Both the position numbers and the translations under genes were made by a program. The notes under the pieces are model-generated. The model was not told the origin of the DNA. It searched no databases and worked only from the letters and a program-made list of their open reading frames with translations. From IMG/VR virus record IMGVR_UViG_3300045988_132430, positions 1 to 63,469 of that record: a stretch of 63,469 nucleotides of DNA; one strand, 5' to 3'. This document shows positions 1-63,469 of this stretch, in pieces (position 1 is the stretch's first letter; each line of letters begins with the position of its first letter). The DNA comes from a virus.

Positions 1-49
1 TTGTCGGGGCGACGGGATTCGAACCCACGACCCCCTGCTCCCAAAGCAG
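1..49 (-). repeat. attL: duplicated 3' 49 nt of tRNA-Pro(UGG); not followed by the rest of a tRNA
   Basis: Exact copy of 63421-63469. The reverse complement shows anticodon arm CTGC/TTTGGGA/GCAG (anticodon UGG), T-loop GGTTCGAATCC, and acceptor CGCCCCG plus A. Confidence 0.9.
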
Positions 50-96
50 TGTAAAGATGTTCGCAACTTATTGATAATCAGTAATTTTATGAATTA

Positions 97-130
97 CTTA
101 TCCGTGCGTCACGGATTCCTCACGGATAAG
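97..130. promoter_or_regulatory. Putative integrase arm-type or accessory binding sites (CACGGAT motif, three copies including an inverted pair)
   Basis: CTTATCCGTG at 97-106 and CACGGATAAG at 121-130 form a 10-bp inverted repeat, with an extra CACGGAT at 110-116. The same heptamer recurs at 63289-63295 beside the integrase start. Confidence 0.35.
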
Positions 131-164
131 CCCAATTTTAACACTCTTGAAACTGCATTCTTTG

Positions 165-172
165 CAAAGATA
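165..172 (-). promoter_or_regulatory. Outward-facing Bacteroidota-type -7 box (TATCTTTG on the minus strand)
   Basis: The minus strand reads GGTATCTTTGCAAAG just downstream of the last prophage ORF and points toward attL and host DNA. Confidence 0.3.
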
Positions 173-177
173 CCAAT

Positions 178-531
178 TTATTTTAAACTCTGCATATAGA
201 GCCAAATCTTATTGCATGGTGCATCTTCATCCTCAAAGAAGAATGCGTGAGCCGTTTCTATGATTAGTTCGGTCGTAAGCGTTTTATTCAGGTCTGCGTA
301 AGCAGCATTGAACGCTACATACTTGTCGTAATCGGTTACACATTTCTTAAACTGCAAATCTTTTGTAGATTCAAGTACTTGTGCCAACGACCAGTGTGCC
401 CCATAGTGCTCTACACCATCTTTGGTGGTGTAGTATATACTCTTGACCGCTTCTTCTGCACTCTCTTTGTCAAAGTGTCTGCATTTGCCTTCTCCTTTGC
501 AAAATACCATATATAACCTTGCCATAATCAT
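178..531 (-). CDS. Hypothetical protein (terminal post-lysis module)
   Basis: 117-aa ORF whose start overlaps the stop of the upstream ORF by 1 nt. No motif recognised. Confidence 0.6.
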   Translation of the reverse strand: MIMARLYMVFCKGEGKCRHFDKESAEEAVKSIYYTTKDGVEHYGAHWSLAQVLESTKDLQFKKCVTDYDKYVAFNAAYADLNKTLTTELIIETAHAFFFEDEDAPCNKIWLYMQSLK

Positions 532-1010
532 TATTTCTTAAATTCGTTTACAAAATCGCGAAGAATTGCACCAAGGTTCTTAACCTCATTCTCAATTCCT
601 TCAATACGTTTGTCTTGGGCACGCTTTTCAGCAAACACTGGATTTAGTTCTTCAAGAAGTTGACTACAATTTGTAACCACCTGCTTATGCCGTTCAACTT
701 GCGAAAGTGCATCTTCACTTGCTGTCTTTATAGCTTCAACCTCTCTCAATATTCCGTCTTTGTCAGTTGACAAGACGAGTAGACCAGCATACGTTATTGT
801 TGCAGTTTCAGGTATAGTGTAGGTTTTGGTTGCGCCATTGGCTTCAATAGTTATGTCTACAACAAGCCCTGTTGGCTGTGCTCCGAATGCTTTTGGCTGA
901 TTATCGTAACGAGGAACTGCAACACTTACAACCTTACCTTGATAATACTTTACATCTTCTTTGTCAAGAAAATATATCGGATAACCTTGTTTTATGTCTT
1001 TGAATAGCAT
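531..1010 (-). CDS. Hypothetical protein (terminal post-lysis module)
   Basis: 159-aa ORF with a beta-rich N-terminal part and a helical C-terminal part. No motif recognised. Confidence 0.6.
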   Translation of the reverse strand: MLFKDIKQGYPIYFLDKEDVKYYQGKVVSVAVPRYDNQPKAFGAQPTGLVVDITIEANGATKTYTIPETATITYAGLLVLSTDKDGILREVEAIKTASEDALSQVERHKQVVTNCSQLLEELNPVFAEKRAQDKRIEGIENEVKNLGAILRDFVNEFKK

Positions 1011-1026
1011 AGTTCTTAATTATTAA

Positions 1027-1054
1027 GGAGTGCTACCCACAAGAATAGCACTCC
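1027..1054 (-). terminator. Intergenic 9-bp hairpin (GGAGTGCTA/TAGCACTCC)
   Basis: Perfect stem with a 10-nt loop between two minus-strand ORFs. No clear T-run follows. Confidence 0.3.
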
Positions 1055-1151
1055 ATGGTTACTTACTCCCACGTGACTTTTTAGACCTTTTTATTGGCGT
1101 CAATAAATTGGTCTGAAATTCTTCGGGCTTTGCTACATAGGTTTTACCGCT

Positions 1152-1982
1152 TCAAGTGGTTGCAGTTGTTGTCTTACCAAGTGCTGCAATCAAGGCAGCT
1201 GTCTGGCTTTGTTGTGACAATTCCAAACGTGCATCTTGATACTTGCGGTCTATGTCAGCATACCAATGGTTGTTCAAGGCATCAATTATACGCTGTGTGT
1301 TGTCTTGACCTGCGCGTATAACATCGCACTTATCCTGCGACATCTGATAGCCAACCGAGCTAAATCCGCGCTCCACCGATGAGTTAACAAAATTCAGGTT
1401 CTGTTGCAAAGCGTTGGTCTGACCTTGAATAGCTATTTGATTTTCATAGCCCATCTTCAAGATACTCTGCTGAGTATTGCAGCAGCAATTCTGAATAGCT
1501 TGAACAATGCTTGCATCTCCTCTTTCGGCTGCATTGATTACACGCTCTGCGGAGAAACCTACTTGACCTGCTACTTGTTCGACTGCCGAACGTACTGCGC
1601 AGACTCCTTGCTGCAACTGATTAAAGTCGCAATTAAGGTTTGCGCCAAGTGTGGTTAACGCATCGTTATTACCCTTGATAGCTTGCATCAGAAGGTCGGA
1701 ATTGTGATTGTCCGAGAGTTGCGTTCTAAGGCTCTGAATCTGTCCTTGAATTTCTGCATCCTGAACTGCATTTCCTCGGTTGCCCCATCCGCCAAAACCT
1801 CCATTACCGAACAAGGCAAGGAACATGATGTAAGCGAATGGATTGTTCATCCATTGATTACCCATACCTCCGTTCATCATTGCAGCCATCGCCATTGGGT
1901 CGTTGTTCTTGTTCGCCATTGCTGCATAAGCAAGCGCATCATTACCTCTGTCGCAACAGATTACTTTTTCAACTTCACTCAT
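1152..1982 (-). CDS. Hypothetical protein, Gly/Asn/Gln-rich with one hydrophobic segment
   Basis: 276-aa ORF. The N-terminal low-complexity region contains FAYIMFLALFGNGGFGGWG, followed by Gln/Asn-rich helical sequence and an NCCCN motif. Confidence 0.6.
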   Translation of the reverse strand: MSEVEKVICCDRGNDALAYAAMANKNNDPMAMAAMMNGGMGNQWMNNPFAYIMFLALFGNGGFGGWGNRGNAVQDAEIQGQIQSLRTQLSDNHNSDLLMQAIKGNNDALTTLGANLNCDFNQLQQGVCAVRSAVEQVAGQVGFSAERVINAAERGDASIVQAIQNCCCNTQQSILKMGYENQIAIQGQTNALQQNLNFVNSSVERGFSSVGYQMSQDKCDVIRAGQDNTQRIIDALNNHWYADIDRKYQDARLELSQQSQTAALIAALGKTTTATT

Positions 1983-2059
1983 GATAATATCATTTTTTGT
2001 TGTCGAGAAATATCTCCCGATGGCGCAAAGATGATGAATATTTGTTTGTAAGATATTTG

Positions 2060-2380
2060 TTACTTTTGTATGTTACATGTTAGTTCCTTAACTTGCTTCC
2101 AGATTTCATCTTTTAAAATCTTTGCAGCAAGACCGCTTAATCTGTATTTTGCGCTGTTCTTTAATGAGTTGATACGCTGTTGGCTCATACCACTTAATCT
2201 TACAATATCGTTTTCTGTTAAGCCTAATTTAATCAATGTTTCAACTATTACGACACGTGTTATAACACAATTTTCAGCACGACTATTTGCAAGCTGTTCA
2301 AGGGTCAATTCACTTTCGTGCATTGCACTCTCTAATACCTTGTTGTATATTTCTTTAAGTCTTTTCATTGTGGTAATCAT
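2060..2380 (-). CDS. Putative small HTH DNA-binding protein
   Basis: 106-aa ORF with an HTH-like segment LTENDIVRLSGMSQQRINSLKN. It is the first gene after the lysis-cassette terminator. Confidence 0.45.
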   Translation of the reverse strand: MITTMKRLKEIYNKVLESAMHESELTLEQLANSRAENCVITRVVIVETLIKLGLTENDIVRLSGMSQQRINSLKNSAKYRLSGLAAKILKDEIWKQVKELTCNIQK

Positions 2381-2386
2381 TATTGT

Positions 2387-2436
2387 TCATAAACACAAAA
2401 CAAGAGGGGAGCACCTCGCTTGATGTTCCCTCTTGT
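2387..2436 (-). terminator. Rho-independent terminator ending the lysis cassette
   Basis: 9-bp stem ACAAGAGGG/CCCTCTTGT (2400-2408 and 2428-2436), followed on the minus strand by TTTTGTGTTT. Confidence 0.65.
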
Positions 2437-2458
2437 AATAACAAAACAACAATAATAA

Positions 2459-2950
2459 TTACTTTCTTTTCTTGTAGATATTATGGTATATAATCATCAC
2501 GATTGATACCAGAACTGCGAATAGCACGTAGCTAAATAAGGATTGTAACCTGCTGGACGAGTGCTTCTCGATTTTTGTTTCTACATCCTTTGATTTAACC
2601 TTGTGCTCCTTTTTGACTTTGTTGTTTACTCTATTGGATATATGGTGTGCATCCGACAGAGCATTCTTGTTATGGTATACGTTTTTGTTATGTGTTACGT
2701 AAGTACCAATTACCTTACCTAACGTATCTACAATCACGTACTTTTCAGTCCGTTCTACAACACTATCAGTTGTTTCCATTTTGGAAACAACCTTTATTGT
2801 ATCACGAACAATCACGCTGTCAGTCTTGACTATTACAACACTATCCGTACTGCGCTCTACGCTTTGAATTGTCTTTCTCGCACAACTCTGCATAAAGACT
2901 GCGCAGATAATGAGTAGTAAACTGCAATATATTAGCTTAAACATTCTCAT
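2459..2950 (-). CDS. Putative unimolecular spanin (N-terminal lipoprotein signal plus C-terminal transmembrane helix)
   Basis: From Met18 of the tracked ORF: MRMFKLIYCSLLLIICAVFMQSC (signal with Cys) and a C-terminal LFSYVLFAVLVSIVMIIY segment. It lies directly downstream of the endolysin. An alternative start is at 3001. Confidence 0.4.
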   Translation of the reverse strand: MRMFKLIYCSLLLIICAVFMQSCARKTIQSVERSTDSVVIVKTDSVIVRDTIKVVSKMETTDSVVERTEKYVIVDTLGKVIGTYVTHNKNVYHNKNALSDAHHISNRVNNKVKKEHKVKSKDVETKIEKHSSSRLQSLFSYVLFAVLVSIVMIIYHNIYKKRK

Positions 2951-3365
2951 ACTCTTTCGTTGCGTTAAAGCATGGGCAAGCTTTGCCCTTGTTGAAATCA
3001 TGGTGTCCCACCACCCGAGCCTTCGGGTACTTTTTCTTCAGTCGTCTTATCAACGAAAGCAATGCTGCCTTCTGCTGTGTAGTGCGCGTGTCTTTTGGAG
3101 CGCGTCCATCAACTGTAAGACCGCCAATATAGCACACACCAAGGCTCATGCGATTCAAGCCAGCGCAGTGTGCGCCTACTTTGTCTTCTGGTCTGCCGAT
3201 TTCCACTTTTCCGTCCAAGTCTACTACATAGTGATAGCCGATTCCGTCCCAGCCTTGTTCGCGATGCCATCGGTCTATATCCTTTGCACTAAACTGCTTA
3301 CCCTCAGCCGTAGCCGAGCAATGTACAATGATATACTTTACCTTTTCTGCTAATAACTTTGCCAT
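2937..3365 (-). CDS. Endolysin, N-acetylmuramoyl-L-alanine amidase (Amidase_2/PGRP, T7-lysozyme-like)
   Basis: Motifs IIVHCSAT, WHREQGWDGIGYHYVV and GAHCAG..NRMSLGVCYIGG, in a lysis-cassette position. Confidence 0.85.
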   Translation of the reverse strand: MAKLLAEKVKYIIVHCSATAEGKQFSAKDIDRWHREQGWDGIGYHYVVDLDGKVEIGRPEDKVGAHCAGLNRMSLGVCYIGGLTVDGRAPKDTRTTQQKAALLSLIRRLKKKYPKARVVGHHDFNKGKACPCFNATKEYENV

Positions 3366-3423
3366 AATCTTTATTTGTTTTTAAGTTAGACTTTCATTGA
3401 TATTCCAAGAACAAAATATCTCT

Positions 3424-3431
3424 CAAAATTA
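3424..3431 (-). promoter_or_regulatory. -7 box TAATTTTG upstream of the endolysin gene
   Basis: The minus strand reads CGTATAATTTTGAGAG about 60 nt upstream of the ATG at 3365. Confidence 0.3.
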
Positions 3432-3512
3432 TACGATAATAAAAAGATATTTGTACCTTTGTTGCGTGATGAGTGATTAGTTTATATTCTGAATATTGTT
3501 GTTTTGGACGTG

Positions 3513-4028
3513 CTATTTTATAGTACGTCTTTTTTCGTCTAAGACTTCTTCTACAGCTTCTCCTACATCTGTATTCTTTCGTTTCAGGTAAGCAATAAAT
3601 AGCCGTTTTATGGACAATCGTTTTTTAATATTATGTATATCGCACACATGTCCATAGATGCTGTCTATCTCAATAAACAAGGCTGCAGCTGCACCGATAG
3701 CACCACCAGTCGTGTCTGAACCTAAACCAAATGGCTCTAACGTAGCCTTAGCAAGTAGTAGCCCGAAGATGATAAAGTTAATGTATTCAAGAAATTTGCA
3801 AATCGTTCTCCGCAAAGCTCGCGACAAACGAAAATCTTCCTTGCGTACCTTAACACTCGCTGTTAATCCGCTCCAAAAGTCAGTAAAGACCATAACAATG
3901 ATAAACAGAACTGCCCACCTTAAATCAAATAAGACTTGCAGTAACTCTGTGTAGAATGTTCCGCCTATTACCGCTCCACTCGCAGTCAACACTGGGTTCG
4001 CCCCACTCGTCGATACCGTCTTAATCAT
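3513..4028 (-). CDS. Putative holin (phage_holin_4-like)
   Basis: 171 aa with several hydrophobic helices, the pattern FTDFWSGLTASVKVRKEDFRLSRALRRTICK, and a charged C-terminus. It is adjacent to the endolysin. Confidence 0.55.
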   Translation of the reverse strand: MIKTVSTSGANPVLTASGAVIGGTFYTELLQVLFDLRWAVLFIIVMVFTDFWSGLTASVKVRKEDFRLSRALRRTICKFLEYINFIIFGLLLAKATLEPFGLGSDTTGGAIGAAAALFIEIDSIYGHVCDIHNIKKRLSIKRLFIAYLKRKNTDVGEAVEEVLDEKRRTIK

Positions 4029-4044
4029 ACCTTTCCTTTCTCTT

Positions 4045-5487
4045 TTACTTTATTTTAGCTTCTAATGCTTTAATTCTATCCTCAAGTTTTTTTAATTGCT
4101 TATCTAACGGGCAGTACCACCGACCAAATCCTTTCATGTTTGGAATAACTAAATCTGGGTCTTCACTATTATATGAATATTGAAAACCTGCAGTACAAAC
4201 ATATTCCTTAGGAAATCCTAAATCGTGATTGTGAGCATCACTAAATGTTCCATCGGTGTTCAACTCATAGTTGGTATAAAATTTTAAATGGACGGTGTGC
4301 CCCATACTGTCAGAAATTGCCGACAATGTACCTACAACAACATCCTTTGTACCGCGTTTTGTAATTACTAAATATAATGGAGCTGCTTTTAATACCTTGT
4401 CAATATCAATCACACCTTGTGCGTTATTACGGAACCAATGAGATTGTATTTCATCAAGATTGATTGTTGGCACAGATAACTTGTCAAGCTTAACTTTATC
4501 AGCAGCCGTCATTATACCAGCTTTAGTACTTGTTGCCTTAGAAATTGGTGTATCATATCTTCCACCATTTGAAAAATTTAGATAACGTAAATTGACATAT
4601 TCTTCTGTACTTTTATCTTCTTCAATGAATCTGAATTTTTCTCCACAATCTTTCATTCGTTGTCCCCATTGCCATGGTAAAAGTCCATCTTGATAACATG
4701 CACCATTATCACTACCCATATAAGGTATCATAAACTGTAATGTTTGATGCGATTCATTATCATGTTCATAATGTGTATTATTTTCAGCGCCCCATTTTTT
4801 CCAACGGACATATATTCTACCATCTTCTGAATAAATCCACCAATTACATGATGCAACACAATTCTTATCGTTGGTTATACCATTAGAATATATATAATTC
4901 TTATTACTTCCTGAAGCCGAACTCTGCACAGTTGGAACTTCGCTCTTTAAATCATCAAGAATGGTTTTCCAATTACTCCATGTCGCATCTACGCAAGTGC
5001 GATAAGCAATAGTAACACCTTTTTCAATATTAAGCGAAATTTGATTACTTGTCACCATAAGACAACCTTCAACCCAAATTGCAGATTTCTTACTTGCAGC
5101 ATGAAGTACAACAAACGTTACAAAAAGAGGTACACCGCCCACAATAGCCAAGTAACGTCCGCTTTTTAATTCCTTTTTATTCGTTCCTTTATAGTTAAGC
5201 CCGTTCAAGAAAGCATTAAATTCTGGCATTGTGAACTCGCCAGCCGTTGCGAACTCGCCAGCCGTTGCGAACTCATTCAACGAGCCAATAAACCATGTTT
5301 TCAGTGTTTCGAGATAAGATTTATCTTCTACGCCCATTATACCAGCTTGTGAGGTCGTAGCTTTTGGTAAATCCATTGTCTGTATTCTGAATGTTTCGCC
5401 ATTTCGCGAGACTATAATGCCATCAATAGCAAGACCTTTTGTTTGGTTAATTCGTGAGAGAACCTCACTCAATTTGATTGTTTCCAT
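4045..5487 (-). CDS. Tail fiber / receptor-binding protein
   Basis: 480 aa. Fiber-type motif occurs twice (TSQAGIMGVEDKSYLETL and STKAGIMTAADKVKLDKL), with a tandem ATAGEF repeat and a C-terminal coiled coil. It follows the Tal-like gene. Confidence 0.65.
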   Translation of the reverse strand: METIKLSEVLSRINQTKGLAIDGIIVSRNGETFRIQTMDLPKATTSQAGIMGVEDKSYLETLKTWFIGSLNEFATAGEFATAGEFTMPEFNAFLNGLNYKGTNKKELKSGRYLAIVGGVPLFVTFVVLHAASKKSAIWVEGCLMVTSNQISLNIEKGVTIAYRTCVDATWSNWKTILDDLKSEVPTVQSSASGSNKNYIYSNGITNDKNCVASCNWWIYSEDGRIYVRWKKWGAENNTHYEHDNESHQTLQFMIPYMGSDNGACYQDGLLPWQWGQRMKDCGEKFRFIEEDKSTEEYVNLRYLNFSNGGRYDTPISKATSTKAGIMTAADKVKLDKLSVPTINLDEIQSHWFRNNAQGVIDIDKVLKAAPLYLVITKRGTKDVVVGTLSAISDSMGHTVHLKFYTNYELNTDGTFSDAHNHDLGFPKEYVCTAGFQYSYNSEDPDLVIPNMKGFGRWYCPLDKQLKKLEDRIKALEAKIK

Positions 5488-5489
5488 CG

Positions 5490-8066
5490 TTACTTTGTTT
5501 TTAATTGTTTGATAGATTTTTCCAGGCTTGAGAACTTAGAATATATTGCTTTTTCGCCCACCATATAGACTGGGCTATCATAAGGTATATCCATCTTTCG
5601 CTCGTAGCCTATAATACGGCTGTCACGATAGCCTTTTTCGAAGAATGCAGCATTCCATAGCTTTACGCGTTGACCGATTTTAAAGATATTCTTGTTGCTT
5701 TCGTCAAGACCTGAAGCACTTTCGTCTGTTCGTATCGCAATCCCTCTTTCATCAGTCAGCACAACACCATTATCATCAGTCACAAGCGTTTCTTTAGCAA
5801 GTCCGTATGTGTAATCTGAGAACATTGTGCATTCGTATGTAGTAGGGTCAATATTCATCTTGTCAATCTCGAATCTTGTCCTTTCTGCCAATTTTCCTTC
5901 CGCTTTTTCTATGAGCTTAAGGTCTTCTATTCTTGAAGCGTCCCACCCAATCAAGATGAACTTATCGTCTAATTTTGGGTGCATCGCGTCACTTGGCAAG
6001 TAGATACCCCCATCGAATTGTTGACGCACAATCTGGAAGTATTGTTGTGGTGGTTCTTCTTGGTTGAATATTGCTTTTGGATGGAATATTGCTTCAAAGG
6101 TCAGCCCTGATAAAGCACCCGTTTGGAATTTGATTTCCAACTTATCTGCTGTATCGAGCTTGTAATCCTCATCAAACGTAAAGTCGTCAGTATGTATGTA
6201 GTATTCAGTATACTTAATATCGGTCTTTTCGTCACCTTCGTAGACATACTGCGGCTTTGGTTCTATCTTCGTGATAAAGCTTTCTATACGAGGATATATA
6301 TCATCAAAGACCAAGACTTTCTCGACAATGCTGTTGAAAGGAACATTGCTCGCTTCGACATAATAGGGGGCTGGAAGAGATAAACGTCTTTCCGCTATTG
6401 CTTTAATGCTTTTTGCGTTCTGAATATCCGTTTCGCTTTCAAAGTACCACGATGGCAACTTGCTTTCTATGATGTTTTTAATCGTGACCTTTCGACCCTT
6501 TAAAAGAATACTTTCTCCTTTAAAAAATTTGATATAGTTTGTGCCATAATCAGGAAATAGTTCTGCTGATGTTATTAACTCCGCCTCAACTGTGTCTGTT
6601 GGGGATTCTTCATATCCAGTATCAAATTGAACGACAACTCTTGTAAGAACCTCTTTTGAATTTCTGAAATAAGACAAAGTATCAGCAAATCCACCAGCAG
6701 GATAACCAATACCAAAATCTATTGTACCATTAACAGATGTGCTTGTAAAAGTTACCCCAACCAATATCTTAATGCTAATATTTTGTTCTTGAGTTAACTT
6801 GAATTTTTGAAACGTAACATCACCAAGATATTTAGAACCTTGGTTATTAGTTCTATTTACAGATATTTCAGTTGTAAACTTTTCAGAAGAAGTTATAACA
6901 TTTTCAACTTGTACATCTTTCCCGACATTAAAAGTCCGCTCAGAACCATCCTTATCACCACAAAGAATAACAAATGCAGTTATCGTATAAAAAGTAGACC
7001 CATCATTTAAAAAGTTTCTAAAAGAATAATTTATACAGACACCAAAATCTGTTGATTTAACATTATTGTTTAAATAGAATTTAGTGTCTTTATATTCACC
7101 AGAACCTAATACGATTGAAGATGTTTCAACCACATTAGTATTACAAATAACACCACTTACTCCAGCAGGTACTAATGTGTCTATAGTTCCTTTATTCAGA
7201 TTGAATGTCGGGTCTGAGTTATCAAGTCTATCGCTTTTATTGAAAAAGTTCGAATACAGAGGTTTGTCAGTTTTCAGATAGCCGTAAATATCCTTGAATT
7301 GCGGATTACTATCCATAGTAAACACTGCGTCACCCTTGCCGTAGTTCTTGGGCAAGTTCTTGTCCGAACCAAATGCGTAAACTCGCGTAGCATAATCTGT
7401 TTCAGATTTAGAACCACTCATCGAAACAACATTTTCACCCAACTTAAAATCAGTCGCTTCACCTGCATCTTGGCACTTACCGAAGCGGATAAAATTACCG
7501 TCAACCCACCATTCTGCATCCCATTCGTCTGCAATCTGGTTTAATGCTTCAATGAAGTTAACCGATGAATAAGTCATGGTCTTGACTTCTTTGTAATAAT
7601 CTTCATCAGGCACATCGCTGACGAACCCATTACCATTATAGCTGAAACCTTCCTTATTAAGGCATCTAACGAAGGTGTTGACTTGGTTTTCAAGATTTGC
7701 AGTTAGGCTAAATTCCGCTTCTCTTGTACCATTATCTTTATCATTCTTTTTATCAACATCTGGCGAGTACTTGTAGATTTTCATCTGCCATGCTCGGTAG
7801 TATGCTTCAAATTTAAGCACGTAGTTATAGCCCCCCGTACGTTCATCGTATGAAGGCTGCTGTGCTTCGATTATATAGTACTTCTTATCATTCCACGTAG
7901 TGTATGACCCAATCGGGAAATAGATTGGGTCTACACTATTGAAATGCAGTTCTATGTAATCTTCTTTCATAAGAGTAAACTTCTCGATACACCCTTCATA
8001 AATGTTGAGCATTTCGTAAAGCACATTTTCGTCTGATGTGTTTCCTGATGGGTCATATATTTTCAT
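5490..8066 (-). CDS. Tail-associated / baseplate protein (Tal-like minor structural protein)
   Basis: 858 aa, positioned immediately after the Dit-like gene and TMP, with overlapping start and stop codons. Confidence 0.6.
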   Translation of the reverse strand: MKIYDPSGNTSDENVLYEMLNIYEGCIEKFTLMKEDYIELHFNSVDPIYFPIGSYTTWNDKKYYIIEAQQPSYDERTGGYNYVLKFEAYYRAWQMKIYKYSPDVDKKNDKDNGTREAEFSLTANLENQVNTFVRCLNKEGFSYNGNGFVSDVPDEDYYKEVKTMTYSSVNFIEALNQIADEWDAEWWVDGNFIRFGKCQDAGEATDFKLGENVVSMSGSKSETDYATRVYAFGSDKNLPKNYGKGDAVFTMDSNPQFKDIYGYLKTDKPLYSNFFNKSDRLDNSDPTFNLNKGTIDTLVPAGVSGVICNTNVVETSSIVLGSGEYKDTKFYLNNNVKSTDFGVCINYSFRNFLNDGSTFYTITAFVILCGDKDGSERTFNVGKDVQVENVITSSEKFTTEISVNRTNNQGSKYLGDVTFQKFKLTQEQNISIKILVGVTFTSTSVNGTIDFGIGYPAGGFADTLSYFRNSKEVLTRVVVQFDTGYEESPTDTVEAELITSAELFPDYGTNYIKFFKGESILLKGRKVTIKNIIESKLPSWYFESETDIQNAKSIKAIAERRLSLPAPYYVEASNVPFNSIVEKVLVFDDIYPRIESFITKIEPKPQYVYEGDEKTDIKYTEYYIHTDDFTFDEDYKLDTADKLEIKFQTGALSGLTFEAIFHPKAIFNQEEPPQQYFQIVRQQFDGGIYLPSDAMHPKLDDKFILIGWDASRIEDLKLIEKAEGKLAERTRFEIDKMNIDPTTYECTMFSDYTYGLAKETLVTDDNGVVLTDERGIAIRTDESASGLDESNKNIFKIGQRVKLWNAAFFEKGYRDSRIIGYERKMDIPYDSPVYMVGEKAIYSKFSSLEKSIKQLKTK

Positions 8067-8491
8067 ACTGTGAATCTGTTTATCGGATTTGGCTCATAGA
8101 ACTTGAACTTGGCGATTCTTAAGAGTCTACCATCGTGCAGTTTATAATCTGTTGCATCAGTCACTTCGCGCAATATAAGTTTGAAGCCACATTTTAATTT
8201 CGGCACACTGAAATCAATATATCCAGCAGCATCCTCAGATAACGCGTTAAAATTGTATATCAGACTTTCGTAGTCACTTCCTTCTACGGCAATCTGAATT
8301 GTGAACTCGCGAGATTTTACATTGGGATATTGGCTCGGAACAACTCTATCGCCATCTTCTAAGCGACTTGTGTTAGAAACATAGTCCTTAAAGGCGAGAG
8401 CTCCCGTGAGCGTTTGGTATGCACCTTTAACGAGGTTAGCCCTATACTCGCTCCATATATCCTTGCCATTGATTTTTGCTTGTCCTATCAT
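8063..8491 (-). CDS. Distal tail protein (Dit-like)
   Basis: 142 aa, directly downstream of the tape measure gene with a 4-nt overlap with the next gene. The call is by synteny. Confidence 0.5.
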   Translation of the reverse strand: MIGQAKINGKDIWSEYRANLVKGAYQTLTGALAFKDYVSNTSRLEDGDRVVPSQYPNVKSREFTIQIAVEGSDYESLIYNFNALSEDAAGYIDFSVPKLKCGFKLILREVTDATDYKLHDGRLLRIAKFKFYEPNPINRFTV

Positions 8492-8496
8492 ATCGC

Positions 8497-11400
8497 TTAC
8501 ATGTTTCTTGTATTTCTTTCGATTTTAGTCAATTTTGCATTCATTGTATACAACTCATTTGTGTTCTTTTCGATTGCTGCTAAATGGCTAACCGATGTGC
8601 GCTGAATCTCAATACTCTCATCGTAGTACGCATTACGCTTATTCTCGATTGTTACAATTACTTGCAAGCCATCGTTAATGCTTACCAATGTAGCAGCGTC
8701 AATGAGTTGTTGGTTGCGTATTGAATACAGAGCTTCGTTGGTAGCAAGCGCACGACCGCTAAGTTCTTCGATACTCTCTTCTGACGCAGTAGCGTAGCCA
8801 CCTGACTTACTACTTTCTGTCGATGATTTACCAAGCCCTACATTTTCGGTAATTTGTTTCCGTTCTTCGTAGAACGCATTGCTCATTTCTTTCGCTTCAT
8901 CAATGAACTGCTGTTTCTGCGCTTCGGAAATTGTGCCGTTACCTGCCTTCATTGCTGCTTGATACCTTTCGGTATAATCCTTCATCCATGACTTAACCTT
9001 TTCGCCCATCATATTCTCAATAATCGCGCTTCGGATTTTGTCTTTGAAATCAGAGACCCAATCGTCTGCACTCTTACTCATGTCTGTTAGTGCGCTCATG
9101 AAGTTTGAGTACATGTCATCGAACTTTACACCAGTAAGTTTTTCAAGTGCTTCTTGCTGAAAATCTTCAGTACCTTTCTTGCACTCAATTAGCTTATCAA
9201 GATAATCTTGCATCTCAGTACCGAGTGAAGCCCAAAATTCACCATTATCAGCACCCTTTAATTTGACAAGTTGGTCGTAGGTGTAATTCTTTGAATATAA
9301 ATCTTCAATGCGTGAAATATTAACTCCTGCCAATCTACTCCATTTGTTAAATCCACCAGCATTATTGATAGCTTCATTTGCTCTGTAGGCTTGTGAATGC
9401 GCATTAAATGAACGCTTGCTAAGGAATGTTCTTGTCACGTTCTTAATGCTCTTTTCTTCTGCCTTATAGAGTGCTTCAACTTCTGCAATAGCCTTCTTAG
9501 CTTCATTGCCAAAGCTCATGTCTATATACTCTTTCTTCTTGTCAATAAGGTCACTCCAGATACCAGACAATTTCTCATAGTGCGCGAGTTCTTGCTTATA
9601 TGCCTTTTCTCCGCTGCCATGACCGAACAACGAAACAAAGCCACTAAACACATCAGCAACGCCACCAAATACACCCGTAATGGCGTGAACGTAATTACCA
9701 ACATCCAAGAATGAGCCTATCTTCGTCAGGTCGAAGCCTTCAAAAGCACTACCAATCGAACCGAACCCATCAAATACTTGTGTAAGACCATCAGGCATGC
9801 TTACACCAAATTTTTCAAGCATTCCGCTCACATCCTTGCCCATGGTGGATAAAGTCTTGAAGCCACTACCTACGGACTTCGTTGTTTCATTCGCGGTCTT
9901 TTCTGCTTCGGTGTAGTCTTTTGTTGCTTTTGCAGCACGTTCAAGGAGTTCGCCAAATGTTATAAGTTTCTTACTTACTGGGTCATATACTTGTTCATTT
10001 CTGATTTCAGCTTTCTTTTCTGTATCAGAGGAATTTTCAGCTTCCTTATAGCGTTTCCAAATAGAGCCACCAGCAACATTTTTAACTTGCTCGTTAGCTT
10101 TGTCCGCTGCATTTTTCTTGCTCTTTAAATCGCGGAAAGAACTAAACATATTACCAATTAACGAGCCTTTCTTGGCTTGTTCTGCACGCACCTTGTTAAT
10201 GGCTTCGTTTATGGTTTTAATGCTCTCAACTGAAAGGTTCTTGTCGTTTTGGATTAGTGTTTCAAGCTGCTTTTGCAAGTCCGCTAAAGCGGATTTACCC
10301 AAACGGCTAAGGTCGCCAAAGACATCTTCCCAGTTAAGTTGTTTCTTTATTTCCTCAAATTCAAGAGCCTTTGAGTTCTTTTCGTATTCCTTTTCATAGG
10401 ACTTGTATTCTGGAGAGTTTTTATCAAGCCCTTGCGTATCATGCAAGAACTTTTCTTCAAGTGCAGCACGCTTTTCGAGGAATGTTCCGTACTTCTGATA
10501 GTACTCGTTCCATGCGTCTTTGGACTGAGATACCCAATCTAATTGCGCTTGCGCATTTTGTCTTAGTTTATCAATTTCATTTTTGCTCGTTTCGTTTGTG
10601 GTCTTTTGCAGTTCTTGTTCGAGGAATTGTATATCAGACCTCAATTTCTTTATTTGTTTTTCCTTATCAGAAAGATTATCGTATTCAGCAAAATGTTCTT
10701 TAATGGCAGTTGCTTTGTCCTTAGAAGAATTATCTACTATTTGTTTATTACGCTTATTATACACAGCCGAAATCTTACTGTCAGATAAAACATCTTCTCG
10801 CCATTGAGCATCTGTTTTTTTCCCGTCTTTTGTATTTAGCCATGTTTCTCCTTTCTTGTGATTTCCAGCTTTCCATAATTTCTCTGATACAGATTTCCTG
10901 CTCTTTATGATTGCGTTCAGCCAATCTTCCAAAGCTTTTTCTTCTTTGGTTTTATTATTATCTATTTCTTTAATCTCCTTTTTAAGAGATTCATCCATAT
11001 ATTTTATGCTATCATCAGTAATTTCTTGCTGCATCTTAGCAATTTCATTGGCTTCCTTCTCTTTAGCATCTTTCTGAATTGAAATTCTGTCTGAGTTTAT
11101 TTCTGCGGCAGATTTCGTCCTTGTAGTACCTTTCTTTCCACTCTTTTTACCGCCTCCAGTTTCATTGCCTGCAGATTTATTCAATTTCTTTTGCTTTTTA
11201 ATAGCCTTGGCTTTAACCCTGACTAACATCTTGCGCAATTCAGTTCTATCATCTGCAGAATTAACCTTAGCTTTTAAATCCTTAACGATATTATCAATCG
11301 CGTCATTAGAATGAGCGTTATTTATTTGGTCTGTATACTTTTCTTCTATTTGATTTAGATAATCTTTTTGAGAGTGTTTATTTGTTTTGATTGTCTGTTT

Positions 11401-14400
11401 CTTTTTCGCTTGTTTTTTGGGTTGAGTAGATTTTTTTGTTGGTACGGGTGTTATAAATGGACCATTATATTGCGGTTGGGGCTTACTCCATGGGAGGTTA
11501 TTGTTAAAAGGGAATCTACCAAATCCACCATTTGTATTAGTACCATTTCCTTTTGGTGGAGTATTTCTATCAAATATAGATTTAATCCTTACATACCATT
11601 GTGTACCAGATAGTTTTGCAAGCAAATTTGAAAGCGTACTTACTTTATTCCTTGCTATGTCTGCTTCACTGGAATCTACTTTAGGCTTCGCTTTTTTCTT
11701 GTCTAAATTATCTGAAGCATTTGACGCTTTATCATGTTCTTCTGTTGCTTTTTCTGCATCAGAAGAATCCACTTTAGGCTTTGCTTCTTTTTCTCCGAGT
11801 TCAGATACACTTGAAGATGCTTCGTTGTAACTCTTTATCAAGTCTTCAACTGACATCTTTGTAATATCATTATTCGCTTCTTGCCTTGCAGCAGTTCTGT
11901 CACTATCTTCTTGAACTTTCTTTGCATATTGCGCTTGTGCTGCCATTAACACCGCAATATTATTCAATCCAGATTTAGCATAGTCAGCAAACCCAGTTTT
12001 TAGGTAAGTAATATCAACTCCCATGTTACTCATTTGTCCTTTAAACGATGAGTACATTTGCGATAATAGTTGATTTTGCTCATTTACATTACCATTAGCT
12101 TCTTTCCATTTGGAAGCGTACGATGTTATTATTGATGAAGCTACAACAGAAGCCTGCTCTGACATATTTGAGAACTTTTTCCACTGTTCACCAACTTCAA
12201 TTAACGCTTCTTTCATTTCAGTTCCTGCTGAAAATTTAGCATGAAGCGCATCTTTATCTATCACATCATAACTGCTTGAAAAAGATTTCTGTAATTCTTT
12301 TTTTAAATCGTCTGCTTCTTTTTCAATGCTCTTGTTATAGCTTTCAAGTGCGTTTGCATTTATCCTTGCTTGTCCTTCTTGTTGAATAAGGTTTATTAGC
12401 TCATTTCTCAACCGATTTACTTGAGATAATTTGTCTTTTTCTTCGTCTATCTGAATACCATATTCATTGTATATACCGCATAGTTCTTCTATACTATCTT
12501 TGTATACTTTTGAATTTTTATCAACAGAATTGACGACTGCAAGCAAAGTGTTTGCATTCGCTTGCGTTTTTACTGCTTCTTCTCCGAATTTCTTTACTTC
12601 TTCTGTGGCTTCTTCTGTACTATCCGAGAAAGCAGAGAATATGCCTATACCGATAGAAATAGCTGTAATAGCCATTCCTATCGGATTTGATGCGAAAGCA
12701 GCTTTAAGTCCGTTAAATGCAGTCGTTAACTGCCCAGTTGCCCAAGTAAGAGCCTTCGTTGCTAACGAGTTCGCAGACTTTGATGCTGTGTCTATATTTT
12801 GTTGAACAATTTGAGCCTTTTTGGATGTTGAACTTAAATTCGTTGCTGCCGTATTTTTCGCGATGGCTGCTGCTTGTACATTAGTTGCAGCTGTTTCTTT
12901 TGTTTTAGACGCAGTTGATAGATTTTCTGCAGCTGTTTCTTTCTGTTTTATAGCTGCGGCTAATTCTGCTTCTCCTGCTGCGAAGGCTTCTGCGTCACCT
13001 TCGTTGAATGCAACCGCGATTTTTTCTTTAATAGCGTCTATTTGCTCGTTTGTTGCGTCAACGACATTCTTTGCATCTTCTACTCCAGTTGATGCTGAAT
13101 TAAAAGACATTTGTGCTTCTTCCCATGCTTTATTAGCAGAATCGAAAGCGTCTTGTGCTGCTTGTATTTCTTCTTCGTGTAATGCTTTGAGTTGATTGCG
13201 TAGTTCTTGTATTTGATTCGCTTTGTCAAGGTCTATACTTCCACCTTTAACTTGTTGCCCGAGGTCATCGTCAAGAGCAGATATTCCATTCTTTTGTTGA
13301 ATGAGTGCAATTTGTTGTTCAAGATTCGCAATTTCTTGACTTGCTGCGGCATTATTAACGGCTGCGACTGCTGCTGTTGCTGCTTTATTCATTCCCCATG
13401 CTGCTGCAATACTGATTATAATAGAACCTATTTCTTTGTAATGGTCTACCATGTCAGCAGCGAGTTCTATAGCACCACCAATAGCACCTTCTGATTTTTC
13501 TCCAATCTCGTTAAACATCATATCGATATTATCTTCAAGATTGGCGAGTTGACCCGTTAACGTCTTACTTTGCGCATCCATAAGACCGCCAAATTTACCT
13601 CCCTCATTAGTTAAGTCTTCAATAGCTTTTTGAACTTCTGGAAACCCAACTTTACCTTCTGAAACGAGGTCTTTAACTTTGCTTTCAGACACCCCAAATT
13701 GCTTTGCAAGCTCTGCAATCATAGGTATACCACGACCAGTAAATTGCATAAGGTCTTGCGCATAGAGCCTTCCTTGGCTCATTGTTGTGCCATACAGATA
13801 AATTATATCATTTAGAGGGATTGATAACCCTGCAGCAATGTCACCCAATCTAACAAGAGTGTCGTTTACTTGATTTGCTTCTAAACCATAAGCTAATAAT
13901 TGCTTCGCGCCATTCGCAACCCCTTGTAAGTCAAAAGGAGTGGAAGCTGCTGTAGTCACCATCTGTTGCATGAGTGCAGTAGCTTTCTGTTCGCTTCCAA
14001 GCATTGTATTGAAAGCCATTTCAATTTGCTGGAATTGTCCTCTAATATTCGTTACATTAGAAGCAAATTCTTGAGCTGAAAAAGCAATACCGAAACTTGC
14101 TGCAGATTTCGCAAGAGAAGCAAACATTGCATCTGCTGATGCGCCAGCATCTTGCATCTTGTGTAACGTATTCACAAAATTTCCACCATCAGAACTTGCC
14201 TTCGCGTAGCTATTCCCAAGGTTCTTAATTTCTGTAGATGTTTTAGCTGCATTCGTAGCCTGCTTAGACATTCCTTCGTCAGATTTTGCAAAATTGGACA
14301 TAATAAGCGAAACATCTGACGATATGTTTTTTGCAGCGTTGTTTGCTTGCGTTTGCATATTCATCAATGCTTGAATAAAGTCATTTGCGCTTTTCTGAAT

Positions 14401-14454
14401 GTCGTTTGCATCAATCGTGGCTCTGATGCCTATTGCGCCATCAATATCTTCCAT
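8497..14454 (-). CDS. Tail tape measure protein
   Basis: 1985-aa ORF that is Ala/Gln/Lys/Glu-rich with extended coiled-coil character and a central Lys-rich low-complexity region containing a duplicated AKPKVDSS segment. The position is typical. Confidence 0.9.
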   Translation of the reverse strand: MEDIDGAIGIRATIDANDIQKSANDFIQALMNMQTQANNAAKNISSDVSLIMSNFAKSDEGMSKQATNAAKTSTEIKNLGNSYAKASSDGGNFVNTLHKMQDAGASADAMFASLAKSAASFGIAFSAQEFASNVTNIRGQFQQIEMAFNTMLGSEQKATALMQQMVTTAASTPFDLQGVANGAKQLLAYGLEANQVNDTLVRLGDIAAGLSIPLNDIIYLYGTTMSQGRLYAQDLMQFTGRGIPMIAELAKQFGVSESKVKDLVSEGKVGFPEVQKAIEDLTNEGGKFGGLMDAQSKTLTGQLANLEDNIDMMFNEIGEKSEGAIGGAIELAADMVDHYKEIGSIIISIAAAWGMNKAATAAVAAVNNAAASQEIANLEQQIALIQQKNGISALDDDLGQQVKGGSIDLDKANQIQELRNQLKALHEEEIQAAQDAFDSANKAWEEAQMSFNSASTGVEDAKNVVDATNEQIDAIKEKIAVAFNEGDAEAFAAGEAELAAAIKQKETAAENLSTASKTKETAATNVQAAAIAKNTAATNLSSTSKKAQIVQQNIDTASKSANSLATKALTWATGQLTTAFNGLKAAFASNPIGMAITAISIGIGIFSAFSDSTEEATEEVKKFGEEAVKTQANANTLLAVVNSVDKNSKVYKDSIEELCGIYNEYGIQIDEEKDKLSQVNRLRNELINLIQQEGQARINANALESYNKSIEKEADDLKKELQKSFSSSYDVIDKDALHAKFSAGTEMKEALIEVGEQWKKFSNMSEQASVVASSIITSYASKWKEANGNVNEQNQLLSQMYSSFKGQMSNMGVDITYLKTGFADYAKSGLNNIAVLMAAQAQYAKKVQEDSDRTAARQEANNDITKMSVEDLIKSYNEASSSVSELGEKEAKPKVDSSDAEKATEEHDKASNASDNLDKKKAKPKVDSSEADIARNKVSTLSNLLAKLSGTQWYVRIKSIFDRNTPPKGNGTNTNGGFGRFPFNNNLPWSKPQPQYNGPFITPVPTKKSTQPKKQAKKKQTIKTNKHSQKDYLNQIEEKYTDQINNAHSNDAIDNIVKDLKAKVNSADDRTELRKMLVRVKAKAIKKQKKLNKSAGNETGGGKKSGKKGTTRTKSAAEINSDRISIQKDAKEKEANEIAKMQQEITDDSIKYMDESLKKEIKEIDNNKTKEEKALEDWLNAIIKSRKSVSEKLWKAGNHKKGETWLNTKDGKKTDAQWREDVLSDSKISAVYNKRNKQIVDNSSKDKATAIKEHFAEYDNLSDKEKQIKKLRSDIQFLEQELQKTTNETSKNEIDKLRQNAQAQLDWVSQSKDAWNEYYQKYGTFLEKRAALEEKFLHDTQGLDKNSPEYKSYEKEYEKNSKALEFEEIKKQLNWEDVFGDLSRLGKSALADLQKQLETLIQNDKNLSVESIKTINEAINKVRAEQAKKGSLIGNMFSSFRDLKSKKNAADKANEQVKNVAGGSIWKRYKEAENSSDTEKKAEIRNEQVYDPVSKKLITFGELLERAAKATKDYTEAEKTANETTKSVGSGFKTLSTMGKDVSGMLEKFGVSMPDGLTQVFDGFGSIGSAFEGFDLTKIGSFLDVGNYVHAITGVFGGVADVFSGFVSLFGHGSGEKAYKQELAHYEKLSGIWSDLIDKKKEYIDMSFGNEAKKAIAEVEALYKAEEKSIKNVTRTFLSKRSFNAHSQAYRANEAINNAGGFNKWSRLAGVNISRIEDLYSKNYTYDQLVKLKGADNGEFWASLGTEMQDYLDKLIECKKGTEDFQQEALEKLTGVKFDDMYSNFMSALTDMSKSADDWVSDFKDKIRSAIIENMMGEKVKSWMKDYTERYQAAMKAGNGTISEAQKQQFIDEAKEMSNAFYEERKQITENVGLGKSSTESSKSGGYATASEESIEELSGRALATNEALYSIRNQQLIDAATLVSINDGLQVIVTIENKRNAYYDESIEIQRTSVSHLAAIEKNTNELYTMNAKLTKIERNTRNM

Positions 14455-14463
14455 ATCGTTTAT

Positions 14464-14679
14464 TTACATTAGAGAAGCAAAGAAGCTATTACCATTGTCA
14501 TTCTTAGCGTAGCTCTTGCGCTTTGGTTTTACTTGATTTGTGTTATTATTGCTTGGTTGCTCATCTTCATTATCTTCATCTAAAGGCTTGATTGAAGGGA
14601 TTGCTGCATTCAGCAAGAGCAAATTGAGATAGCTGCGTTTAAAAACAACCTCATCGTAGCTCATGCGGAAATACTTCAT
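14464..14679 (-). CDS. T segment of the tail assembly chaperone GT (now separated from G by the nested element)
   Basis: 71-aa ORF directly upstream of TMP. Its frame stays open upstream to the element junction at 14741. See the findings. Confidence 0.55.
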   Translation of the reverse strand: MKYFRMSYDEVVFKRSYLNLLLLNAAIPSIKPLDEDNEDEQPSNNNTNQVKPKRKSYAKNDNGNSFFASLM

Positions 14680-14741
14680 TACTCCTCCGATGAACCCCCA
14701 TGGACTTGTGCTGCGCGAGTATTCGTCGTCGTCTGTTTTGC

Positions 14742-14754
14742 ACCGCGCAGGAAA
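14742..14754. repeat. Left copy of the 13-bp att core of the nested element
   Basis: ACCGCGCAGGAAA, identical to 23119-23131. Confidence 0.8.
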
Positions 14755-14921
14755 TAAATATGTATTTTGTTTTGTTTCTGTATCAGTTAGTTATGTTTCA
14801 ATTTGCTTCTACTTGCACAACATTTGCACAACTTATTCCGCGTTGTTTTTCGTTTTAAGCGTGTTTTATTCGTTTTGTGGGTACTTGTAAGCCTCAACCG
14901 CTAAAACTCGCCTAAATCGTT

Positions 14922-15227
14922 TTATTTCGCTTTTATGGTCTTAAGCATTCCCTTTGCTTCGCATATCTCGCCCCATAGCCATGCGCCATTGGTTTGTATA
15001 TATGTAAGTAGTTCGGTAATGCTTTGCAATGCTTTGTAAAGCGTTTCTTTATCGCCTTGCGGTACTTCTGACTTGCCAACTATGTACGCAAGTGAAACAA
15101 GTGTACAAATGTCTTTTTGTCGGTTTATTACTAAAATATCTTCGCAGTTATCAAGGTTTTCGCAAAGTTCCTTGATGTCTTCCTTTGATGGTGTTTCTTT
15201 TGTTTGTTGGTTTGTTGTTGTATTCAT
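14922..15227 (-). CDS. Hypothetical protein (nested element)
   Basis: 101-aa ORF, last gene of a three-gene leftward operon. Confidence 0.55.
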   Translation of the reverse strand: MNTTTNQQTKETPSKEDIKELCENLDNCEDILVINRQKDICTLVSLAYIVGKSEVPQGDKETLYKALQSITELLTYIQTNGAWLWGEICEAKGMLKTIKAK

Positions 15228-15231
15228 TGTC

Positions 15232-15471
15232 TTATTTGTTTTTATTGTTGTTGTCTGTTTGAATTGTTGAGGCTTGCAAGTGCCAAACCTTGTAACGCGT
15301 TTTGTTGCCCTTGCGCCACTCGCTTTTTATTAAATATCCCTTTGCTCTTAGGTAAGAAATATTTTTGTGAGGGTCTGCCACGTTGGCAAGTTTAACAAGG
15401 TCTATAGTACCATAATAGCCCCCACCTTGCAAGACTTTTAAAACCCTCGTGTTGCCGTTAGTTGCTTTCAT
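15232..15471 (-). CDS. Hypothetical small protein, possibly winged-helix
   Basis: 79-aa basic ORF (YLRAKGYLIKSEWRKGNKTRYKVW) that overlaps the upstream ORF by 14 nt. Confidence 0.45.
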   Translation of the reverse strand: MKATNGNTRVLKVLQGGGYYGTIDLVKLANVADPHKNISYLRAKGYLIKSEWRKGNKTRYKVWHLQASTIQTDNNNKNK

Positions 15472-15841
15472 TGGCTTGTATTTCGTTGGTAATATATTGG
15501 AGTGCCTTTTTTGTGTTGTCTGTTACTCGCTTCGCATATTGTAAAAACGTTTGTATTGGGCACTTTGCGCTATCCATAAAGGCAAAGCAAAAAACATTGT
15601 CGCTACAAAGTGAATGTGCCTTTTGTATGTTTGCTTTATGTCCTTTGTTCGTGTTCGCTTGCCTTAATGCGTGCAAAATTCGTGTGGCTTCTGTGTTGTG
15701 CTCTTGTGCTTTGTGCATGTCGCGCAAGAAGTTGAAAAGGTGCTTTTGTGGTTCTGCCATTAGTGAAAGCACGTTTGCACTCTCTTGTAGGTGCTTTTGC
15801 AGCCTTGCAAGTGTTTCGTTTGTGGTTTGTGTTACTATCAT
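15458..15841 (-). CDS. Hypothetical protein (nested element)
   Basis: 127-aa helical ORF preceded by the AAGCCTCAGC/GTTGAGGCTC hairpin at 15861-15890. Confidence 0.55.
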   Translation of the reverse strand: MIVTQTTNETLARLQKHLQESANVLSLMAEPQKHLFNFLRDMHKAQEHNTEATRILHALRQANTNKGHKANIQKAHSLCSDNVFCFAFMDSAKCPIQTFLQYAKRVTDNTKKALQYITNEIQANESN

Positions 15842-16091
15842 TTCTTTTGTGGTTTGTGGTAAGCCTCAGCCGTGCAAGGTGTTGAGGCTCGCCAAAGTTA
15901 TTGTATGTATGTTTTTATCTGTTTTGTTTCGTTTTGCGGTGCAAATATAACACTAAAACAAAACCAAACAAAACAAAAGTACTTTTTTCTTGTTATTATG
16001 TTGCATTTCTTCTTGTTTTGCTCTTTTGTTATTTATATTCTGTTTGTTCTTGTTTGTTATTATATTACTTGCAAATCTCCCTTTTGCTCAC

Positions 16092-16099
16092 TACCTTTG
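16092..16099 (+). promoter_or_regulatory. -7 box TACCTTTG for the first XRE regulator
   Basis: CTACCTTTGCAAT lies 25 nt upstream of the ATG at 16124. Confidence 0.45.
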
Positions 16100-16123
16100 C
16101 AATATCACTATAATAAAACAAAC

Positions 16124-16393
16124 ATGGATATAAAAGGCACAATCAAAAAACACGGCTTTACACTTGAAAGGGTAGCTAATGAGTTGGGAGTATCTAAAGG
16201 CTCTTTTTCGACCGCAACAAAAGGCAATCCCACTATAAACACTTTGCGCAAAATTGCAAACGTGTTGGGGTGTTCTGTTACTGAATTTTTCGAAGACGAA
16301 ACGAAAGAACAAAGTAGTACTTTTGTTTGTCCTCGTTGTGGTGCTCCCTTGCATATCAGCGTAAAGGAGGAAAAGCACGAAAGCAAAGAGTAA
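16124..16393 (+). CDS. XRE-family HTH regulator with a C-terminal zinc-ribbon-like CxxC
   Basis: MDIKGTIKKHGFTLERVANELGVSKGSFS... with CPRCG near the C-terminus. The tracked ORF (15872-) extends through AT-rich promoter DNA, so the internal ATG was chosen. Confidence 0.7.
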   Translation: MDIKGTIKKHGFTLERVANELGVSKGSFSTATKGNPTINTLRKIANVLGCSVTEFFEDETKEQSSTFVCPRCGAPLHISVKEEKHESKE

Positions 16394-16443
16394 CTTTGTG
16401 CCCCCACTTGTTAACCTTGTGGGGGTTCTGCTGCTTTACTGCC

Positions 16444-16683
16444 TTACCATACATAAAAGGTAACCTTTAAGCCTCTACGCAATTTACAAATAACTTTATC
16501 CGCCTTGTACATTGCCTTTTTGGCACGTGTTACCAACTTGTTAAACAAGCCAATACCTACCAACTTTACAAGACCGCTAACACCTACCAAAGTATTTAAT
16601 TTCTTGCCATCAGCATTTTTGCCGTAAACCTTAATTTTAAAAAGGTCGTTAACTTGTTTCTTTGTATATTGCATTTGTGCCAT
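16444..16683 (-). CDS. Hypothetical small basic protein between the two XRE genes
   Basis: 79-aa ORF with no recognised motif. Confidence 0.4.
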   Translation of the reverse strand: MAQMQYTKKQVNDLFKIKVYGKNADGKKLNTLVGVSGLVKLVGIGLFNKLVTRAKKAMYKADKVICKLRRGLKVTFYVW

Positions 16684-16833
16684 GTCGAAAAGGTTTTAGA
16701 ATTATCTTTTTATGTTTGTTTTCGTCTGCAAATATACATAGCACGATAATACAAACCAAATAAAAACAGAATAAAATATACTTTTCATGTTGCTTTTCTT
16801 GCTTAAATACTCTTTTTGTGTTGTTTTTGTGCG

Positions 16834-16841
16834 TATCTTTG
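16834..16841 (+). promoter_or_regulatory. -7 box TATCTTTG for the second XRE regulator
   Basis: GCGTATCTTTGCAAAG lies 30 nt upstream of the ATG at 16871. Confidence 0.45.
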
Positions 16842-16870
16842 CAAAGTAAACAAATAAACATTCTAAGTAT

Positions 16871-17155
16871 ATGGATATAAGATTAAAAGAACTTTGCAAG
16901 CAAAAAGGCATAACACAAAAAGAACTTGCAAATACTTTGGGAGTTACTGAAATAACGCTTACACGCGTAAATTCGGGTAATTGTTCCCTTTCACTATTAG
17001 AACGTATTGCAACTGCCTTGAATGTTCCAATACAAGAACTATTTAACCCACCATCAGAAAACAAAATCACGCTTATTTGCCCACACTGCAAGGGGGTTGT
17101 AAATGTTTCGCTTTCGGTTCATGGAGAGCAAAGCGAAGAAACAAATAAAGAATGA
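16871..17155 (+). CDS. XRE-family HTH regulator with C-terminal CxxC (paralog of 16124-16393)
   Basis: MDIRLKELCKQKGITQKELANTLGVTEITLTRVNSG... with CPHCKG. The architecture matches the first copy. Confidence 0.7.
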   Translation: MDIRLKELCKQKGITQKELANTLGVTEITLTRVNSGNCSLSLLERIATALNVPIQELFNPPSENKITLICPHCKGVVNVSLSVHGEQSEETNKE

Positions 17156-17197
17156 TTTTTTTGTATGTGGTCTGTAGCCTCAACAAATTAAAAGTAC

Positions 17198-17300
17198 TAC
17201 CTTTGCACTCGTTAAGTACTCCGTTGTTTTGACTTAAAAAAGTTGTTTTGTATTTTGCACAAGTCGTTCTAATTGGTTCGGCTTGTGCAAATTGTTTTTT
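17198..17300 (+). ncRNA. Candidate small RNA unit (promoter box plus about 85 nt plus a strong terminator), or simply the terminator of the XRE gene
   Basis: TACCTTTG at 17198-17205. A 10-bp stem TTTGCACAAG/CTTGTGCAAA (17254-17291) is followed by TTGTTTTTT. Confidence 0.3.
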
Positions 17301-17388
17301 CCTCCTTGTTCCAACTGCACACTAAAAAAACGCTGCAAACCATCAAAAAACGGCTTACAGCGTCCAAACTATTAAAAATGAAAGATAT

Positions 17389-17598
17389 TTAGTTACTAAA
17401 TTCTATAGAAAAGGGTTTTATTTCTTCTTTGCACCTCCTTACAAGCAAATGAGCATACCAATTATGAAATTTATTGTACCTTGTTATATATTCCCTTGCT
17501 TTGCGCTCGCTTGTAAACATTGCACTTAGTTTGTCGGCTTCGCCCTTGGGGGTGCTTACCTTTGCGAGGACAAAGTAAACATTTACACACTTGCTCAT
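17389..17598 (-). CDS. Hypothetical protein (nested element)
   Basis: 69-aa ORF with a 4-nt overlap with the upstream ORF. Confidence 0.5.
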   Translation of the reverse strand: MSKCVNVYFVLAKVSTPKGEADKLSAMFTSERKAREYITRYNKFHNWYAHLLVRRCKEEIKPFSIEFSN

Positions 17599-17924
17599 TC
17601 CAAAAGGATTTTTTTTTCTTCCTCTGTCAAATTATCTATGATTTCTTTTTCTTCTTTGGTCGTTACTACAGAGATTTTTAAATCTTCTTCCCCATTCTTG
17701 CAAAGTTTTTCTGTTTCTTCTTCTGTCAAATTATCTATGATTTCTTTTTCTTCTTTGGTCGTTACTACAAAGATGTTTAAATCTTCTTCCATATTCTTGA
17801 TAAAAGATTTGTTTATCATCTTTATTTTTCCGTTTATGAATTGAAAAACGCGCGAACATGTTTTTTTTGGTTTTTCTCCTTTTGCTACTTGTAGAATGAT
17901 TTTTATATTTGCGTCCTTGCTCAT
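17595..17924 (-). CDS. Hypothetical acidic protein with a 33-aa tandem duplication
   Basis: The sequence EDL(N/K)I(F/S)VVTTKEEKEIIDNLTEEE occurs twice, reflecting a 99-bp period (17624 and 17723). Confidence 0.55.
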   Translation of the reverse strand: MSKDANIKIILQVAKGEKPKKTCSRVFQFINGKIKMINKSFIKNMEEDLNIFVVTTKEEKEIIDNLTEEETEKLCKNGEEDLKISVVTTKEEKEIIDNLTEEEKKILLE

Positions 17925-18274
17925 TGTTCACTTTCTGTTTGTTGTTTTTCTTCTTGTAGTTGCATCACCTTTAAAGCAATTTTTTGTACTGCTTCCTCGG
18001 GTGCTTCTTTTAGCAACTTTTCAAGTGCTGCGTATTCGGTTTCTATTTTCGCCTGTGCCGTTATGCTTGCTTGCTTGGGTATTGCATAGCCTAACAAGTT
18101 TATATAAGATTTTACGCGCTCGCTTGGCTCGAGTTCGTTTAGGTCGCTCATTACTTGCGCTTGCATACCTTGTAAAAGCATTTTAACCCATTCCGCTAAA
18201 TCAGCATTCCTTTTATTTCGTGTTCCCTTGGGTCTGCCCTTGGGGTTTCCTACTTCGCCTTTTCTAAATACCAT
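17921..18274 (-). CDS. DUF5681-like protein (GNPxGRPKG motif)
   Basis: N-terminus MVFRKGEVGNPKGRPKGTRNKRN. A promoter box (TATCTTTG on the minus strand) lies at about 18303-18312. Confidence 0.45.
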   Translation of the reverse strand: MVFRKGEVGNPKGRPKGTRNKRNADLAEWVKMLLQGMQAQVMSDLNELEPSERVKSYINLLGYAIPKQASITAQAKIETEYAALEKLLKEAPEEAVQKIALKVMQLQEEKQQTESEQ

Positions 18275-18322
18275 AATTGTGTTATATTTGTTTATTATAC
18301 TTGCAAAGATAGTGCTTTATTG

Positions 18323-19051
18323 TTATATATTACTTCTTTGTTTCTCTTGAAATTGTTTGAACTCATCAGACAAAGAAAAATTTTGCTTTGTTTGGTGTAG
18401 TGGCTGCTTTGTTCTCTCGTCTTCTTTCAGCCAATAAAGACAAAAGTTTTGTATTTCCTTTAGTGTGGCTTTTGTGCAAAATAAGTCCATCACGTATTGG
18501 CAAAATCTTGGAGCGTTTTTGGCTGCTGCTTCTGTATGGTATTGTATTTTTCCAAATGGTGTTGAGGCTTCAAAGATTTTGCTTTCTTGTGTCGTTGGGG
18601 TGCTGCTGCTTGTAGTGCTATTTTTATTACATTGTGTAGTACTATTTTTATTACATTGTGTAGTACTATTTTTATTACCTTGTGTTGTACTATTTTTATT
18701 ACCTTGTGTTGTACTATTTTTATTACCTTGTGTTGTACTAAATTTATTACCTTGTGTTGTACTAAATTTATTACTAATAAGGAATGTATAAGTACTTGAT
18801 TTGCTTTTTGTTGTGGAGTATTTTATAATACCTTTTTTGCTTAGTGTTTCGCGTATTTTCAAAAGGTGCGTTTTACAAGTTGTTCCATACCTTTTGCAAA
18901 CCTCTTCAAGAGTGGCTACAAATTGCCCTTTCTCGTTCGCTCTCTCTTGGTATAAACCAATTAGAGCAAATAAAAGTCTTGTTTCGCTCGAAGTGTACGC
19001 GCTTGCTTTGTCGTTCTTTAGAATGGTTTTTAAAATCTTTGTTATATCCAT
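18323..19051 (-). CDS. Winged-helix Rep/initiator-like protein with an internal STTQGNK tandem repeat
   Basis: N-terminal wHTH-like region (ATLEEVCKRYGTTCKTHLLKIRETLSKKGII), then seven 8-aa repeats. An iteron array lies nearby. Confidence 0.45.
   Translation of the reverse strand: MDITKILKTILKNDKASAYTSSETRLLFALIGLYQERANEKGQFVATLEEVCKRYGTTCKTHLLKIRETLSKKGIIKYSTTKSKSSTYTFLISNKFSTTQGNKFSTTQGNKNSTTQGNKNSTTQGNKNSTTQCNKNSTTQCNKNSTTSSSTPTTQESKIFEASTPFGKIQYHTEAAAKNAPRFCQYVMDLFCTKATLKEIQNFCLYWLKEDERTKQPLHQTKQNFSLSDEFKQFQEKQRSNI
18613..18780 (-). repeat. 24-bp x 7 in-frame tandem repeat (encodes STTQ(G/C)NK(F/N))
   Basis: Contiguous units TAGTACTATTTTTATTAC(A/C)TTGTG with a few substitutions. Confidence 0.9.
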
Positions 19052-19456
19052 TGTTTTGCCTTTTAAGTTTGTTGTTATTCGTTTTGTGGGCGTTTTGCCG
19101 TGCTTGTGGGTACTTGTTAAGCCTCAGCCGTAAAACTCGCTAAAATCGCAAATTTGCCAAAAATAACGGCTTTTGTTGTTGAGGCTTCGGAATGGTCTTG
19201 CACTCTACAAAGTTTGTACTAACTTATAGTGCAAGGCTATTCCGTTTGTGTTGTAAACTCTCCCACAATCGGATAAATAGGAGAGAGCAAAGCGACCGAC
19301 CCCCATAAACCCCCTATAAATTTATTTCTTGTTTCTTGTTGAGGCTTTAAATAGCTTAAATTTAGTGCTTTGTTTTCGCTCTAAGGGCGTTTTGTGCGTT
19401 TTGTGGTATCTTGTAAGCCTCAGCACAAAATAACGGCTTAAAACGCAAATTTTAAG
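19052..19456. other. 405-bp structured non-coding region (repeat units plus long hairpins)
   Basis: Contains two AAGCCTCAGC and two GTTGAGGCTT copies, a 16-bp stem 19189-19204/19228-19243 with two G-U pairs, and a 6-bp stem 19258-19263/19280-19285. Confidence 0.6.
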
Positions 19457-19888
19457 CTATTGCCTAAAAAGTAGCCCCATATCTACAGAAAAGGGGGTAA
19501 TACAAAATTCTACCCTTGGGCGTTCCTTGTCTGTTCGCTTTTCCGCATTTATCTTGCAGCAAAAGCAATCATTTGTAATTGCTCCTACATATTGCAAACA
19601 ATCTAAAAGCGTTTTTAATGCGTTGTCTAAATCGTTTTTTGTAGTTGCAAAATACACTACTACATTCAAGGCAAAAGGTGTGTTTATCTGTTTACCCTTG
19701 TATATTTTGCATTGCTTTATAAAACTTTGTTCATACCTCCTTAGTTTGTCGGTTTTGATTATTCGCCTTTTGCCGTCCTTGTCGGGCACTGCTTGGTAGT
19801 TGTTAGCCTTGCCAATTACTTGCCCCCAAATTATCTCTGTTTCCATCGTGAAGCGTTTTTGTGTTGTTGTTGTTGAAATTCTTCGCAC
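19457..19888 (-). CDS. rusA: RusA-like Holliday junction resolvase
   Basis: 143 aa. The pattern ...NDLDNALKTLLDCLQYVGAITNDCFC... and the length fit the RusA family. Confidence 0.5.
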   Translation of the reverse strand: MRRISTTTTQKRFTMETEIIWGQVIGKANNYQAVPDKDGKRRIIKTDKLRRYEQSFIKQCKIYKGKQINTPFALNVVVYFATTKNDLDNALKTLLDCLQYVGAITNDCFCCKINAEKRTDKERPRVEFCITPFSVDMGLLFRQ

Positions 19889-19997
19889 GTGCGAACACCA
19901 ACAACAGCAACAAAAATAACGAAGTATGAGTTATTTTTTTCTGTTGTTGGGTTATATATCATATTTCATATATCATATTTCATAAAGGTTTGCTTTC

Positions 19998-20072
19998 GGT
20001 TTCCCTTTGGTTTCCCTTTGGTTTTCCTTTGGTTTCCCTTTGGTTTCCCTTTGGTTTTCCTTTGGTTTTTTT
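19998..20072. repeat. Iteron-like array: 11-bp GGTTT(C/T)CCTTT x 6 plus a partial unit (33-bp super-repeat x 2)
   Basis: Read directly from the sequence. It is preceded by an AT-rich tandem TATATCATATTTCA x 2 (about 19955-19985). Confidence 0.85.
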
Positions 20073-20121
20073 ATTAGTTGTTATTTGTTGATATTCAAGC
20101 AAAAAAAGTTGTTTTTTTATT

Positions 20122-20679
20122 TTACCTATACCGCCCTTTTTTCCACTCGTTTTTTCTGTTTTGTAGTTGTATTCTTTCCCAATCTAAAAAGTGTGCCTTT
20201 ATATCGTTTTCGCTTGTATGTCGTTTCCCTTTAAATTGGCATTCGTTGAAAAAGTTATCAAAATCTTCATCGCTCCTATAGCATGCCATAGTATCACCAC
20301 CAAAGGGGGAACAATCAAGCCAAGACGATAGAAAATTTTCATCAGTTTTCAGCCGTTCAAAAATAGCCTTTTCTTCATCGTGCGAAAGGTATTTTTTTTC
20401 CTCTGTTTTCGCTTCTTCCTTTTCTTTCGGTCTACCTCCTTTTTTGCCGTTTGCTATACATTTTTCGTATCGTGTTTTACCCTCATCAAGCATATTTTTT
20501 AAAGCGTGAAAGACAATATTTTTAATTACGTCTTTTTGGTCTGGTGTTTTGCCTTCTCTTACGTAATAGTAAAGCATTTTTAAACATTGCCATGCTTCAG
20601 CCTCATTGGTTGTTGCAACGCTGTCTAACACGTTTAAAACTTGTTCGGATATTATTAAATTAGCCTTTTTATCTTCCAT
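20122..20679 (-). CDS. Replication-organizer-like protein (DUF6291-like N-terminus, GGRPK motif)
   Basis: 185 aa. The N-terminal region resembles that of the outer phage protein 53486-54421 (both carry a KGGRP(K/R)K motif). Confidence 0.4.
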   Translation of the reverse strand: MEDKKANLIISEQVLNVLDSVATTNEAEAWQCLKMLYYYVREGKTPDQKDVIKNIVFHALKNMLDEGKTRYEKCIANGKKGGRPKEKEEAKTEEKKYLSHDEEKAIFERLKTDENFLSSWLDCSPFGGDTMACYRSDEDFDNFFNECQFKGKRHTSENDIKAHFLDWERIQLQNRKNEWKKGRYR

Positions 20680-20681
20680 GC

Positions 20682-20975
20682 TTAAACGTTGCTTTTGGTG
20701 TTACTACTCGTTTGGTGCTTTCTTCTGTTTGCTCTTCTTCGGTCGCTCCTCCGTTTCTCGCTCTTTTGCTTTTCGATGATAGGGCGCAAAACCTTTGTGT
20801 AATATTCGGCTTGCTCCTCGTCTAAATCTCCTTTTTGGGGTTCTACTCCCTTAAATCCATAATCGCAAAAGGCTTTCAAAAGTTGGAATGCTCTTGCACC
20901 TCCGAAAAGGTTCATTTCTACCGCCAAATAAGGGGGTACTTTTATTTTGTCAAGTAATACGTTATCTTTTTCCAT
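20682..20975 (-). CDS. Hypothetical protein with an Arg-rich C-terminus
   Basis: 97-aa ORF with the tail KSEKRRSDRRRANRRKHQ. Confidence 0.5.
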   Translation of the reverse strand: MEKDNVLLDKIKVPPYLAVEMNLFGGARAFQLLKAFCDYGFKGVEPQKGDLDEEQAEYYTKVLRPIIEKQKSEKRRSDRRRANRRKHQTSSNTKSNV

Positions 20976-21180
20976 TGTTTTTTTGTTAGTGGTTTGTTGG
21001 TTTGAGCCTCAACACTTCAAAAAGTGCTTTATTTGCCTATTTGCTTTTAGTTTTAGCGTGCTTTGTGTGCTCGGTGGTAGTTTGTACACCTTACACACAA
21101 AAACGCTCTTAGAACAAATAAAAAGCCCTTTTAGGTGTTGAGGCTATAAAGTTGGTAAGTTATTTGCCATTGTTGAGGCT

Positions 21181-21486
21181 TCAAAGTGCGTTTTGTCTTT
21201 CGTTCAAAAGTGCATTTATATCGCTTTGTTTGTAGTAGTTCTTGTTACCTAATTTTATAGGCTTTAAGTACCCACGCTTAGCCCATACCCAAAGAGAAGA
21301 TTTTTGCACGTGAAAAATAGCCCTTACTTCCTCAGTTGATAGCAAATTTTCTTTTGTTGTACTCTTGTTTTCGTTCGCTTTAAGTTGTTCCATAAATTCA
21401 GCCATCATAGAACTAAACACACTTTGCAAATCTTCTTTTGTTATCATAAAGATTTGGCTTGCGTTTGTAATTGTTTTAGCATCCAT
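21181..21486 (-). CDS. Excisionase-like HTH (MerR/HTH_17-type) protein
   Basis: LSTEEVRAIFHVQKSSLWVWAKRGYLKPIKLGNKNYYKQSDINALL. It lies immediately downstream of the integrase. A -7 box TATATTTG sits at 21543-21550 on the minus strand. Confidence 0.6.
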   Translation of the reverse strand: MDAKTITNASQIFMITKEDLQSVFSSMMAEFMEQLKANENKSTTKENLLSTEEVRAIFHVQKSSLWVWAKRGYLKPIKLGNKNYYKQSDINALLNERQNAL

Positions 21487-21611
21487 ATTTGTAAATATTT
21501 TTCTATTTGTTTTACTTCGTTTATTTTGTTTCGTTTTCGTTGCAAATATACTGATTTATATTGCTTTTCTATATCTTTTGTATGTTTTTTTATTGTAAAT
21601 ATATATCTTAT

Positions 21612-22943
21612 TTATAATAGCCTTATAACTTCGCTTTTTATCTCATCGTCTATTGCCCTATATCGTGCAAAAGCGGTGCTATTTTGTGCGTGCCCACTCA
21701 TTGAGGCAATTAAATTTGGGTCTTTTACTTGTTTGTATAATAAGCCAATAAATGTGCGCCTTGCCATGTGTGTGCTAACTACTTCGCAAAGTTGCTTTTG
21801 TTCCTCCTTTCGTGTTATTGGGTTTAATACTTGTACTTGTCGCGTGAAGCCACAAAGGGCAAAAAGTTTCTTTAGCTTTCTGTTAATCCTTTCAGTGCTG
21901 CCACAATTCGGTAAAAGGTTTGCACCCTCTTTGTACTTCTCAATGATACGCAAAGCAACTGAATGTAACGGAATGCGTAAAACGCGCCCACGCTTTGAAA
22001 TGGTCTTTTGTGGTATGTATTCCAAATAGTTGCCTATTATGTTATGTTTGGTAAGCCTCAACAAATCACTAATACGGCAACCGCAAAAACACTGAAATAT
22101 AAATAAATCGCGTATCTTCGCAAGTTCGGGGAAATCTTGCAAATCGTATTCCGTTAGCGTGTCGCGTTCCTCCCTTGTAAGGTAGTAGGGAGTGCCGTAT
22201 ATCTCGGGACTTATCTTTATACTCGCCATAGGGTTTTTGTTTATTAGTCCTTTTCTTTCGGCAAAGTTTAAAACGGCTCTAAATTTTTTCATGTACCCTA
22301 TTATGGTGTTTATACTCCTTTGTTTTGGTGGTCTGCCTTTCCTTGTAAGGTCTTCAAATGGTTTGCTTTCGTATATTTCGTGGTGCTTTGCTACTTCTTC
22401 TTGTTCGTGCTTCAAAAAGTCTTCAAAGTTGGCAATATCATTTGCCGTAAGTGTGCGAATATCCGCAAAGTGTGTTGTTTTGCCTTGTGCTTGCTCGTTC
22501 ATTTTTAAGTGCTTAAAAATAGTTCTAAGTGCTTTGTAATACTCTTTGCTCCTTTTGCTCATTTCGTTTGCTTTTACGTATTGTTTTATAAGTTCGCAAA
22601 TGTCGTATATATTACCGCCATCCGTGCAAAGTTCACAAAATACTTCACCATTCATTGCCCTTGTAAGGTCGTGCGAGTTTTTTATAAAATCTTTGTTTTG
22701 TTCGTACACCTCCAAAAGTCGGTCTTTTGTATTTTGTATTTCGTTGTTTGTCGTTCGTCTGTATGTGTTATTGCAAATCTTTCTTGTACTTATTTCTCCC
22801 TTTTTAGAGTCCCAAAGAATAACATTTACAGAAATAGTACTTTTATAAAATAGTTGTACGTTTCGCCCATCAGACAAACGGAAACGAACAAAAGCGGTAT
22901 CTTTGCCCTTGGTCGCTCTTATTAGTGCTTTAATTGTTGCCAT
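21612..22943 (-). CDS. int: Tyrosine recombinase/integrase of the nested element
   Basis: 443 aa. The N-terminal arm-binding-like domain reads MATIKALIRATKGKDTAFVRFRL. The C-terminus carries ARRTF...GHAQNSTAFARY (R, HxxR and Y catalytic pattern). Confidence 0.85.
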   Translation of the reverse strand: MATIKALIRATKGKDTAFVRFRLSDGRNVQLFYKSTISVNVILWDSKKGEISTRKICNNTYRRTTNNEIQNTKDRLLEVYEQNKDFIKNSHDLTRAMNGEVFCELCTDGGNIYDICELIKQYVKANEMSKRSKEYYKALRTIFKHLKMNEQAQGKTTHFADIRTLTANDIANFEDFLKHEQEEVAKHHEIYESKPFEDLTRKGRPPKQRSINTIIGYMKKFRAVLNFAERKGLINKNPMASIKISPEIYGTPYYLTREERDTLTEYDLQDFPELAKIRDLFIFQCFCGCRISDLLRLTKHNIIGNYLEYIPQKTISKRGRVLRIPLHSVALRIIEKYKEGANLLPNCGSTERINRKLKKLFALCGFTRQVQVLNPITRKEEQKQLCEVVSTHMARRTFIGLLYKQVKDPNLIASMSGHAQNSTAFARYRAIDDEIKSEVIRLL

Positions 22944-23115
22944 ATTAGTATAACTTTTTGCCGTTGTGCAAGTTCTTTATTTTTGCACAACACAAACAGA
23001 AACAAAGCAAAAAACGAAAGAAACAAGTTAAATATACCTTTCTTTGTTTTTGCGCTGAAAGTGTTATAAATCATTCCTTTTGCTTTGCTTTGTTCTGTTT
23101 TAGTTTAACTTTGTT

Positions 23116-23493
23116 CTAACCGCGCAGGAAAGTCATAGATTGAAAAAAAAAGGATGCATTGAAACTTTGTGCGCAGAACGTAATAACTTCGTTATAGCGC
23201 GTCATTGTGGTTTTCTTAGCAATGTACCATCCGAATAAAAATCTTGCAATAGAGCTGCGGAAAATGGCTTTTATGACAACCTTTTGCAATACTCTAATAT
23301 CCTTGTGCATAGATAACATCTTTTCGATTCCATTAAATGTGCCCTGAATATCCAGTTGCTCACAAGTGTTTACAAGTTCTCCAATCTCCCAAATTTGGGC
23401 GAGCGTTAGAGGTTTTATGTGTACGGGTAACAAGCCAAACCTAATCCAAGTACCCTTTTCACTAAATGTTTCTTCTGTGCTTATCTTCGTCAT
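23116..23493 (-). CDS. Tail assembly chaperone G, C-terminally truncated by the nested element
   Basis: 125-aa ORF between the major tail protein and (after excision) TMP. It ends at a TAG supplied by the element and contains a T9 slippery run. Confidence 0.6.
   Translation of the reverse strand: MTKISTEETFSEKGTWIRFGLLPVHIKPLTLAQIWEIGELVNTCEQLDIQGTFNGIEKMLSMHKDIRVLQKVVIKAIFRSSIARFLFGWYIAKKTTMTRYNEVITFCAQSFNASFFFQSMTFLRG
23119..23131. repeat. Right copy of the 13-bp att core of the nested element
   Basis: ACCGCGCAGGAAA, identical to 14742-14754. Confidence 0.8.
23143..23151 (-). promoter_or_regulatory. Putative -1 programmed frameshift slippery run (T9 on the coding strand)
   Basis: The coding strand reads GCA TCC TTT TTT TTT CAA. 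The -1 frame is open from here across the reconstructed junction into ORF 14464-14679. Confidence 0.5.
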
Positions 23494-23510
23494 TTATTTT
23501 TCGATTTTAA

Positions 23511-23547
23511 TTAAAAAGCGACACAGCGGTATGACCCGTTGTGCCGC
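23511..23547 (-). terminator. Hairpin plus T-run between the major tail and chaperone genes (attenuator-type terminator)
   Basis: 12-position stem 23518-23529/23536-23547 with one G-U pair and one mismatch, followed by TTTTT on the minus strand. Confidence 0.45.
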
Positions 23548-23580
23548 CAAAAAACATGAATGAACAATCACACAATACGT

Positions 23581-24216
23581 TTACGCTTTCGCTACTTTAG
23601 AATGGTCATGTCCCGTATTGCTTGATGTAACACCTGCATCGGGCTTCCATCGAGTAGAAGGCATTTCATCACCCGTAAGAACATCAAATACCGCTTGCTT
23701 TGTACATTCGATATTGATGTTAGGGAAACCACTCTTACCGATAGTACCAGCCTTAGTTACAACGAGTTTCATGTTCGCCCACTCGAAAATCTTTGAGGGG
23801 AACTCATCGGTACTCTTTGTTTGAATCTGGACGGCATGATTCTGCAACTTAAATTTAGGGTCTTCCTCAATATAGCCGTCTGCACCCTCCTTGTAGCCGA
23901 AGAAAAACATTGCAGCTTCCTTACTCATATCGTATACCTGAACAGTAAATCCCTCTGTACCTGCGTCACTCTGCAACGTAGCGTAATAGGTATCGCTATC
24001 CTCAATCTCGATATTGTTTGTCGAAGGTGCTTGGTCGTTAAAGCTAAGAGAATCCTTAACGATTGCTTTTAGTCTAAATTCCTCCCACTTAGAGGGAAAT
24101 GCAGGGGTAGCCGTTAGCGTATCACCGTCAAGGTTACCACCCTTTACGTTAGGTTTGTCAACAAGTGGAGCAAACTTAATATGCTCAATACCGTATGCAC
24201 CAGTTTTATTTGCCAT
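23581..24216 (-). CDS. Major tail protein
   Basis: 211-aa ORF after the tail-completion genes and before the chaperone. The call is by synteny. Confidence 0.6.
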   Translation of the reverse strand: MANKTGAYGIEHIKFAPLVDKPNVKGGNLDGDTLTATPAFPSKWEEFRLKAIVKDSLSFNDQAPSTNNIEIEDSDTYYATLQSDAGTEGFTVQVYDMSKEAAMFFFGYKEGADGYIEEDPKFKLQNHAVQIQTKSTDEFPSKIFEWANMKLVVTKAGTIGKSGFPNINIECTKQAVFDVLTGDEMPSTRWKPDAGVTSSNTGHDHSKVAKA

Positions 24217-24229
24217 TGTCGTTAAATGC

Positions 24230-24637
24230 TTAGTTTGTAAATGTTACTTGAACTCTAAGATTGACGAAGTGAGTATTATCAACGTCTTTAATGCAGTTAC
24301 TATCAGCTTCTAAGTGATACCAACTACCATTGATAATAAGCTCACGCTCGTCATCTTCGGTCGTGGTGTTCTTTGGTGGGATTAACTCCATCACGCTTTG
24401 ACTTATTTGTTGCAGTTTTAGCGTGTCAGGCATTCCGTTATTCAAGTCTGGTACGTGAATATTGACATTCACAATGCAACTTGTATTAACCCACGAGCCG
24501 TATGAGATTGAAAGGTAATTCAAGCAGATGTAAGGTAATGCGTAATTCACGGGCTTCTCAATTTTAAACACCGCCACATCTTTTATTTTCTTGCTCAAAT
24601 ATAGCGCAAGGTCTGTTACTGCTTGCATTCCGTTCAT
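24230..24637 (-). CDS. Tail completion / tail terminator-like protein
   Basis: 135 aa, assigned by position in the connector block. Confidence 0.45.
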   Translation of the reverse strand: MNGMQAVTDLALYLSKKIKDVAVFKIEKPVNYALPYICLNYLSISYGSWVNTSCIVNVNIHVPDLNNGMPDTLKLQQISQSVMELIPPKNTTTEDDERELIINGSWYHLEADSNCIKDVDNTHFVNLRVQVTFTN

Positions 24638-25113
24638 ATCTTGTTATCGTTTATGTCTTGAATAAGTTTTTTTATTTTCTTATCGAGAGAACTTTGCAAG
24701 AATGATATTACATTGCAGCCTTTCGCTTCAACGTATCTTGCGTATTCCTTTCCAGCTACAACCACGACTTCCCACAAAGAGCCTTTCGCTTCAAATTTGC
24801 TTAATGCAGTTCGAGCAGCACTCTCGCCATCAGCACTACCTCTGCCATCAAAACCACCACTTGTAACCTCCTTGCTTTCAAAGAAAATTTTAAAGCCAAT
24901 GCTTCCGCGGAGATTTCGCGTATGGTCGTCGTACCCTCCGCTATCACGTGAAGGGTAGGTATTGCGAGCATCATTGCAAGCTTCTTCGGCAATGACTGTC
25001 AATTCCCTTAGAATGCGAGTGTCAAATTGTGGTTTTTGGCTTCTATGTGAACCAAGTTTCCTCAGCACCTCATCGAAGCCAAAGCTTTCTACTTTAGCCA
25101 TAATTTTAGCCAA
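24634..25113 (-). CDS. Head-tail adaptor (HK97 gp10-like) protein
   Basis: 159 aa, with overlapping start and stop codons with its neighbours. Confidence 0.45.
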   Translation of the reverse strand: MAKIMAKVESFGFDEVLRKLGSHRSQKPQFDTRILRELTVIAEEACNDARNTYPSRDSGGYDDHTRNLRGSIGFKIFFESKEVTSGGFDGRGSADGESAARTALSKFEAKGSLWEVVVVAGKEYARYVEAKGCNVISFLQSSLDKKIKKLIQDINDNKI

Positions 25114-25412
25114 TTTCGTAATGTGACAAATCCAATCACGCGAATATCTTTATCAATAGTACCATCTTTCTTTGTAATGTGTACCAAGTCATTTTCGCGA
25201 GGGATATTGTCATTGCTCTTTGGTTTTCGTAGGAAAATCGTGTAAGAATAGGAGTAATCATGCCCATCGTTTCCGCTTATCTTAGATGCAGAATTGTTGG
25301 GGATAATCTTGCATTTACCAAGCTCAAGCCATTCAGTTGTCTCTGTAGGGTTGAGTTGTTCGTCTGTACCCTCTATTCTTTTTTGTAGTTGGATAGAATC
25401 ATCGAGTTTCAT
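25089..25412 (-). CDS. Head closure / head-tail joining protein
   Basis: 107 aa, assigned by synteny. Confidence 0.45.
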   Translation of the reverse strand: MKLDDSIQLQKRIEGTDEQLNPTETTEWLELGKCKIIPNNSASKISGNDGHDYSYSYTIFLRKPKSNDNIPRENDLVHITKKDGTIDKDIRVIGFVTLRNWLKLWLK

Positions 25413-25747
25413 ATACTTATTACTTTAATTGTGTTTTCGCCATCATCAGCAAGAACGAGGTCTGCTGATATTCCTGCGTCATTGGCTATCGCTTGAATAG
25501 CTTTATCAATCTTGGTGACAGCATACGATTGCGAAATACCTCCGATATTTTCGCTTTCAAGAACTCGCAATTTCGATAAGCATAACATCGAAGCAAGTGC
25601 AACACACTTCTTTCCCTTTAAGGAATAGGTGTCTTCGGGGTTACATTCTCCGAAGCGTTCTCCTGCATCTATCAATGCTTTATCCAAGCTATCATCAGAC
25701 ACACTATAAGGTTCAATAGTGGCTGCAACTGCTTCTCTGTTATTCAT
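25409..25747 (-). CDS. Head-tail connector (gp6-like) protein
   Basis: 112 aa, first gene after the major capsid gene. Confidence 0.45.
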   Translation of the reverse strand: MNNREAVAATIEPYSVSDDSLDKALIDAGERFGECNPEDTYSLKGKKCVALASMLCLSKLRVLESENIGGISQSYAVTKIDKAIQAIANDAGISADLVLADDGENTIKVISI

Positions 25748-25780
25748 AACTCAACAAAAAATATTCTATGTAGTTTCTAC

Positions 25781-26890
25781 TTAATTATCTTCTGTTACTT
25801 CACCCGTTTTGTCTGTTTCAAGAATGTAGTAGTTATTCTTGCCAGTAAACACAGGGTGCGCCCACATCTCATAATCAATAAAACGTCCCTTCTCATTACG
25901 CCACATACCAACTTGGTTGTTGTCGTATGTTGAGTAAGTCTTGTTGGGTAGGGGGTCAACCGATTCAAGAGTGTCAGCAACTTTCAGCACCGCAACTGTA
26001 TCAGCGCACTGGAATACAACGCGGTCATCCTTCGTCATGTTCGTTGATGTACCATCAGCAAGAATGCAGTAACGCTCCTTCTCAATGGTGATAGTCGGTA
26101 AAAGAATTGATTCGAGATACTGGTTTACTTCGTTATAAGATACACGTGCAGCTGATACATCAACCTTGCCAAGTTTCAATTTGAACACATCACGCAACTG
26201 CTTTGATTTGCACATCTTGCGGAAGGTACGCACACTCATACGCATCTTCAAGACAGTCTTACCGATTGAACCAAGGTAGTCCACAATCTCTTGAATATCG
26301 TCAAGAGGTGTAGAATTTTCGTTACCCCATGCAGCAACTTTGGCATGGAACTTCTTGATACCAAGTTTGTAGGTGTAAGATACACCAGACTTCGTGTTGT
26401 TACCGCTGTTTACAGTCTGTGTGCCGTTGAATAAGCCCTCATAGTAGAGCATATCAATACGCTTATGAGGAGCGATTACAGCCTTCTCGAACGGGTCAAA
26501 GAGGAACTTAACCAACTTAGCATACTCTACGTTACGCTGCTCCTGCGAGAACGAATACTGCTTATCTCGGTATCGTCTTTCGAGGAAATAGTATTGGTCA
26601 AGTCTATCGTTATCCATCTGCCACTCATCGGCAATACGGCTCAGTGAACCAATCAACTGCTTTGCAGTTGGCATCTGATGAGTAGGTTTTTCACCATTCT
26701 TGTCAATAACTGAACCAACCATTGCTGCTGCATATTCTGCAATATAAGCGTTATAAACCTTAGATGCGCAATATTCGGGTGAAGGCATCTCGCTCTTCCA
26801 CTCGGCAACATAGGTTGAGTTCTTCATCTGCTCTTGAATGAAAGCATCAAAACGCTTCGGCTTTTCAAGCTCTTTGATTAAAGAATCCAT
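25781..26890 (-). CDS. Major capsid protein (lambda gpE-like size and position)
   Basis: 369 aa, preceded by scaffold-like and decoration-like genes. Confidence 0.7.
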   Translation of the reverse strand: MDSLIKELEKPKRFDAFIQEQMKNSTYVAEWKSEMPSPEYCASKVYNAYIAEYAAAMVGSVIDKNGEKPTHQMPTAKQLIGSLSRIADEWQMDNDRLDQYYFLERRYRDKQYSFSQEQRNVEYAKLVKFLFDPFEKAVIAPHKRIDMLYYEGLFNGTQTVNSGNNTKSGVSYTYKLGIKKFHAKVAAWGNENSTPLDDIQEIVDYLGSIGKTVLKMRMSVRTFRKMCKSKQLRDVFKLKLGKVDVSAARVSYNEVNQYLESILLPTITIEKERYCILADGTSTNMTKDDRVVFQCADTVAVLKVADTLESVDPLPNKTYSTYDNNQVGMWRNEKGRFIDYEMWAHPVFTGKNNYYILETDKTGEVTEDN

Positions 26891-26916
26891 ATTTGTTAAT
26901 GTTTTTATGTTAGTAC

Positions 26917-27459
26917 TTAAAGCTTAAACGCATGACGCGAAGTGAGTGCAGTTTTGATTGCGTCATTGAGGTAGTAAGGCAACGTTTCTTCCTCAATTTC
27001 GTATGCTTGTAGGGTGGGGGTGCAGCTCTGCATACCATCCAATTCCACTGTTGCGTAATTAAGACCTAAGACATTGCTTGCATTACCATCATCAAGGACT
27101 GCTCCCTTATCGGCTTTTTCCGCAAGATCTGCGATTGTGAATTTGTCAAAGTTTTCATTGCTTGAGTCAATAGCACTAATTGCAGAACCTGCAATGGTAT
27201 CACCAACAACAAAGCAATGTTTCTTGTCAACCTTGATTTCCGTAGCCGATTTAGTTGCGTTCTCGTACACCTTCGCAGTTTTGCACAACACAACCTTTCC
27301 GTTTGAATTAAGCGCAAGGGGAGCACCCTTAGACAACCATTTCAATGTTGCAGGCAATTTAGATTGGTCAATAGTAAAACCGCTCTGTCTACGCACGCAA
27401 GACTTTTCATCCCAAACACCTTCAGGAATATTCGAAGGGATTGTTTCTTTGTAAATCAT
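26917..27459 (-). CDS. Putative head decoration / auxiliary capsid protein
   Basis: 180 aa, between the scaffold-like gene and the major capsid gene. Confidence 0.35.
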   Translation of the reverse strand: MIYKETIPSNIPEGVWDEKSCVRRQSGFTIDQSKLPATLKWLSKGAPLALNSNGKVVLCKTAKVYENATKSATEIKVDKKHCFVVGDTIAGSAISAIDSSNENFDKFTIADLAEKADKGAVLDDGNASNVLGLNYATVELDGMQSCTPTLQAYEIEEETLPYYLNDAIKTALTSRHAFKL

Positions 27460-27482
27460 CTTGTTTCTTTTTTATTAGTTAC

Positions 27483-28121
27483 TTATTCAGACTTAGGGGC
27501 AAGAGCCTTCTGTGCCGATTGCATTTTCTTAAGAAAATCATCATCAGAATCTGCGCTACCATTACCGATAGGGGGAATATCAGAAATACCATACGCTGAG
27601 AGAATCTCTTTACGCTCTTCCGCATAGTCTTGTTCAATCTGAGAAGCAAGATTGTCTGCATCTTCCTCTTTTTCAAGTTTGTAGCGTCCAACGAATTTGC
27701 TCGGAATGTTCTTTAGCTTACTATGTGCAGACAAAATACCAGCAAGTCGTTTGTTTTGTTCAGCTTCCTTGTATGGCTTTAGCGCATCAGCAATACCAGT
27801 TTTGAGCATTTCTTCAACTTGTTCTTTTGTCAACATTCCTTCTGGCTTGTTTGGTTCGGGTTTGTTTGGCTCTGGCTTGTTTGGCTCTGGCTTAACATAA
27901 CCTTCGTACTTCTTTTCAACGGCAGATGCACAACGATTACTGAACTTTTGCATGAAACTTACATAGACCGATGCACCGCTTGCAGCGTTGTTGATATCGT
28001 CCTCTGTAGAGTCTTCAGTGAGATTTTGACCGACAATATCAGCCAACTCCTCGAGTTCTTTTTGGTTGAAACCCTTGTCATGATACAAGGTTTTTAACGC
28101 GTTAATCAGTTTCTTCTTCAT
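27483..28121 (-). CDS. Putative scaffolding protein
   Basis: 212 aa, helical and charged, with a KPEPN x 3 tandem repeat. Confidence 0.45.
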   Translation of the reverse strand: MKKKLINALKTLYHDKGFNQKELEELADIVGQNLTEDSTEDDINNAASGASVYVSFMQKFSNRCASAVEKKYEGYVKPEPNKPEPNKPEPNKPEGMLTKEQVEEMLKTGIADALKPYKEAEQNKRLAGILSAHSKLKNIPSKFVGRYKLEKEEDADNLASQIEQDYAEERKEILSAYGISDIPPIGNGSADSDDDFLKKMQSAQKALAPKSE

Positions 28122-28186
28122 TAGATTTTTTATTTATAGATAATCACAAATGTAGATAGTTATGTTTGTTGGCTTTAATATAGAAT

Positions 28187-28546
28187 TTAGAAATTCGCAT
28201 TTTTCTTAGCTTTTTCCTTGTTTTGATATCTTATTAGCAGTTTCTTGACCTTGTTTGCTGAATAGGCATTTGAATTGTTTATCCTATATATGTGCATTCC
28301 CAACCTACGCAAGCACGCACTTCTGTTGCTGTCAAGTCGCTTTTGGTTATCCGTAAAATGGTATTTCCCATCTACTTCAATAGCAAGTTTGAGCGTAGGT
28401 ATGTATATATCTATATAAAAGCACTTTCTTGCTGTTCTAACTGGGTACTGTCTTATAAATTGCACATTCAATGCGCTTAGTATTCTACACACAGACTTTT
28501 CAGCTGAGGTCGATTTGTTTAGTAGTTCATTTCTGTAGTTTGCCAT
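28187..28546 (-). CDS. DUF559 / Vsr-like endonuclease-fold protein
   Basis: SAEKSVCRILSALNVQFIRQYPV...YIDIYIPTLKLAIEVDGKYHF fits the DUF559 pattern. Confidence 0.55.
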   Translation of the reverse strand: MANYRNELLNKSTSAEKSVCRILSALNVQFIRQYPVRTARKCFYIDIYIPTLKLAIEVDGKYHFTDNQKRLDSNRSACLRRLGMHIYRINNSNAYSANKVKKLLIRYQNKEKAKKNANF

Positions 28547-28667
28547 AGAATTTTCGTTATTTCTGAGAAATCGTGATTTTTCTTCGTTTTTGAGAAAATG
28601 CTCCTAATTCGTTGGTTTTCAAGCAAAAATACAAGGAATTTATGAGATGACAAATTTAAATAATTCC

Positions 28668-28746
28668 TAAAATATTACTTTTTAGTGATTTATTCTTTGT
28701 TATATTACTTTTTAGTTATATCTTTGCAACGCAATTAAGAAATAAA
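28668..28746 (+). repeat. 79-bp perfect inverted copy of the switch promoter/operator region (partner 58752-58830)
   Basis: Position x pairs with 87498-x over all 79 bp. It contains ATATTACTTTTTAGT x 2 and TATCTTTG. Confidence 0.95.
28719..28726 (+). promoter_or_regulatory. -7 box TATCTTTG driving the plus-strand island
   Basis: Lies inside the 79-bp repeat, 49 nt upstream of the ATG at 28775. Confidence 0.55.
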
Positions 28747-28774
28747 TTTAGAAACAATTTAAAACAAAACAACA

Positions 28775-28975
28775 ATGAAATATTGTACTTGGAAAGAAAC
28801 TGGCAAGAGTTGGATTCTTGATGAATATGGTTTCTATATTAACCCTTATAATGGTCGCGAAGAATGCTACATGGGTGAAGAATTGTTCAAGGTATCTTAC
28901 AGAGAGCCGATAAAGAGTCAGATAATAATACGGGATTTTGATGATGTATACGACACAATAGAAAAGTATCAATAA
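28775..28975 (+). CDS. Hypothetical small protein (island gene 1)
   Basis: 66-aa ORF. Confidence 0.5.
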   Translation: MKYCTWKETGKSWILDEYGFYINPYNGREECYMGEELFKVSYREPIKSQIIIRDFDDVYDTIEKYQ

Positions 28976-28977
28976 AA

Positions 28978-29021
28978 GGGTAACCTTGGTGGCTCGGGTG
29001 GTTCGATTCCACCTTACTCAC
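28978..29021 (+). other. tRNA-like minihelix (T-arm plus acceptor-like stem only)
   Basis: GGTGG-TTCGATT-CCACC (28997-29013). GGGTAA (28978-83) can pair with TTACTC (29014-19). No D arm or anticodon arm is present. Confidence 0.4.
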
Positions 29022-29318
29022 ACACATGTACATGAATTGGTTACGGGATATTCTTTTCAGGTTTCTTCGCGACATTCCAACTGTAAAAAAATGGGCAGGA
29101 AGCAAACAGGGTAGACCACACCGACGTGGTGCGAGACAACGCAAAATCCGAGACAACGTAACCGCCCCATATCGTTATTGGGTTGAGCAAAACAACTAAA
29201 AAGCCGATAGGAATGTGCAACGTATACCGCACATGAGTTCTTCAATGGTTGGGCGATAACCTAAAGCGCATTTTTTACTTTGACAATAAACATAACAACA
29301 ATATAAAACCATACTACA

Positions 29319-30203
29319 ATGGATAATAAATTTTTCGACTTCGACAAAGCAAAGGTGCAGACAATCACACTCGAACAACTTGCACGCACACACAAAGAAA
29401 ATGATGTGTACAATCAACCTTTGAAAGGTATCTATCACTTTGAATTATTCCACAAGGTGATTGAAATGTGCAACGAACAACACTTTAATGTGGAGGTTTA
29501 CGACCTCTTTGCTGCACAGAATAAAGACCGCGCTCAGCCTGGAGTTGTGCTCCTTCCACAAGTTGAAGCCCAGTACGGAGATAAGGCTGTAGAAGCACAT
29601 ATCTTGCGTAGAGTGTTCGCAAATATTCGTATCACGGATTTTGACGATGACGAGAATACGACTAACCTTGCTGTTGCGTTCCATCAAAGAGGTATTCAAG
29701 CAGGGTTTGGTAACATGGTTAAGATATGCCACAACCAATGTATGCTCAATGCTGAGAGCTATATTTCTACGTATGCTGAGAAGGGTACTGGTCGCGGAGA
29801 TAAAGTTACTATTCAAGATGTTCTTGATGTTATCAAGTCGTGGCTCGTTGACGCTCGACACCTCATTGTAAAAGACCGCGAGCGCATGGAACGAATGAAA
29901 GCCATCGAACTTTCTGCAGAGCAAGTCTTTCAGCTGATTGGCATGCTTACAACTATACGCGTTAAATGCGATACAAATAACAAGGCTATCAAGTCTCCTT
30001 GCGTTTATCCGCTTAATCAAGCGCAAATTTCACGCTTTACAGAGCTGCTGCTGTTAAACTATCATGAAACGGGTAAAACTACCGTATGGAGCGTGTATAA
30101 CGCAGCAACGGAACTCTATAAAGCTGATAGCATGGAAATCCCTTCCCTGCTTACACAGAACAGAGCGATGGTTAATTTCTTAGCTGAACAATACAATATC
30201 TAA
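29319..30203 (+). CDS. DUF932/DUF945-like protein (family common in anti-restriction islands of ICEs and prophages)
   Basis: 294 aa. NLAVAFHQRGIQAGFGNMVKICHNQCML resembles the NSHDG...G.FR.VC.NG core. Confidence 0.4.
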   Translation: MDNKFFDFDKAKVQTITLEQLARTHKENDVYNQPLKGIYHFELFHKVIEMCNEQHFNVEVYDLFAAQNKDRAQPGVVLLPQVEAQYGDKAVEAHILRRVFANIRITDFDDDENTTNLAVAFHQRGIQAGFGNMVKICHNQCMLNAESYISTYAEKGTGRGDKVTIQDVLDVIKSWLVDARHLIVKDRERMERMKAIELSAEQVFQLIGMLTTIRVKCDTNNKAIKSPCVYPLNQAQISRFTELLLLNYHETGKTTVWSVYNAATELYKADSMEIPSLLTQNRAMVNFLAEQYNI

Positions 30204-30256
30204 AACAACAATGCAAGGGGAGCGCAAAAACTCTCCTTGCTAAAAACGAAACAACA

Positions 30257-30826
30257 ATGTACAACAATAAAGATTATCAATACGCAATTAAATGCGGTTT
30301 AGACGTGCGTTTCGCCAAGAGTTATGCAATCACTAAACGCGAGAATCCAGATGCTATAAAAAGCGTAGAAACGACTCAAGGCACGCTCATTTATTTCGTT
30401 GACTGGATTTGCACCGATGGCAGCGTGGTTATGCTCAATCCTAAGACAACATCATTGTATCACGAATTGAGATACGACACACATCCTGACGTTGATAAAT
30501 ATGGCGTATTCTTTGCTTTTAATCAAGAACAATTCGATGAAGGGTACAACCATCTTGTAGAACTCGGTTTTATATCAAATGGCGACAAAATCTCCATGGG
30601 CAATTGTGGTGTTTACGGAACACCCGAATCTATTAAAGCTTTCCTTGATTTTTACGAAAATAGGGATAAGGAAATACCAACTAAATGCGACCCACAAGAA
30701 GCTTACTTCTTTGAGTACAACAACTATGAGAGCATGATTGCTTGGGATGGAGATAAAGACGCGTATAACACAATAGTTGAATTGTGGGGTGAAGATGTTG
30801 CAAAAACAATCATACGAATTTACTAA
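30257..30826 (+). CDS. Hypothetical acidic protein (island)
   Basis: 189-aa ORF. Confidence 0.6.
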   Translation: MYNNKDYQYAIKCGLDVRFAKSYAITKRENPDAIKSVETTQGTLIYFVDWICTDGSVVMLNPKTTSLYHELRYDTHPDVDKYGVFFAFNQEQFDEGYNHLVELGFISNGDKISMGNCGVYGTPESIKAFLDFYENRDKEIPTKCDPQEAYFFEYNNYESMIAWDGDKDAYNTIVELWGEDVAKTIIRIY

Positions 30827-30838
30827 TACACAACAGCA

Positions 30839-31243
30839 ATGAAAATAACAGTAGACATTCCGAAGAATGATTACGTACAACATACAGAAGTACGACAAGA
30901 AGTAGTTCAATACATTTGTGAAGCGTTCCTCAGTAATAATATATGGAATATATTCCACCCAGAAAGCCAAGGCGAATATTGGAGTAGAACTCTATACGTT
31001 ATGGTATCTAAACGAAGTAGAAAGGCATACGGATTTGGAGGAAGTAAGCCATTTACTGTCTATGACGAAAGTATACGATTTTATGGCTGCGAAATGAAAG
31101 CAGCTTTTAAAGCTCTTCGTGAAGCTGGGTATCACATGTACCGTGTTTATGGATATAATTCTTGGATGGGCTATGTTTGCAACAGAAAGCCTTTTAATCA
31201 AGACGGAGAGGAAGTAACAACATTCGATGACTTTATTGATTAG
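30839..31243 (+). CDS. Hypothetical protein (island)
   Basis: 134-aa ORF. Confidence 0.6.
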   Translation: MKITVDIPKNDYVQHTEVRQEVVQYICEAFLSNNIWNIFHPESQGEYWSRTLYVMVSKRSRKAYGFGGSKPFTVYDESIRFYGCEMKAAFKALREAGYHMYRVYGYNSWMGYVCNRKPFNQDGEEVTTFDDFID

Positions 31244-31249
31244 CACGAT

Positions 31250-31480
31250 ATGAAAGCAAAAGACATGTTATTAGAGCTAAACAGAGGTTCGATATTTAAT
31301 GGAAACGCATTCTTGCGCGAAAAAAATTTAGGCAAGCGTCTAACTATCTTGAAGGGCAAACTTATCCCCAGTGCTCTGTATTATAGCTCATTCAATATGG
31401 CTGCACTTATTGATGAGCCTGATGTAATACTTACCTTATGCACAAACGAGAAACAGTTTCTTTGGAAAATTGAGATATGA
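31250..31480 (+). CDS. Hypothetical protein (island)
   Basis: 76-aa ORF. Confidence 0.5.
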   Translation: MKAKDMLLELNRGSIFNGNAFLREKNLGKRLTILKGKLIPSALYYSSFNMAALIDEPDVILTLCTNEKQFLWKIEI

Positions 31481-31530
31481 ATACTTGTGTAATGTTGTAA
31501 TATTTCATATTTTTGCAAAAAGTTCAATCT

Positions 31531-31761
31531 ATGAGAGGTGTTTCATATTGTGCAATAGCTTATGCACATTCAATAGGGTTCGATACTGCTATGCAGGTTG
31601 GAACATTTAATGGTTGTCCGCTATATATTTGCAAATTGCTTCATGTAAAAGAAGAGCCTTGCATCGGATTACCACAATACGTTATTGTAAAAAATAAAGA
31701 AGCTATTCCACTTACGTTGGAAGAAACTATGATTATTTTAAGAGCAAAGCGCAAAATATAA
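31531..31761 (+). CDS. Hypothetical protein (island; ATG start chosen inside tracked ORF 31513-)
   Basis: 76 aa from MRGVSY. A TATTTTTG box lies at 31508-31515. Confidence 0.5.
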   Translation: MRGVSYCAIAYAHSIGFDTAMQVGTFNGCPLYICKLLHVKEEPCIGLPQYVIVKNKEAIPLTLEETMIILRAKRKI

Positions 31762-31795
31762 ATTTTTTATTATTATCTTTGCAACAGATTTAGAA

Positions 31796-31859
31796 AAGGT
31801 GATATGATTCCTAATGTCGATATATTGAGCGACGCTGGACATATCACCTTCATTTTTTT
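31796..31859. terminator. Bidirectional terminator between the plus-strand island and the convergent MuF gene
   Basis: 11-bp stem AAGGTGATATG/CATATCACCTT (31796-31806 and 31840-31850) with an inner GTCG/CGAC stem. It is followed by CATTTTTTT on the plus strand and TTTT on the minus strand. Confidence 0.6.
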
Positions 31860-34215
31860 ACTTTAACCGAATGTTATAAGGTATTTCGATTCCATTTTTG
31901 TAGACTTCTGTTTTAATCAACCATACCTCATCATTCTTTTGTAATTCATATTCGTTATAATGAGTTACACCACGTTTCCTTTTTCTTTCAAGGTTTCGTA
32001 AATCAATTTTATTGTTTACATCTTTTACTTCACCAAATATAGACCTTCTACAGAATAGCATTTCTTTCGGATGGGTTACTACATATTTAAACATATCCAC
32101 TTCTTCTTTATTTTTAGCATGAACAATACTTCTTTTCAGAGAACTCTTGCTGTATTTCAATTCACCATCATGTAACTTTTGAATTGTATTGATTTCCAGA
32201 ATTTCAGACATAGCCTTATTTCTGTATTCTATTATCTTCTTTGAAAGATTTACCCTCGTACCAATAATTGAACTTTTATCACGGCTCAAAACAGCCTCAG
32301 TACCTGCCGTTTGTTCTTTCGGAGGTTTTGTCATAAAACTCTTTTTGTCAATAGGTCTTACAACTTTCCAGTTTTTAATATCGAACACAAGATTGTCTAC
32401 ACGATACGCACGCACACCCTTGATTTTCTTTGCATATTCCTTGTCAAAGAAGTTGCGCTCCCCAGTTTGTGGGTCATACCAAAGTGCTGTACCATCTGCT
32501 TTACGCTCCATTGTTACGATGTGTCCATACTTCTCACCTTTCCAACCAAAGGATACATGATAACGACCAACTTCTTTTGTATGTTCGTTTATTTGTTGAA
32601 TGGTCTCTTTGTATGGTAAACCAATAATATTACCACTCTTAGAGATTTTATATGCAAATCTTTCGGGTGTAGCAATACGTTTGCCATCATCATTTCGCCA
32701 ACATAGCCATGTGCAGTGAGATAAAATTTCGGGGTCATCTCCCATTCTCCAGTTAGGTTGAGCAGTTACATCAAACCCACGCATTCTCAATTCATGAGCA
32801 ACAACAGAAGATTGGCAATTTACGCGAAACGCTGTAATACCGCTCTTGTAATCAATATTCCCTTTTCCTTGGTTAGCTTCTTCAAAGTCCATTGAAATAC
32901 CACGTTTGATTTCCATTTTGTTTTCAATATCCTTGAAATTTTGTTGCTGAGCAAGTGAATATTTTCTTTCGTCCCAACGTGTAAGTATGTTTTCTATTTG
33001 CTTATCAGTTCTTGCTTCGTGACGAGTCTTTGCTGCAGCAAGTATTTTCTCACGGCTTGACATTGGTTCAGTTGCTTGCTTCTCCTCCCATCCGAGCAAA
33101 TCACCAACGACACGTTCGTTATCCTTCACAAAGTAAGGCAGTTTCCCTTTTTCACGTGCCAGTGCTAATTTCTTAGCATTGCGCTCGCACCATTTTGAGA
33201 ACTTCTCAGGCACGTTTTGTACAAGGTTGGGGGATTTGTAAGCCTTGTATTCTTTTTCGGGCAGAGAGCGCAAGTATTTCCATTCTTCGCTATCTCTATC
33301 AATTAGAATTGACGAAGCAGAACACATGCAACGTGGATGCCATCCGCGCCACATAAAATCTTTTGGGTAGTCACCTGCAAGCTCGTCACATATATCCTCC
33401 TCTGGATGATTGCCCGATAAGCGAATACGTATACCAAGCACAAACGGCTCACTACTCCACCTTTCACAATTAGCGAAGTTGTACGCCATGTTTGTTTCGG
33501 TAATGGTCAGGCGCAAGGCATTTTGACGTGCTGAGCGATAAACTCCAGTACCAACCTTTGCCAAGTCTTCCTTCACGAAATGCACATTCCCATCTTCATC
33601 CACAACTCGCCTACGCCATTCTATTACATCTTTTTTCGTGCCATCTGACATGGTTTTCTTAACGTGATAGCGTCTGTACATCATATCGGGGTTATTCAAG
33701 TGCTGACGTATTTTGCGACCAAGGCTTTCTGCCGATTCTCCCTTCTTAATGCCTTTTTCTATAGCATTAGACATTGCAAGTTCAAACTCAGCTTTTGTCT
33801 GTTGTGTGTAATTCCAAACTCTATCAGACAAATTCAGTCCGTCTGTTCTATCCCTTCTGCTACGTATGAACGCATTAGCGGTCTTATCCCTCCATTCATC
33901 AACGGCTTCGCCCTGCATACGTGTATATGCTTCAAAAGCCTTTTGTTGGGTTGTTGTTGAAAGCATAACTGCACGCGTTATTCCTTGCTGAATAAGGGAT
34001 TGTAACGCTTGTTTATAAGAATCAAGTAGAGCTTGCACCCTTTCCTTTTCGGTGGGGGTGCAAGCATTTGAAATCTTATAAAATTCTTCTGGTGTAACTC
34101 GTTCCGTTGAAACGATAGTTGCCTTCGTTAACTCATCTATAATATGGTTGTATAACTTATTGAAATCGGACGAAGCTTGCAGAAGTAATTTGATGATATT
34201 CTTTTGAATTGACAT
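31858..34215 (-). CDS. MuF/SPP1 gp7-like head morphogenesis protein fused to a papain-like domain and a C-terminal extra domain (polyvalent protein)
   Basis: 785 aa. The MuF-type core includes GNHPEEDICDEL...WHPRCMCS. Residues 440-615 carry NC467QSSVVAHEL, GH565IV and WYD581P in Cys-His-Asp order. Residues 650-785 form a further basic domain. Confidence 0.7.
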   Translation of the reverse strand: MSIQKNIIKLLLQASSDFNKLYNHIIDELTKATIVSTERVTPEEFYKISNACTPTEKERVQALLDSYKQALQSLIQQGITRAVMLSTTTQQKAFEAYTRMQGEAVDEWRDKTANAFIRSRRDRTDGLNLSDRVWNYTQQTKAEFELAMSNAIEKGIKKGESAESLGRKIRQHLNNPDMMYRRYHVKKTMSDGTKKDVIEWRRRVVDEDGNVHFVKEDLAKVGTGVYRSARQNALRLTITETNMAYNFANCERWSSEPFVLGIRIRLSGNHPEEDICDELAGDYPKDFMWRGWHPRCMCSASSILIDRDSEEWKYLRSLPEKEYKAYKSPNLVQNVPEKFSKWCERNAKKLALAREKGKLPYFVKDNERVVGDLLGWEEKQATEPMSSREKILAAAKTRHEARTDKQIENILTRWDERKYSLAQQQNFKDIENKMEIKRGISMDFEEANQGKGNIDYKSGITAFRVNCQSSVVAHELRMRGFDVTAQPNWRMGDDPEILSHCTWLCWRNDDGKRIATPERFAYKISKSGNIIGLPYKETIQQINEHTKEVGRYHVSFGWKGEKYGHIVTMERKADGTALWYDPQTGERNFFDKEYAKKIKGVRAYRVDNLVFDIKNWKVVRPIDKKSFMTKPPKEQTAGTEAVLSRDKSSIIGTRVNLSKKIIEYRNKAMSEILEINTIQKLHDGELKYSKSSLKRSIVHAKNKEEVDMFKYVVTHPKEMLFCRRSIFGEVKDVNNKIDLRNLERKRKRGVTHYNEYELQKNDEVWLIKTEVYKNGIEIPYNIRLK

Positions 34216-34218
34216 ACA

Positions 34219-35667
34219 TTATTCTTCTCCATTTTGCCCACTATTGATAGCGGAAGCAAATATGTCTAACTTGGCTTGTGCTGCGCTTTCTGCCTGCAAC
34301 TGCTTAATCGTTTGCTCTGGATTGCTCACAAGGGGGTTTAGCTTAACACCATCCTCTTGCGACATGGTTGCCTTGCTTTGTGTTGAGAGGTTTATCATTT
34401 GCAACATCTCCATCTCATTCTTAGGAATGTACGGAGTGAAAACTGGCTCAACATTCAAGGTATCCACAATACGCTGAGGTGTTGCTTTTATACAATTTGC
34501 AATGCCATTCTTTACAATGTTAAAACGTCTTGTAAACATTTCCCCAAATAGCTCAACCTTTGTTTCTGCCTTTAAGTGTGGGTCAGTAAACATTAGTCGA
34601 ATGGCTGCACCACTTGTATTGTTGCCAAGGGTTTTCATATTCTCAAACGAAACGTCAGGTGTCTGTGTGTATGAGAATATGATGTTTGTAAGATTTGCTA
34701 CTTCTTGGCGCATGCTTTCGGGTGCTGAGTTCCATGAAACGACCTTCATGTCTGCGCCATCTCCTTCGCCTTGATATATTCTGCCAACCTCGCCTTTCTC
34801 GGCAAAGCCTTTCATCTTGCCTTTGAAAAAGTAAGTTGGCGCACCAAAGTAATCATTCACATCTCCCCAATTAGAGAGCAATTCTTCAAGTCGCTCAATT
34901 ACGGGCTGCACTGATTCCCATTCCGTTTCTTCTTGTCTGTAATACACAACTGGGATTTTGCCAAAGCCATGTGTCTTCGCATCAAGCAAAACAAGGTTCT
35001 CGCCATCATTTACATATCTGTATAGCATTGAAGACGTGTAAACATCAAAATGCACAGTTGTATTTCCTAACTCATCAAGAACATTGTACTTTCGTGCAAA
35101 GCCATCCATGCGATGATAATCATCGAAGTGAGGGTACAGAATATCGCCATGTATTGGAGATAACATCATTACACGAATATCATATCCGCTGTTATCATCT
35201 TTTGGTATCATATACCACAATTCTGCGCATTCACGACAACGGAACAAATTACGGGCAAGACGCTTGTCAAAGTAGTTTATTTTGTTGTTTTGGAATACTG
35301 ATATGGTTTCATTGTACAACTCTTGCAAACTTGCATCAACAACACCCTTGATGTTATACTTCACTTCTTCGGACAAGAGAAAGCCTACATCGCGCTCGCA
35401 TATCAATCGTTGAGCAGGAACAGCAATACGACATCTATCTACAAACTTCTTCTTGTAAACTGCATTCCCATTCTCATCCTTCTTATCGGTCTTAACCTTT
35501 ATAGCCTTCTTCTTGCGCTTGGTTTCATCCATTACAGCATGAAGCATTGGGTTGTATTCGGCTTCTGTTTCTTCTATTGATTTCTTAAAGCCCTGCTTAC
35601 GCGATGTTAGCAAGGTGTATATCTGCATCGGGTCGCCCAATGCCATTATTTCTGTTATTGCTTTCAT
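34219..35667 (-). CDS. Portal protein (SPP1 gp6-type)
   Basis: 482 aa, located between TerL and the MuF gene. Confidence 0.8.
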   Translation of the reverse strand: MKAITEIMALGDPMQIYTLLTSRKQGFKKSIEETEAEYNPMLHAVMDETKRKKKAIKVKTDKKDENGNAVYKKKFVDRCRIAVPAQRLICERDVGFLLSEEVKYNIKGVVDASLQELYNETISVFQNNKINYFDKRLARNLFRCRECAELWYMIPKDDNSGYDIRVMMLSPIHGDILYPHFDDYHRMDGFARKYNVLDELGNTTVHFDVYTSSMLYRYVNDGENLVLLDAKTHGFGKIPVVYYRQEETEWESVQPVIERLEELLSNWGDVNDYFGAPTYFFKGKMKGFAEKGEVGRIYQGEGDGADMKVVSWNSAPESMRQEVANLTNIIFSYTQTPDVSFENMKTLGNNTSGAAIRLMFTDPHLKAETKVELFGEMFTRRFNIVKNGIANCIKATPQRIVDTLNVEPVFTPYIPKNEMEMLQMINLSTQSKATMSQEDGVKLNPLVSNPEQTIKQLQAESAAQAKLDIFASAINSGQNGEE

Positions 35668-35673
35668 TGTTTG

Positions 35674-36930
35674 TTACATTAAATCGATAAATTCGTCAGC
35701 GTCGAGTCCGTTGCTGTTTTGACCTAATAACTTGTCAAGAACAACATAGCGTATGCCGTCCAAGCAGTGATTATAGGCATCGATAGGCTCATTTAACCAC
35801 TTGCCTTCTTTGTTTTGTCTGTATGTGTAATTACGGAACTCTTTCAGCACGTTTGTACTTCTCCTCGTTACACACATCTTCATTTCCTGCATCTTCTGAA
35901 TACCTGCCATGATTGAACCTGAGAATTTCCGCACGGGGTGTATATCAAGTCCAGCGTTGGCTATTTCGTCAATTAGGCGAGGGTCTGCGCTCTCTGAGAT
36001 AATCTCTACGTTTTCACCGCATTCTTTATTTGCATCCTTCAGTACGCGTATTATGTCAGCAGCAAGCATGTGCGTTTGATAGCATACTTCGTCAATCCAC
36101 AGTGTACCATCATTGATGTACACATCCACGATAGCAGTTGGGTCGTTGGTGTAACCGAAGTCCATACCTCTGTAGTGGTGTTTCTTATGCCAACGTGGAA
36201 TCTCGTCTATTTCCTCGACATTCTCAAATATCAAGCCTTCTACCATTGCTTGCAGCCCAAGACCATAAATGCGCCACAGCGAAGGATTCTTGTGTTTAAG
36301 GCTTTCGATTTCATCAATAACCTTTTGCTCCAAGAATGGATTATCTTTGTAAGTAGTGATAAAATGATAAGTCTTAGGCTCTTTATTCAGTGTGCATAGC
36401 CAGTGGTCATCCGTAAAAGAGGGGTTGTAGTCAATAATAGAGAACTTAGTAGTACGCATTTGCAGCTGCTGCCATTCAATAAACTTTAGCTCGTTACCTT
36501 CATTAACGTACAAAATCTGACGCTTACGACCGCGCAACTTTTGCTCGTTATCGCATGAGAAAAACTCCACCCATGAACCATTTTGGAAGGTGCAAATCAA
36601 TTCTGATTTATTGAACTTGCATTCTCCCCAAATGTTCATATCTTGCATTACTTTTATAAAGTCACGGAGAACAGAACCTTTGAGCGAGGGTAGAGTAGCA
36701 CGAACAACTGACACTGTCGTATGTGGGTTATTCAAGCAATATGCACACAACCAAATAATGGTGTTGTATGTCTTTGATGAACGGCTACTTCCTTGTTCGC
36801 TAACTGTCGTATAACCGCGAATGTAGGCTTTGTTAATCTCTGAAAAGATTCTTGTTGTCTGTATTTTATTCTTCCTCTTCTTCGTCATTATCGTCCGTAT
36901 CAACTTGTTCTCTACTATCAATGATTTCAA
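35674..36930 (-). CDS. terL: Terminase large subunit
   Basis: 418 aa with a Walker-A-like GSSRSSKT. It is adjacent to the portal gene. The true start may be Met15 (36888). Confidence 0.8.
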   Translation of the reverse strand: MKSLIVENKLIRTIMTKKRKNKIQTTRIFSEINKAYIRGYTTVSEQGSSRSSKTYNTIIWLCAYCLNNPHTTVSVVRATLPSLKGSVLRDFIKVMQDMNIWGECKFNKSELICTFQNGSWVEFFSCDNEQKLRGRKRQILYVNEGNELKFIEWQQLQMRTTKFSIIDYNPSFTDDHWLCTLNKEPKTYHFITTYKDNPFLEQKVIDEIESLKHKNPSLWRIYGLGLQAMVEGLIFENVEEIDEIPRWHKKHHYRGMDFGYTNDPTAIVDVYINDGTLWIDEVCYQTHMLAADIIRVLKDANKECGENVEIISESADPRLIDEIANAGLDIHPVRKFSGSIMAGIQKMQEMKMCVTRRSTNVLKEFRNYTYRQNKEGKWLNEPIDAYNHCLDGIRYVVLDKLLGQNSNGLDADEFIDLM

Positions 36931-37477
36931 CCATTAAAGGCTCGCGAGCAATATCCTTTCCATTGGTAGTAACGTCAAGTTTCTTCGGAACATAAAGTCC
37001 TAACAACTTCCTACGCTCTATAAGCATCTTATTGATAAATTCAAGGTAGCGTATATCGCCATGACAATTCACATTCTCAGACATCTGTTCCATCTTTACG
37101 GTCACGACATTCTCACCGCCTGATTCCTCAGAAGGAACACCAACTTGCCTACTTTGCTTCTTGTCATAGTCAAGCTTCGATTTTTCCCACGCAGCCCACG
37201 CTTCCTTAATCAACTCGTCAATACGCTGCAATTCAAGTTGGATATTCGCGTCAATACTCTTTATCCTCGTTTCTTGCCATTCTGCTAATAGGCGATTAAC
37301 GTCTTTGTGTACAGTCTGTAAAGAGTACGTTGGTAAGTCAAGGCGAGCCATGACTTCCTCACGTATCTCACGGAACGTATACCCACGCTTGTACAACTTG
37401 CTTATAATATCCATTCGTACATATTGCGCGTGTCGGTAATCGCACATCTTCATCTTTTTTTTTATTAGGTTAGCCAT
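36866..37477 (-). CDS. Terminase small subunit (putative)
   Basis: 203 aa with an N-terminal HTH-like segment RGYTFREIREEV...SLQTVHKDVNRLL and an acidic tail. It is upstream of and overlaps TerL. Confidence 0.55.
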   Translation of the reverse strand: MANLIKKKMKMCDYRHAQYVRMDIISKLYKRGYTFREIREEVMARLDLPTYSLQTVHKDVNRLLAEWQETRIKSIDANIQLELQRIDELIKEAWAAWEKSKLDYDKKQSRQVGVPSEESGGENVVTVKMEQMSENVNCHGDIRYLEFINKMLIERRKLLGLYVPKKLDVTTNGKDIAREPLMVEIIDSREQVDTDDNDEEEEE

Positions 37478-38721
37478 TATTTTTCACCATTATATTTATA
37501 GATGAGATTTCCTTCTTCGTCTTTTCCAACTGGGATAATAACGCCTTCAAACATCTTGTAAGGATTCTGACCTGCTTGCGGATTATTCCAAAGCCAACGC
37601 ATATATGCAGCCATTGACATGCCTTCAAACTTTGCACGTCTTTCACAAGTGCACGTATTGAAACCTTCCGCTTTCTTCCACTCGTATTGATGTAGTTCTT
37701 CTATATCTTTCTTTATGTCTGAATACCTTACAAGCCCATCTTTTGCATGCTTGGCTATTTGCAAAGCTTCACAGAATTGCCCCTTTGAGTAATTCCATGT
37801 TGGCGGTAAGCCACAGCAAGAACCATTGTGGCAGAGTTCTTTGAAGTGTGCATCAGATACGTAAAAGCGCATTCCGAGTTCATCACAAAGATTCTTCATG
37901 TTCTTAAAGAACGGCTCTTTAATCTTTCTGTTAAGACGTAAATACCCAGTAGAAACGCTATATTTCTTGTAGAACTCCATCAGGTCGAAGCCTGCTAATT
38001 TATTCAACATTGGCATATAGTGTTTAAGCGTATTACTTCGTTGCTCAACGCAGAAGAACTCAGTACTGAGTGCAGTTGCACCTCTGTTGGCTGCTTCTCT
38101 GATAAGGTCAAGATACGTTTTTGAAGAAACACCAACAATGAATGGGCGAAGTCTTAAGGTTGCCCCACCTGCATCAGCTTCGGCAATTCTTCTGATAGCT
38201 TCAAGTCTTTGCAAGGGAGTTGGTACACCACGTTCTATGACGTGTGCATCGTGTTCATCAAGCGTAATAATGCTAAACTTGAAGTTCCAATTCTTCTGTC
38301 CGCGAATTAGCTCCATGTAGCGTTCATCTTCTGTAAACCATGCAGCTTTCGTTGAGAAACATAGCGGATAATCTATCTCTTTGAAAAAACGCAACAATTC
38401 AAGCGTTTTTCCATACTTACGCTCATAACCATCAAATTGGTCTGACATTCCACCCCACTGCATCACTCTTCGCTGTTTGATGTAGGTTGCGAATTGTCCT
38501 GCATACTTATCAGGGTCTGTGAACATTTTCTTTATCTTCTCAATATTCACATATTTCACATCCTTATTCAAATAATGCTCTTTACAAGAGCCTAATGCTC
38601 GCTGAAATTGAGCAAAACAATACATACAGCCGAAAGCGCAATTACTATACGTGTCGAACGTCATAGGCATTGAGCAATCGGCAATTTCTGCTGTCCATCT
38701 TGGAGAACTATAATATTGCAT
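37477..38721 (-). CDS. Radical SAM enzyme (SplB/COG1533-like)
   Basis: The CxxxCxxC motif occurs in YSNCAFGCMYCFAQ near the N-terminus. 414 aa. Confidence 0.75.
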   Translation of the reverse strand: MQYYSSPRWTAEIADCSMPMTFDTYSNCAFGCMYCFAQFQRALGSCKEHYLNKDVKYVNIEKIKKMFTDPDKYAGQFATYIKQRRVMQWGGMSDQFDGYERKYGKTLELLRFFKEIDYPLCFSTKAAWFTEDERYMELIRGQKNWNFKFSIITLDEHDAHVIERGVPTPLQRLEAIRRIAEADAGGATLRLRPFIVGVSSKTYLDLIREAANRGATALSTEFFCVEQRSNTLKHYMPMLNKLAGFDLMEFYKKYSVSTGYLRLNRKIKEPFFKNMKNLCDELGMRFYVSDAHFKELCHNGSCCGLPPTWNYSKGQFCEALQIAKHAKDGLVRYSDIKKDIEELHQYEWKKAEGFNTCTCERRAKFEGMSMAAYMRWLWNNPQAGQNPYKMFEGVIIPVGKDEEGNLIYKYNGEK

Positions 38722-38726
38722 CGATT

Positions 38727-39158
38727 TTAAATTTTGATTTTTAGTTCCATTTCGTAATCATTTCCTTTTACGTCTATGATATTTGCACCCATTTTGAGCC
38801 AAAAATGTTGTGCGCTCTCGTTAATAGGGGTTCTGAATGTTAAGGTGTCAAATCCGCTTTCTTTCATTTGTAGAAGTAAGCGAGAGAGAATTTTACGTCC
38901 AATACCATTTCTTTGATATTCGCTAATGACGGCAATTTCTATAAGTCGAATGTGGTTTTTACAGCGGTTTGCGTAGTAGAATGCTATTGGCAAACCATCC
39001 TTGCTCCAGACCTTGCTCCAGACCTTGCTCCAGACCTTGCCTTTTGTAACGTAATTTATTCTTCTAAAATAGTTATAAGACTGCTTAGCTGTCTTTGAAC
39101 CACAATTATAGCAAATATCCTTTACGAGTTCATCGTTGTAATTTTGCTCACTCCACAT
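38727..39158 (-). CDS. GNAT-family N-acetyltransferase
   Basis: IAVISEYQRNGIGRKILSRL (Q/RxxGxG motif). 143 aa. Contains a 12-bp x 3 repeat (KVWS x 3) at 39001-39036. Confidence 0.7.
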   Translation of the reverse strand: MWSEQNYNDELVKDICYNCGSKTAKQSYNYFRRINYVTKGKVWSKVWSKVWSKDGLPIAFYYANRCKNHIRLIEIAVISEYQRNGIGRKILSRLLLQMKESGFDTLTFRTPINESAQHFWLKMGANIIDVKGNDYEMELKIKI

Positions 39159-39681
39159 ATTTTTTTGCCGTTTTTAGAATGAATGACAATATGCGTTCAT
39201 GCTCTTCTTTGGTATTGTTCCAAACACGCTGCACATTGTATTTTTTTACAAAATTCTCTACCTTGCTTCTTCTGCTTTTTAAGAATGTTTCAGTCTGGTT
39301 ATCTCCTCGCTTTGCATGTCTTTTTTTAAGGACGCGCTCATCAGCGTCAATCAGCAATAACAGAGCCTTTGTTTCCCTTAAAAAGCGGATATTGAAAAGT
39401 CTGTCACCCTCAACGAATATCACATTTTTTTGTTTGCTTTTATCGAGTTGTTTTACATAAGCAATAGCATCGTCAATAACAGTCATACTTAGCCTATCTG
39501 TACCCTCAAATGTAGAGCCATCAAACACTCCAAGCATTTTGAATGCGCCATTCTCAACACCCTTACATTTGCCAAACTTAAACTCGGTTGCTTCATTAAA
39601 AAGATGTTCTCTAATCCTTTTAAATAAGGTAGTTTTACCGCTTGCAGGTACACCTGCTATGTATATAACATTTACACTCAT
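39148..39681 (-). CDS. P-loop kinase-like protein
   Basis: Walker A GVPASGKTT at residues 10-18. 177 aa. Start and stop codons overlap both neighbours. Confidence 0.65.
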   Translation of the reverse strand: MSVNVIYIAGVPASGKTTLFKRIREHLFNEATEFKFGKCKGVENGAFKMLGVFDGSTFEGTDRLSMTVIDDAIAYVKQLDKSKQKNVIFVEGDRLFNIRFLRETKALLLLIDADERVLKKRHAKRGDNQTETFLKSRRSKVENFVKKYNVQRVWNNTKEEHERILSFILKTAKKYVE

Positions 39682-40355
39682 AACAAACTGATTATAATGT
39701 TTTTATACTCAGAATCAACGATATTATCCAACAGCCTTTCAGTATAATAACCATCCCAACGAGTACCCTTGATAAACTTTGCAACTGCACATATGGAAGT
39801 TTCTATAGCAAAGCAATTGTCTGCTGTGTCCTTTTTAGCACGTTCTAAGAATGCATTGAGAGCGTTGAGGTCATTTGTTCCGATGATATGCACTGCACCT
39901 TTTGTGTAGTTTTCGTTGGTTTCCCACTTAAAACGCAGATTGTCATACCATTTAGGACGGAAGCAGTTATAATATACTTCGAGGAACAGAAATGCAGTGT
40001 AGCGACCAAAGAAAAACCACTTACGAACTGTGTTGTACGCTTCCTCGGTCGTTTTACAAGATTGTAGAGAATGAAGCATACTGACATTTAGCTCTTTAAG
40101 CAATCTATCGTATGCTCCATTGCAGCGCACAAAACGTCTGTCTGTACGGAACACGAGATCTTTCTTTTGAGTGTTTGTAGGCTTAAATAGCAGAAGCAGC
40201 GCACTCGGGATATGGTAAGTCATTGAGTAGAAATAAATCAACTTGAACGTGTCCCATTGTGACAAGTTAAAATATTTGGCAAGTGAAGCAATCATACGTT
40301 CCTCCACGGCTGCATCTCCTCTTCTATGGTACGCTATATATTCGTTGTAATTCAT
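39678..40355 (-). CDS. All-helical protein, candidate aGPT-pyrophosphorylase/HhH-glycosylase-like DNA base-modifying enzyme
   Basis: 225 aa. FRTDRRFVRCNGAY, FFFGRYTAFLFLEVY and TKGAVHIIG segments, with a translationally coupled P-loop kinase downstream. The assignment is tentative. Confidence 0.3.
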   Translation of the reverse strand: MNYNEYIAYHRRGDAAVEERMIASLAKYFNLSQWDTFKLIYFYSMTYHIPSALLLLFKPTNTQKKDLVFRTDRRFVRCNGAYDRLLKELNVSMLHSLQSCKTTEEAYNTVRKWFFFGRYTAFLFLEVYYNCFRPKWYDNLRFKWETNENYTKGAVHIIGTNDLNALNAFLERAKKDTADNCFAIETSICAVAKFIKGTRWDGYYTERLLDNIVDSEYKNIIISLL

Positions 40356-40360
40356 TGCAT

Positions 40361-41221
40361 CTACTTTTCGTTAGCATTGTCAGCAGCAATGTCTTCTCCA
40401 GTTATTTCGTGAATATTATAAACCACCTTATCAATCTTCGCAAGCCCGAGCAACATTGCAACATCTTGTTCTCTTTCGCTTGGGTAGACGATAATAACTC
40501 GCTTCATAGCAGTTTCATCAGAACCATGCAATTTAGGCAACTCATTCGGCTGCAAGTCAAGACCTTGCAATTCTGGTGGAAGATTGTCTAAGGAGTTTTC
40601 CCCTAACGATTCTTCAACATTCAAGTTTTCGCTTTGGGCATCTCCCCCTGCTTCAAAATCTACAGAAGGTTTATTCTCCGATGTGTTCGTGTTGCTTTCA
40701 CTACTACCGAAGTCGTTACCGAAGCTCATACTATCAGTATTCCACACTGGCACGCCCCAATCGTTAAGGCTTTCTGTATTCCATTTGTTGGCAAGGGCTT
40801 CGAAGTCCCATTGTCCTGAACTTACATTATCCTTGATGACAAACTGCTTGCGCTCGTTCTCTGTCAGTTCACTTGCGTTGATTACGAACGCATAAGGAGA
40901 GCAAATCCATTCGTTCCACCATTTAACGACTGCTTCTTTTTCTCCTTGTGCTTTTTCCTTGAAGTCGTTGACTTTTGATAGAGTTGACTTAATATCATCA
41001 ATCGACATTGTTGATATTTTTTTCAGCGCACGCAAACGCATGTTACCACCGATAACTTCATTCTTGCCATCAATTACGATAGGTCGAATAATTTGCATCT
41101 TAGGGAACACGAGGATTGAGCGTACAAGTTGCATGAACTTCTCGCTTGTAATCTCTCGAGGGTTGTTAACACTCTCTTTGATTTGACTGATTTTCAGTTT
41201 TTCTGTCTTTTCTAATTTCAT
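40361..41221 (-). CDS. ParB N-terminal (ParB/Srx nuclease-like) domain protein
   Basis: SVNNPREITSEKF...IIRPIVIDGKNEVIGGNMRLRALKK, with an acidic C-terminal half. Confidence 0.65.
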   Translation of the reverse strand: MKLEKTEKLKISQIKESVNNPREITSEKFMQLVRSILVFPKMQIIRPIVIDGKNEVIGGNMRLRALKKISTMSIDDIKSTLSKVNDFKEKAQGEKEAVVKWWNEWICSPYAFVINASELTENERKQFVIKDNVSSGQWDFEALANKWNTESLNDWGVPVWNTDSMSFGNDFGSSESNTNTSENKPSVDFEAGGDAQSENLNVEESLGENSLDNLPPELQGLDLQPNELPKLHGSDETAMKRVIIVYPSEREQDVAMLLGLAKIDKVVYNIHEITGEDIAADNANEK

Positions 41222-41309
41222 TGCTTTGTTTGTATTATAATTGTTTGTAATTTTCTACTTCCATTTACCCTTCTTAATCAAGACTTCATTCAACTTTTGT
41301 AGGTTGTCG

Positions 41310-41765
41310 CTATTTGTTGTTTTTTTTACCTACATTGTCAATGTTCCTTTTTAAAGAGTAAAGCTCGCTAACAACTTGTTCTGCTCGCGTTTTGTTGGAA
41401 TATCCTCTGTCTGCATTATATCTAAGAGCTTCGATTTTATCGCTAATCTTTGAGTTTAAAGAGCTTAATCGTTCTCTGTAATATGTTTCGATATTGTATA
41501 GTCCTTCAACACTTTCGAGATTGAGGTTGTTTACAGTATCTTTTACAGCGTCAACTGCTTCTTTGTACAGACCTTTTAGCTCTTTTGCAAGAGCGGTTCT
41601 TGAACCTTTATAGTAATCAGCATTTCGCTCTATCTCTGAAAATTCTTCGCTGTTCAGGATGTCTTTGCGCAACTCAGTCTTTAGGTTGCTTTCTGTCGAA
41701 GCGTTATTTGCCCTATTCCTTGTTCCTCCACTATACTTCATATTCAATTTGTTTTCTGTTATCAA
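41310..41765 (-). CDS. Hypothetical helical protein
   Basis: 151-aa ORF that overlaps the upstream gene by 35 nt. Confidence 0.5.
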   Translation of the reverse strand: MITENKLNMKYSGGTRNRANNASTESNLKTELRKDILNSEEFSEIERNADYYKGSRTALAKELKGLYKEAVDAVKDTVNNLNLESVEGLYNIETYYRERLSSLNSKISDKIEALRYNADRGYSNKTRAEQVVSELYSLKRNIDNVGKKNNK

Positions 41766-42483
41766 TAACTTGCTTGTCGAGCAAATCCTGCAGCGTTGGA
41801 ATAGCTTTGCCCATGTCCCATTCTTTCTTGAACAAGGCAGTATTCTGTGCCATTCTCTGAATAGACTTGTATTTGTTCTTTATGATGATGACAGGTGTAA
41901 CGTATACCGCGCCATGCTCTTTGCACCATTGTTTGATAACTTCACCACCGCCATACACAACGAATGTAAGGTTATTGCCATCTGCAATGCGCTTAGCAAT
42001 TTCGTATTCAAAGTTTAGCCCATTCACTCTATCCTCATAACCACGTGTACAGAATGCGCTCCAACCTTTCGGAACTCCAAGCAGATTGAATGCGTAGAAC
42101 TTGTTAGCGACATTCAGGTCAACGAATACGCGGATGCCTTTCTCCTGCATCTGCCTTGCAATTATTCGTTTTTTGTATACTGCTTGCAGACCGAACGCAA
42201 TAGGCGTTTCGTTGAATAGCGAGAAGTTAGGTTCTACAATCTGTGCTGGATTGTGTTGCAATATCTTTTCGGGGTGCTCAAAAATGCTGTTGAATCGATA
42301 ATCATCCGTGTAGAAATGTAGAGTACCACCTCCGTTCATTTTGAATGTTCGCTTTTGTTCTCCGAAGCAGACAAAGGGTATTTCGCAGCACGTTGCTTGC
42401 ATGTCAAGTCTTAGGCTTGGCACTTCGAAGTCGTTATCAGTCGGAAATAACGCGTCTGGTATGTACGATAATTCATTTTTCAT
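41731..42483 (-). CDS. DUF4417-like protein
   Basis: 250 aa. GTLHFYTDDYRFNSIFEHPEKIL is typical of DUF4417, which is often paired with ParB-like genes in phages. Confidence 0.5.
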   Translation of the reverse strand: MKNELSYIPDALFPTDNDFEVPSLRLDMQATCCEIPFVCFGEQKRTFKMNGGGTLHFYTDDYRFNSIFEHPEKILQHNPAQIVEPNFSLFNETPIAFGLQAVYKKRIIARQMQEKGIRVFVDLNVANKFYAFNLLGVPKGWSAFCTRGYEDRVNGLNFEYEIAKRIADGNNLTFVVYGGGEVIKQWCKEHGAVYVTPVIIIKNKYKSIQRMAQNTALFKKEWDMGKAIPTLQDLLDKQVIDNRKQIEYEV

Positions 42484-42542
42484 ATTGCGATATTACGCAA
42501 AAGAGCTAAGTACTTTAGTGTACTCAGCTCTAATTTCCCGAT

Positions 42543-42890
42543 TTATACCTCTTTTATTGCAATTCCATGCACATAACGCAATAATTTGCGTTTAATGATA
42601 TAAGTAGCATTTGAAAGTGTTATCGCAGATTTCACATCCTCAACAACTTGCTTTCCATCTTGAATATAGGTAAAATCAGCGACATAATTGCAAGCCCGTT
42701 CTACGACCTTCCCTTTTTCGTTTCGTTGTGATGGGATAAGTTCAAAGCTAACTTGTCGCTTTAAATCCTTTATTCTACCGCGTTTTTGTAGGTCAAGTAA
42801 GTAAATGTACCGCTTCCACTCTTTAATGCTGTCAAATCGCCCGAATTTGTTTTTAATCGTGGTGTTTTTGTATTTGTTCTCTCGCTTCAT
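42543..42890 (-). CDS. DUF1064 (resolvase/nuclease-fold) protein
   Basis: FGRFDSIKEWKRYIYL...YVADFTY...VVEDVKS...YIIKRKLL pattern. 115 aa. Confidence 0.6.
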   Translation of the reverse strand: MKRENKYKNTTIKNKFGRFDSIKEWKRYIYLLDLQKRGRIKDLKRQVSFELIPSQRNEKGKVVERACNYVADFTYIQDGKQVVEDVKSAITLSNATYIIKRKLLRYVHGIAIKEV

Positions 42891-42912
42891 TCTTGCTATC
42901 TTTATATTAAAA

Positions 42913-42920
42913 CAAAATTA
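42913..42920 (-). promoter_or_regulatory. -7 box TAATTTTG at the start of the late operon
   Basis: The minus strand reads GGGTAATTTTGTTTT about 25 nt upstream of the ATG at 42890. Confidence 0.35.
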
Positions 42921-42933
42921 CCCAATAATAAGC

Positions 42934-42970
42934 AAAAAACCGACAGACTTAATAGTCTATCGGTCTTTTT
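42934..42970. terminator. Bidirectional terminator separating the early and late transcription units
   Basis: A6 run, then stem ACCGA-c-AGACT / AGTCT-a-TCGGT, then CTTTTT. Confidence 0.6.
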
Positions 42971-42992
42971 CTAACTTATACCATTTAAATGT

Positions 42993-43229
42993 TCACTGTA
43001 TCTTGTTCTCTGCCTTAAGCTTACACAACTTTTTAGAGCGACGCAACCATGCTGAAAATCTTTGGCAATATCGATTTGCTTCCCTACCAGAAGGAGAATA
43101 ATGACTTACAACTATTGTTGCTCTATCATATTTATGTTTCAAAGTACAAAATTCTTTAATATTTTGTTCGTCTTTATGTAAAAATTCATAGAAACGTTTG
43201 ATATGTTTCCGTGCTTGCCTTAACTTCAT
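42993..43229 (-). CDS. Hypothetical basic protein
   Basis: 78-aa ORF, last gene of the early operon. Confidence 0.5.
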   Translation of the reverse strand: MKLRQARKHIKRFYEFLHKDEQNIKEFCTLKHKYDRATIVVSHYSPSGREANRYCQRFSAWLRRSKKLCKLKAENKIQ

Positions 43230-43230
43230 G

Positions 43231-43398
43231 TCAAATTGTTTTATTGGTTATAAACTTTGGGCAATCTCTACCTTCAACAAGGCATTTGTGCTCGTTTATG
43301 AATGTTTCTCCGAACCTTGCAGTGTGCGAGAGAGCGTACCGAAGACATGCTTCACGCTTGTTGCAGTTATTGCCGTGGCATGGATTTAGTTTGCTCAT
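43231..43398 (-). CDS. Small Cys-rich hypothetical protein (below the track threshold)
   Basis: 55 codons beginning MSKLNPCHGNNCNKREACLRY... The ATG overlaps the upstream stop (ATGA), and the stop lies 1 nt before the next ATG. Confidence 0.5.
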   Translation of the reverse strand: MSKLNPCHGNNCNKREACLRYALSHTARFGETFINEHKCLVEGRDCPKFITNKTI

Positions 43399-43970
43399 AA
43401 TCGTTTTATTTGTTCCTTAATCCATTTCCTTAACCATTGCTTTTGCTTTTCTGTAGCAGGATAGCAGTCCGTTATGTAGCCGTAATGATAATTGTACGGC
43501 TTATGCTGTAGTTCTCCGCGAGCATTATCGGCATAAGCAATGTAATGCACTTCGCCATTCGCACCAAGATGATGTATTTGCACAATCGAGTCATCTGACG
43601 CATGAACAATATCTCCACAATTTACCATGTTGGCTTCAAGCTTAAAACGGAACTGCCTACGAAGAAAAGCATTTTGCTTGATATATGCTTCCATTTCCTC
43701 TTTAGAATGCGTGCCTTCCCATAGGAAATCAGTGTGACAACCACCGCGTGCATCATCAACCGACCAAGGAACTGCATACACAGACCACTCAGAACCGAAT
43801 AATTTTGCTTGGCTATAAGTGCCATATTTTCTTATCCAGACAAGCATGGCACCATCGAAACGCGCCCAATAGTCATATTTTACATCAGGCAAATCTGAAT
43901 TGATAGGCAGGGCATAATGCCCAGCACAACCATTCGTTCCGTAATAGAACATTCGTTGTTTCTTTTCCAT
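43395..43970 (-). CDS. Hypothetical protein
   Basis: 191-aa ORF. Confidence 0.6.
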   Translation of the reverse strand: MEKKQRMFYYGTNGCAGHYALPINSDLPDVKYDYWARFDGAMLVWIRKYGTYSQAKLFGSEWSVYAVPWSVDDARGGCHTDFLWEGTHSKEEMEAYIKQNAFLRRQFRFKLEANMVNCGDIVHASDDSIVQIHHLGANGEVHYIAYADNARGELQHKPYNYHYGYITDCYPATEKQKQWLRKWIKEQIKRL

Positions 43971-43986
43971 ATTGTTTTGAGTAATG

Positions 43987-45036
43987 TTATTCTTTTACCT
44001 TAATTCCGTAGTATTGAAAGAACAAATTTTCAAACTGACGACCTGCATAAAGTGCTGCTTCCTCGCTGTTAAAGCACAAGGGGAAACCAAAATCCGCATG
44101 CGTACTCTCACCACGATGGTCTGCAACTGCACAGCGGACACCCGCACTCTCCGTAGCATACGCATCAGCACAGAAGAGGAGCTGCTTAATACCCTTTCTC
44201 TGCTTCTCCTCCTCACTCATGCGCTTCATTTCTTCCTTGGAGTAGAGCACCCAGTAAGGGTAATAGCTCCAGCCATCCTTATCACGCCAAACGTTATTGT
44301 TCATAGCCTTTTGGATAATCAACAGCTTGTAGAGTGCTTGTGCTTGTCCTTGCGCTTCTCTATCTCCACCCATAATGCCAGTAAGTAGGTGTTCTTTCAT
44401 GCCCAACTTCTCACAAGCATCTTTAAAGGTTTTGATTTCGTGAAAATCGAATTGTTTATCATCTTCAAATTCGACATCTTGAATTATTGAAGCTTGTTCT
44501 GCATCAGGTTCTTGATTTGTTGCAGTTAATTCAGCATCGAGTTCTTGTATGAGTTCTTTGTAGCTCTTTCTGGTGTCAGCCAATTTTTCTGTTACCTTAG
44601 ATAGTGGAAGGCAGTGTTCATGTGAACAAGTGCATCCGCGATGATAAAAAGTCGCTTTACAAGCTGAATTTCTTCCAGCACATACACAGATTTCCCATAA
44701 ATCTTTATCATTATCTCTCACCAAGCACGGCTGCCACTTGCATGGTACAAAGTTGGAGTAGTCTTTGTAATAAGTGGGGACTTCGATGTGAAGGTCGAGT
44801 CTGTCCTCTGCTGTAGTGCTACAACGACCATTATTCTTATATACACACACTGATTCGCTGTCGCTGCTATTTGAGACGAGTGCGATTATCGTCCATGAAT
44901 CATTCTTGCGGTCAAAGCAAACTATCCTTGCAGTAAGTCCGTCATCCGTTACTATTCTTCCCTTAACTTCCTTGTTCGTAATCTTCTTCGCCAGTTCAAG
45001 GTCAAAGGGAACTTTCTTAAATGTTGTTCGTGTCAT
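43987..45036 (-). CDS. Hypothetical protein; N-terminal domain paralogous to 45042-45587
   Basis: Shares FKKVPFDLELAKKITNKEVKGRIVT...CKWQPCLVRD... and ELIQELDAELTAT with its neighbour. It also has an extra C-terminal domain of about 170 aa. Confidence 0.65.
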   Translation of the reverse strand: MTRTTFKKVPFDLELAKKITNKEVKGRIVTDDGLTARIVCFDRKNDSWTIIALVSNSSDSESVCVYKNNGRCSTTAEDRLDLHIEVPTYYKDYSNFVPCKWQPCLVRDNDKDLWEICVCAGRNSACKATFYHRGCTCSHEHCLPLSKVTEKLADTRKSYKELIQELDAELTATNQEPDAEQASIIQDVEFEDDKQFDFHEIKTFKDACEKLGMKEHLLTGIMGGDREAQGQAQALYKLLIIQKAMNNNVWRDKDGWSYYPYWVLYSKEEMKRMSEEEKQRKGIKQLLFCADAYATESAGVRCAVADHRGESTHADFGFPLCFNSEEAALYAGRQFENLFFQYYGIKVKE

Positions 45037-45041
45037 TGTTG

Positions 45042-45587
45042 TTATTCTTTATTGTTAGTTGTTGCAGTTAATTCTGCATCGAGTTCTTTGATTAAATCTT
45101 CGTAGCTCTTGGAAGTACCAATTAGTCGTTTGGTTATATTTGAGAGTGGAAGGAAATGCTTATAATCTTCGTATCCATCACTATTATTTCTTGAATAAAA
45201 GATTGGAACTCCATTAGAATCCGTACCACAGCACACTTCTATTCTCCATGTATCAGAAGAATAATCTCTCACCAAGCACGGCTGCCATTTGCACGGCTTA
45301 AAGTTGGAGTAGTCCTTGTGGTAGGTGGGGACTTCGAGGTGAAGGTCGAATTCGTGCTCTCCAATAGCATTATAACAGCCATTATTCTGATATTCAAACA
45401 CTTCTTCTATGTCTCTGTTATTTAGAGCGAGTGCGATTATCGACCATACAGCATTCTTACGGTCGAAACAGATAATTCTTACTTGGCGTCCGTCTCGCGT
45501 AACGATGCGTCCTTTTACTTCTTTATTAGTTATCTTCTTCGCCAGTTCAAGGTCAAAAGGAACTTTCTTAAATTTCATTTGTGTCAT
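45042..45587 (-). CDS. Hypothetical protein (paralog of the N-terminal part of 43987-45036)
   Basis: 181-aa ORF with the motifs listed for its neighbour. Confidence 0.65.
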   Translation of the reverse strand: MTQMKFKKVPFDLELAKKITNKEVKGRIVTRDGRQVRIICFDRKNAVWSIIALALNNRDIEEVFEYQNNGCYNAIGEHEFDLHLEVPTYHKDYSNFKPCKWQPCLVRDYSSDTWRIEVCCGTDSNGVPIFYSRNNSDGYEDYKHFLPLSNITKRLIGTSKSYEDLIKELDAELTATTNNKE

Positions 45588-45600
45588 TGTTGTTTCTGAT

Positions 45601-46419
45601 TTATTTGTTTGAATTATGATTGTTCGATAGCACCATACTTTTTTTCAGGTGCTTATAATCAGGAAAAATTAAGCTTAAAATATTACCATCTCTCAGATTT
45701 GGAAGGACTTTTTTAAGCAACTTGAATTTTGGGTTTATTTTTTTCACCATTGCCTCTATTCTTTCCATTTCGTTGTCAAGGATAATATAGGTAATGCTCA
45801 TGTTGTCATAGTCCAACGCAAGCATAAAATCGCGGTGTTGCGCCCATTCTGGAAATGGACTATCAATGCTGTTGTAATACATGCAGCCATGAATCTGTTC
45901 GGGAACAAACCATTGGTCGCCAAGTGTTCCTTTTACGCCAATCACGAAGTAGCACTCAAGCAAACGTTCTGCTGGGTAATAAGCCTTGGGTGCGAAATAA
46001 AGCTTTATTCGTTTCCCATTCTCTTCATAAGAAAAGTCGTACACTCTGCCTTGACTCAATACGCAAAAGTCGCAACCGTCTATGTCGAGTCCAGTTGTCA
46101 CAATCGGGTTTTCGGTTTCTTCAATACATTTCCCTAATGACGTTGCATGAAAATTGTCTAAAATTTTACCGTTCAAACGAATCAAATCTTCATAGCACGC
46201 ATTATACTGTTCTTGCAAATCGTTGTTATCTTTTTTCAGCTCACGCATTTCCCGTTCGAGTGCATCGATTTCGCTCAACAAGGGTATGGCTTGCAGTTGC
46301 TTCACCACTTTGTTATAATCGCTCATAAGCTGCTTTACGCGCTCAGTCAATTCTACGTTCTCTTTTTCCATCTCGCCCAATCTTTGGGTGAGTGCTTGGA
46401 ATGTTTTATCTTCTGTCAT
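45601..46419 (-). CDS. Hypothetical protein with an N-terminal coiled coil
   Basis: 272-aa ORF. Confidence 0.6.
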   Translation of the reverse strand: MTEDKTFQALTQRLGEMEKENVELTERVKQLMSDYNKVVKQLQAIPLLSEIDALEREMRELKKDNNDLQEQYNACYEDLIRLNGKILDNFHATSLGKCIEETENPIVTTGLDIDGCDFCVLSQGRVYDFSYEENGKRIKLYFAPKAYYPAERLLECYFVIGVKGTLGDQWFVPEQIHGCMYYNSIDSPFPEWAQHRDFMLALDYDNMSITYIILDNEMERIEAMVKKINPKFKLLKKVLPNLRDGNILSLIFPDYKHLKKSMVLSNNHNSNK

Positions 46420-46685
46420 TGTTGTTCGTTTTCAGTTATTGTAAAACCTCTTCTTTCTAATTCTTCTATGAGGTAAGAATCATCAAGATTGCTGATAAAT
46501 CTCTGTTGTTGCTCTTCAGTGCATTCGCTAAATATATCTTCAAGCACTTTTGATTGTTCGTATTCATTTAGGTAATAAAGAATGTCAGTGGCTTCAATTA
46601 CTGCGTTAACTTCTACTTCCATGTTGTTACTTTTTGTCGTTGTTGTGTTTATGGTCTTTCTGGTAGCAAGCACCAATATTCCCAC
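46416..46685 (-). CDS. Hypothetical protein
   Basis: 89-aa ORF with a 4-nt overlap. Confidence 0.5.
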   Translation of the reverse strand: MGILVLATRKTINTTTTKSNNMEVEVNAVIEATDILYYLNEYEQSKVLEDIFSECTEEQQQRFISNLDDSYLIEELERRGFTITENEQQ

Positions 46686-46918
46686 TTGTCTCCAATTACC
46701 TTAGGTGTTGGTAAACCTACATTGTCATGAGTTGGTACTACCATATTTGTTACACCAAGTTTCTTACTCATAGAATACATACGCGCATTAAACTCGTCAA
46801 TTTGATTTTGTGTTTCGCGCACATCTAATTCTGTAAAGCCACGCTCACTAAGAAGTACTATCAATTTGTTGAATGGTGGTAGTTCTTCTGAAAGTTTAAT
46901 CCATTTTCCGTATACCAT
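46649..46918 (-). CDS. Hypothetical protein
   Basis: 89-aa ORF. Confidence 0.5.
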   Translation of the reverse strand: MVYGKWIKLSEELPPFNKLIVLLSERGFTELDVRETQNQIDEFNARMYSMSKKLGVTNMVVPTHDNVGLPTPKVIGDKWEYWCLLPERP

Positions 46919-46921
46919 ATT

Positions 46922-47314
46922 TTATATGTAGTTGTTTTCGAAGTATTCCTCATCAGCCATTTCGGTTGTTATTTTTTTTACTCTTGCTTTGTTATACTTA
47001 TACCTTTTGGCTTGGTATTCGGCAGCTGATTTTTTCTCAAATACCATAGCATAAATAGATGCTGGAGACCACCACATCTGTTTGGTCTTTGTTCTATCAA
47101 CAAGATATAATTTTGACACAACATTTCTATTTCGTCTTGTATCTTGTACAACAACATACTTGCCAACATCTTTCTTAGAGAAGCAATGACTTCTTGCTAT
47201 TACATAGAACTGCTTCTCTGTTGAAGAATAAGTATCTAAGTCATTGAAATCATAGTTACATGTTTCCGCTAAGTACTCAGCTTCTGAACCATTATCTAAT
47301 ATTAAATTCTCCAT
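46922..47314 (-). CDS. Hypothetical protein
   Basis: 130-aa ORF. Confidence 0.55.
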   Translation of the reverse strand: MENLILDNGSEAEYLAETCNYDFNDLDTYSSTEKQFYVIARSHCFSKKDVGKYVVVQDTRRNRNVVSKLYLVDRTKTKQMWWSPASIYAMVFEKKSAAEYQAKRYKYNKARVKKITTEMADEEYFENNYI

Positions 47315-47318
47315 AATT

Positions 47319-47720
47319 TTATATCGTTAAGTTTGCATCCTCTCCCAATGCCCAGAGAATGTGTTGCAGTTCGTGAACATATTTAATCTTAGGTAAGGAT
47401 AACGTATGATTACATATCCTTGCGTATGATGGCATCAAATCTAATTCAACTTTTAAGCATTCTCCTTTAGACGACACTTTTAGGTTGAAAACATCCGTGT
47501 TTCTATGCACAAAACAAACATGATTAAAATCATACGTTATTAACTTCCATCCATTCTTTTCAAGAATTTCTGTTGTGATAGGAATGGGAGTTAACTCGTT
47601 TTCTCCCAGAATTCTATGTTCAGTGAATACAGAACCAATGTTGTGTAATCCCGTTATTTTAAGAACGTGCGATTCGTGTTGTACGAGGTCACCAATTCTC
47701 AGGTCTTCAGCCTTAATCAT
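47319..47720 (-). CDS. Hypothetical protein
   Basis: 133-aa ORF. Confidence 0.55.
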   Translation of the reverse strand: MIKAEDLRIGDLVQHESHVLKITGLHNIGSVFTEHRILGENELTPIPITTEILEKNGWKLITYDFNHVCFVHRNTDVFNLKVSSKGECLKVELDLMPSYARICNHTLSLPKIKYVHELQHILWALGEDANLTI

Positions 47721-48129
47721 TTTGCACCTCCTCCCTTTTTAGTTTTTCAATGAGAGCATCTGCATATTTAATAGCAAGTTCAGTAGAAGACTCAACTCTT
47801 ACATCAACGTTTATAATACTATTTAAATCATCATAGTATTCTACGCAATCATGTAGCATTTCTTTCGCAATTTCGTATCTGCGCTGCTCCCAGTCGATGT
47901 TACAAGTTTCTCGGTCTGTAAGCATCTTTTTAACATGGTCTGTAATCTTCTTTCTAAAATGGTTTGTAAGTCTTGTTTTAATTTCTTCGTCACTATACTG
48001 CGAGTCTAAGATGAAGCCGTTGAATTTAGCAATGACTCGCATTCCTGTTTGTTCGGCTTTTTGTCTTAACATTTTAATACCCTCGTCCAATGTTGTGTTG
48101 AAGGGTAGTTGCATTTCTATTGTTTCCAT
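47713..48129 (-). CDS. Hypothetical protein
   Basis: 138-aa ORF. Confidence 0.55.
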   Translation of the reverse strand: METIEMQLPFNTTLDEGIKMLRQKAEQTGMRVIAKFNGFILDSQYSDEEIKTRLTNHFRKKITDHVKKMLTDRETCNIDWEQRRYEIAKEMLHDCVEYYDDLNSIINVDVRVESSTELAIKYADALIEKLKREEVQND

Positions 48130-48195
48130 AACTACTTTATTTTTGAATTGATAAATGGTATTTTTTTCGCCAGTTCGATGTCGAATTAAACTTTT

Positions 48196-48651
48196 TTAAA
48201 TGTTATTTGTGCCATTGTTGTTTTGTTTTTGGAGAGAGAGGTTTTGCTCCTCACATATTAAATTTTTTGCAATGAATTCGACTCTTGATGTCATCGAAGA
48301 GTCTATTTTCAGCAGTGCTTTGCGAATGGTTCTTCTGTCACGTATAAGTGCCTCGGTTTTTATGTTCCTTAAGTCGATGTCGTTGATAGAGATAATACCA
48401 TCACTACGTTTGTTAATTCTTAACTTCGTTTCTATTTTATCGCGTGACGGTTTTGCATCTGTGTTGAGCCTTCCTATTAGTACAAGGTCTATTTGGCACA
48501 GAGTGTCGCAAAGACTTCTTCTATAGCGCATGATTGTTCGGTCATCTATTAACTCTACTCTGTCTACGTTAATATAGATGTCACCATCGTTGTTTTTGCT
48601 GAGCCATAAATGTGGCTCTGTCATAAATCTGTGTCTGTCGTAATCTTTCAT
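48196..48651 (-). CDS. Hypothetical protein
   Basis: 151-aa ORF. Confidence 0.55.
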   Translation of the reverse strand: MKDYDRHRFMTEPHLWLSKNNDGDIYINVDRVELIDDRTIMRYRRSLCDTLCQIDLVLIGRLNTDAKPSRDKIETKLRINKRSDGIISINDIDLRNIKTEALIRDRRTIRKALLKIDSSMTSRVEFIAKNLICEEQNLSLQKQNNNGTNNI

Positions 48652-48908
48652 TCTGCACCTCCTTTCTTCAGCATTTCTGGGTTGTCGTAGATGTTACCAA
48701 CTATCTCTACATCGCCTTCATGGTCGGTGACAACAGCTTGTAGAGTGCTTGTGCTTACTGGGTCTACATATATTACATCGAAACAGTGACCGCGAACAAC
48801 ATCAACAACATGACCGATAACTCTGCCGTTGTGTGCTACAAGTGCTCCGAACTCTACTCCGCTGCGGTCGCCACGAATGATTACTTTTTTACCAACGTTT
48901 GTTTCCAT
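48648..48908 (-). CDS. Hypothetical protein
   Basis: 86-aa ORF. Confidence 0.5.
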   Translation of the reverse strand: METNVGKKVIIRGDRSGVEFGALVAHNGRVIGHVVDVVRGHCFDVIYVDPVSTSTLQAVVTDHEGDVEIVGNIYDNPEMLKKGGAE

Positions 48909-48910
48909 AA

Positions 48911-49136
48911 TTACTTAATTTTTTGAATTGAAAGTTGATATTTCCCTTGACCTATTTCGAGGTGATAATCCTTATATTTGATTGTAGGATATAGCTTTTC
49001 AGCTGCAAGAACAACACCTTGAATATCGAATTTAAAGCAAGGGTTGTGCTTGATTTCGAACGTGCTGTAATATCTATCACCTATCATTACATCTACCTCA
49101 ATCTTATCGGGGGGGGGTAGTTTTCTTCTTGTACAT
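48911..49136 (-). pseudogene. Small ORF split by a C9 (plus-strand G9) homopolymer
   Basis: ATG at 49134-49136 leads through MYKKKTTPPR to a stop. A 65-codon open frame (DKIEVDVMIGDRYY...QKIK) follows the run at 49109-49117 in another frame. An internal Met at 49087 would give 58 aa. Confidence 0.4.
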
Positions 49137-49146
49137 TGTTATTCTA

Positions 49147-49440
49147 TTATTTGATTACACCTTGTTTTCTTAAAACGCTTTCATTGTGTGCTGCAATCTG
49201 ACTAAACATTTTGCCATCGCTATAGCCTTGTTGTTCTCCATCAGCGAAGCCTTTTTTGTAGCCAGCTTCAAAGGTTTTTTTGAAAGAATCTTCGGTTTCT
49301 GCATGAAGCAATTTCTCATAATAATCTTTTGCCGCTTTTACGCTCTTTTCTTCGCCACGGATTTTGCCTATAAAGTAAGCAATGTATGCAGTCGCGCAGT
49401 AAACTACGGTAAAAATTGTAATGTGATAAAATATTGTCAT
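49147..49440 (-). CDS. Hypothetical membrane protein
   Basis: 97 aa with the N-terminal hydrophobic helix IFYHITIFTVVYCATAYIAYFIG. Confidence 0.55.
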   Translation of the reverse strand: MTIFYHITIFTVVYCATAYIAYFIGKIRGEEKSVKAAKDYYEKLLHAETEDSFKKTFEAGYKKGFADGEQQGYSDGKMFSQIAAHNESVLRKQGVIK

Positions 49441-49658
49441 AGCGTTTCTTTGTTTAATTCGTCAATCAAGTTTAACGCGCGAGAATGAGCTTCCCAGTCG
49501 TTTTCTTCATCAAACGTCTTAATGGTTATCCATCCGTACCACTTGCGCATTTGCACTGCGTAGACGTAGTATTTGGGTACTTCAACTATGAATGGTGTGT
49601 TAAGCCATGCTTCAATGTCTTCTATTTGTATTTTCTTTATTCTGAATTTTCTTTTCAT
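49437..49658 (-). CDS. Hypothetical protein
   Basis: 73-aa ORF. Confidence 0.5.
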   Translation of the reverse strand: MKRKFRIKKIQIEDIEAWLNTPFIVEVPKYYVYAVQMRKWYGWITIKTFDEENDWEAHSRALNLIDELNKETL

Positions 49659-49984
49659 TAGTAGTCCTCCTCTAATTCAAGCAACTTAATGATTTTTTCT
49701 TCATAATTTTGCCAATCCTCACGGAACAGCTCTCCGCCTTCACGTCCGTCTAAGAAAGTGTGAGCAAAGTCGCGTGTGTATTTGCACATTTCGTCAACAC
49801 TCTTATTAAATTGCTTCTTGTCCTCTCCGAGCAGTAATTTGTGCTTAGATAGCTTAGTTCCTGCTTCGTTATAGAAGTCTTGCGCAATAGTGAACAACAA
49901 AAATGCAGCACTAATCAGTCTGTCGCACTTCGCGAGTGTTCCGTCAGCTGTAGCTTCTTCAATTAGTTTCTTTCTCGGTTTCAT
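49658..49984 (-). CDS. Hypothetical protein
   Basis: 108-aa ORF. Confidence 0.55.
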   Translation of the reverse strand: MKPRKKLIEEATADGTLAKCDRLISAAFLLFTIAQDFYNEAGTKLSKHKLLLGEDKKQFNKSVDEMCKYTRDFAHTFLDGREGGELFREDWQNYEEKIIKLLELEEDY

Positions 49985-50253
49985 TCTTCTGATTTGTTTT
50001 TTTTGTCACTTATTTCAAATTTGCTCCAATCTCGTTGGTCTTTTGATGGGAAGAGCGTAGGTTCTTTGTGTTTCACATAGTTTTTGCCCTCCTTGTCAAA
50101 TCTCATTATATAATCTCGATATTCTGGGCAAGAGACCCTTATAGGATATTTTGAGTCATCGTCCATAACCTCCATGAGTTCTACTTCACCCCACAGTGGG
50201 CTATAGAGCTTTGTCCCCCTCGGGCACTTTTTCAATATTTCTGCTACATTCAT
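49981..50253 (-). CDS. Hypothetical protein (paralog of the N-terminus of 50255-50695)
   Basis: MNVAEILKKCPRGTKLYSPLWGEVEL compared with MNIAEILKKYPKGTKLYSPLYGEIEL. Confidence 0.6.
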   Translation of the reverse strand: MNVAEILKKCPRGTKLYSPLWGEVELMEVMDDDSKYPIRVSCPEYRDYIMRFDKEGKNYVKHKEPTLFPSKDQRDWSKFEISDKKNKSEE

Positions 50254-50254
50254 A

Positions 50255-50695
50255 TTACTCGGGTTTATTAGTTGTATTTAATAAATGCTCGTTGCCTTCG
50301 TATGGGATGCACTGCTTCCACCATGAATAAATGCAAATATATCTATTATCCTCAGCTATGTGACTAAAAAAATCGCATCCCCATTCTCTATCATTACGGT
50401 CTCGCACAAGAACTCGGTCGAACGGCTTGAACTGATGTTTGGTTTCTTGTTCAGTCACTCCAAACTTATTCCAATCTCGTTGGTCGCGAGAAGGATATAA
50501 CATTAACTCGGCATTATAATCGCGACATTTACCTTCTTCTGTAAATGTTCTGTAATACTCTACGTTGTTAACTTTATGTGAGCATACAATGGGATATTTT
50601 TTATCGTAAACACTTACGAGTTCAATTTCACCATAGAGTGGGCTATAGAGTTTTGTACCTTTCGGATATTTCTTCAAAATTTCTGCTATGTTCAT
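50255..50695 (-). CDS. Hypothetical protein (paralog pair)
   Basis: 146-aa ORF. Confidence 0.6.
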   Translation of the reverse strand: MNIAEILKKYPKGTKLYSPLYGEIELVSVYDKKYPIVCSHKVNNVEYYRTFTEEGKCRDYNAELMLYPSRDQRDWNKFGVTEQETKHQFKPFDRVLVRDRNDREWGCDFFSHIAEDNRYICIYSWWKQCIPYEGNEHLLNTTNKPE

Positions 50696-50713
50696 CTTCT
50701 TGTTTTTAAAAAG

Positions 50714-51145
50714 TTAAACACCAGTACTACCTAATCCGCCTTCACCTCGGTCACTCTCAGACAATTCGCAAGCGTCCACGTACTCAACTTCTGGTACTGG
50801 CAAGATAACAGCTTGCGCAATGCGTTCTCCGAGTTTATAGCAAGCATTCATTCCTTTAAAAACCACCCGAACTTCACCTTTGTAGCCTGAACTTATCACG
50901 CTTACGCAATTAGCCATTATAGCTGCATGCTTGTAGCACGAAAAGAGAGGGAAAATGAACATCGCATAACCTCGGGGAATCTCAACTCTTAAACCAGTGC
51001 CGTAGACCATGCAGTTGTTTTCTAAGTCCACCTTGCGAGAGTTTGCAACGAGGTCGAAACCTGCGTCACCAACGTGCATTTGTTTAGGAAGTGCAGCTAA
51101 TGCACCTTTTCGAATGACTTTAATTGTGATTTTATTTTGTTCCAT
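50714..51145 (-). CDS. dut: Trimeric dUTPase-fold protein with substituted catalytic motifs
   Basis: Motif I GDAGFDL, motif IV RIAQ and motif V RGEGGLGSTG are present. Motif II reads PLFS instead of PRS(S/G), and motif III reads ISSGYKGE instead of ID..Y.GE. Confidence 0.7.
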   Translation of the reverse strand: MEQNKITIKVIRKGALAALPKQMHVGDAGFDLVANSRKVDLENNCMVYGTGLRVEIPRGYAMFIFPLFSCYKHAAIMANCVSVISSGYKGEVRVVFKGMNACYKLGERIAQAVILPVPEVEYVDACELSESDRGEGGLGSTGV

Positions 51146-51150
51146 TGTTG

Positions 51151-51402
51151 TTAGTTATTCGTGTAACACTTATATTCAGTTATTGTATTTCTAATTTTGT
51201 CGAGCGCGTCAACGATGTTAATGCTAAGACATTCTTCTGAAATCATAGGAACATTGTCTACAGACACATACATCTTTCCGTTGTATTCCTTTACTTGAAT
51301 ACGCTCTTGCATTTCTTGCGCGATACGCTTAGACTTAGCTTCTGCCTTGCGTTTTGCTTTGTCGTCGTATGCATCGTAAAATAATTCTCTAAGAATGTTC
51401 AT
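51151..51402 (-). CDS. Hypothetical protein
   Basis: 83-aa ORF. Confidence 0.5.
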   Translation of the reverse strand: MNILRELFYDAYDDKAKRKAEAKSKRIAQEMQERIQVKEYNGKMYVSVDNVPMISEECLSINIVDALDKIRNTITEYKCYTNN

Positions 51403-51414
51403 TGCTTTAAGAAA

Positions 51415-51738
51415 TTAAAGAGGTTGTTGTGTATCAATCTTATGTCCTACAAGTTCAAGCTCGTATACAGACAAGTCCATTACCGCTGATGCTAAGTTTT
51501 GTTTGTTGATGTACGCGTGACATGATATTCTGCCCATTACCGCTACTTTTTGCCCTTTGGTTAGATAAGGTATAAGTTTGTTGTTATCACCATTCTTGAT
51601 ACATTCAACGTAGAGCGTAGCGTTATTGTCTTTATATTTAGTATTAACAGCGATCGTAAATGTTATGAATGAATTTCCATTTGCGCTTTTTGCAACAGCA
51701 GGAGCGACTAAATTTCCGATAAATGTAGCTTGGTTCAT
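51415..51738 (-). CDS. ssb: Single-stranded DNA-binding protein (short OB-fold form)
   Basis: N-terminus MNQATFIGNLVAPAV..., with ...LYVECI...YLTKGQKVAVMGRI. 107 aa, with no acidic tail. Confidence 0.6.
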   Translation of the reverse strand: MNQATFIGNLVAPAVAKSANGNSFITFTIAVNTKYKDNNATLYVECIKNGDNNKLIPYLTKGQKVAVMGRISCHAYINKQNLASAVMDLSVYELELVGHKIDTQQPL

Positions 51739-51762
51739 ATTGCAGTTACTTTATTTCGTTGG

Positions 51763-52092
51763 TTATCTATAATCCCCATTGCCGTGCAATTTATCCATCG
51801 CTATTCTACGATTAACTTTGTCGATGTTGCATTTAGCAATGCTCCACAATGGTACTCGCAATTTAATAGCGAGTGCAGCAAGATACCACAGCACATCACC
51901 TATTTCCATTGCTATTTCGTGTTCTGTTACCCCGTCCACAATACCCTCGTGGTCGCGATAGATTTTCTTTACCTTGTCTGCAACTTCTCCTGCTTCACCG
52001 CACATTGCTACGGTAAGATATAGAATGTCGTTGCACATATTGTCTTTTGTTTGTTCTACGAATTTCTCGTAATCTAAGAAAGAAGTTTCCAT
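51763..52092 (-). CDS. MazG-like nucleotide pyrophosphohydrolase
   Basis: CGEAGEVADKVKKIYRD and EIGDVLWYLAALA motifs. Confidence 0.7.
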   Translation of the reverse strand: METSFLDYEKFVEQTKDNMCNDILYLTVAMCGEAGEVADKVKKIYRDHEGIVDGVTEHEIAMEIGDVLWYLAALAIKLRVPLWSIAKCNIDKVNRRIAMDKLHGNGDYR

Positions 52093-52104
52093 ATTTTGTT
52101 GAGT

Positions 52105-52671
52105 TTAAATGATTATTGAATAGGGGCAAGGTTCTGGGTCGTAAGACTTGATTTCAACATCTTGCCCGACTTCCGCGAACGTATATCCATGCTTTGAATA
52201 TCGCTTTTCAACTTGTTCGCTTCGTTTTGTCTGCTTGTTGTAATAGACTATTTTGTTGTCGCAGTTAACGATATATCCCTTACTGCGTAGGTAGTACCGC
52301 TTACGTGCATTGTCGCGAATTTCACGCGGAGTAAAGATTGTCAAGCGTGTTTTTTTCTTGCGTGGAAAACCATACTTTATTCTCAATCTTTCAGCCTTAA
52401 TCATCTTGGCAAGGCTGGATGATTTCTTTTGTTGAGCTTCATCAGTGTACATTGTATGTCCAGTGTACATTGTATGTCTATTTCTCATACCGATTGTACG
52501 ATGTATATGCTTTCTAAATTCGAGAGTTTTTTTGAGTTTAAGTCGCGATGCTTGCGCTCTGATTTTCTTTCTGCTCACCCCGAGGAGAATGACGAGTTCT
52601 TCCATCGTGCAAGTTGGATAGCACTTGACAAGGGTTTCTAATTCTTCTTTCGTCCATTGTTTTCTTTGCAT
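52105..52671 (-). CDS. Hypothetical DNA-binding-like protein with an HTMYT(G/D) tandem repeat
   Basis: 188 aa with a basic N-terminal HTH-like segment and an 18-bp x 2 repeat at about 52443-52478. Confidence 0.5.
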   Translation of the reverse strand: MQRKQWTKEELETLVKCYPTCTMEELVILLGVSRKKIRAQASRLKLKKTLEFRKHIHRTIGMRNRHTMYTGHTMYTDEAQQKKSSSLAKMIKAERLRIKYGFPRKKKTRLTIFTPREIRDNARKRYYLRSKGYIVNCDNKIVYYNKQTKRSEQVEKRYSKHGYTFAEVGQDVEIKSYDPEPCPYSIII

Positions 52672-52738
52672 ATAAGCGTTTATTTTGTTTTAGCTGTAAA
52701 CTTGTGCGTCCAACATATTTAATCGCGTTAAACTCGCT

Positions 52739-52960
52739 CTAATCGCGCTTTTTCGCGTTGTTTGGACTGATTGTGTATGCTTTATTTCTTATTTTCAAAT
52801 AACCTCGCTTCAAAACTTCATTGAATAGTGGCAAATCTTCATCTTTGATGCACGCTTCAGTCTCTCCGTTTACAGTCGTGTGTCCGTTAATTCCGAATTG
52901 CTTTATAATCTTTTGCTTTGTATCGCGAGTGCATGTCCAGTAGATTGTGACGAACTTCAT
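52739..52960 (-). CDS. Hypothetical protein
   Basis: 73-aa ORF. Confidence 0.5.
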   Translation of the reverse strand: MKFVTIYWTCTRDTKQKIIKQFGINGHTTVNGETEACIKDEDLPLFNEVLKRGYLKIRNKAYTISPNNAKKRD

Positions 52961-53649
52961 TTTATTTTGCCCGTTACTGAATCTCGTTCATACCCCATGT
53001 TGAATAACCATTTCAGTTCTTTCCATTCTTCATAGGTTATGCAATCTGGATTACACGAAGGTTTTTCTTTGCTATCCTTAATCAATACTTCTGCTTGTTC
53101 AATCTGCTTTAGCATACCGCAACGCCAATTATTGAACTTCTGTAATGCTCCAGTAATAACAAGAGGGTCTATAGCTCCGTAAAAGCTTCCGTACATTCCG
53201 ACTTTGAACTTAAAGAAGAAAAGCATTAACTCAGATAGTTTCAGGAAATGGAATTCTGATGTTATCAGCCTTGCAATTTCCTCTTTCTGATAATCGTTAA
53301 GTTTCTTGTTAACGCCAGTATATTCAGAAAGGTCGTGTATTTGATTTGCGAGCCATATCGCGACATTGGTTTCGCCCCAGATGTCTTTTACATCTTTGAG
53401 AGAGGGACAATCACCAACAAGACTTTTTATTGGCTGTTCTGCAAACAATATTTGATACTGAGGTAAGAACTTAATTGCTAATCCTTCAAAGGTCTTGTAA
53501 CGGGTCAGGTATCTTTTCTGATTCTGAGTTAGCTGCTTCAAGTCTTTGCGTTGCGTAAGCTCTCCATGCTGCGTCGCGTTGTGCTCGCCCGTTGTCAGCT
53601 GCACTTGTGCTTCGTTGTATGCTTGTTCTATTGTCATAATTTCCTTCAT
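52957..53649 (-). CDS. Hypothetical replication-module protein
   Basis: 230-aa ORF. Its first 164 nt overlap the 3' end of the upstream gene, so the true start is uncertain. Confidence 0.5.
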   Translation of the reverse strand: MKEIMTIEQAYNEAQVQLTTGEHNATQHGELTQRKDLKQLTQNQKRYLTRYKTFEGLAIKFLPQYQILFAEQPIKSLVGDCPSLKDVKDIWGETNVAIWLANQIHDLSEYTGVNKKLNDYQKEEIARLITSEFHFLKLSELMLFFFKFKVGMYGSFYGAIDPLVITGALQKFNNWRCGMLKQIEQAEVLIKDSKEKPSCNPDCITYEEWKELKWLFNMGYERDSVTGKIK

Positions 53650-54421
53650 ATATCTTTGGAAAATTTGTTGGTCTGAAAATCCAGTCGAAAGTAGCTAAGA
53701 AACCTCTGTTGTTATCGCCATTCAAGAAATTGCTGTTTGCTGTCTTAACGATGACTTGCGCAACTGCTTCCTTTCCGTACTCCTTTGTTCGAGCTAAGAT
53801 TTGCGACATTCTACTTTGATTTAGCCTTACAATCTTCCTAACTTGCTTTCCTTGCATCTGCTCATTGAAGTATTTCGCTACATTGTTGCAGTATTCTCTA
53901 TTCTCTTTTTCTTCATCAGACTTTACGATTGTAATTTTTCCGTCAGATTCAGTTTCAGAGTCAACGGAAGCCGTTGACGTAGATTCTGAGTGTAATGAAG
54001 AATCTATATTATCTTTTTTATTTTTATTTTCTTTTTTATTTTTATTATTGGTTTCGTTGGGTTTTTCTGGGTTTTCCAAATAACCCATGGGTTTTGTTGG
54101 GTTTTGTTCGGTTTCTACACTTTTTCGCGGTCTTCCACCCTTACTGCCATTATCTTTTTGTTTATCAATAAACGCTTGTTGTTTTGCGCGATTCTCGTTA
54201 ATAGTCAAGCGAATATTGTCAAGAATGCTTTCAAGATAGTATGCAAGATTGGATTCTTTATTTTCAAAGGCATAGTCACAAATAGCATCGTATATCAGTA
54301 ACCGCTCATTGTCTGGCAAACGCTTCATTTGTTCGCGCCACCTCTGATAAAATAGAAACGCTTGCTCTTTCATTCTTAATAGTTTTAAGTTGTAAAACCG
54401 CTGGGTTAATTTAAAAACCAC
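53486..54421 (-). CDS. Replication organizer (DnaD-like conserved phage C-terminus)
   Basis: AKYFNEQMQGKQVR...SRMSQILARTKEYGKEAVAQVI...FLATFDWIFRPTNFPKIYEGNYDN. The N-terminus resembles nested-element ORF 20122-20679. Confidence 0.6.
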   Translation of the reverse strand: MVFKLTQRFYNLKLLRMKEQAFLFYQRWREQMKRLPDNERLLIYDAICDYAFENKESNLAYYLESILDNIRLTINENRAKQQAFIDKQKDNGSKGGRPRKSVETEQNPTKPMGYLENPEKPNETNNKNKKENKNKKDNIDSSLHSESTSTASVDSETESDGKITIVKSDEEKENREYCNNVAKYFNEQMQGKQVRKIVRLNQSRMSQILARTKEYGKEAVAQVIVKTANSNFLNGDNNRGFLATFDWIFRPTNFPKIYEGNYDNRTSIQRSTSAADNGRAQRDAAWRAYATQRLEAANSESEKIPDPLQDL

Positions 54422-54437
54422 TGGGTTATTTGGGTTA

Positions 54438-54872
54438 TTATTTTATCACATCTACGATATTACTCTCAGCTATTGAAGCTATTAGTGTTACATTGGCAAT
54501 GCTACCAAGCTCTTTATTTAGTCGCTTAATTGCTCCTTCTGTGCTATCAGCTTGCACAAGAACGTACTCAGATGTTTTCTTTTCCTTCAAGCTCTTTTCG
54601 TCAATCGTGATGTACACAATCTTAGCTTTAAAGAAATGGTCATCTTCTGCTTCATTGCTCAGATAAATATCACTTATCGTTGAACTCTTCATGCTTAAAA
54701 TGTCGATTTCACCTTCTGTAAGCGGTGTAAGATTGCCTGTTGCAATAGTCTCGACATCTGCAAAACTAAGAGCATGAACCACTACGTAGTTCTCAGTAAC
54801 TTTGCGTACAGAACCATTATCATGATTGGTACGTTCGTAGCGTACTTTGCATTCAAACAAACTACTTGTCAT
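54438..54872 (-). CDS. DUF4494-like protein
   Basis: LFECKVRYERTNHDNGSVRKVTENYVVVHALSFADVE fits the Bacteroidota DUF4494 N-terminus as I recall it. Confidence 0.4.
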   Translation of the reverse strand: MTSSLFECKVRYERTNHDNGSVRKVTENYVVVHALSFADVETIATGNLTPLTEGEIDILSMKSSTISDIYLSNEAEDDHFFKAKIVYITIDEKSLKEKKTSEYVLVQADSTEGAIKRLNKELGSIANVTLIASIAESNIVDVIK

Positions 54873-55476
54873 TATTCTTATTGATTTTATTTGTTAATTT
54901 AGTTGATAACAGACCAGCTACACGTGCTTTGTTTTGACTTTCGTTGCTTGGGTTTAGCTTGTATGTATCTTTAGAGTAATCAAGATATTTTACAATGTTA
55001 CAAGCGTCTGTCTTGCTTATTGAGATACCTTTTTCGGCTGCTAATTTTTTGTCAGCGAGCTTTTCAAATTGTATGCCGTTATCATACATCCAATCTCCAA
55101 GCTTAATCAGCATTTCTTTTGTGCAGTTTACGTAGAATGTGCGTTCAAGCATTTCTTCTTGTTCGTTATTCTGTTCCACGTTATCTTCTGCATTCGGAGC
55201 GTTTATTTCCGTTGCTATAATGTAGTGTCCATTGCGTATCAGATTGGGAATCATCCTTTCAAAGATGCTGTTTGGTATAATCATGTACTTTATATGCCCT
55301 AATTTCCCATCATAAACTTCGTAAGGTGCTATTGACGAGAAGTCTGCTATTTCTTCTACATCTTCGCAAAAACAACTGACAAAATCATCAGTCTTGACAA
55401 ATACAACTTTATCAGGCTTCTGAGCCTTTATATTTTTCCATTCCTTGAATGCGTCTGGATTAAATGTATTGTTCAT
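54862..55476 (-). CDS. Hypothetical protein
   Basis: 204-aa ORF. Confidence 0.6.
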   Translation of the reverse strand: MNNTFNPDAFKEWKNIKAQKPDKVVFVKTDDFVSCFCEDVEEIADFSSIAPYEVYDGKLGHIKYMIIPNSIFERMIPNLIRNGHYIIATEINAPNAEDNVEQNNEQEEMLERTFYVNCTKEMLIKLGDWMYDNGIQFEKLADKKLAAEKGISISKTDACNIVKYLDYSKDTYKLNPSNESQNKARVAGLLSTKLTNKINKNNDK

Positions 55477-55493
55477 TGCCTTAGTTTTTAGCG

Positions 55494-56261
55494 TTATACA
55501 GATTTCTTCTTGCCGTGCAACAAGTCTTCTACAAGCATCGTGATATATTCATCAGCTGCTATAATCTTCGCTCTCATTTCGTTAAGAATATCTTCGTCAC
55601 GTTCTATTTCAAGAATGAAGATTGGGTTAACTTGGAATGGGTTGTAGATTACAAAGTAGGTCTTACTTGCTACAGTAGCAAGCATGTGCGCGTAGCATTG
55701 CCAATAGTAATTCGCTTCTGCTTTCTTTAGTCCATCAAGAGCTTCTTGTTGTGTTAACTTATCTGTGAATACATTGCTGACGAATTTTGCGAATGCAGCA
55801 GCTTGCGGACATTTAATTTCAACACAACATTCTTCACCCGTTTCTGGGTTGTAGAATACGCGGTCGGGACTGCTTGCAAAATGTGGCAAGTCTGAACATT
55901 TAACTGATGAAGGTTCTTCAAGGTCAAGCGTAAATCTCTGACCATTCTTAGCAAAGTACTTGTAATATTCCATAGCGAACAAATGTGCTGCTTCACCTTC
56001 CATTTTGTGTCCCCATTGAATAGCTTTACTTTTTACATCTGTAAGAGCTAAGTATTGAGAGAACAAATCATCGTTATTTACGATTATAGGGTTTATAGTG
56101 CGCTCAAATGCTACCTGATTAAAGTAGTTTAGAGCCGTTGCAGTCCACTTGTCGCTTTTGCTTCGCGGAGTTCCCATTATGTTGCCTACGACACTACCAG
56201 TAATATTGCCCAAGCGTGCTCTGAACCATTCGATATTGTTTTGATTCTTATTGTCGTACAT
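55494..56261 (-). CDS. YqaJ-type (lambda Exo-like) recombination exonuclease
   Basis: WFRARLGNITGSVVGNIMG near the N-terminus, and SPDRVF...CCVEIKCP. Confidence 0.75.
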   Translation of the reverse strand: MYDNKNQNNIEWFRARLGNITGSVVGNIMGTPRSKSDKWTATALNYFNQVAFERTINPIIVNNDDLFSQYLALTDVKSKAIQWGHKMEGEAAHLFAMEYYKYFAKNGQRFTLDLEEPSSVKCSDLPHFASSPDRVFYNPETGEECCVEIKCPQAAAFAKFVSNVFTDKLTQQEALDGLKKAEANYYWQCYAHMLATVASKTYFVIYNPFQVNPIFILEIERDEDILNEMRAKIIAADEYITMLVEDLLHGKKKSV

Positions 56262-56272
56262 AATATTGTATT

Positions 56273-57214
56273 TTAAAGAAGTGATGGACGTTTTTGTTGT
56301 TCTTGTTTCGGCTTTTCTTCTGCAGCAGTGTTAACTACTTGCGCTTGCCCTTGTTGTTCTTGCCCTTGTTGCGCTTGCTCTACTTGAGCTTGTCCTTGTT
56401 GTTCTTCTTCTTTTTGTTCTTGCGCATTATCAGCTTCGACAATTACGTCTTGTGCTGCTTGCGCTGCAACGCTTGTAAGTGAAGGTCTACCAAGTTCATC
56501 TGTAGGAATTGCATTTGTATTTGCTGATGGTTGCTTAATTTCCTCATAAGTTTGCGCGAATGTGTCTTGCGCTTCTTCTGCGGTAATCAATCCCATGCTA
56601 ATCTCTGGGCAGTAGGCACGTTGCCAAAATGCTGCTGCTCTGTATCGTAACATTTGTGTCGGCATTGTCGACCATTTACTACCTTTCCTGCCTACCCAAC
56701 CTTCAGCCTTAGCCATTCGCATGCTAATCCAATCACCTTCAAGAGGTTCTTTGTGTTTAATATCGTTTGCTTCGTATGCGATTGCACGACAAGCATATTC
56801 GTCAGTACCTTCTTCACCTTTAAACTCGTAGCGAAGCGGTGAAAAACGTTTGCTCGCATTGATACAAGCTATAAGGAATTTACTGTTGAATGCTGGTTGT
56901 CCGTAAACAATGTAGAGGTTCTGCATTACCATAAGTGGGTTAGCTTGCATACGTGTTGCCATTTCCAGTGCAATAGTACAGTTGGCTAATACCACTTTTG
57001 GGTCGAATGGTTGCCCATTTTTGTCGTACTTGTAGCTTTGTGGTATGAAATTCGACATCGCGTACATCATAGCCATGCGTTGTATCGCTTCAAATTGCTT
57101 AACTTGCTGACCAATAGGTGTAAGGTCGAACTCGGTTTGACGCTTAATTTGCAAAATCTCAATTTCTTGCTGTTGCGGTGTTAATACCACATTTTTATTT
57201 TTTTCTTGTTCCAT
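56273..57214 (-). CDS. recT: RecT-family single-strand annealing protein with a Gln-rich C-terminal tail
   Basis: 313 aa, paired with the YqaJ exonuclease, with a QGQAQVEQAQQGQEQQGQAQV tail. Confidence 0.65.
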   Translation of the reverse strand: MEQEKNKNVVLTPQQQEIEILQIKRQTEFDLTPIGQQVKQFEAIQRMAMMYAMSNFIPQSYKYDKNGQPFDPKVVLANCTIALEMATRMQANPLMVMQNLYIVYGQPAFNSKFLIACINASKRFSPLRYEFKGEEGTDEYACRAIAYEANDIKHKEPLEGDWISMRMAKAEGWVGRKGSKWSTMPTQMLRYRAAAFWQRAYCPEISMGLITAEEAQDTFAQTYEEIKQPSANTNAIPTDELGRPSLTSVAAQAAQDVIVEADNAQEQKEEEQQGQAQVEQAQQGQEQQGQAQVVNTAAEEKPKQEQQKRPSLL

Positions 57215-57234
57215 TGTGATTGTGATTTAGTTAA

Positions 57235-57441
57235 TTAAATAATTGTATCTTTCCAAAATGCAAGTATACTTGCACCCGTGTAGAAGGGTCTTAGATTTGC
57301 TTTGCGGTATTTAACCGAAATATGACCTGCTATTGTGTGACGTCTTAGGGTTTCTCGGCTTATACCAAGAGCCTTGCAAGCCTCGGTAATAGTGTACCGA
57401 CCTAAGGGCTTAACATCTGGTTGTGTGTTGATTATTGGCAT
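57235..57441 (-). CDS. HTH_17/excisionase-like small DNA-binding protein
   Basis: YTITEACKALGISRETLRRHTIAGHI. Confidence 0.55.
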   Translation of the reverse strand: MPIINTQPDVKPLGRYTITEACKALGISRETLRRHTIAGHISVKYRKANLRPFYTGASILAFWKDTII

Positions 57442-57443
57442 AA

Positions 57444-57665
57444 TTATCCATTTTTACGTTCTCTCTTGCTGATAGCACCCTTCTTGAGAAGTACCATTCT
57501 AACAGTCTGTCCAGTTGTATTCTCCTTCTTCGCGATTGCTTGAATAATGCGCCAATTCGAAACACCTTTGTACTGGGCTGACATACTTCTAAATTCTTCT
57601 ACAAAGCGGTTGTTTCGCACCGCAAGAGCAAGTTCATGCTCAGTCATTAAATGCTTGTTTACCAT
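57444..57665 (-). CDS. Hypothetical small protein, possible HTH
   Basis: 73-aa ORF with the segment TTGQTVRMVLLKKG. Confidence 0.45.
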   Translation of the reverse strand: MVNKHLMTEHELALAVRNNRFVEEFRSMSAQYKGVSNWRIIQAIAKKENTTGQTVRMVLLKKGAISKRERKNG

Positions 57666-57686
57666 ATTTCTTCTTTTTGTGTGTTA

Positions 57687-57920
57687 TTAGTCTTCGGACG
57701 TAATTTTATACATAATTCGCTCAAAAAAATCAGGGAGCAAATTATTCTTGTACAGAATACTCATTGCAGCGAACGCGATGCAATAGAGTAGTGGAGATAA
57801 AATTGTTATCAAATCGTAGATTGTTAAACATTCTTCGTTTGATGTGATTGTAAGGCTTATGGTTGCAAGCGCAATCAGTGCCATTACAACAATTAAGTTG
57901 AACCATTTTATAACCTTCAT
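57687..57920 (-). CDS. Small membrane protein
   Basis: 77 aa with two hydrophobic helices. Confidence 0.55.
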   Translation of the reverse strand: MKVIKWFNLIVVMALIALATISLTITSNEECLTIYDLITILSPLLYCIAFAAMSILYKNNLLPDFFERIMYKITSED

Positions 57921-57942
57921 ATCGTTGTTGTTTTATTGTTTG

Positions 57943-58017
57943 TGGCAAGTCATGGGGTCGAACCATGTAATGTTGCGGTTTTATCAGGTCTATCCGTTTA
58001 GCCTGCTATACTTGCCA
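57943..58017 (-). ncRNA. tRNA-like element (canonical acceptor stem and T-arm, non-canonical centre), part of a 190-nt structured spacer
   Basis: The minus strand has GGCAAGT...ACTTGCC as a 7-bp acceptor stem and CATGG-TTCGACC-CCATG as a T-arm. I could not fold a D arm or anticodon arm. Confidence 0.35.
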
Positions 58018-58117
58018 GTGCTCGTCTTTCCGAGCTGTCAGCCCTATAAACTCCTAAGCCTGCTTGTGCGCTTCGAAGCAAGATATACCGCTGTATACCT
58101 CATGAGCAATTCTTTAA

Positions 58118-58558
58118 CTATTCCCAAATTTTCTTGAACTCTTTCCTATATTCCTTCATGTTATCTTTGGTTAGGTATGTATCGTAAATAACCTTGCCAT
58201 TCTTCTTGATTGTTACTGTTCTGGTTTTATCCTTTACAGCACTTCTTCCTGCTGAAGCTCGATATGTATTGCTAACGACTACCTTGACTTCAAAAGTACC
58301 ATTCTTCGTAAGGTATTCTCTTGTACCTCCAGACGTAGGTGCAGATGATTCTTTGCTGTAATACCATTTGTTTAGTATTTCCTCTTCGGATTTTCCAGCC
58401 TGAATATCCTCTGTTACGCCTTCTCTGTAAGCTTCTTTCATCAAGAGAAACTTATCTCGCTTGATTATTTTATCAATAAGATTCTGTTTCCAAGATGTTG
58501 TGTTTCTTGTTCCTCCGCTATTTTTCATTGTGTTTCTTGTTCCTCCGCTATTTTTCAT
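58118..58558 (-). CDS. Hypothetical early protein with a duplicated N-terminus (MKNSGGTRNT x 2)
   Basis: 146-aa ORF. A 30-bp exact tandem duplication (58499-58558) includes the start codon. Confidence 0.6.
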   Translation of the reverse strand: MKNSGGTRNTMKNSGGTRNTTSWKQNLIDKIIKRDKFLLMKEAYREGVTEDIQAGKSEEEILNKWYYSKESSAPTSGGTREYLTKNGTFEVKVVVSNTYRASAGRSAVKDKTRTVTIKKNGKVIYDTYLTKDNMKEYRKEFKKIWE

Positions 58559-58586
58559 TGTGTTTAATTTTATTGTGTGTTACAGT

Positions 58587-58679
58587 TTACTTGTTTTTTG
58601 CCCATTCTTCAAATGCGTTGTGGTGGGTTGCTCTGAGAACAGATACAACCTCTTGTACTTGATTTAATGTTCTATCCAT
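58587..58679 (-). CDS. Possible 30-aa first early ORF
   Basis: MDRTLNQVQEVVSVLRATHHNAFEEWAKNK, the first ORF downstream of the leftward switch promoter. Confidence 0.3.
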   Translation of the reverse strand: MDRTLNQVQEVVSVLRATHHNAFEEWAKNK

Positions 58680-58715
58680 TTTTGTTATTTGTTTTGTTGT
58701 TACTAATTTTATTTA

Positions 58716-58723
58716 TATCTTTG
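58716..58723 (+). promoter_or_regulatory. -7 box TATCTTTG, rightward (lysogeny operon) promoter
   Basis: ATTTATATCTTTGCAACT. Confidence 0.45.
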
Positions 58724-58751
58724 CAACTATCTTACTTATGCTTTTAAGCAT

Positions 58752-58830
58752 TTTATTTCTTAATTGCGTTGCAAAGATATAACTAAAAAGTAATATAACA
58801 AAGAATAAATCACTAAAAAGTAATATTTTA
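58752..58830 (-). repeat. Switch-region copy of the 79-bp promoter/operator repeat (partner 28668-28746)
   Basis: Perfect reverse complement of 28668-28746. It contains the leftward -7 box (58772-58779) and two ACTAAAAAGTAATAT units. Confidence 0.95.
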
Positions 58831-58845
58831 AGAATATTTAATAAT

Positions 58846-59520
58846 ATGAACGCATTTAAATCAAATATTCAATATGGGTATCAAGATTGGATGGGAAAGG
58901 ATAATTTTATATACATTGCTCATCTTATCGAAGAAAAAAGATTCGATGAAGCTATATCTATAGGGGAAAAATTGTATAGTAAAAACCCCAACGATGAAAT
59001 GATTTGTATAAACCTAATGGTTGCTTTTAATAAAATAAATAAGTCCAATAAATATAACAATACAGTTATAAAATATGCTCGAGCTGCAATGATAAATGGT
59101 CACAATACTGGATATGCTGCAAGTAGATTGTGTATAACTTTATATAAAGAAAAGAGGTATAATGCTGTTATAAATGTATGCAATGCTGTTTTAAATATAA
59201 AATACCATTTTTCTGCAATTACAGATAAATCTGAATTTTATAAAAGGAAACAACGTGCTCAAAAAAAAGCGTTAGAGTTAAATGATTGCAATGATGATAT
59301 AATATTTAATTCTTCTGATTTTGAGCTAATGACAAATACAATAGATAGAAAACTGGAAGAACATCATAAAGAGTTACTTGATTTGGTAAAAAAAAGACAT
59401 TATTCAACTGAAGAAGATAGAATCAAAGATATTGAATATTGGAATAAGATTATAAAAAGGAATATTGACAGTATAAAATATATGGAATCATTCTCAATCA
59501 AAGAAACATTTAAATATTGA
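58846..59520 (+). CDS. Hypothetical AT-rich helical-repeat (TPR-like) protein, first gene of the repressor operon
   Basis: 224-aa ORF. Its stop overlaps the next gene region. Confidence 0.6.
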   Translation: MNAFKSNIQYGYQDWMGKDNFIYIAHLIEEKRFDEAISIGEKLYSKNPNDEMICINLMVAFNKINKSNKYNNTVIKYARAAMINGHNTGYAASRLCITLYKEKRYNAVINVCNAVLNIKYHFSAITDKSEFYKRKQRAQKKALELNDCNDDIIFNSSDFELMTNTIDRKLEEHHKELLDLVKKRHYSTEEDRIKDIEYWNKIIKRNIDSIKYMESFSIKETFKY

Positions 59521-59525
59521 ACATT

Positions 59526-60272
59526 ATGGAATGTAATCATCTAAAACAACTGAAAGATTTTTTTAAACAAAGAGGTATTAAACAAGACGAGTTAACTAAT
59601 GAATTTAACGTGAGTCAGTCGTATATAAGTCAGCTAATCAATGGCAAAAAAGAAGCTGGAAAAAAAGTTGCTTCAAAATTGTCTGAGAAATATGGTATTT
59701 CAGAAGCTTGGGTTCTTACTGGAAAAGGCGAAATGCTTGCTCAACCGCAATCAACCACGATTATTGCAAGTAATAACTCATACGGAGATAATGCGAGCGG
59801 AAATAATAACATTACCATAACGCCCAGTCAAGAAACAAATATTGATGATAATGTTCATTCGGTTATCCTACGACCGATAGTTAACAAGCTACTGGCATCA
59901 AGACCTAATACAGATGTCTATAAGATAGTGAAGGGAGATGGGGTAAAACTGCAGCACATTCTTGCATTCCCACAATACGATGATTTTGATTTTTATTATC
60001 AGGTAAGACAAGATGCAATGTTCCCTACTTACGATAAAGGAGATATTCTTGCACTTATGCACATGCCTGTTGACGCAAATATAATACAAGGTTCTGCGAT
60101 GGTGATAGACACAAAGAGTTTTGGCTTTTTATTCAGAAGGGTCTATGACAACGGAGATTCTTACGAATGTAAATGTATTAACGAGAACAGCGTATTCAGG
60201 AATCAGTCAATACCTAAAGATGATGTTATACGTTTGTATCGTGTTATATACTCTATAAAGAGTGGAGATTAA
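59526..60272 (+). CDS. cI-like repressor: XRE HTH plus an S24-like C-terminal domain lacking the Ser/Lys dyad
   Basis: The HTH reads QDELTNEFNVSQSYISQLINGKK. In the C-terminus, VRQDAMFPTYDKGDIL aligns to G(N/D)SM.P..GD (Ser to Ala), and FLFRRV aligns to F.FKKL (Lys to Arg). The ATG at 59526 was preferred over the TTG at 59517. Confidence 0.7.
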   Translation: MECNHLKQLKDFFKQRGIKQDELTNEFNVSQSYISQLINGKKEAGKKVASKLSEKYGISEAWVLTGKGEMLAQPQSTTIIASNNSYGDNASGNNNITITPSQETNIDDNVHSVILRPIVNKLLASRPNTDVYKIVKGDGVKLQHILAFPQYDDFDFYYQVRQDAMFPTYDKGDILALMHMPVDANIIQGSAMVIDTKSFGFLFRRVYDNGDSYECKCINENSVFRNQSIPKDDVIRLYRVIYSIKSGD

Positions 60273-60360
60273 ATAATATGAGTAACTTTGCCAATAGAAT
60301 CTTGATTTAAATCGCTTATGAAAGCGTTGGCATTTAGATTTACTCTATCAGAAAAACAGC

Positions 60361-60697
60361 ATGAACAAATTTGATGTTATAATCACAAAATATGCTGATG
60401 AATTTCTTTCATCCATATCAGAGAAAGCACGAGACAAAATTATTTACAATCTAGACAAATGTTCCAATGGATATGCAGACAAAAACCTATTCAAAAAAAC
60501 TTGATGGAACAGACATTTGGGAATTTCGCACTTTGTATAATGGCGTATGTTATAGATTGCTGTCTTTTTGGGACACAGAAAAATCAGCTTTAGTAATAGC
60601 AGCCAACGGATTTCAAAAGAAAACTCAGAAAACACCAAAACAAGAAATTCAAAAAGCAATAGAAATAAGAAAAGAATATTTTAACTCAAAACATTAA
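60361..60697 (+). pseudogene. higB: HigB/RelE-superfamily (Gp49/DUF891-like) toxin gene, frameshifted at an A7 run
   Basis: Frame 1 gives MNKFDVIITKYADEFLSSISEKARDKIIYNLDKCSNGYADKNLFKKT*. Frame 2 continues KKLDGTDIWEFRTLYNGVCYRLLSFW...GFQKKTQKTPKQEI. The A7 run is at 60493-60499. Confidence 0.65.
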
Positions 60698-60700
60698 ACT

Positions 60701-61003
60701 ATGGAATTGTATACATTAGAAAATATTAAAGATAAGTACATCGGTAAGAAAGGTTCTCCGAAACGTGATAAATACGAAACAGATTTAAACGCATTTCTTA
60801 TGGGTGAAGCTATCAAGGAAGCACGATTAAAGAAACAATTAACCCAACAACAACTCAGCGAACGCTCAGGAATTGGTCGTACTGCAATCTCACGTGTAGA
60901 AAATGGCAAGGATTGCTCACTTAGCACTATCTCGCGTATATGCCGTGCTATTGGCATAAAAACAGAAATAGGGCTTAGTGGTATTGGACGATTTGCTTTG
61001 TAA
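60701..61003 (+). CDS. higA: HigA-like XRE antitoxin
   Basis: LTQQQLSERSGIGRTAISRVENGK, starting 3 nt after the toxin stop. Confidence 0.7.
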   Translation: MELYTLENIKDKYIGKKGSPKRDKYETDLNAFLMGEAIKEARLKKQLTQQQLSERSGIGRTAISRVENGKDCSLSTISRICRAIGIKTEIGLSGIGRFAL

Positions 61004-61024
61004 GGTTTGTAAGAACAAGAATGT

Positions 61025-61270
61025 ATGAGTAACTTTGCAAATAACATACAAAACAAGGAACGACAATATCAGAAAGATAAAGCAAGAAGAGAAAAACTTG
61101 CTACGTACTTCTTTGATGTGTCTAAACTGTTTATCGGTGGATGGGTAATTGGTGTAGTATTACCATTACTATCTTCCGATGATATAACTTTATCAACATA
61201 TTTAATAATCTTAGCTGGCATATTAACTGCAATAACTTTAGCATTGATTGCCAACAAAATACTAAAGTAA
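61025..61270 (+). CDS. Small membrane protein (cassette family A, copy 1)
   Basis: REKLATYFFDVSKLFIGGWVIGVV... with two TM helices. It is a paralog of 61654-61860. Confidence 0.6.
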   Translation: MSNFANNIQNKERQYQKDKARREKLATYFFDVSKLFIGGWVIGVVLPLLSSDDITLSTYLIILAGILTAITLALIANKILK

Positions 61271-61271
61271 T

Positions 61272-61376
61272 ATGAACGCATTAGCATTTGGATTTACCCT
61301 ATCTGCAATCATCGCAATAGGATTTTACTTGTGGCTTTTCACAAAGAGTGGCAAGAAATGGTTACGCGAATTATAA
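61272..61376 (+). CDS. 34-aa single-TM peptide (cassette family B, copy 1)
   Basis: MNALAFGFTLSAIIAIGFYLWLFTKSGKKWLREL, starting 1 nt after the previous stop. Confidence 0.45.
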   Translation: MNALAFGFTLSAIIAIGFYLWLFTKSGKKWLREL

Positions 61377-61407
61377 TCAAGAATTAAAACCAATAACAAA
61401 CAACATT

Positions 61408-61638
61408 ATGGGAAACAGCATCACAATACAAAAAGACGGAATAGCAATTTCTGTTTCAGTTTTAGTATTCAGAGATAATGGCGTGTACATAGTATATTGC
61501 CCTTCGCTTGATTTGTCTGGATATGATAATACGGTAAGTGGTGCAACGGATAATTTCTCTTACGTTCTTAAAGAATGGATAAAGGAACAAACTGCAAATG
61601 GAACATTAGAAAAAGACCTAACTTCTCATGGATGGTAG
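61408..61638 (+). CDS. HicB-like (UPF0150-fold) small protein
   Basis: From the internal Met: MGNSITIQKDGIAISVSVLVFRDNGVYIVYCPSLDLSGYDNTVSGATDNF... Confidence 0.4.
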   Translation: MGNSITIQKDGIAISVSVLVFRDNGVYIVYCPSLDLSGYDNTVSGATDNFSYVLKEWIKEQTANGTLEKDLTSHGW

Positions 61639-61653
61639 GCGATAACAATTGAA

Positions 61654-61860
61654 ATGGATAAACAATCAAGAGAAAGATTAAACAAACTTGCAACGTATTT
61701 CTTAGACTTGTCGAAGCTTTGTTTTACTGGGCTTGTCATCGGAATAGTTGTAATTTTAGCAACGGAATATCAAAACATAATCATGTGGGCTATATTGCTT
61801 CTTGGTGCTTTATCTACAACACTATTTGCAATGATTGCAAACAGATTATTAAAACAATAA
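61654..61860 (+). CDS. Small membrane protein (cassette family A, copy 2)
   Basis: RERLNKLATYFLDLSKLCFTGLVIGIVV... Confidence 0.6.
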   Translation: MDKQSRERLNKLATYFLDLSKLCFTGLVIGIVVILATEYQNIIMWAILLLGALSTTLFAMIANRLLKQ

Positions 61861-61864
61861 TAGT

Positions 61865-61987
61865 ATGGAATATTTGGCAGCTTTATTTGCATTGACTTTT
61901 GTTTTTGCCCTTTCTTTCTATATATGGCTCGGGACAGATAAGGGTCGCAAATGGATGGTAGGTGATAACAATCACGTCAAGAATTAA
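61865..61987 (+). CDS. 40-aa single-TM peptide (cassette family B, copy 2)
   Basis: MEYLAALFALTFVFALSFYIWLGTDKGRKWMVGDNNHVKN. Confidence 0.45.
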   Translation: MEYLAALFALTFVFALSFYIWLGTDKGRKWMVGDNNHVKN

Positions 61988-61992
61988 CAAGT

Positions 61993-62036
61993 AAGGGATT
62001 ATGGGAAAATCAAAAGTCCCATAATCCCTTTTCTTA
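61993..62036. terminator. Bidirectional terminator between the moron block and the integrase
   Basis: 13-bp stem AAGGGATTATGGG/CCCATAATCCCTT followed by TTTCTT. Confidence 0.65.
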
Positions 62037-63272
62037 CTTATCCGAATTTACATAGTCAATCACAGCCCTCACAGCTTCATCAACCTTCTTTTGGTTTCGC
62101 CTTACATATATATCCGTCATAGGGTAAGGCGATTTATGCCCTAATGCCATATCTATAACTGCATCGGGAATGTCTATATCCGCTGCAATAGTTGCCCATG
62201 TATGACGTGCCCAATAGCTCGTTATTTCTGGAAAGTCAGCAATGTAATGCTTTGACTTATGTATTGCCCCGTTCTTCGCTTGCTTGTATTCGTAGAACAT
62301 TGTGCCAACCTTCTGTAAGTTTTCATTCATGCGATGCAAGAAGTCTTTATGATTTTTGTATTCTTCGCCAAAACGCAACATACGTTCTTTGCCTTCGTAT
62401 TTCTTTATTAACTGCAATGCTTCTTGTGGCACATTTAGCTGACATAGTATGCCCGTTTTGCTGCGTCTATATTCTATGCGCCCACCTTCAAGTTTGGGTA
62501 ACTGCAAAAGGTCTATCATGTTAATACCAGCAAGGTAGAACGATATGAAGAACACGTCTATATATTTACGTATGTGCGCCTCGCCTGAATAATCCCGAAG
62601 CCTACGCAACTCGTCAACATTCAAAGAACGTTTTGCTGTTTGCTCTGTCTTTATACGAAACTGACGAAATGGGTAGTTTTCTTGACTAATTAAACCTTCT
62701 CGAATAGCTTCATTGTAGACTGCTCTTAGGTTGCGCAAGTGTATGGAACGTGTATTAACTGCATTACCACGCTGCTCCATCCACGCTTCCAAATCTCGTA
62801 GCCATGTGTAGGTAATATCAGCGAAGCGTAGATTGTCCACATCGCAATATTTTCCGAGCATGGATAACGTAGTTTTATAAACCTCGGCTGTTTTAGGCTT
62901 ATCTTTTCTATCTATAAATTTAGACCAATATTCAGCTACAAGTGTTTTGTCTTTAACCTCCTTCTTCCTTTCTAAAGAATCTGGAGCGATTAAGGCGACA
63001 AGTTCCTTGCCCGTCATCATTCTAACGTTATGCGTTGCACAGATTGAAGCTAACTTTAGTTTGAGCGATGAAAGTGTAAGGTCAAGCAACTTGTTTAACT
63101 GCTTGTCTTGTGTTGTTCCAACGATTTTTCCATCATGCCAATTTTCCTTTTTGATGATGATGTCAGTTGGGATGTAAGCTACGGTATTTTTTGAACGAAC
63201 ACAAATTCGGATTCTATATGTTTCCGTCTTTGTTTTCTTTCTACTATCTAAATATGCTGTTATTGTTGCCAT
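62034..63272 (-). CDS. int: Tyrosine recombinase/integrase of the prophage
   Basis: 412 aa. The N-terminus reads MATITAYLDSRKKTKTETYRIRI (arm-binding-like). The C-terminus carries ARHTW...LGHKS...MTDIY. It is adjacent to attR. Confidence 0.9.
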   Translation of the reverse strand: MATITAYLDSRKKTKTETYRIRICVRSKNTVAYIPTDIIIKKENWHDGKIVGTTQDKQLNKLLDLTLSSLKLKLASICATHNVRMMTGKELVALIAPDSLERKKEVKDKTLVAEYWSKFIDRKDKPKTAEVYKTTLSMLGKYCDVDNLRFADITYTWLRDLEAWMEQRGNAVNTRSIHLRNLRAVYNEAIREGLISQENYPFRQFRIKTEQTAKRSLNVDELRRLRDYSGEAHIRKYIDVFFISFYLAGINMIDLLQLPKLEGGRIEYRRSKTGILCQLNVPQEALQLIKKYEGKERMLRFGEEYKNHKDFLHRMNENLQKVGTMFYEYKQAKNGAIHKSKHYIADFPEITSYWARHTWATIAADIDIPDAVIDMALGHKSPYPMTDIYVRRNQKKVDEAVRAVIDYVNSDK

Positions 63273-63371
63273 AATCTCACGTTTTTCTCACGGATTTCGT
63301 GGCAAAAATAGCCATTTATTTGCAGAATGTGGCAATATAAGGCATAGATTTTAGCATATAAAGCAAAAGAA

Positions 63372-63417
63372 AAACCACTGATTTACTTGCTAATTGCTTG
63401 TAAATCAGTGGTTTTTA
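63372..63417 (-). terminator. Phage-supplied terminator for the reconstituted tRNA-Pro gene
   Basis: 16-bp stem AAAACCACTGATTTAC/GTAAATCAGTGGTTTT immediately 3' of the tRNA end, followed by a T-run on the minus strand. Confidence 0.65.
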
Positions 63418-63420
63418 AGC

Positions 63421-63469
63421 TTGTCGGGGCGACGGGATTCGAACCCACGACCCCCTGCTCCCAAAGCAG
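63421..63469 (-). tRNA. tRNA-Pro(UGG), 3' 49 nt only (the gene continues past the window edge); attR core
   Basis: Same sequence as 1-49: anticodon loop TTTGGGA, T-loop TTCGAAT, acceptor CGCCCCG plus A. Confidence 0.8.

Follow-up and report, generated by a model that had tools for sequence, protein, structure and literature searches.

A late prophage module predicted to modify thymine in DNA, with a radical SAM enzyme as its candidate initiator

The genes directly upstream of the terminase genes in virus record IMGVR_UViG_3300045988_132430 raise the question of how a gut prophage would start the hypermodification of thymine with no recognised enzyme for the first step. To our knowledge, all known systems use O2-dependent or folate-dependent enzymes for the initiating chemistry. 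The module described here appears to start with a radical SAM (rSAM) enzyme instead. It most likely decorates phage-DNA thymines with an amino acid, and we lean somewhat towards the whole reading of a five-gene late module that modifies thymine, by rSAM-initiated chemistry, in replicated phage DNA.

The window, which is the whole stretch of 63,469 nucleotides that was analysed, is a prophage, since it contains an integrase gene (62034..63272, minus strand) and host genes lie beyond this integrase on a longer contig. MazG and dUTPase genes were also confirmed in the window. They are counted as ordinary temperate-phage genes, and the nucleotide-pool role suggested for them was not retained. All seven ORFs of the cluster as first described are present on the minus strand, and the terminase genes follow as had been noted: directly downstream of the rSAM gene lie a gene in the small-terminase position (36866..37477, minus strand; 203 aa, phrog_645), considered as context only, and the large terminase gene (35674..36930, minus strand; Terminase_3/3C). 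The slot of the former after the rSAM gene is kept in most related loci. Upstream of the gene run into the terminase genes, a strong terminator-like hairpin is found on the same strand (42934..42969; 16-bp stem, then a T run). The conserved unit consists of five genes (41221..37477), encoding a ParB-like protein, an amino-acid:DNA transferase (AADT), a kinase, a GNAT acetyltransferase and the rSAM enzyme. A gap of 5 nt separates the first two genes, the AADT and kinase genes overlap by 4 nt, the kinase and GNAT genes by 11 nt, the GNAT and rSAM genes are 5 nt apart and the rSAM stop overlaps the small-terminase-position gene by 1 nt. As judged from the sequence, this spacing is compatible with translational coupling.

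The helical 225-aa protein (39678..40355, minus strand) had been proposed as the transferase. Fold, active-site motif and family profile bear this out, and on these grounds it is assigned as a predicted AADT of the clade-2 aGPT-Pplase type. Its AlphaFold2 model is all-helical (pLDDT 94.9), and the top three Foldseek matches in the PDB are PaMx11 gp46 PUGT (8Z2M/8Z2N; probability 1.00, TM 0.70, with an E-value of just 0.06). Gp46 is a 5-PmdU glycinyltransferase, compared with which the window protein is ~65 residues shorter and ~10% identical. The score against PF18724 (15.2 bits) is under the Pfam cutoff of 26.2, and this model is matched by 51 of the 52 members of the family, with a best E of 7.3e-7. 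The family invariants D176, N180, E185, T186 and C189 correspond to D234, N238, E243, T244 and C247 of gp46; the Glu and the Cys are essential in M6 gp51 and ViI gp247 (PMC8989533). The family profile gives a full-length alignment with gp6 of Rhodococcus phage Tonitrus. The enzyme is predicted to swap the phosphate of 5-phosphomethyl-dU in DNA for an amino acid.

The neighbouring P-loop protein (39148..39681, minus strand; 177 aa, motif GVPASGKTT) is of the DNA-base-kinase type Ploopntkinase3, as indicated by its match to PF18751 (38.2 bits, cutoff 27) and by 32% identity (E 1e-19) to gp7 from the ParB/TET-JBP/AADT cluster of Tonitrus. Its predicted role is that of a 5-hydroxymethyl-dU (5-hmdU) DNA kinase. 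In relatives, the kinase slot is taken by two other types, giving three non-orthologous kinases overall; one of them belongs to PF18748 (34.2 bits in L066), which is also the family of M6 gp54, a characterised 5-hmdU DNA kinase. The combination of kinase and transferase, recognised earlier as the logic of post-replicative thymidine hypermodification, is indeed present in the cluster.

The acetyltransferase gene (38727..39158, minus strand; 143 aa) matches PF00583 with 38.1 bits and contains an in-frame 12-nt repeat of 3.5 copies at 38999-39040, encoding KVWSKVWSKVWS. A GNAT was detected in 40/60 AADT loci. Full-length homology links the window GNAT to its counterparts in ParB-GNAT-GNAT::rSAM clusters without an AADT (E 6e-15 and 3e-8); its similarity to PaMx11 gp48 is weak (E 0.002). 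The acetyltransferase call holds. Because its subfamily is found in ParB-GNAT-rSAM clusters without an AADT as well, the enzyme may act on something other than the amino-acid adduct that had been supposed.

Neither a ThyA-like hydroxymethylase nor a TET/JBP enzyme was found in the window, where Pfam covered ~21 kb to the end and tblastn with five reference enzymes (E<=1) the whole length, including the structural region 1-21 kb as its sole coverage, and none was found in 60 + 143 related loci; a very divergent oxygenase could escape precomputed Pfam and tblastn. The window also yielded no FAD lyase. These searches agree with the earlier remark that no thymidylate-synthase-like hydroxymethylase is visible, and of the explanations offered for it, the evidence favours new chemistry.

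The ParB-like protein (40361..41221, minus strand; 286 aa) has no Pfam match at E<=0.1. Its N-terminal domain matches phrog_498 (1.3e-21) and phrog_620 (1.3e-17), and the protein matches NCBIfam noc (4.4e-5) and, weakly, PF02195 among precomputed matches. Its N-terminal part is a ParB nucleotide-binding domain that carries a GxxRxRA box (GGNMRLRA). An acidic linker and a small C-terminal domain, marked by KRVIIVY...LLGL, come after it, and the protein showed no HTH. This layout can be aligned with that of the ParBs encoded in the TET/JBP clusters of phages Tonitrus and Donny, and the sequence similarity to the ParB of a ParB-dependent TET/JBP system is marginal (E 0.02, 21% identity). The gene adjoins the module in 54 of the 60 AADT loci and in most rSAM loci, distant ones included.

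The rSAM enzyme (37477..38721, minus strand; 414 aa) contains the motif C28-x3-C32-x2-C35. It reaches 56 bits against the NCBIfam PA0069-family rSAM model, far under the model cutoff; its public annotation reads "DNA repair photolyase". The top five Foldseek matches in the PDB are structures of spore photoproduct lyase (SPL; E 5e-6), obtained with a model of moderate quality (pLDDT 72.9) in which residues 1-56, holding the cluster loop, are unmodelled. SPL works via the thymine C5-methyl (allylic) radical. Like SPL (SplB; PDB 4FHC and related entries), the window enzyme would be a DNA-acting rSAM enzyme, but the two share 17-20% identity, SPL family models are unmatched, and the context is phage DNA modification, not spore repair. 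It further possesses conserved Cys16, Cys224 and Cys302-Cys303 and a C-terminal region of ~120 aa as extra features. No other gene of the module is conserved as strongly as that of the rSAM enzyme (72-82% identity). Its relatives, in 291 IMG/VR viral loci and 45 genome loci, form a near-constant pair with the ParB-like gene.

This pair flanks mutually exclusive, interchangeable cassettes. They are composed of AADT plus a kinase of any of three unrelated types, with GNAT as an optional addition; of HAD/APH-like, cytidylyltransferase and TAGT genes, TAGT being a "TET-associated" glycosyltransferase that is here joined by sugar-activating genes; of TAGT alone; or of GNAT alone. In sister phages with 95% identical rSAM and 97% identical TerS proteins, a TAGT cassette replaces AADT, kinase and GNAT. 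That cassettes are swapped around ParB and rSAM points to a diversifying arms race in which the initiating step is shared. SAM synthetase (MetK) genes adjoin the module in many relatives. Taxonomic assignments place nearly all of the 45 genome loci in gut or rumen anaerobes; database content and the O2 sensitivity common to rSAM enzymes may account for part of this bias. The few loci in bins named for other taxa are taken to be mis-binning.

A close parallel in repertoire is formed by the ParB-dependent phage thymine dioxygenases (5mYOX clade C1 + ParB; PNAS 2026, PMC13229309), as in Tonitrus gp1-gp8 and Mycobacterium phage Donny gp1-gp5. Both kinds of system have a post-replicative module directly ahead of the terminase, a ParB-like protein that combines a nucleotide-binding domain with a small C-terminal one and has no recognised HTH, and common accessories (Ploopntkinase3 kinase, AADT, TAGT, APH/HAD, O-methyltransferase and GNAT). 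In contrast, no Fe(II)/2-oxoglutarate TET/JBP dioxygenase was detected in the ParB-rSAM loci, where an SPL-like rSAM enzyme, in some cases fused to TAGT, takes a constant position, and the hosts are almost all anaerobes. From gene context and fusions, we infer that ParB and rSAM supply 5-hmdU without O2, in place of the ParB-dependent TET/JBP thymine dioxygenase.

In the proposed pathway, the five genes would be co-transcribed late, just ahead of packaging, and the target would be thymine in replicated DNA. The SPL-like rSAM enzyme, with its cognate ParB-like protein as a helper as in the ParB-dependent dioxygenases, would functionalise the thymine C5-methyl group without O2. The simplest route would be H-abstraction to a thymine allylic radical, followed by one-electron oxidation and water capture to 5-hmdU. 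We know of no rSAM enzyme that hydroxylates thymine in DNA. By homology, the P-loop kinase would then convert 5-hmdU to 5-phosphomethyl-dU. Fold, motif and homology suggest that Cys189 and Glu185 of the AADT would eliminate the phosphate via an exocyclic methylene intermediate and add a free amino acid. The least certain step is the last, in which the GNAT may acetylate either the adduct, at its free amine, or the hydroxymethyl group directly. The end product would shield the packaged DNA against host nucleases. An O2-dependent dioxygenase would be unworkable in gut and rumen anaerobes, which counts for rSAM as the initiator. So do its closeness in fold to SPL, a handler of the thymine-methyl radical in DNA, the adjacency of MetK, the exchange of cassettes, the fusions and the conservation and spread of rSAM.

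A different role, tailoring after the transferase, had been assigned to the rSAM enzyme in the initial annotation, and it has a precedent. The PaMx11 and M6 clusters (PMC8989533, PMC11472151) combine 5-HMUDK and aGPT-Pplase2/AADT, followed by a FAD lyase and an acetyltransferase or by an rSAM isomerase and a PLP decarboxylase. M6 gp53, the sole characterised DNA-modifying rSAM enzyme, is an SPL-like isomerase acting after the AADT, and the window enzyme resembles it weakly in the regions of the cluster motif and the barrel (E 0.005 and 5e-4). The window shares with these clusters the kinase and AADT logic, the AADT fold with its Glu/Cys active site, an acetyltransferase and an SPL-like rSAM enzyme. 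Its rSAM enzyme could therefore be a gp53-type isomerase or other tailoring enzyme on the amino-acid adduct, with 5-hmdU supplied by an unrecognised phage or host activity; conversion of N-alpha-aminoacyl-T to C-alpha-aminoacyl-T would expose a primary amine for acetylation by the GNAT, PaMx11 gp48 being a precedent for an unmasked amine that is acetylated. The order AADT-kinase-GNAT-rSAM suits such tailoring. PaMx11 and M6 differ in being lytic phages with their own polymerase, which make 5-hmdU before replication via a ThyA-like dUMP hydroxymethylase, and their kinase belongs to PF18748 rather than PF18751. Against the tailoring role, neither a PLP decarboxylase homologue nor a 5-hmdU source was detected in the window or related loci. 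Moreover, rSAM clusters number 2447 against 493 for AADT, a ~5x wider spread, and many rSAM loci lack any AADT (ParB-GNAT-rSAM, ParB-TAGT-rSAM, ParB-ParB-rSAM). The enzyme is also recurrently fused to TAGT in both orientations (rSAM::TAGT, TAGT::rSAM), and kinase::rSAM::TAGT (with a kinase domain under the Pfam cutoff), rSAM::FkbM-methyltransferase and GNAT::rSAM fusions exist. Given this spread, these loci and these fusions, the enzyme, which with ParB forms the near-constant core, probably does more than tailoring, and we regard the tailoring explanation as unlikely.

Rated lower again is the explanation that the rSAM enzyme adds a non-hydroxyl group on which the other enzymes act. Elp3, the tRNA cm5U34 synthase, modifies a pyrimidine C5 in nucleic acid with radical SAM and GNAT domains. 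By analogy only, the window enzyme could work with the GNAT to add an acetyl-CoA-derived carboxymethyl radical. Another option would be a SAM-derived methylene or aminocarboxypropyl group on a pyrimidine. Such chemistry would fit the GNAT::rSAM fusions and minimal ParB-GNAT-rSAM clusters, with the window GNAT in the same subfamily, and the heavy SAM use suggested by MetK adjacency. Elp3 differs in rSAM subfamily and domain order, and many members of the window rSAM family do without a GNAT. Against this explanation, no GNAT was detected in about a third of the AADT loci or in the TAGT cassettes. The accessory families (PF18748/PF18751 kinases, AADT, TAGT, FkbM-type methyltransferase) are, moreover, companions of TET/JBP, whose product is hydroxymethyl.

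The least probable explanation is a synteny artefact, with ParB and rSAM as lineage genes that have a separate job (thymine-damage repair, packaging or partition) and flank a hotspot of DNA-modification cargo: the photolyase label, the SPL-like fold, the frequency of ParB-like genes beside phage terminase genes and the minimal ParB-ParB-rSAM loci without a recognisable decorating enzyme speak for it, but it leaves the covalent rSAM fusions unexplained, the linkage outlasts a change of gene order (rSAM-AADT-kinase in L062) and spans hosts of several phyla, and all cargo enzymes require a hydroxymethyl-pyrimidine, for which no other detected gene encodes a source.

Two ORFs first counted within the cluster were ruled out as module members, being absent from the 60 related AADT loci. 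The DUF4417 protein (41731..42483, minus strand; 250 aa; PF14386, 115.8 bits) is missing from 60/60, and near-identical copies (89-97% identity) occur in sister phages without rSAM, AADT, kinase and GNAT. The 151-aa ORF (41310..41765, minus strand) has no family match in Pfam, PHROGs or NCBIfam and only sporadic weak matches in related loci. In public gene calls its start is Met9, and the product is probably 143 aa long. Its N-terminus reads MKYSGGTRN, similar to the leaders of the variable proteins that occupy this position in sister phages (L071 p209 and p202).

The region 37477-42483 of the window contains seven minus-strand open reading frames, as described in the initial annotation. Five of the identifications made there are confirmed by Pfam, PHROGs, NCBIfam and sequence motifs: a DUF4417 protein, a ParB-like protein (its N-terminal domain is matched by PHROGs and NCBIfam), a P-loop kinase, a GNAT acetyltransferase and a radical SAM enzyme (rSAM). 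From the ParB-like gene (starting at 41221) to the rSAM gene (38721..37477), the gene junctions fit translational coupling, with 5-nt gaps or overlaps of 1-11 nt, leading straight into the terminase genes. A terminator-like hairpin is located upstream of the module genes (42969..42934, minus strand). The window is a prophage; it carries an integrase gene (63272..62034, minus strand) with host genes beyond it on the 96.7-kb contig. YqaJ/RecT-type recombination, SSB, MazG and dUTPase genes are present, and no DNA polymerase gene was found in the window. The 225-aa protein encoded at 40355..39678, designated here as an amino-acid:DNA transferase (AADT), is present in identical form on six public contigs. 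Searches against 50,697 phage records, by DNA similarity with 36000-43000 and by tblastn with the AADT, yielded zero matches.

In total, 60 IMG/VR loci encode an AADT of the window type. Their gene order is ParB, AADT, a P-loop protein of ~190 aa, an optional GNAT (detected in 40 of the 60), rSAM and the small terminase TerS; the single locus lacking rSAM is a truncated contig. The rSAM is the most conserved component (72-82% identity), followed by the AADT (53-73%) and ParB (27-51%). DUF4417 and the 151-aa protein, counted as cluster members in the initial annotation, are encoded in none of these 60 loci. The DUF4417 protein (PF14386, 115.8 bits) has copies 89-97% identical in sister phages (large terminase TerL 97%, portal 99%) without rSAM, AADT, kinase or GNAT; IMGVR_UViG_3300045988_077230 is one sister phage in which the module is missing. 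Both proteins are thus placed outside the module, and the same conservation pattern argues against either of them as a hidden oxygenase. MazG and dUTPase, proposed to adjust nucleotide pools, are common temperate-phage genes with no sign of linkage. Of the hypermodification system as first drawn, the AADT/kinase logic and the lack of a detected hydroxymethylase stand, but these four proteins drop out.

The genes between DUF4417 and ParB (41310-41765 in the window; 3593-4222 and 4258-4866 in the related locus L071) encode variable proteins with a common N-terminal leader (MKYSGGTRN, MAKGSGGTRG or MAKGSGSTRN) and different bodies, one of them ADP-ribosyltransferase-like by eye, with an R-S-E pattern. 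Such a leader might serve to target or process the cargo proteins.

The AADT had been guessed to be the transferase of the cluster. Alone, it matches PF18724 (ADDT) with 15.2 bits (E 0.018), below the curated cutoff of 26.2. Across its family (493 clusters), 51 of the 52 aligned members match this model at E<=0.1 (best 7.3e-7), no other family is consistently matched, and one homologue has a precomputed PF18724 match. Judged from these profiles, the window protein is a divergent subfamily member at the edge of the model. Its AlphaFold2 model is all-helical (pLDDT 94.9), and the top three PDB matches in a fold search are 8Z2M/8Z2N, the structures of PaMx11 gp46 (PUGT; probability 1.00, TM 0.68-0.70), with AGOG glycosylases as the next fold (TM ~0.4). 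Gp46 of this Pseudomonas phage is a 5-phosphomethyl-dU glycinyltransferase, whose two-bundle all-helical fold is matched by the model; sequence and profile searches of PDB chains with the AADT family gave nothing useful, the fold search alone being informative.

The invariant residues D176, N180, E185, T186 and C189 align with D234, N238, E243, T244 and C247 of gp46, and the active-site motif E185-T186-S187-x-C189, invariant in 52 AADT sequences, pairs with E243-T244-x-x-C247. In the gp46 structure, Glu243 and Thr244 coordinate the metal and Cys247 holds the base in a clamp (PMC11472151); M6 gp51 and ViI gp247 become inactive when this Cys or the neighbouring Glu is mutated (PMC8989533). At the profile level, the AADT family can be aligned from end to end with a Rhodococcus phage Tonitrus protein annotated as aGPT-Pplase2, and both contain the motifs YHIxSAL, T(D/E)RR, GR(Y/W)A, ETSLC and KG. 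Family profile, gp46 fold and invariant Glu and Cys all back the transferase assignment, the predicted activity being amino-acid transfer to 5-phosphomethyl-dU in DNA.

The P-loop kinase (39681..39148), whose gene overlaps that of the AADT by 4 nt, matches PF18751 (Ploopntkinase3) with 38.2 bits against a cutoff of 27 and has the Walker A motif GVPASGKTT. It has zero match to PF18748 (HMUDK_HMUD1), to which the characterised M6 gp54 belongs. In BLASTP, only its P-loop is aligned with PaMx11 gp49 and M6 gp54, which are kinases of another family. Its identity to Tonitrus gp7, which adjoins an AADT, is 32% (E 1e-19), and it has homologues in 397 phage records. These matches indicate a DNA-base-type kinase, with phosphorylation of 5-hydroxymethyl-dU (5-hmdU) as its predicted activity. 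No characterised PF18751 member was encountered in the literature on these systems; the Pfam families reportedly originate from Iyer et al. 2013. Each of the 60 AADT loci has one of three unrelated kinase types in the P-loop slot: 13 loci have the window type, 45 have a "VFITGTNxxGKS" type, and the two most divergent ones have a PF18748 5-hmdU DNA kinase (34.2 bits). Such non-orthologous replacement argues that the function of the slot is fixed. Homology and structure thus support the presence of a genuine AADT and a DNA-base-type kinase, and the place of the module among thymidine-hypermodification systems.

To our knowledge, only two routes lead to 5-hydroxymethyl-pyrimidines in DNA: one through folate-dependent ThyA homologues, whose substrates are nucleotides not yet replicated into DNA, and one through the O2-dependent TET/JBP enzymes, whose substrate is DNA itself. 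Neither seems usable by temperate phages of strict anaerobes relying on the host replisome, which nevertheless carry the downstream enzymes. The kinase/AADT pair requires 5-hmdU in DNA, and the formation of this base is the missing first step. In M6 and PaMx11, this base comes from a ThyA-like dUMP hydroxymethylase; as already observed in the initial annotation, the window has no detected counterpart (Pfam from ~21 kb on, tblastn over the whole window). The second known source, the TET/JBP dioxygenases, is in some cases ParB-dependent (PMC13229309). TET_JBP (PF12851) has zero matches in the window (Pfam from ~21 kb on, hypothetical early genes to E 0.1), and three phage TETs and two hydroxymethylases were not found by tblastn and phmmer in the whole window and ~200 related loci, the lone match (E 0.007, 52 residues) looking spurious. 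Two further enzymes of the pathways in Pseudomonas phages, the PLP decarboxylase and the FAD lyase, are likewise absent from the window and the related loci searched.

The family of the rSAM is far larger than that of the AADT (2447 versus 493 protein clusters). A query with the rSAM gave 291 loci in IMG/VR, 80 of them listed, and 45 loci in genomes of GTDB species. In nearly all of these 80 and 45 loci, a ParB-like gene upstream and the rSAM gene downstream enclose a variable cassette. This cassette consists of AADT and kinase, with or without GNAT; of a 355-aa protein followed by a cytidylyltransferase (PF01467) and a TET-associated glycosyltransferase (TAGT, PF20691); of TAGT alone; of AADT, kinase and TAGT; of GNAT alone; or, in Firmicutes, of a second ParB only. 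The 355-aa protein has no significant Pfam match and resembles a HAD plus an APH kinase by eye. The closest relatives of the window (rSAM 95%, TerS 97%, ParB 85-88% and DUF4417 90% identical) carry the sugar/TAGT cassette exactly in place of AADT, kinase and GNAT. Nature has thus provided pairs of nearly identical phages that differ in the cassette and can be compared directly.

The rSAM is also fused to decorating enzymes, to which it is thus covalently tied. TAGT precedes it in L138, P0242 and P0243 (L-numbers denote related loci, P-numbers rSAM family representatives) and follows it in P0244, P0248, P0258 and P0259. P0252 combines a kinase-like domain (22.7 bits, below the cutoff of 27), rSAM and TAGT, P0247 carries an FkbM methyltransferase after the rSAM, and a GNAT precedes the rSAM in L108 (by Pfam) and L109 (by homology). 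Among the 20 long representatives scanned, 7 have a TAGT domain above the Pfam threshold, with P0266 just under it. Inteins with LAGLIDADG or DUF559 homing-endonuclease domains interrupt several members of the family (P0249, P0259, P0338 and P0326).

Almost all hosts named for the 45 genome loci are anaerobes of the gut or rumen and belong to Bacteroidales (Segatella copri among them), Victivallales, Selenomonas, Lachnospiraceae and Oscillospiraceae. Some rSAM loci, few in number, in bins named Staphylococcus, Bifidobacteriaceae or Methanomethylophilaceae are presumed to be mis-binned contigs. Many genome loci (L164, L171, L174, L176, L179, L184-L186) have a tandem pair of ParB-like genes upstream of the rSAM gene, and in prophages of Selenomonas, Lachnospiraceae and Oscillospiraceae, this pair and the rSAM are essentially the whole module. 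Among cultured strains, Segatella copri HDE04 (NZ_CP152346, 1,932,309-1,949,538) has what looks like a ParB-ParB-kinase-rSAM arrangement, and Selenomonas ruminantium S137 (NZ_FNJQ01000002, 101,504-118,772) what looks like ParB-ParB-unknown-rSAM. Many relatives encode a SAM synthetase (MetK) beside the ParB-rSAM module (L007 6090-7118, L017 4223-5452, L138 9317-10120 and others), in three lengths of about 265, 342 and 409 aa; the window has no MetK gene. In related phages, a 141-aa protein, Vsr-like as judged from its sequence, adjoins MetK upstream of ParB.

The ParB-like protein may be of the kind that serves the dioxygenases of Tonitrus and Mycobacterium phage Donny, with a nucleotide-binding domain, a C-terminal domain and no HTH: in an alignment, its layout coincides with that of their ParBs and a GxxRxRA box is retained, at only 21% identity (BLASTP E 0.02). 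No HTH profile matches it, and searches of PDB chains with ParB and DUF4417, by sequence or profile, gave nothing useful. In Tonitrus, the order is ParB, a hypothetical protein, Tet/JBP, two small hypothetical proteins, AADT and kinase, with the terminase following a few genes later (PMC11955845). In Donny, ParB is followed by a TET/JBP-like protein (weak match), TAGT, PIG-L, kinase and terminase. Like these ParB-dependent 5mYOX systems, the window family is accompanied by decorating enzymes, among them kinase, AADT and glycosyltransferase; unlike them, it has no detected TET/JBP.

The rSAM itself, with the motif C28-x3-C32-x2-C35, lies near the PA0069/Rv2578c "DNA repair photolyase" group in sequence comparisons, far under the family cutoffs (best NCBIfam match PA0069, 56 bits versus 360). 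The five best PDB matches of its AlphaFold2 model (pLDDT 72.9, residues 1-56 unreliable) are all structures of spore photoproduct lyase (SPL, COG1533; E 5e-6). The likeness is one of fold, as SPL was not found in a profile search of PDB sequences with the rSAM family, and a search of PDB chains with the rSAM sequence was no more informative; the entries matched by Foldseek in BFVD were for the most part unnamed or generic rSAM proteins. SPL is an enzyme that turns thymines out of the DNA helix and has a thymine-methyl radical in its mechanism. In 37 representatives (29-63% identity), further cysteines are conserved beyond those of the SAM cluster, namely Cys16 (95%), Cys302-Cys303 (89%) and Cys224 (84%), which might, speculatively, be auxiliary-cluster ligands or catalytic.

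Genomic context, fusions and exclusion suggest, with a probability of one half or slightly above, that ParB and rSAM stand in for ParB and TET/JBP. They would replace the latter pair by making a hydroxymethyl (or equivalent) handle without oxygen. This would account for the missing hydroxymethylase and for the TAGT and 5-hmdU kinase families in loci without TET, as well as for the constant ParB partner, the host range and the neighbouring MetK genes. In its full form, the proposal has about an even chance of being right: the SPL-like rSAM and its dedicated ParB-like partner would be an O2-independent thymine (5-methylpyrimidine) hydroxylase on DNA, an anaerobic counterpart of TET/JBP, feeding interchangeable amino-acid, glycosyl, acetyl and methyl cassettes in prophages of gut and rumen anaerobes of several phyla. 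The module would join the known kinase/AADT thymidine hypermodification to a different initiating enzyme.

Alternatively, the rSAM could be a tailoring enzyme, with 5-hmdU coming from an unrecognised source. Its model would be M6 gp53, an N-alpha-GlyT isomerase acting after the AADT and the only characterised DNA-modifying rSAM. Both enzymes are SPL-like with a CxxxCxxC motif, and their similarity is marginal (BLASTP E 0.005, 19% over 178 aa; hhalign E 5e-4, probability 32%). A gp53-type enzyme is expected only with an AADT and a PLP decarboxylase, whereas the window family occurs in many AADT-less loci and fusions and no PLP enzyme was found in the window and the related loci searched; this role is considered unlikely. 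A divergent subgroup encodes a second, small radical SAM protein just upstream of ParB (278-285 aa, PF04055 54 bits; L138 5586-6422, L131 4903-5760, L140 341-1189), which resembles gp53 (E 5e-7) more closely than the main rSAM does.

A different radical chemistry, for example an Elp3-like reaction, would find its acetyltransferase in the GNAT (39158..38727; PF00583, 38.1 bits versus a cutoff of 20.7) and in the GNAT-rSAM fusions. An obligate rSAM-GNAT mechanism fails as a general explanation, as many family members are without GNAT, and other radical chemistry is quite unlikely. Full-length homology connects the window GNAT with GNATs from clusters that lack an AADT (E 6e-15); its similarity to PaMx11 gp48 is much less clear (E 0.002). 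Its substrate may hence be the rSAM product, with O-acetylation of 5-hmdU as one example, instead of or besides the amino-acid adduct. Its N-terminal part contains KVWSKVWSKVWS, encoded by a perfect in-frame 12-nt tandem repeat of 3.5 copies (38999-39040) without counterpart in the homologous GNATs compared.

ParB and rSAM might also be linked merely by synteny, as neighbours of a hotspot where cargo is exchanged; given the covalent fusions, we regard this as unlikely. The remaining probability falls to the absence of any DNA modification.

Should the proposed activity be true, the rSAM would be a new kind of enzyme, and DNA hypermodification would have a third starting point, one that needs no oxygen. 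Only one other radical SAM activity that modifies DNA is known, and the newly described activator role of ParB would then apply to two enzyme superfamilies. Non-canonical DNA would be packaged by many abundant phages of the human gut and the rumen, such as those of Segatella, Prevotella and Phocaeicola, with a bearing on bias in virome sequencing, on evasion of restriction and CRISPR, and on enzyme tools to map or write 5hmU oxygen-free. Within a partial coverage of the literature, no account of a system that combines rSAM with ParB and TAGT, or rSAM with AADT, was found, and radical SAM goes unmentioned in the 2026 ParB/5mYOX paper (PMC13229309) and a 2023 glycosyltransferase preprint.

In the 785-aa protein encoded directly after the portal gene (31858-34215, minus strand), there is a toxin domain of the papain-fold glutamine deamidase type (PF15644, 53.8 bits). 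A 119-aa protein with a Vsr-type endonuclease fold is encoded among the head genes (28187-28546, minus strand; DUF559 35 bits, PvuRts1I-like_N 33.9 bits, MTES_1575); PvuRts1I-type enzymes recognise hydroxymethylated DNA. Between the head-completion and tail genes of the late operon, a second tyrosine integrase (443 aa; 21612-22943, minus strand) adjoins an HTH_17 excisionase-like gene (21181-21486) and a DUF6291/DUF7833-like gene (20122-20679), the latter resembling an early-region gene (53486-54421). Together, they may constitute a nested mobile element or satellite within the prophage.
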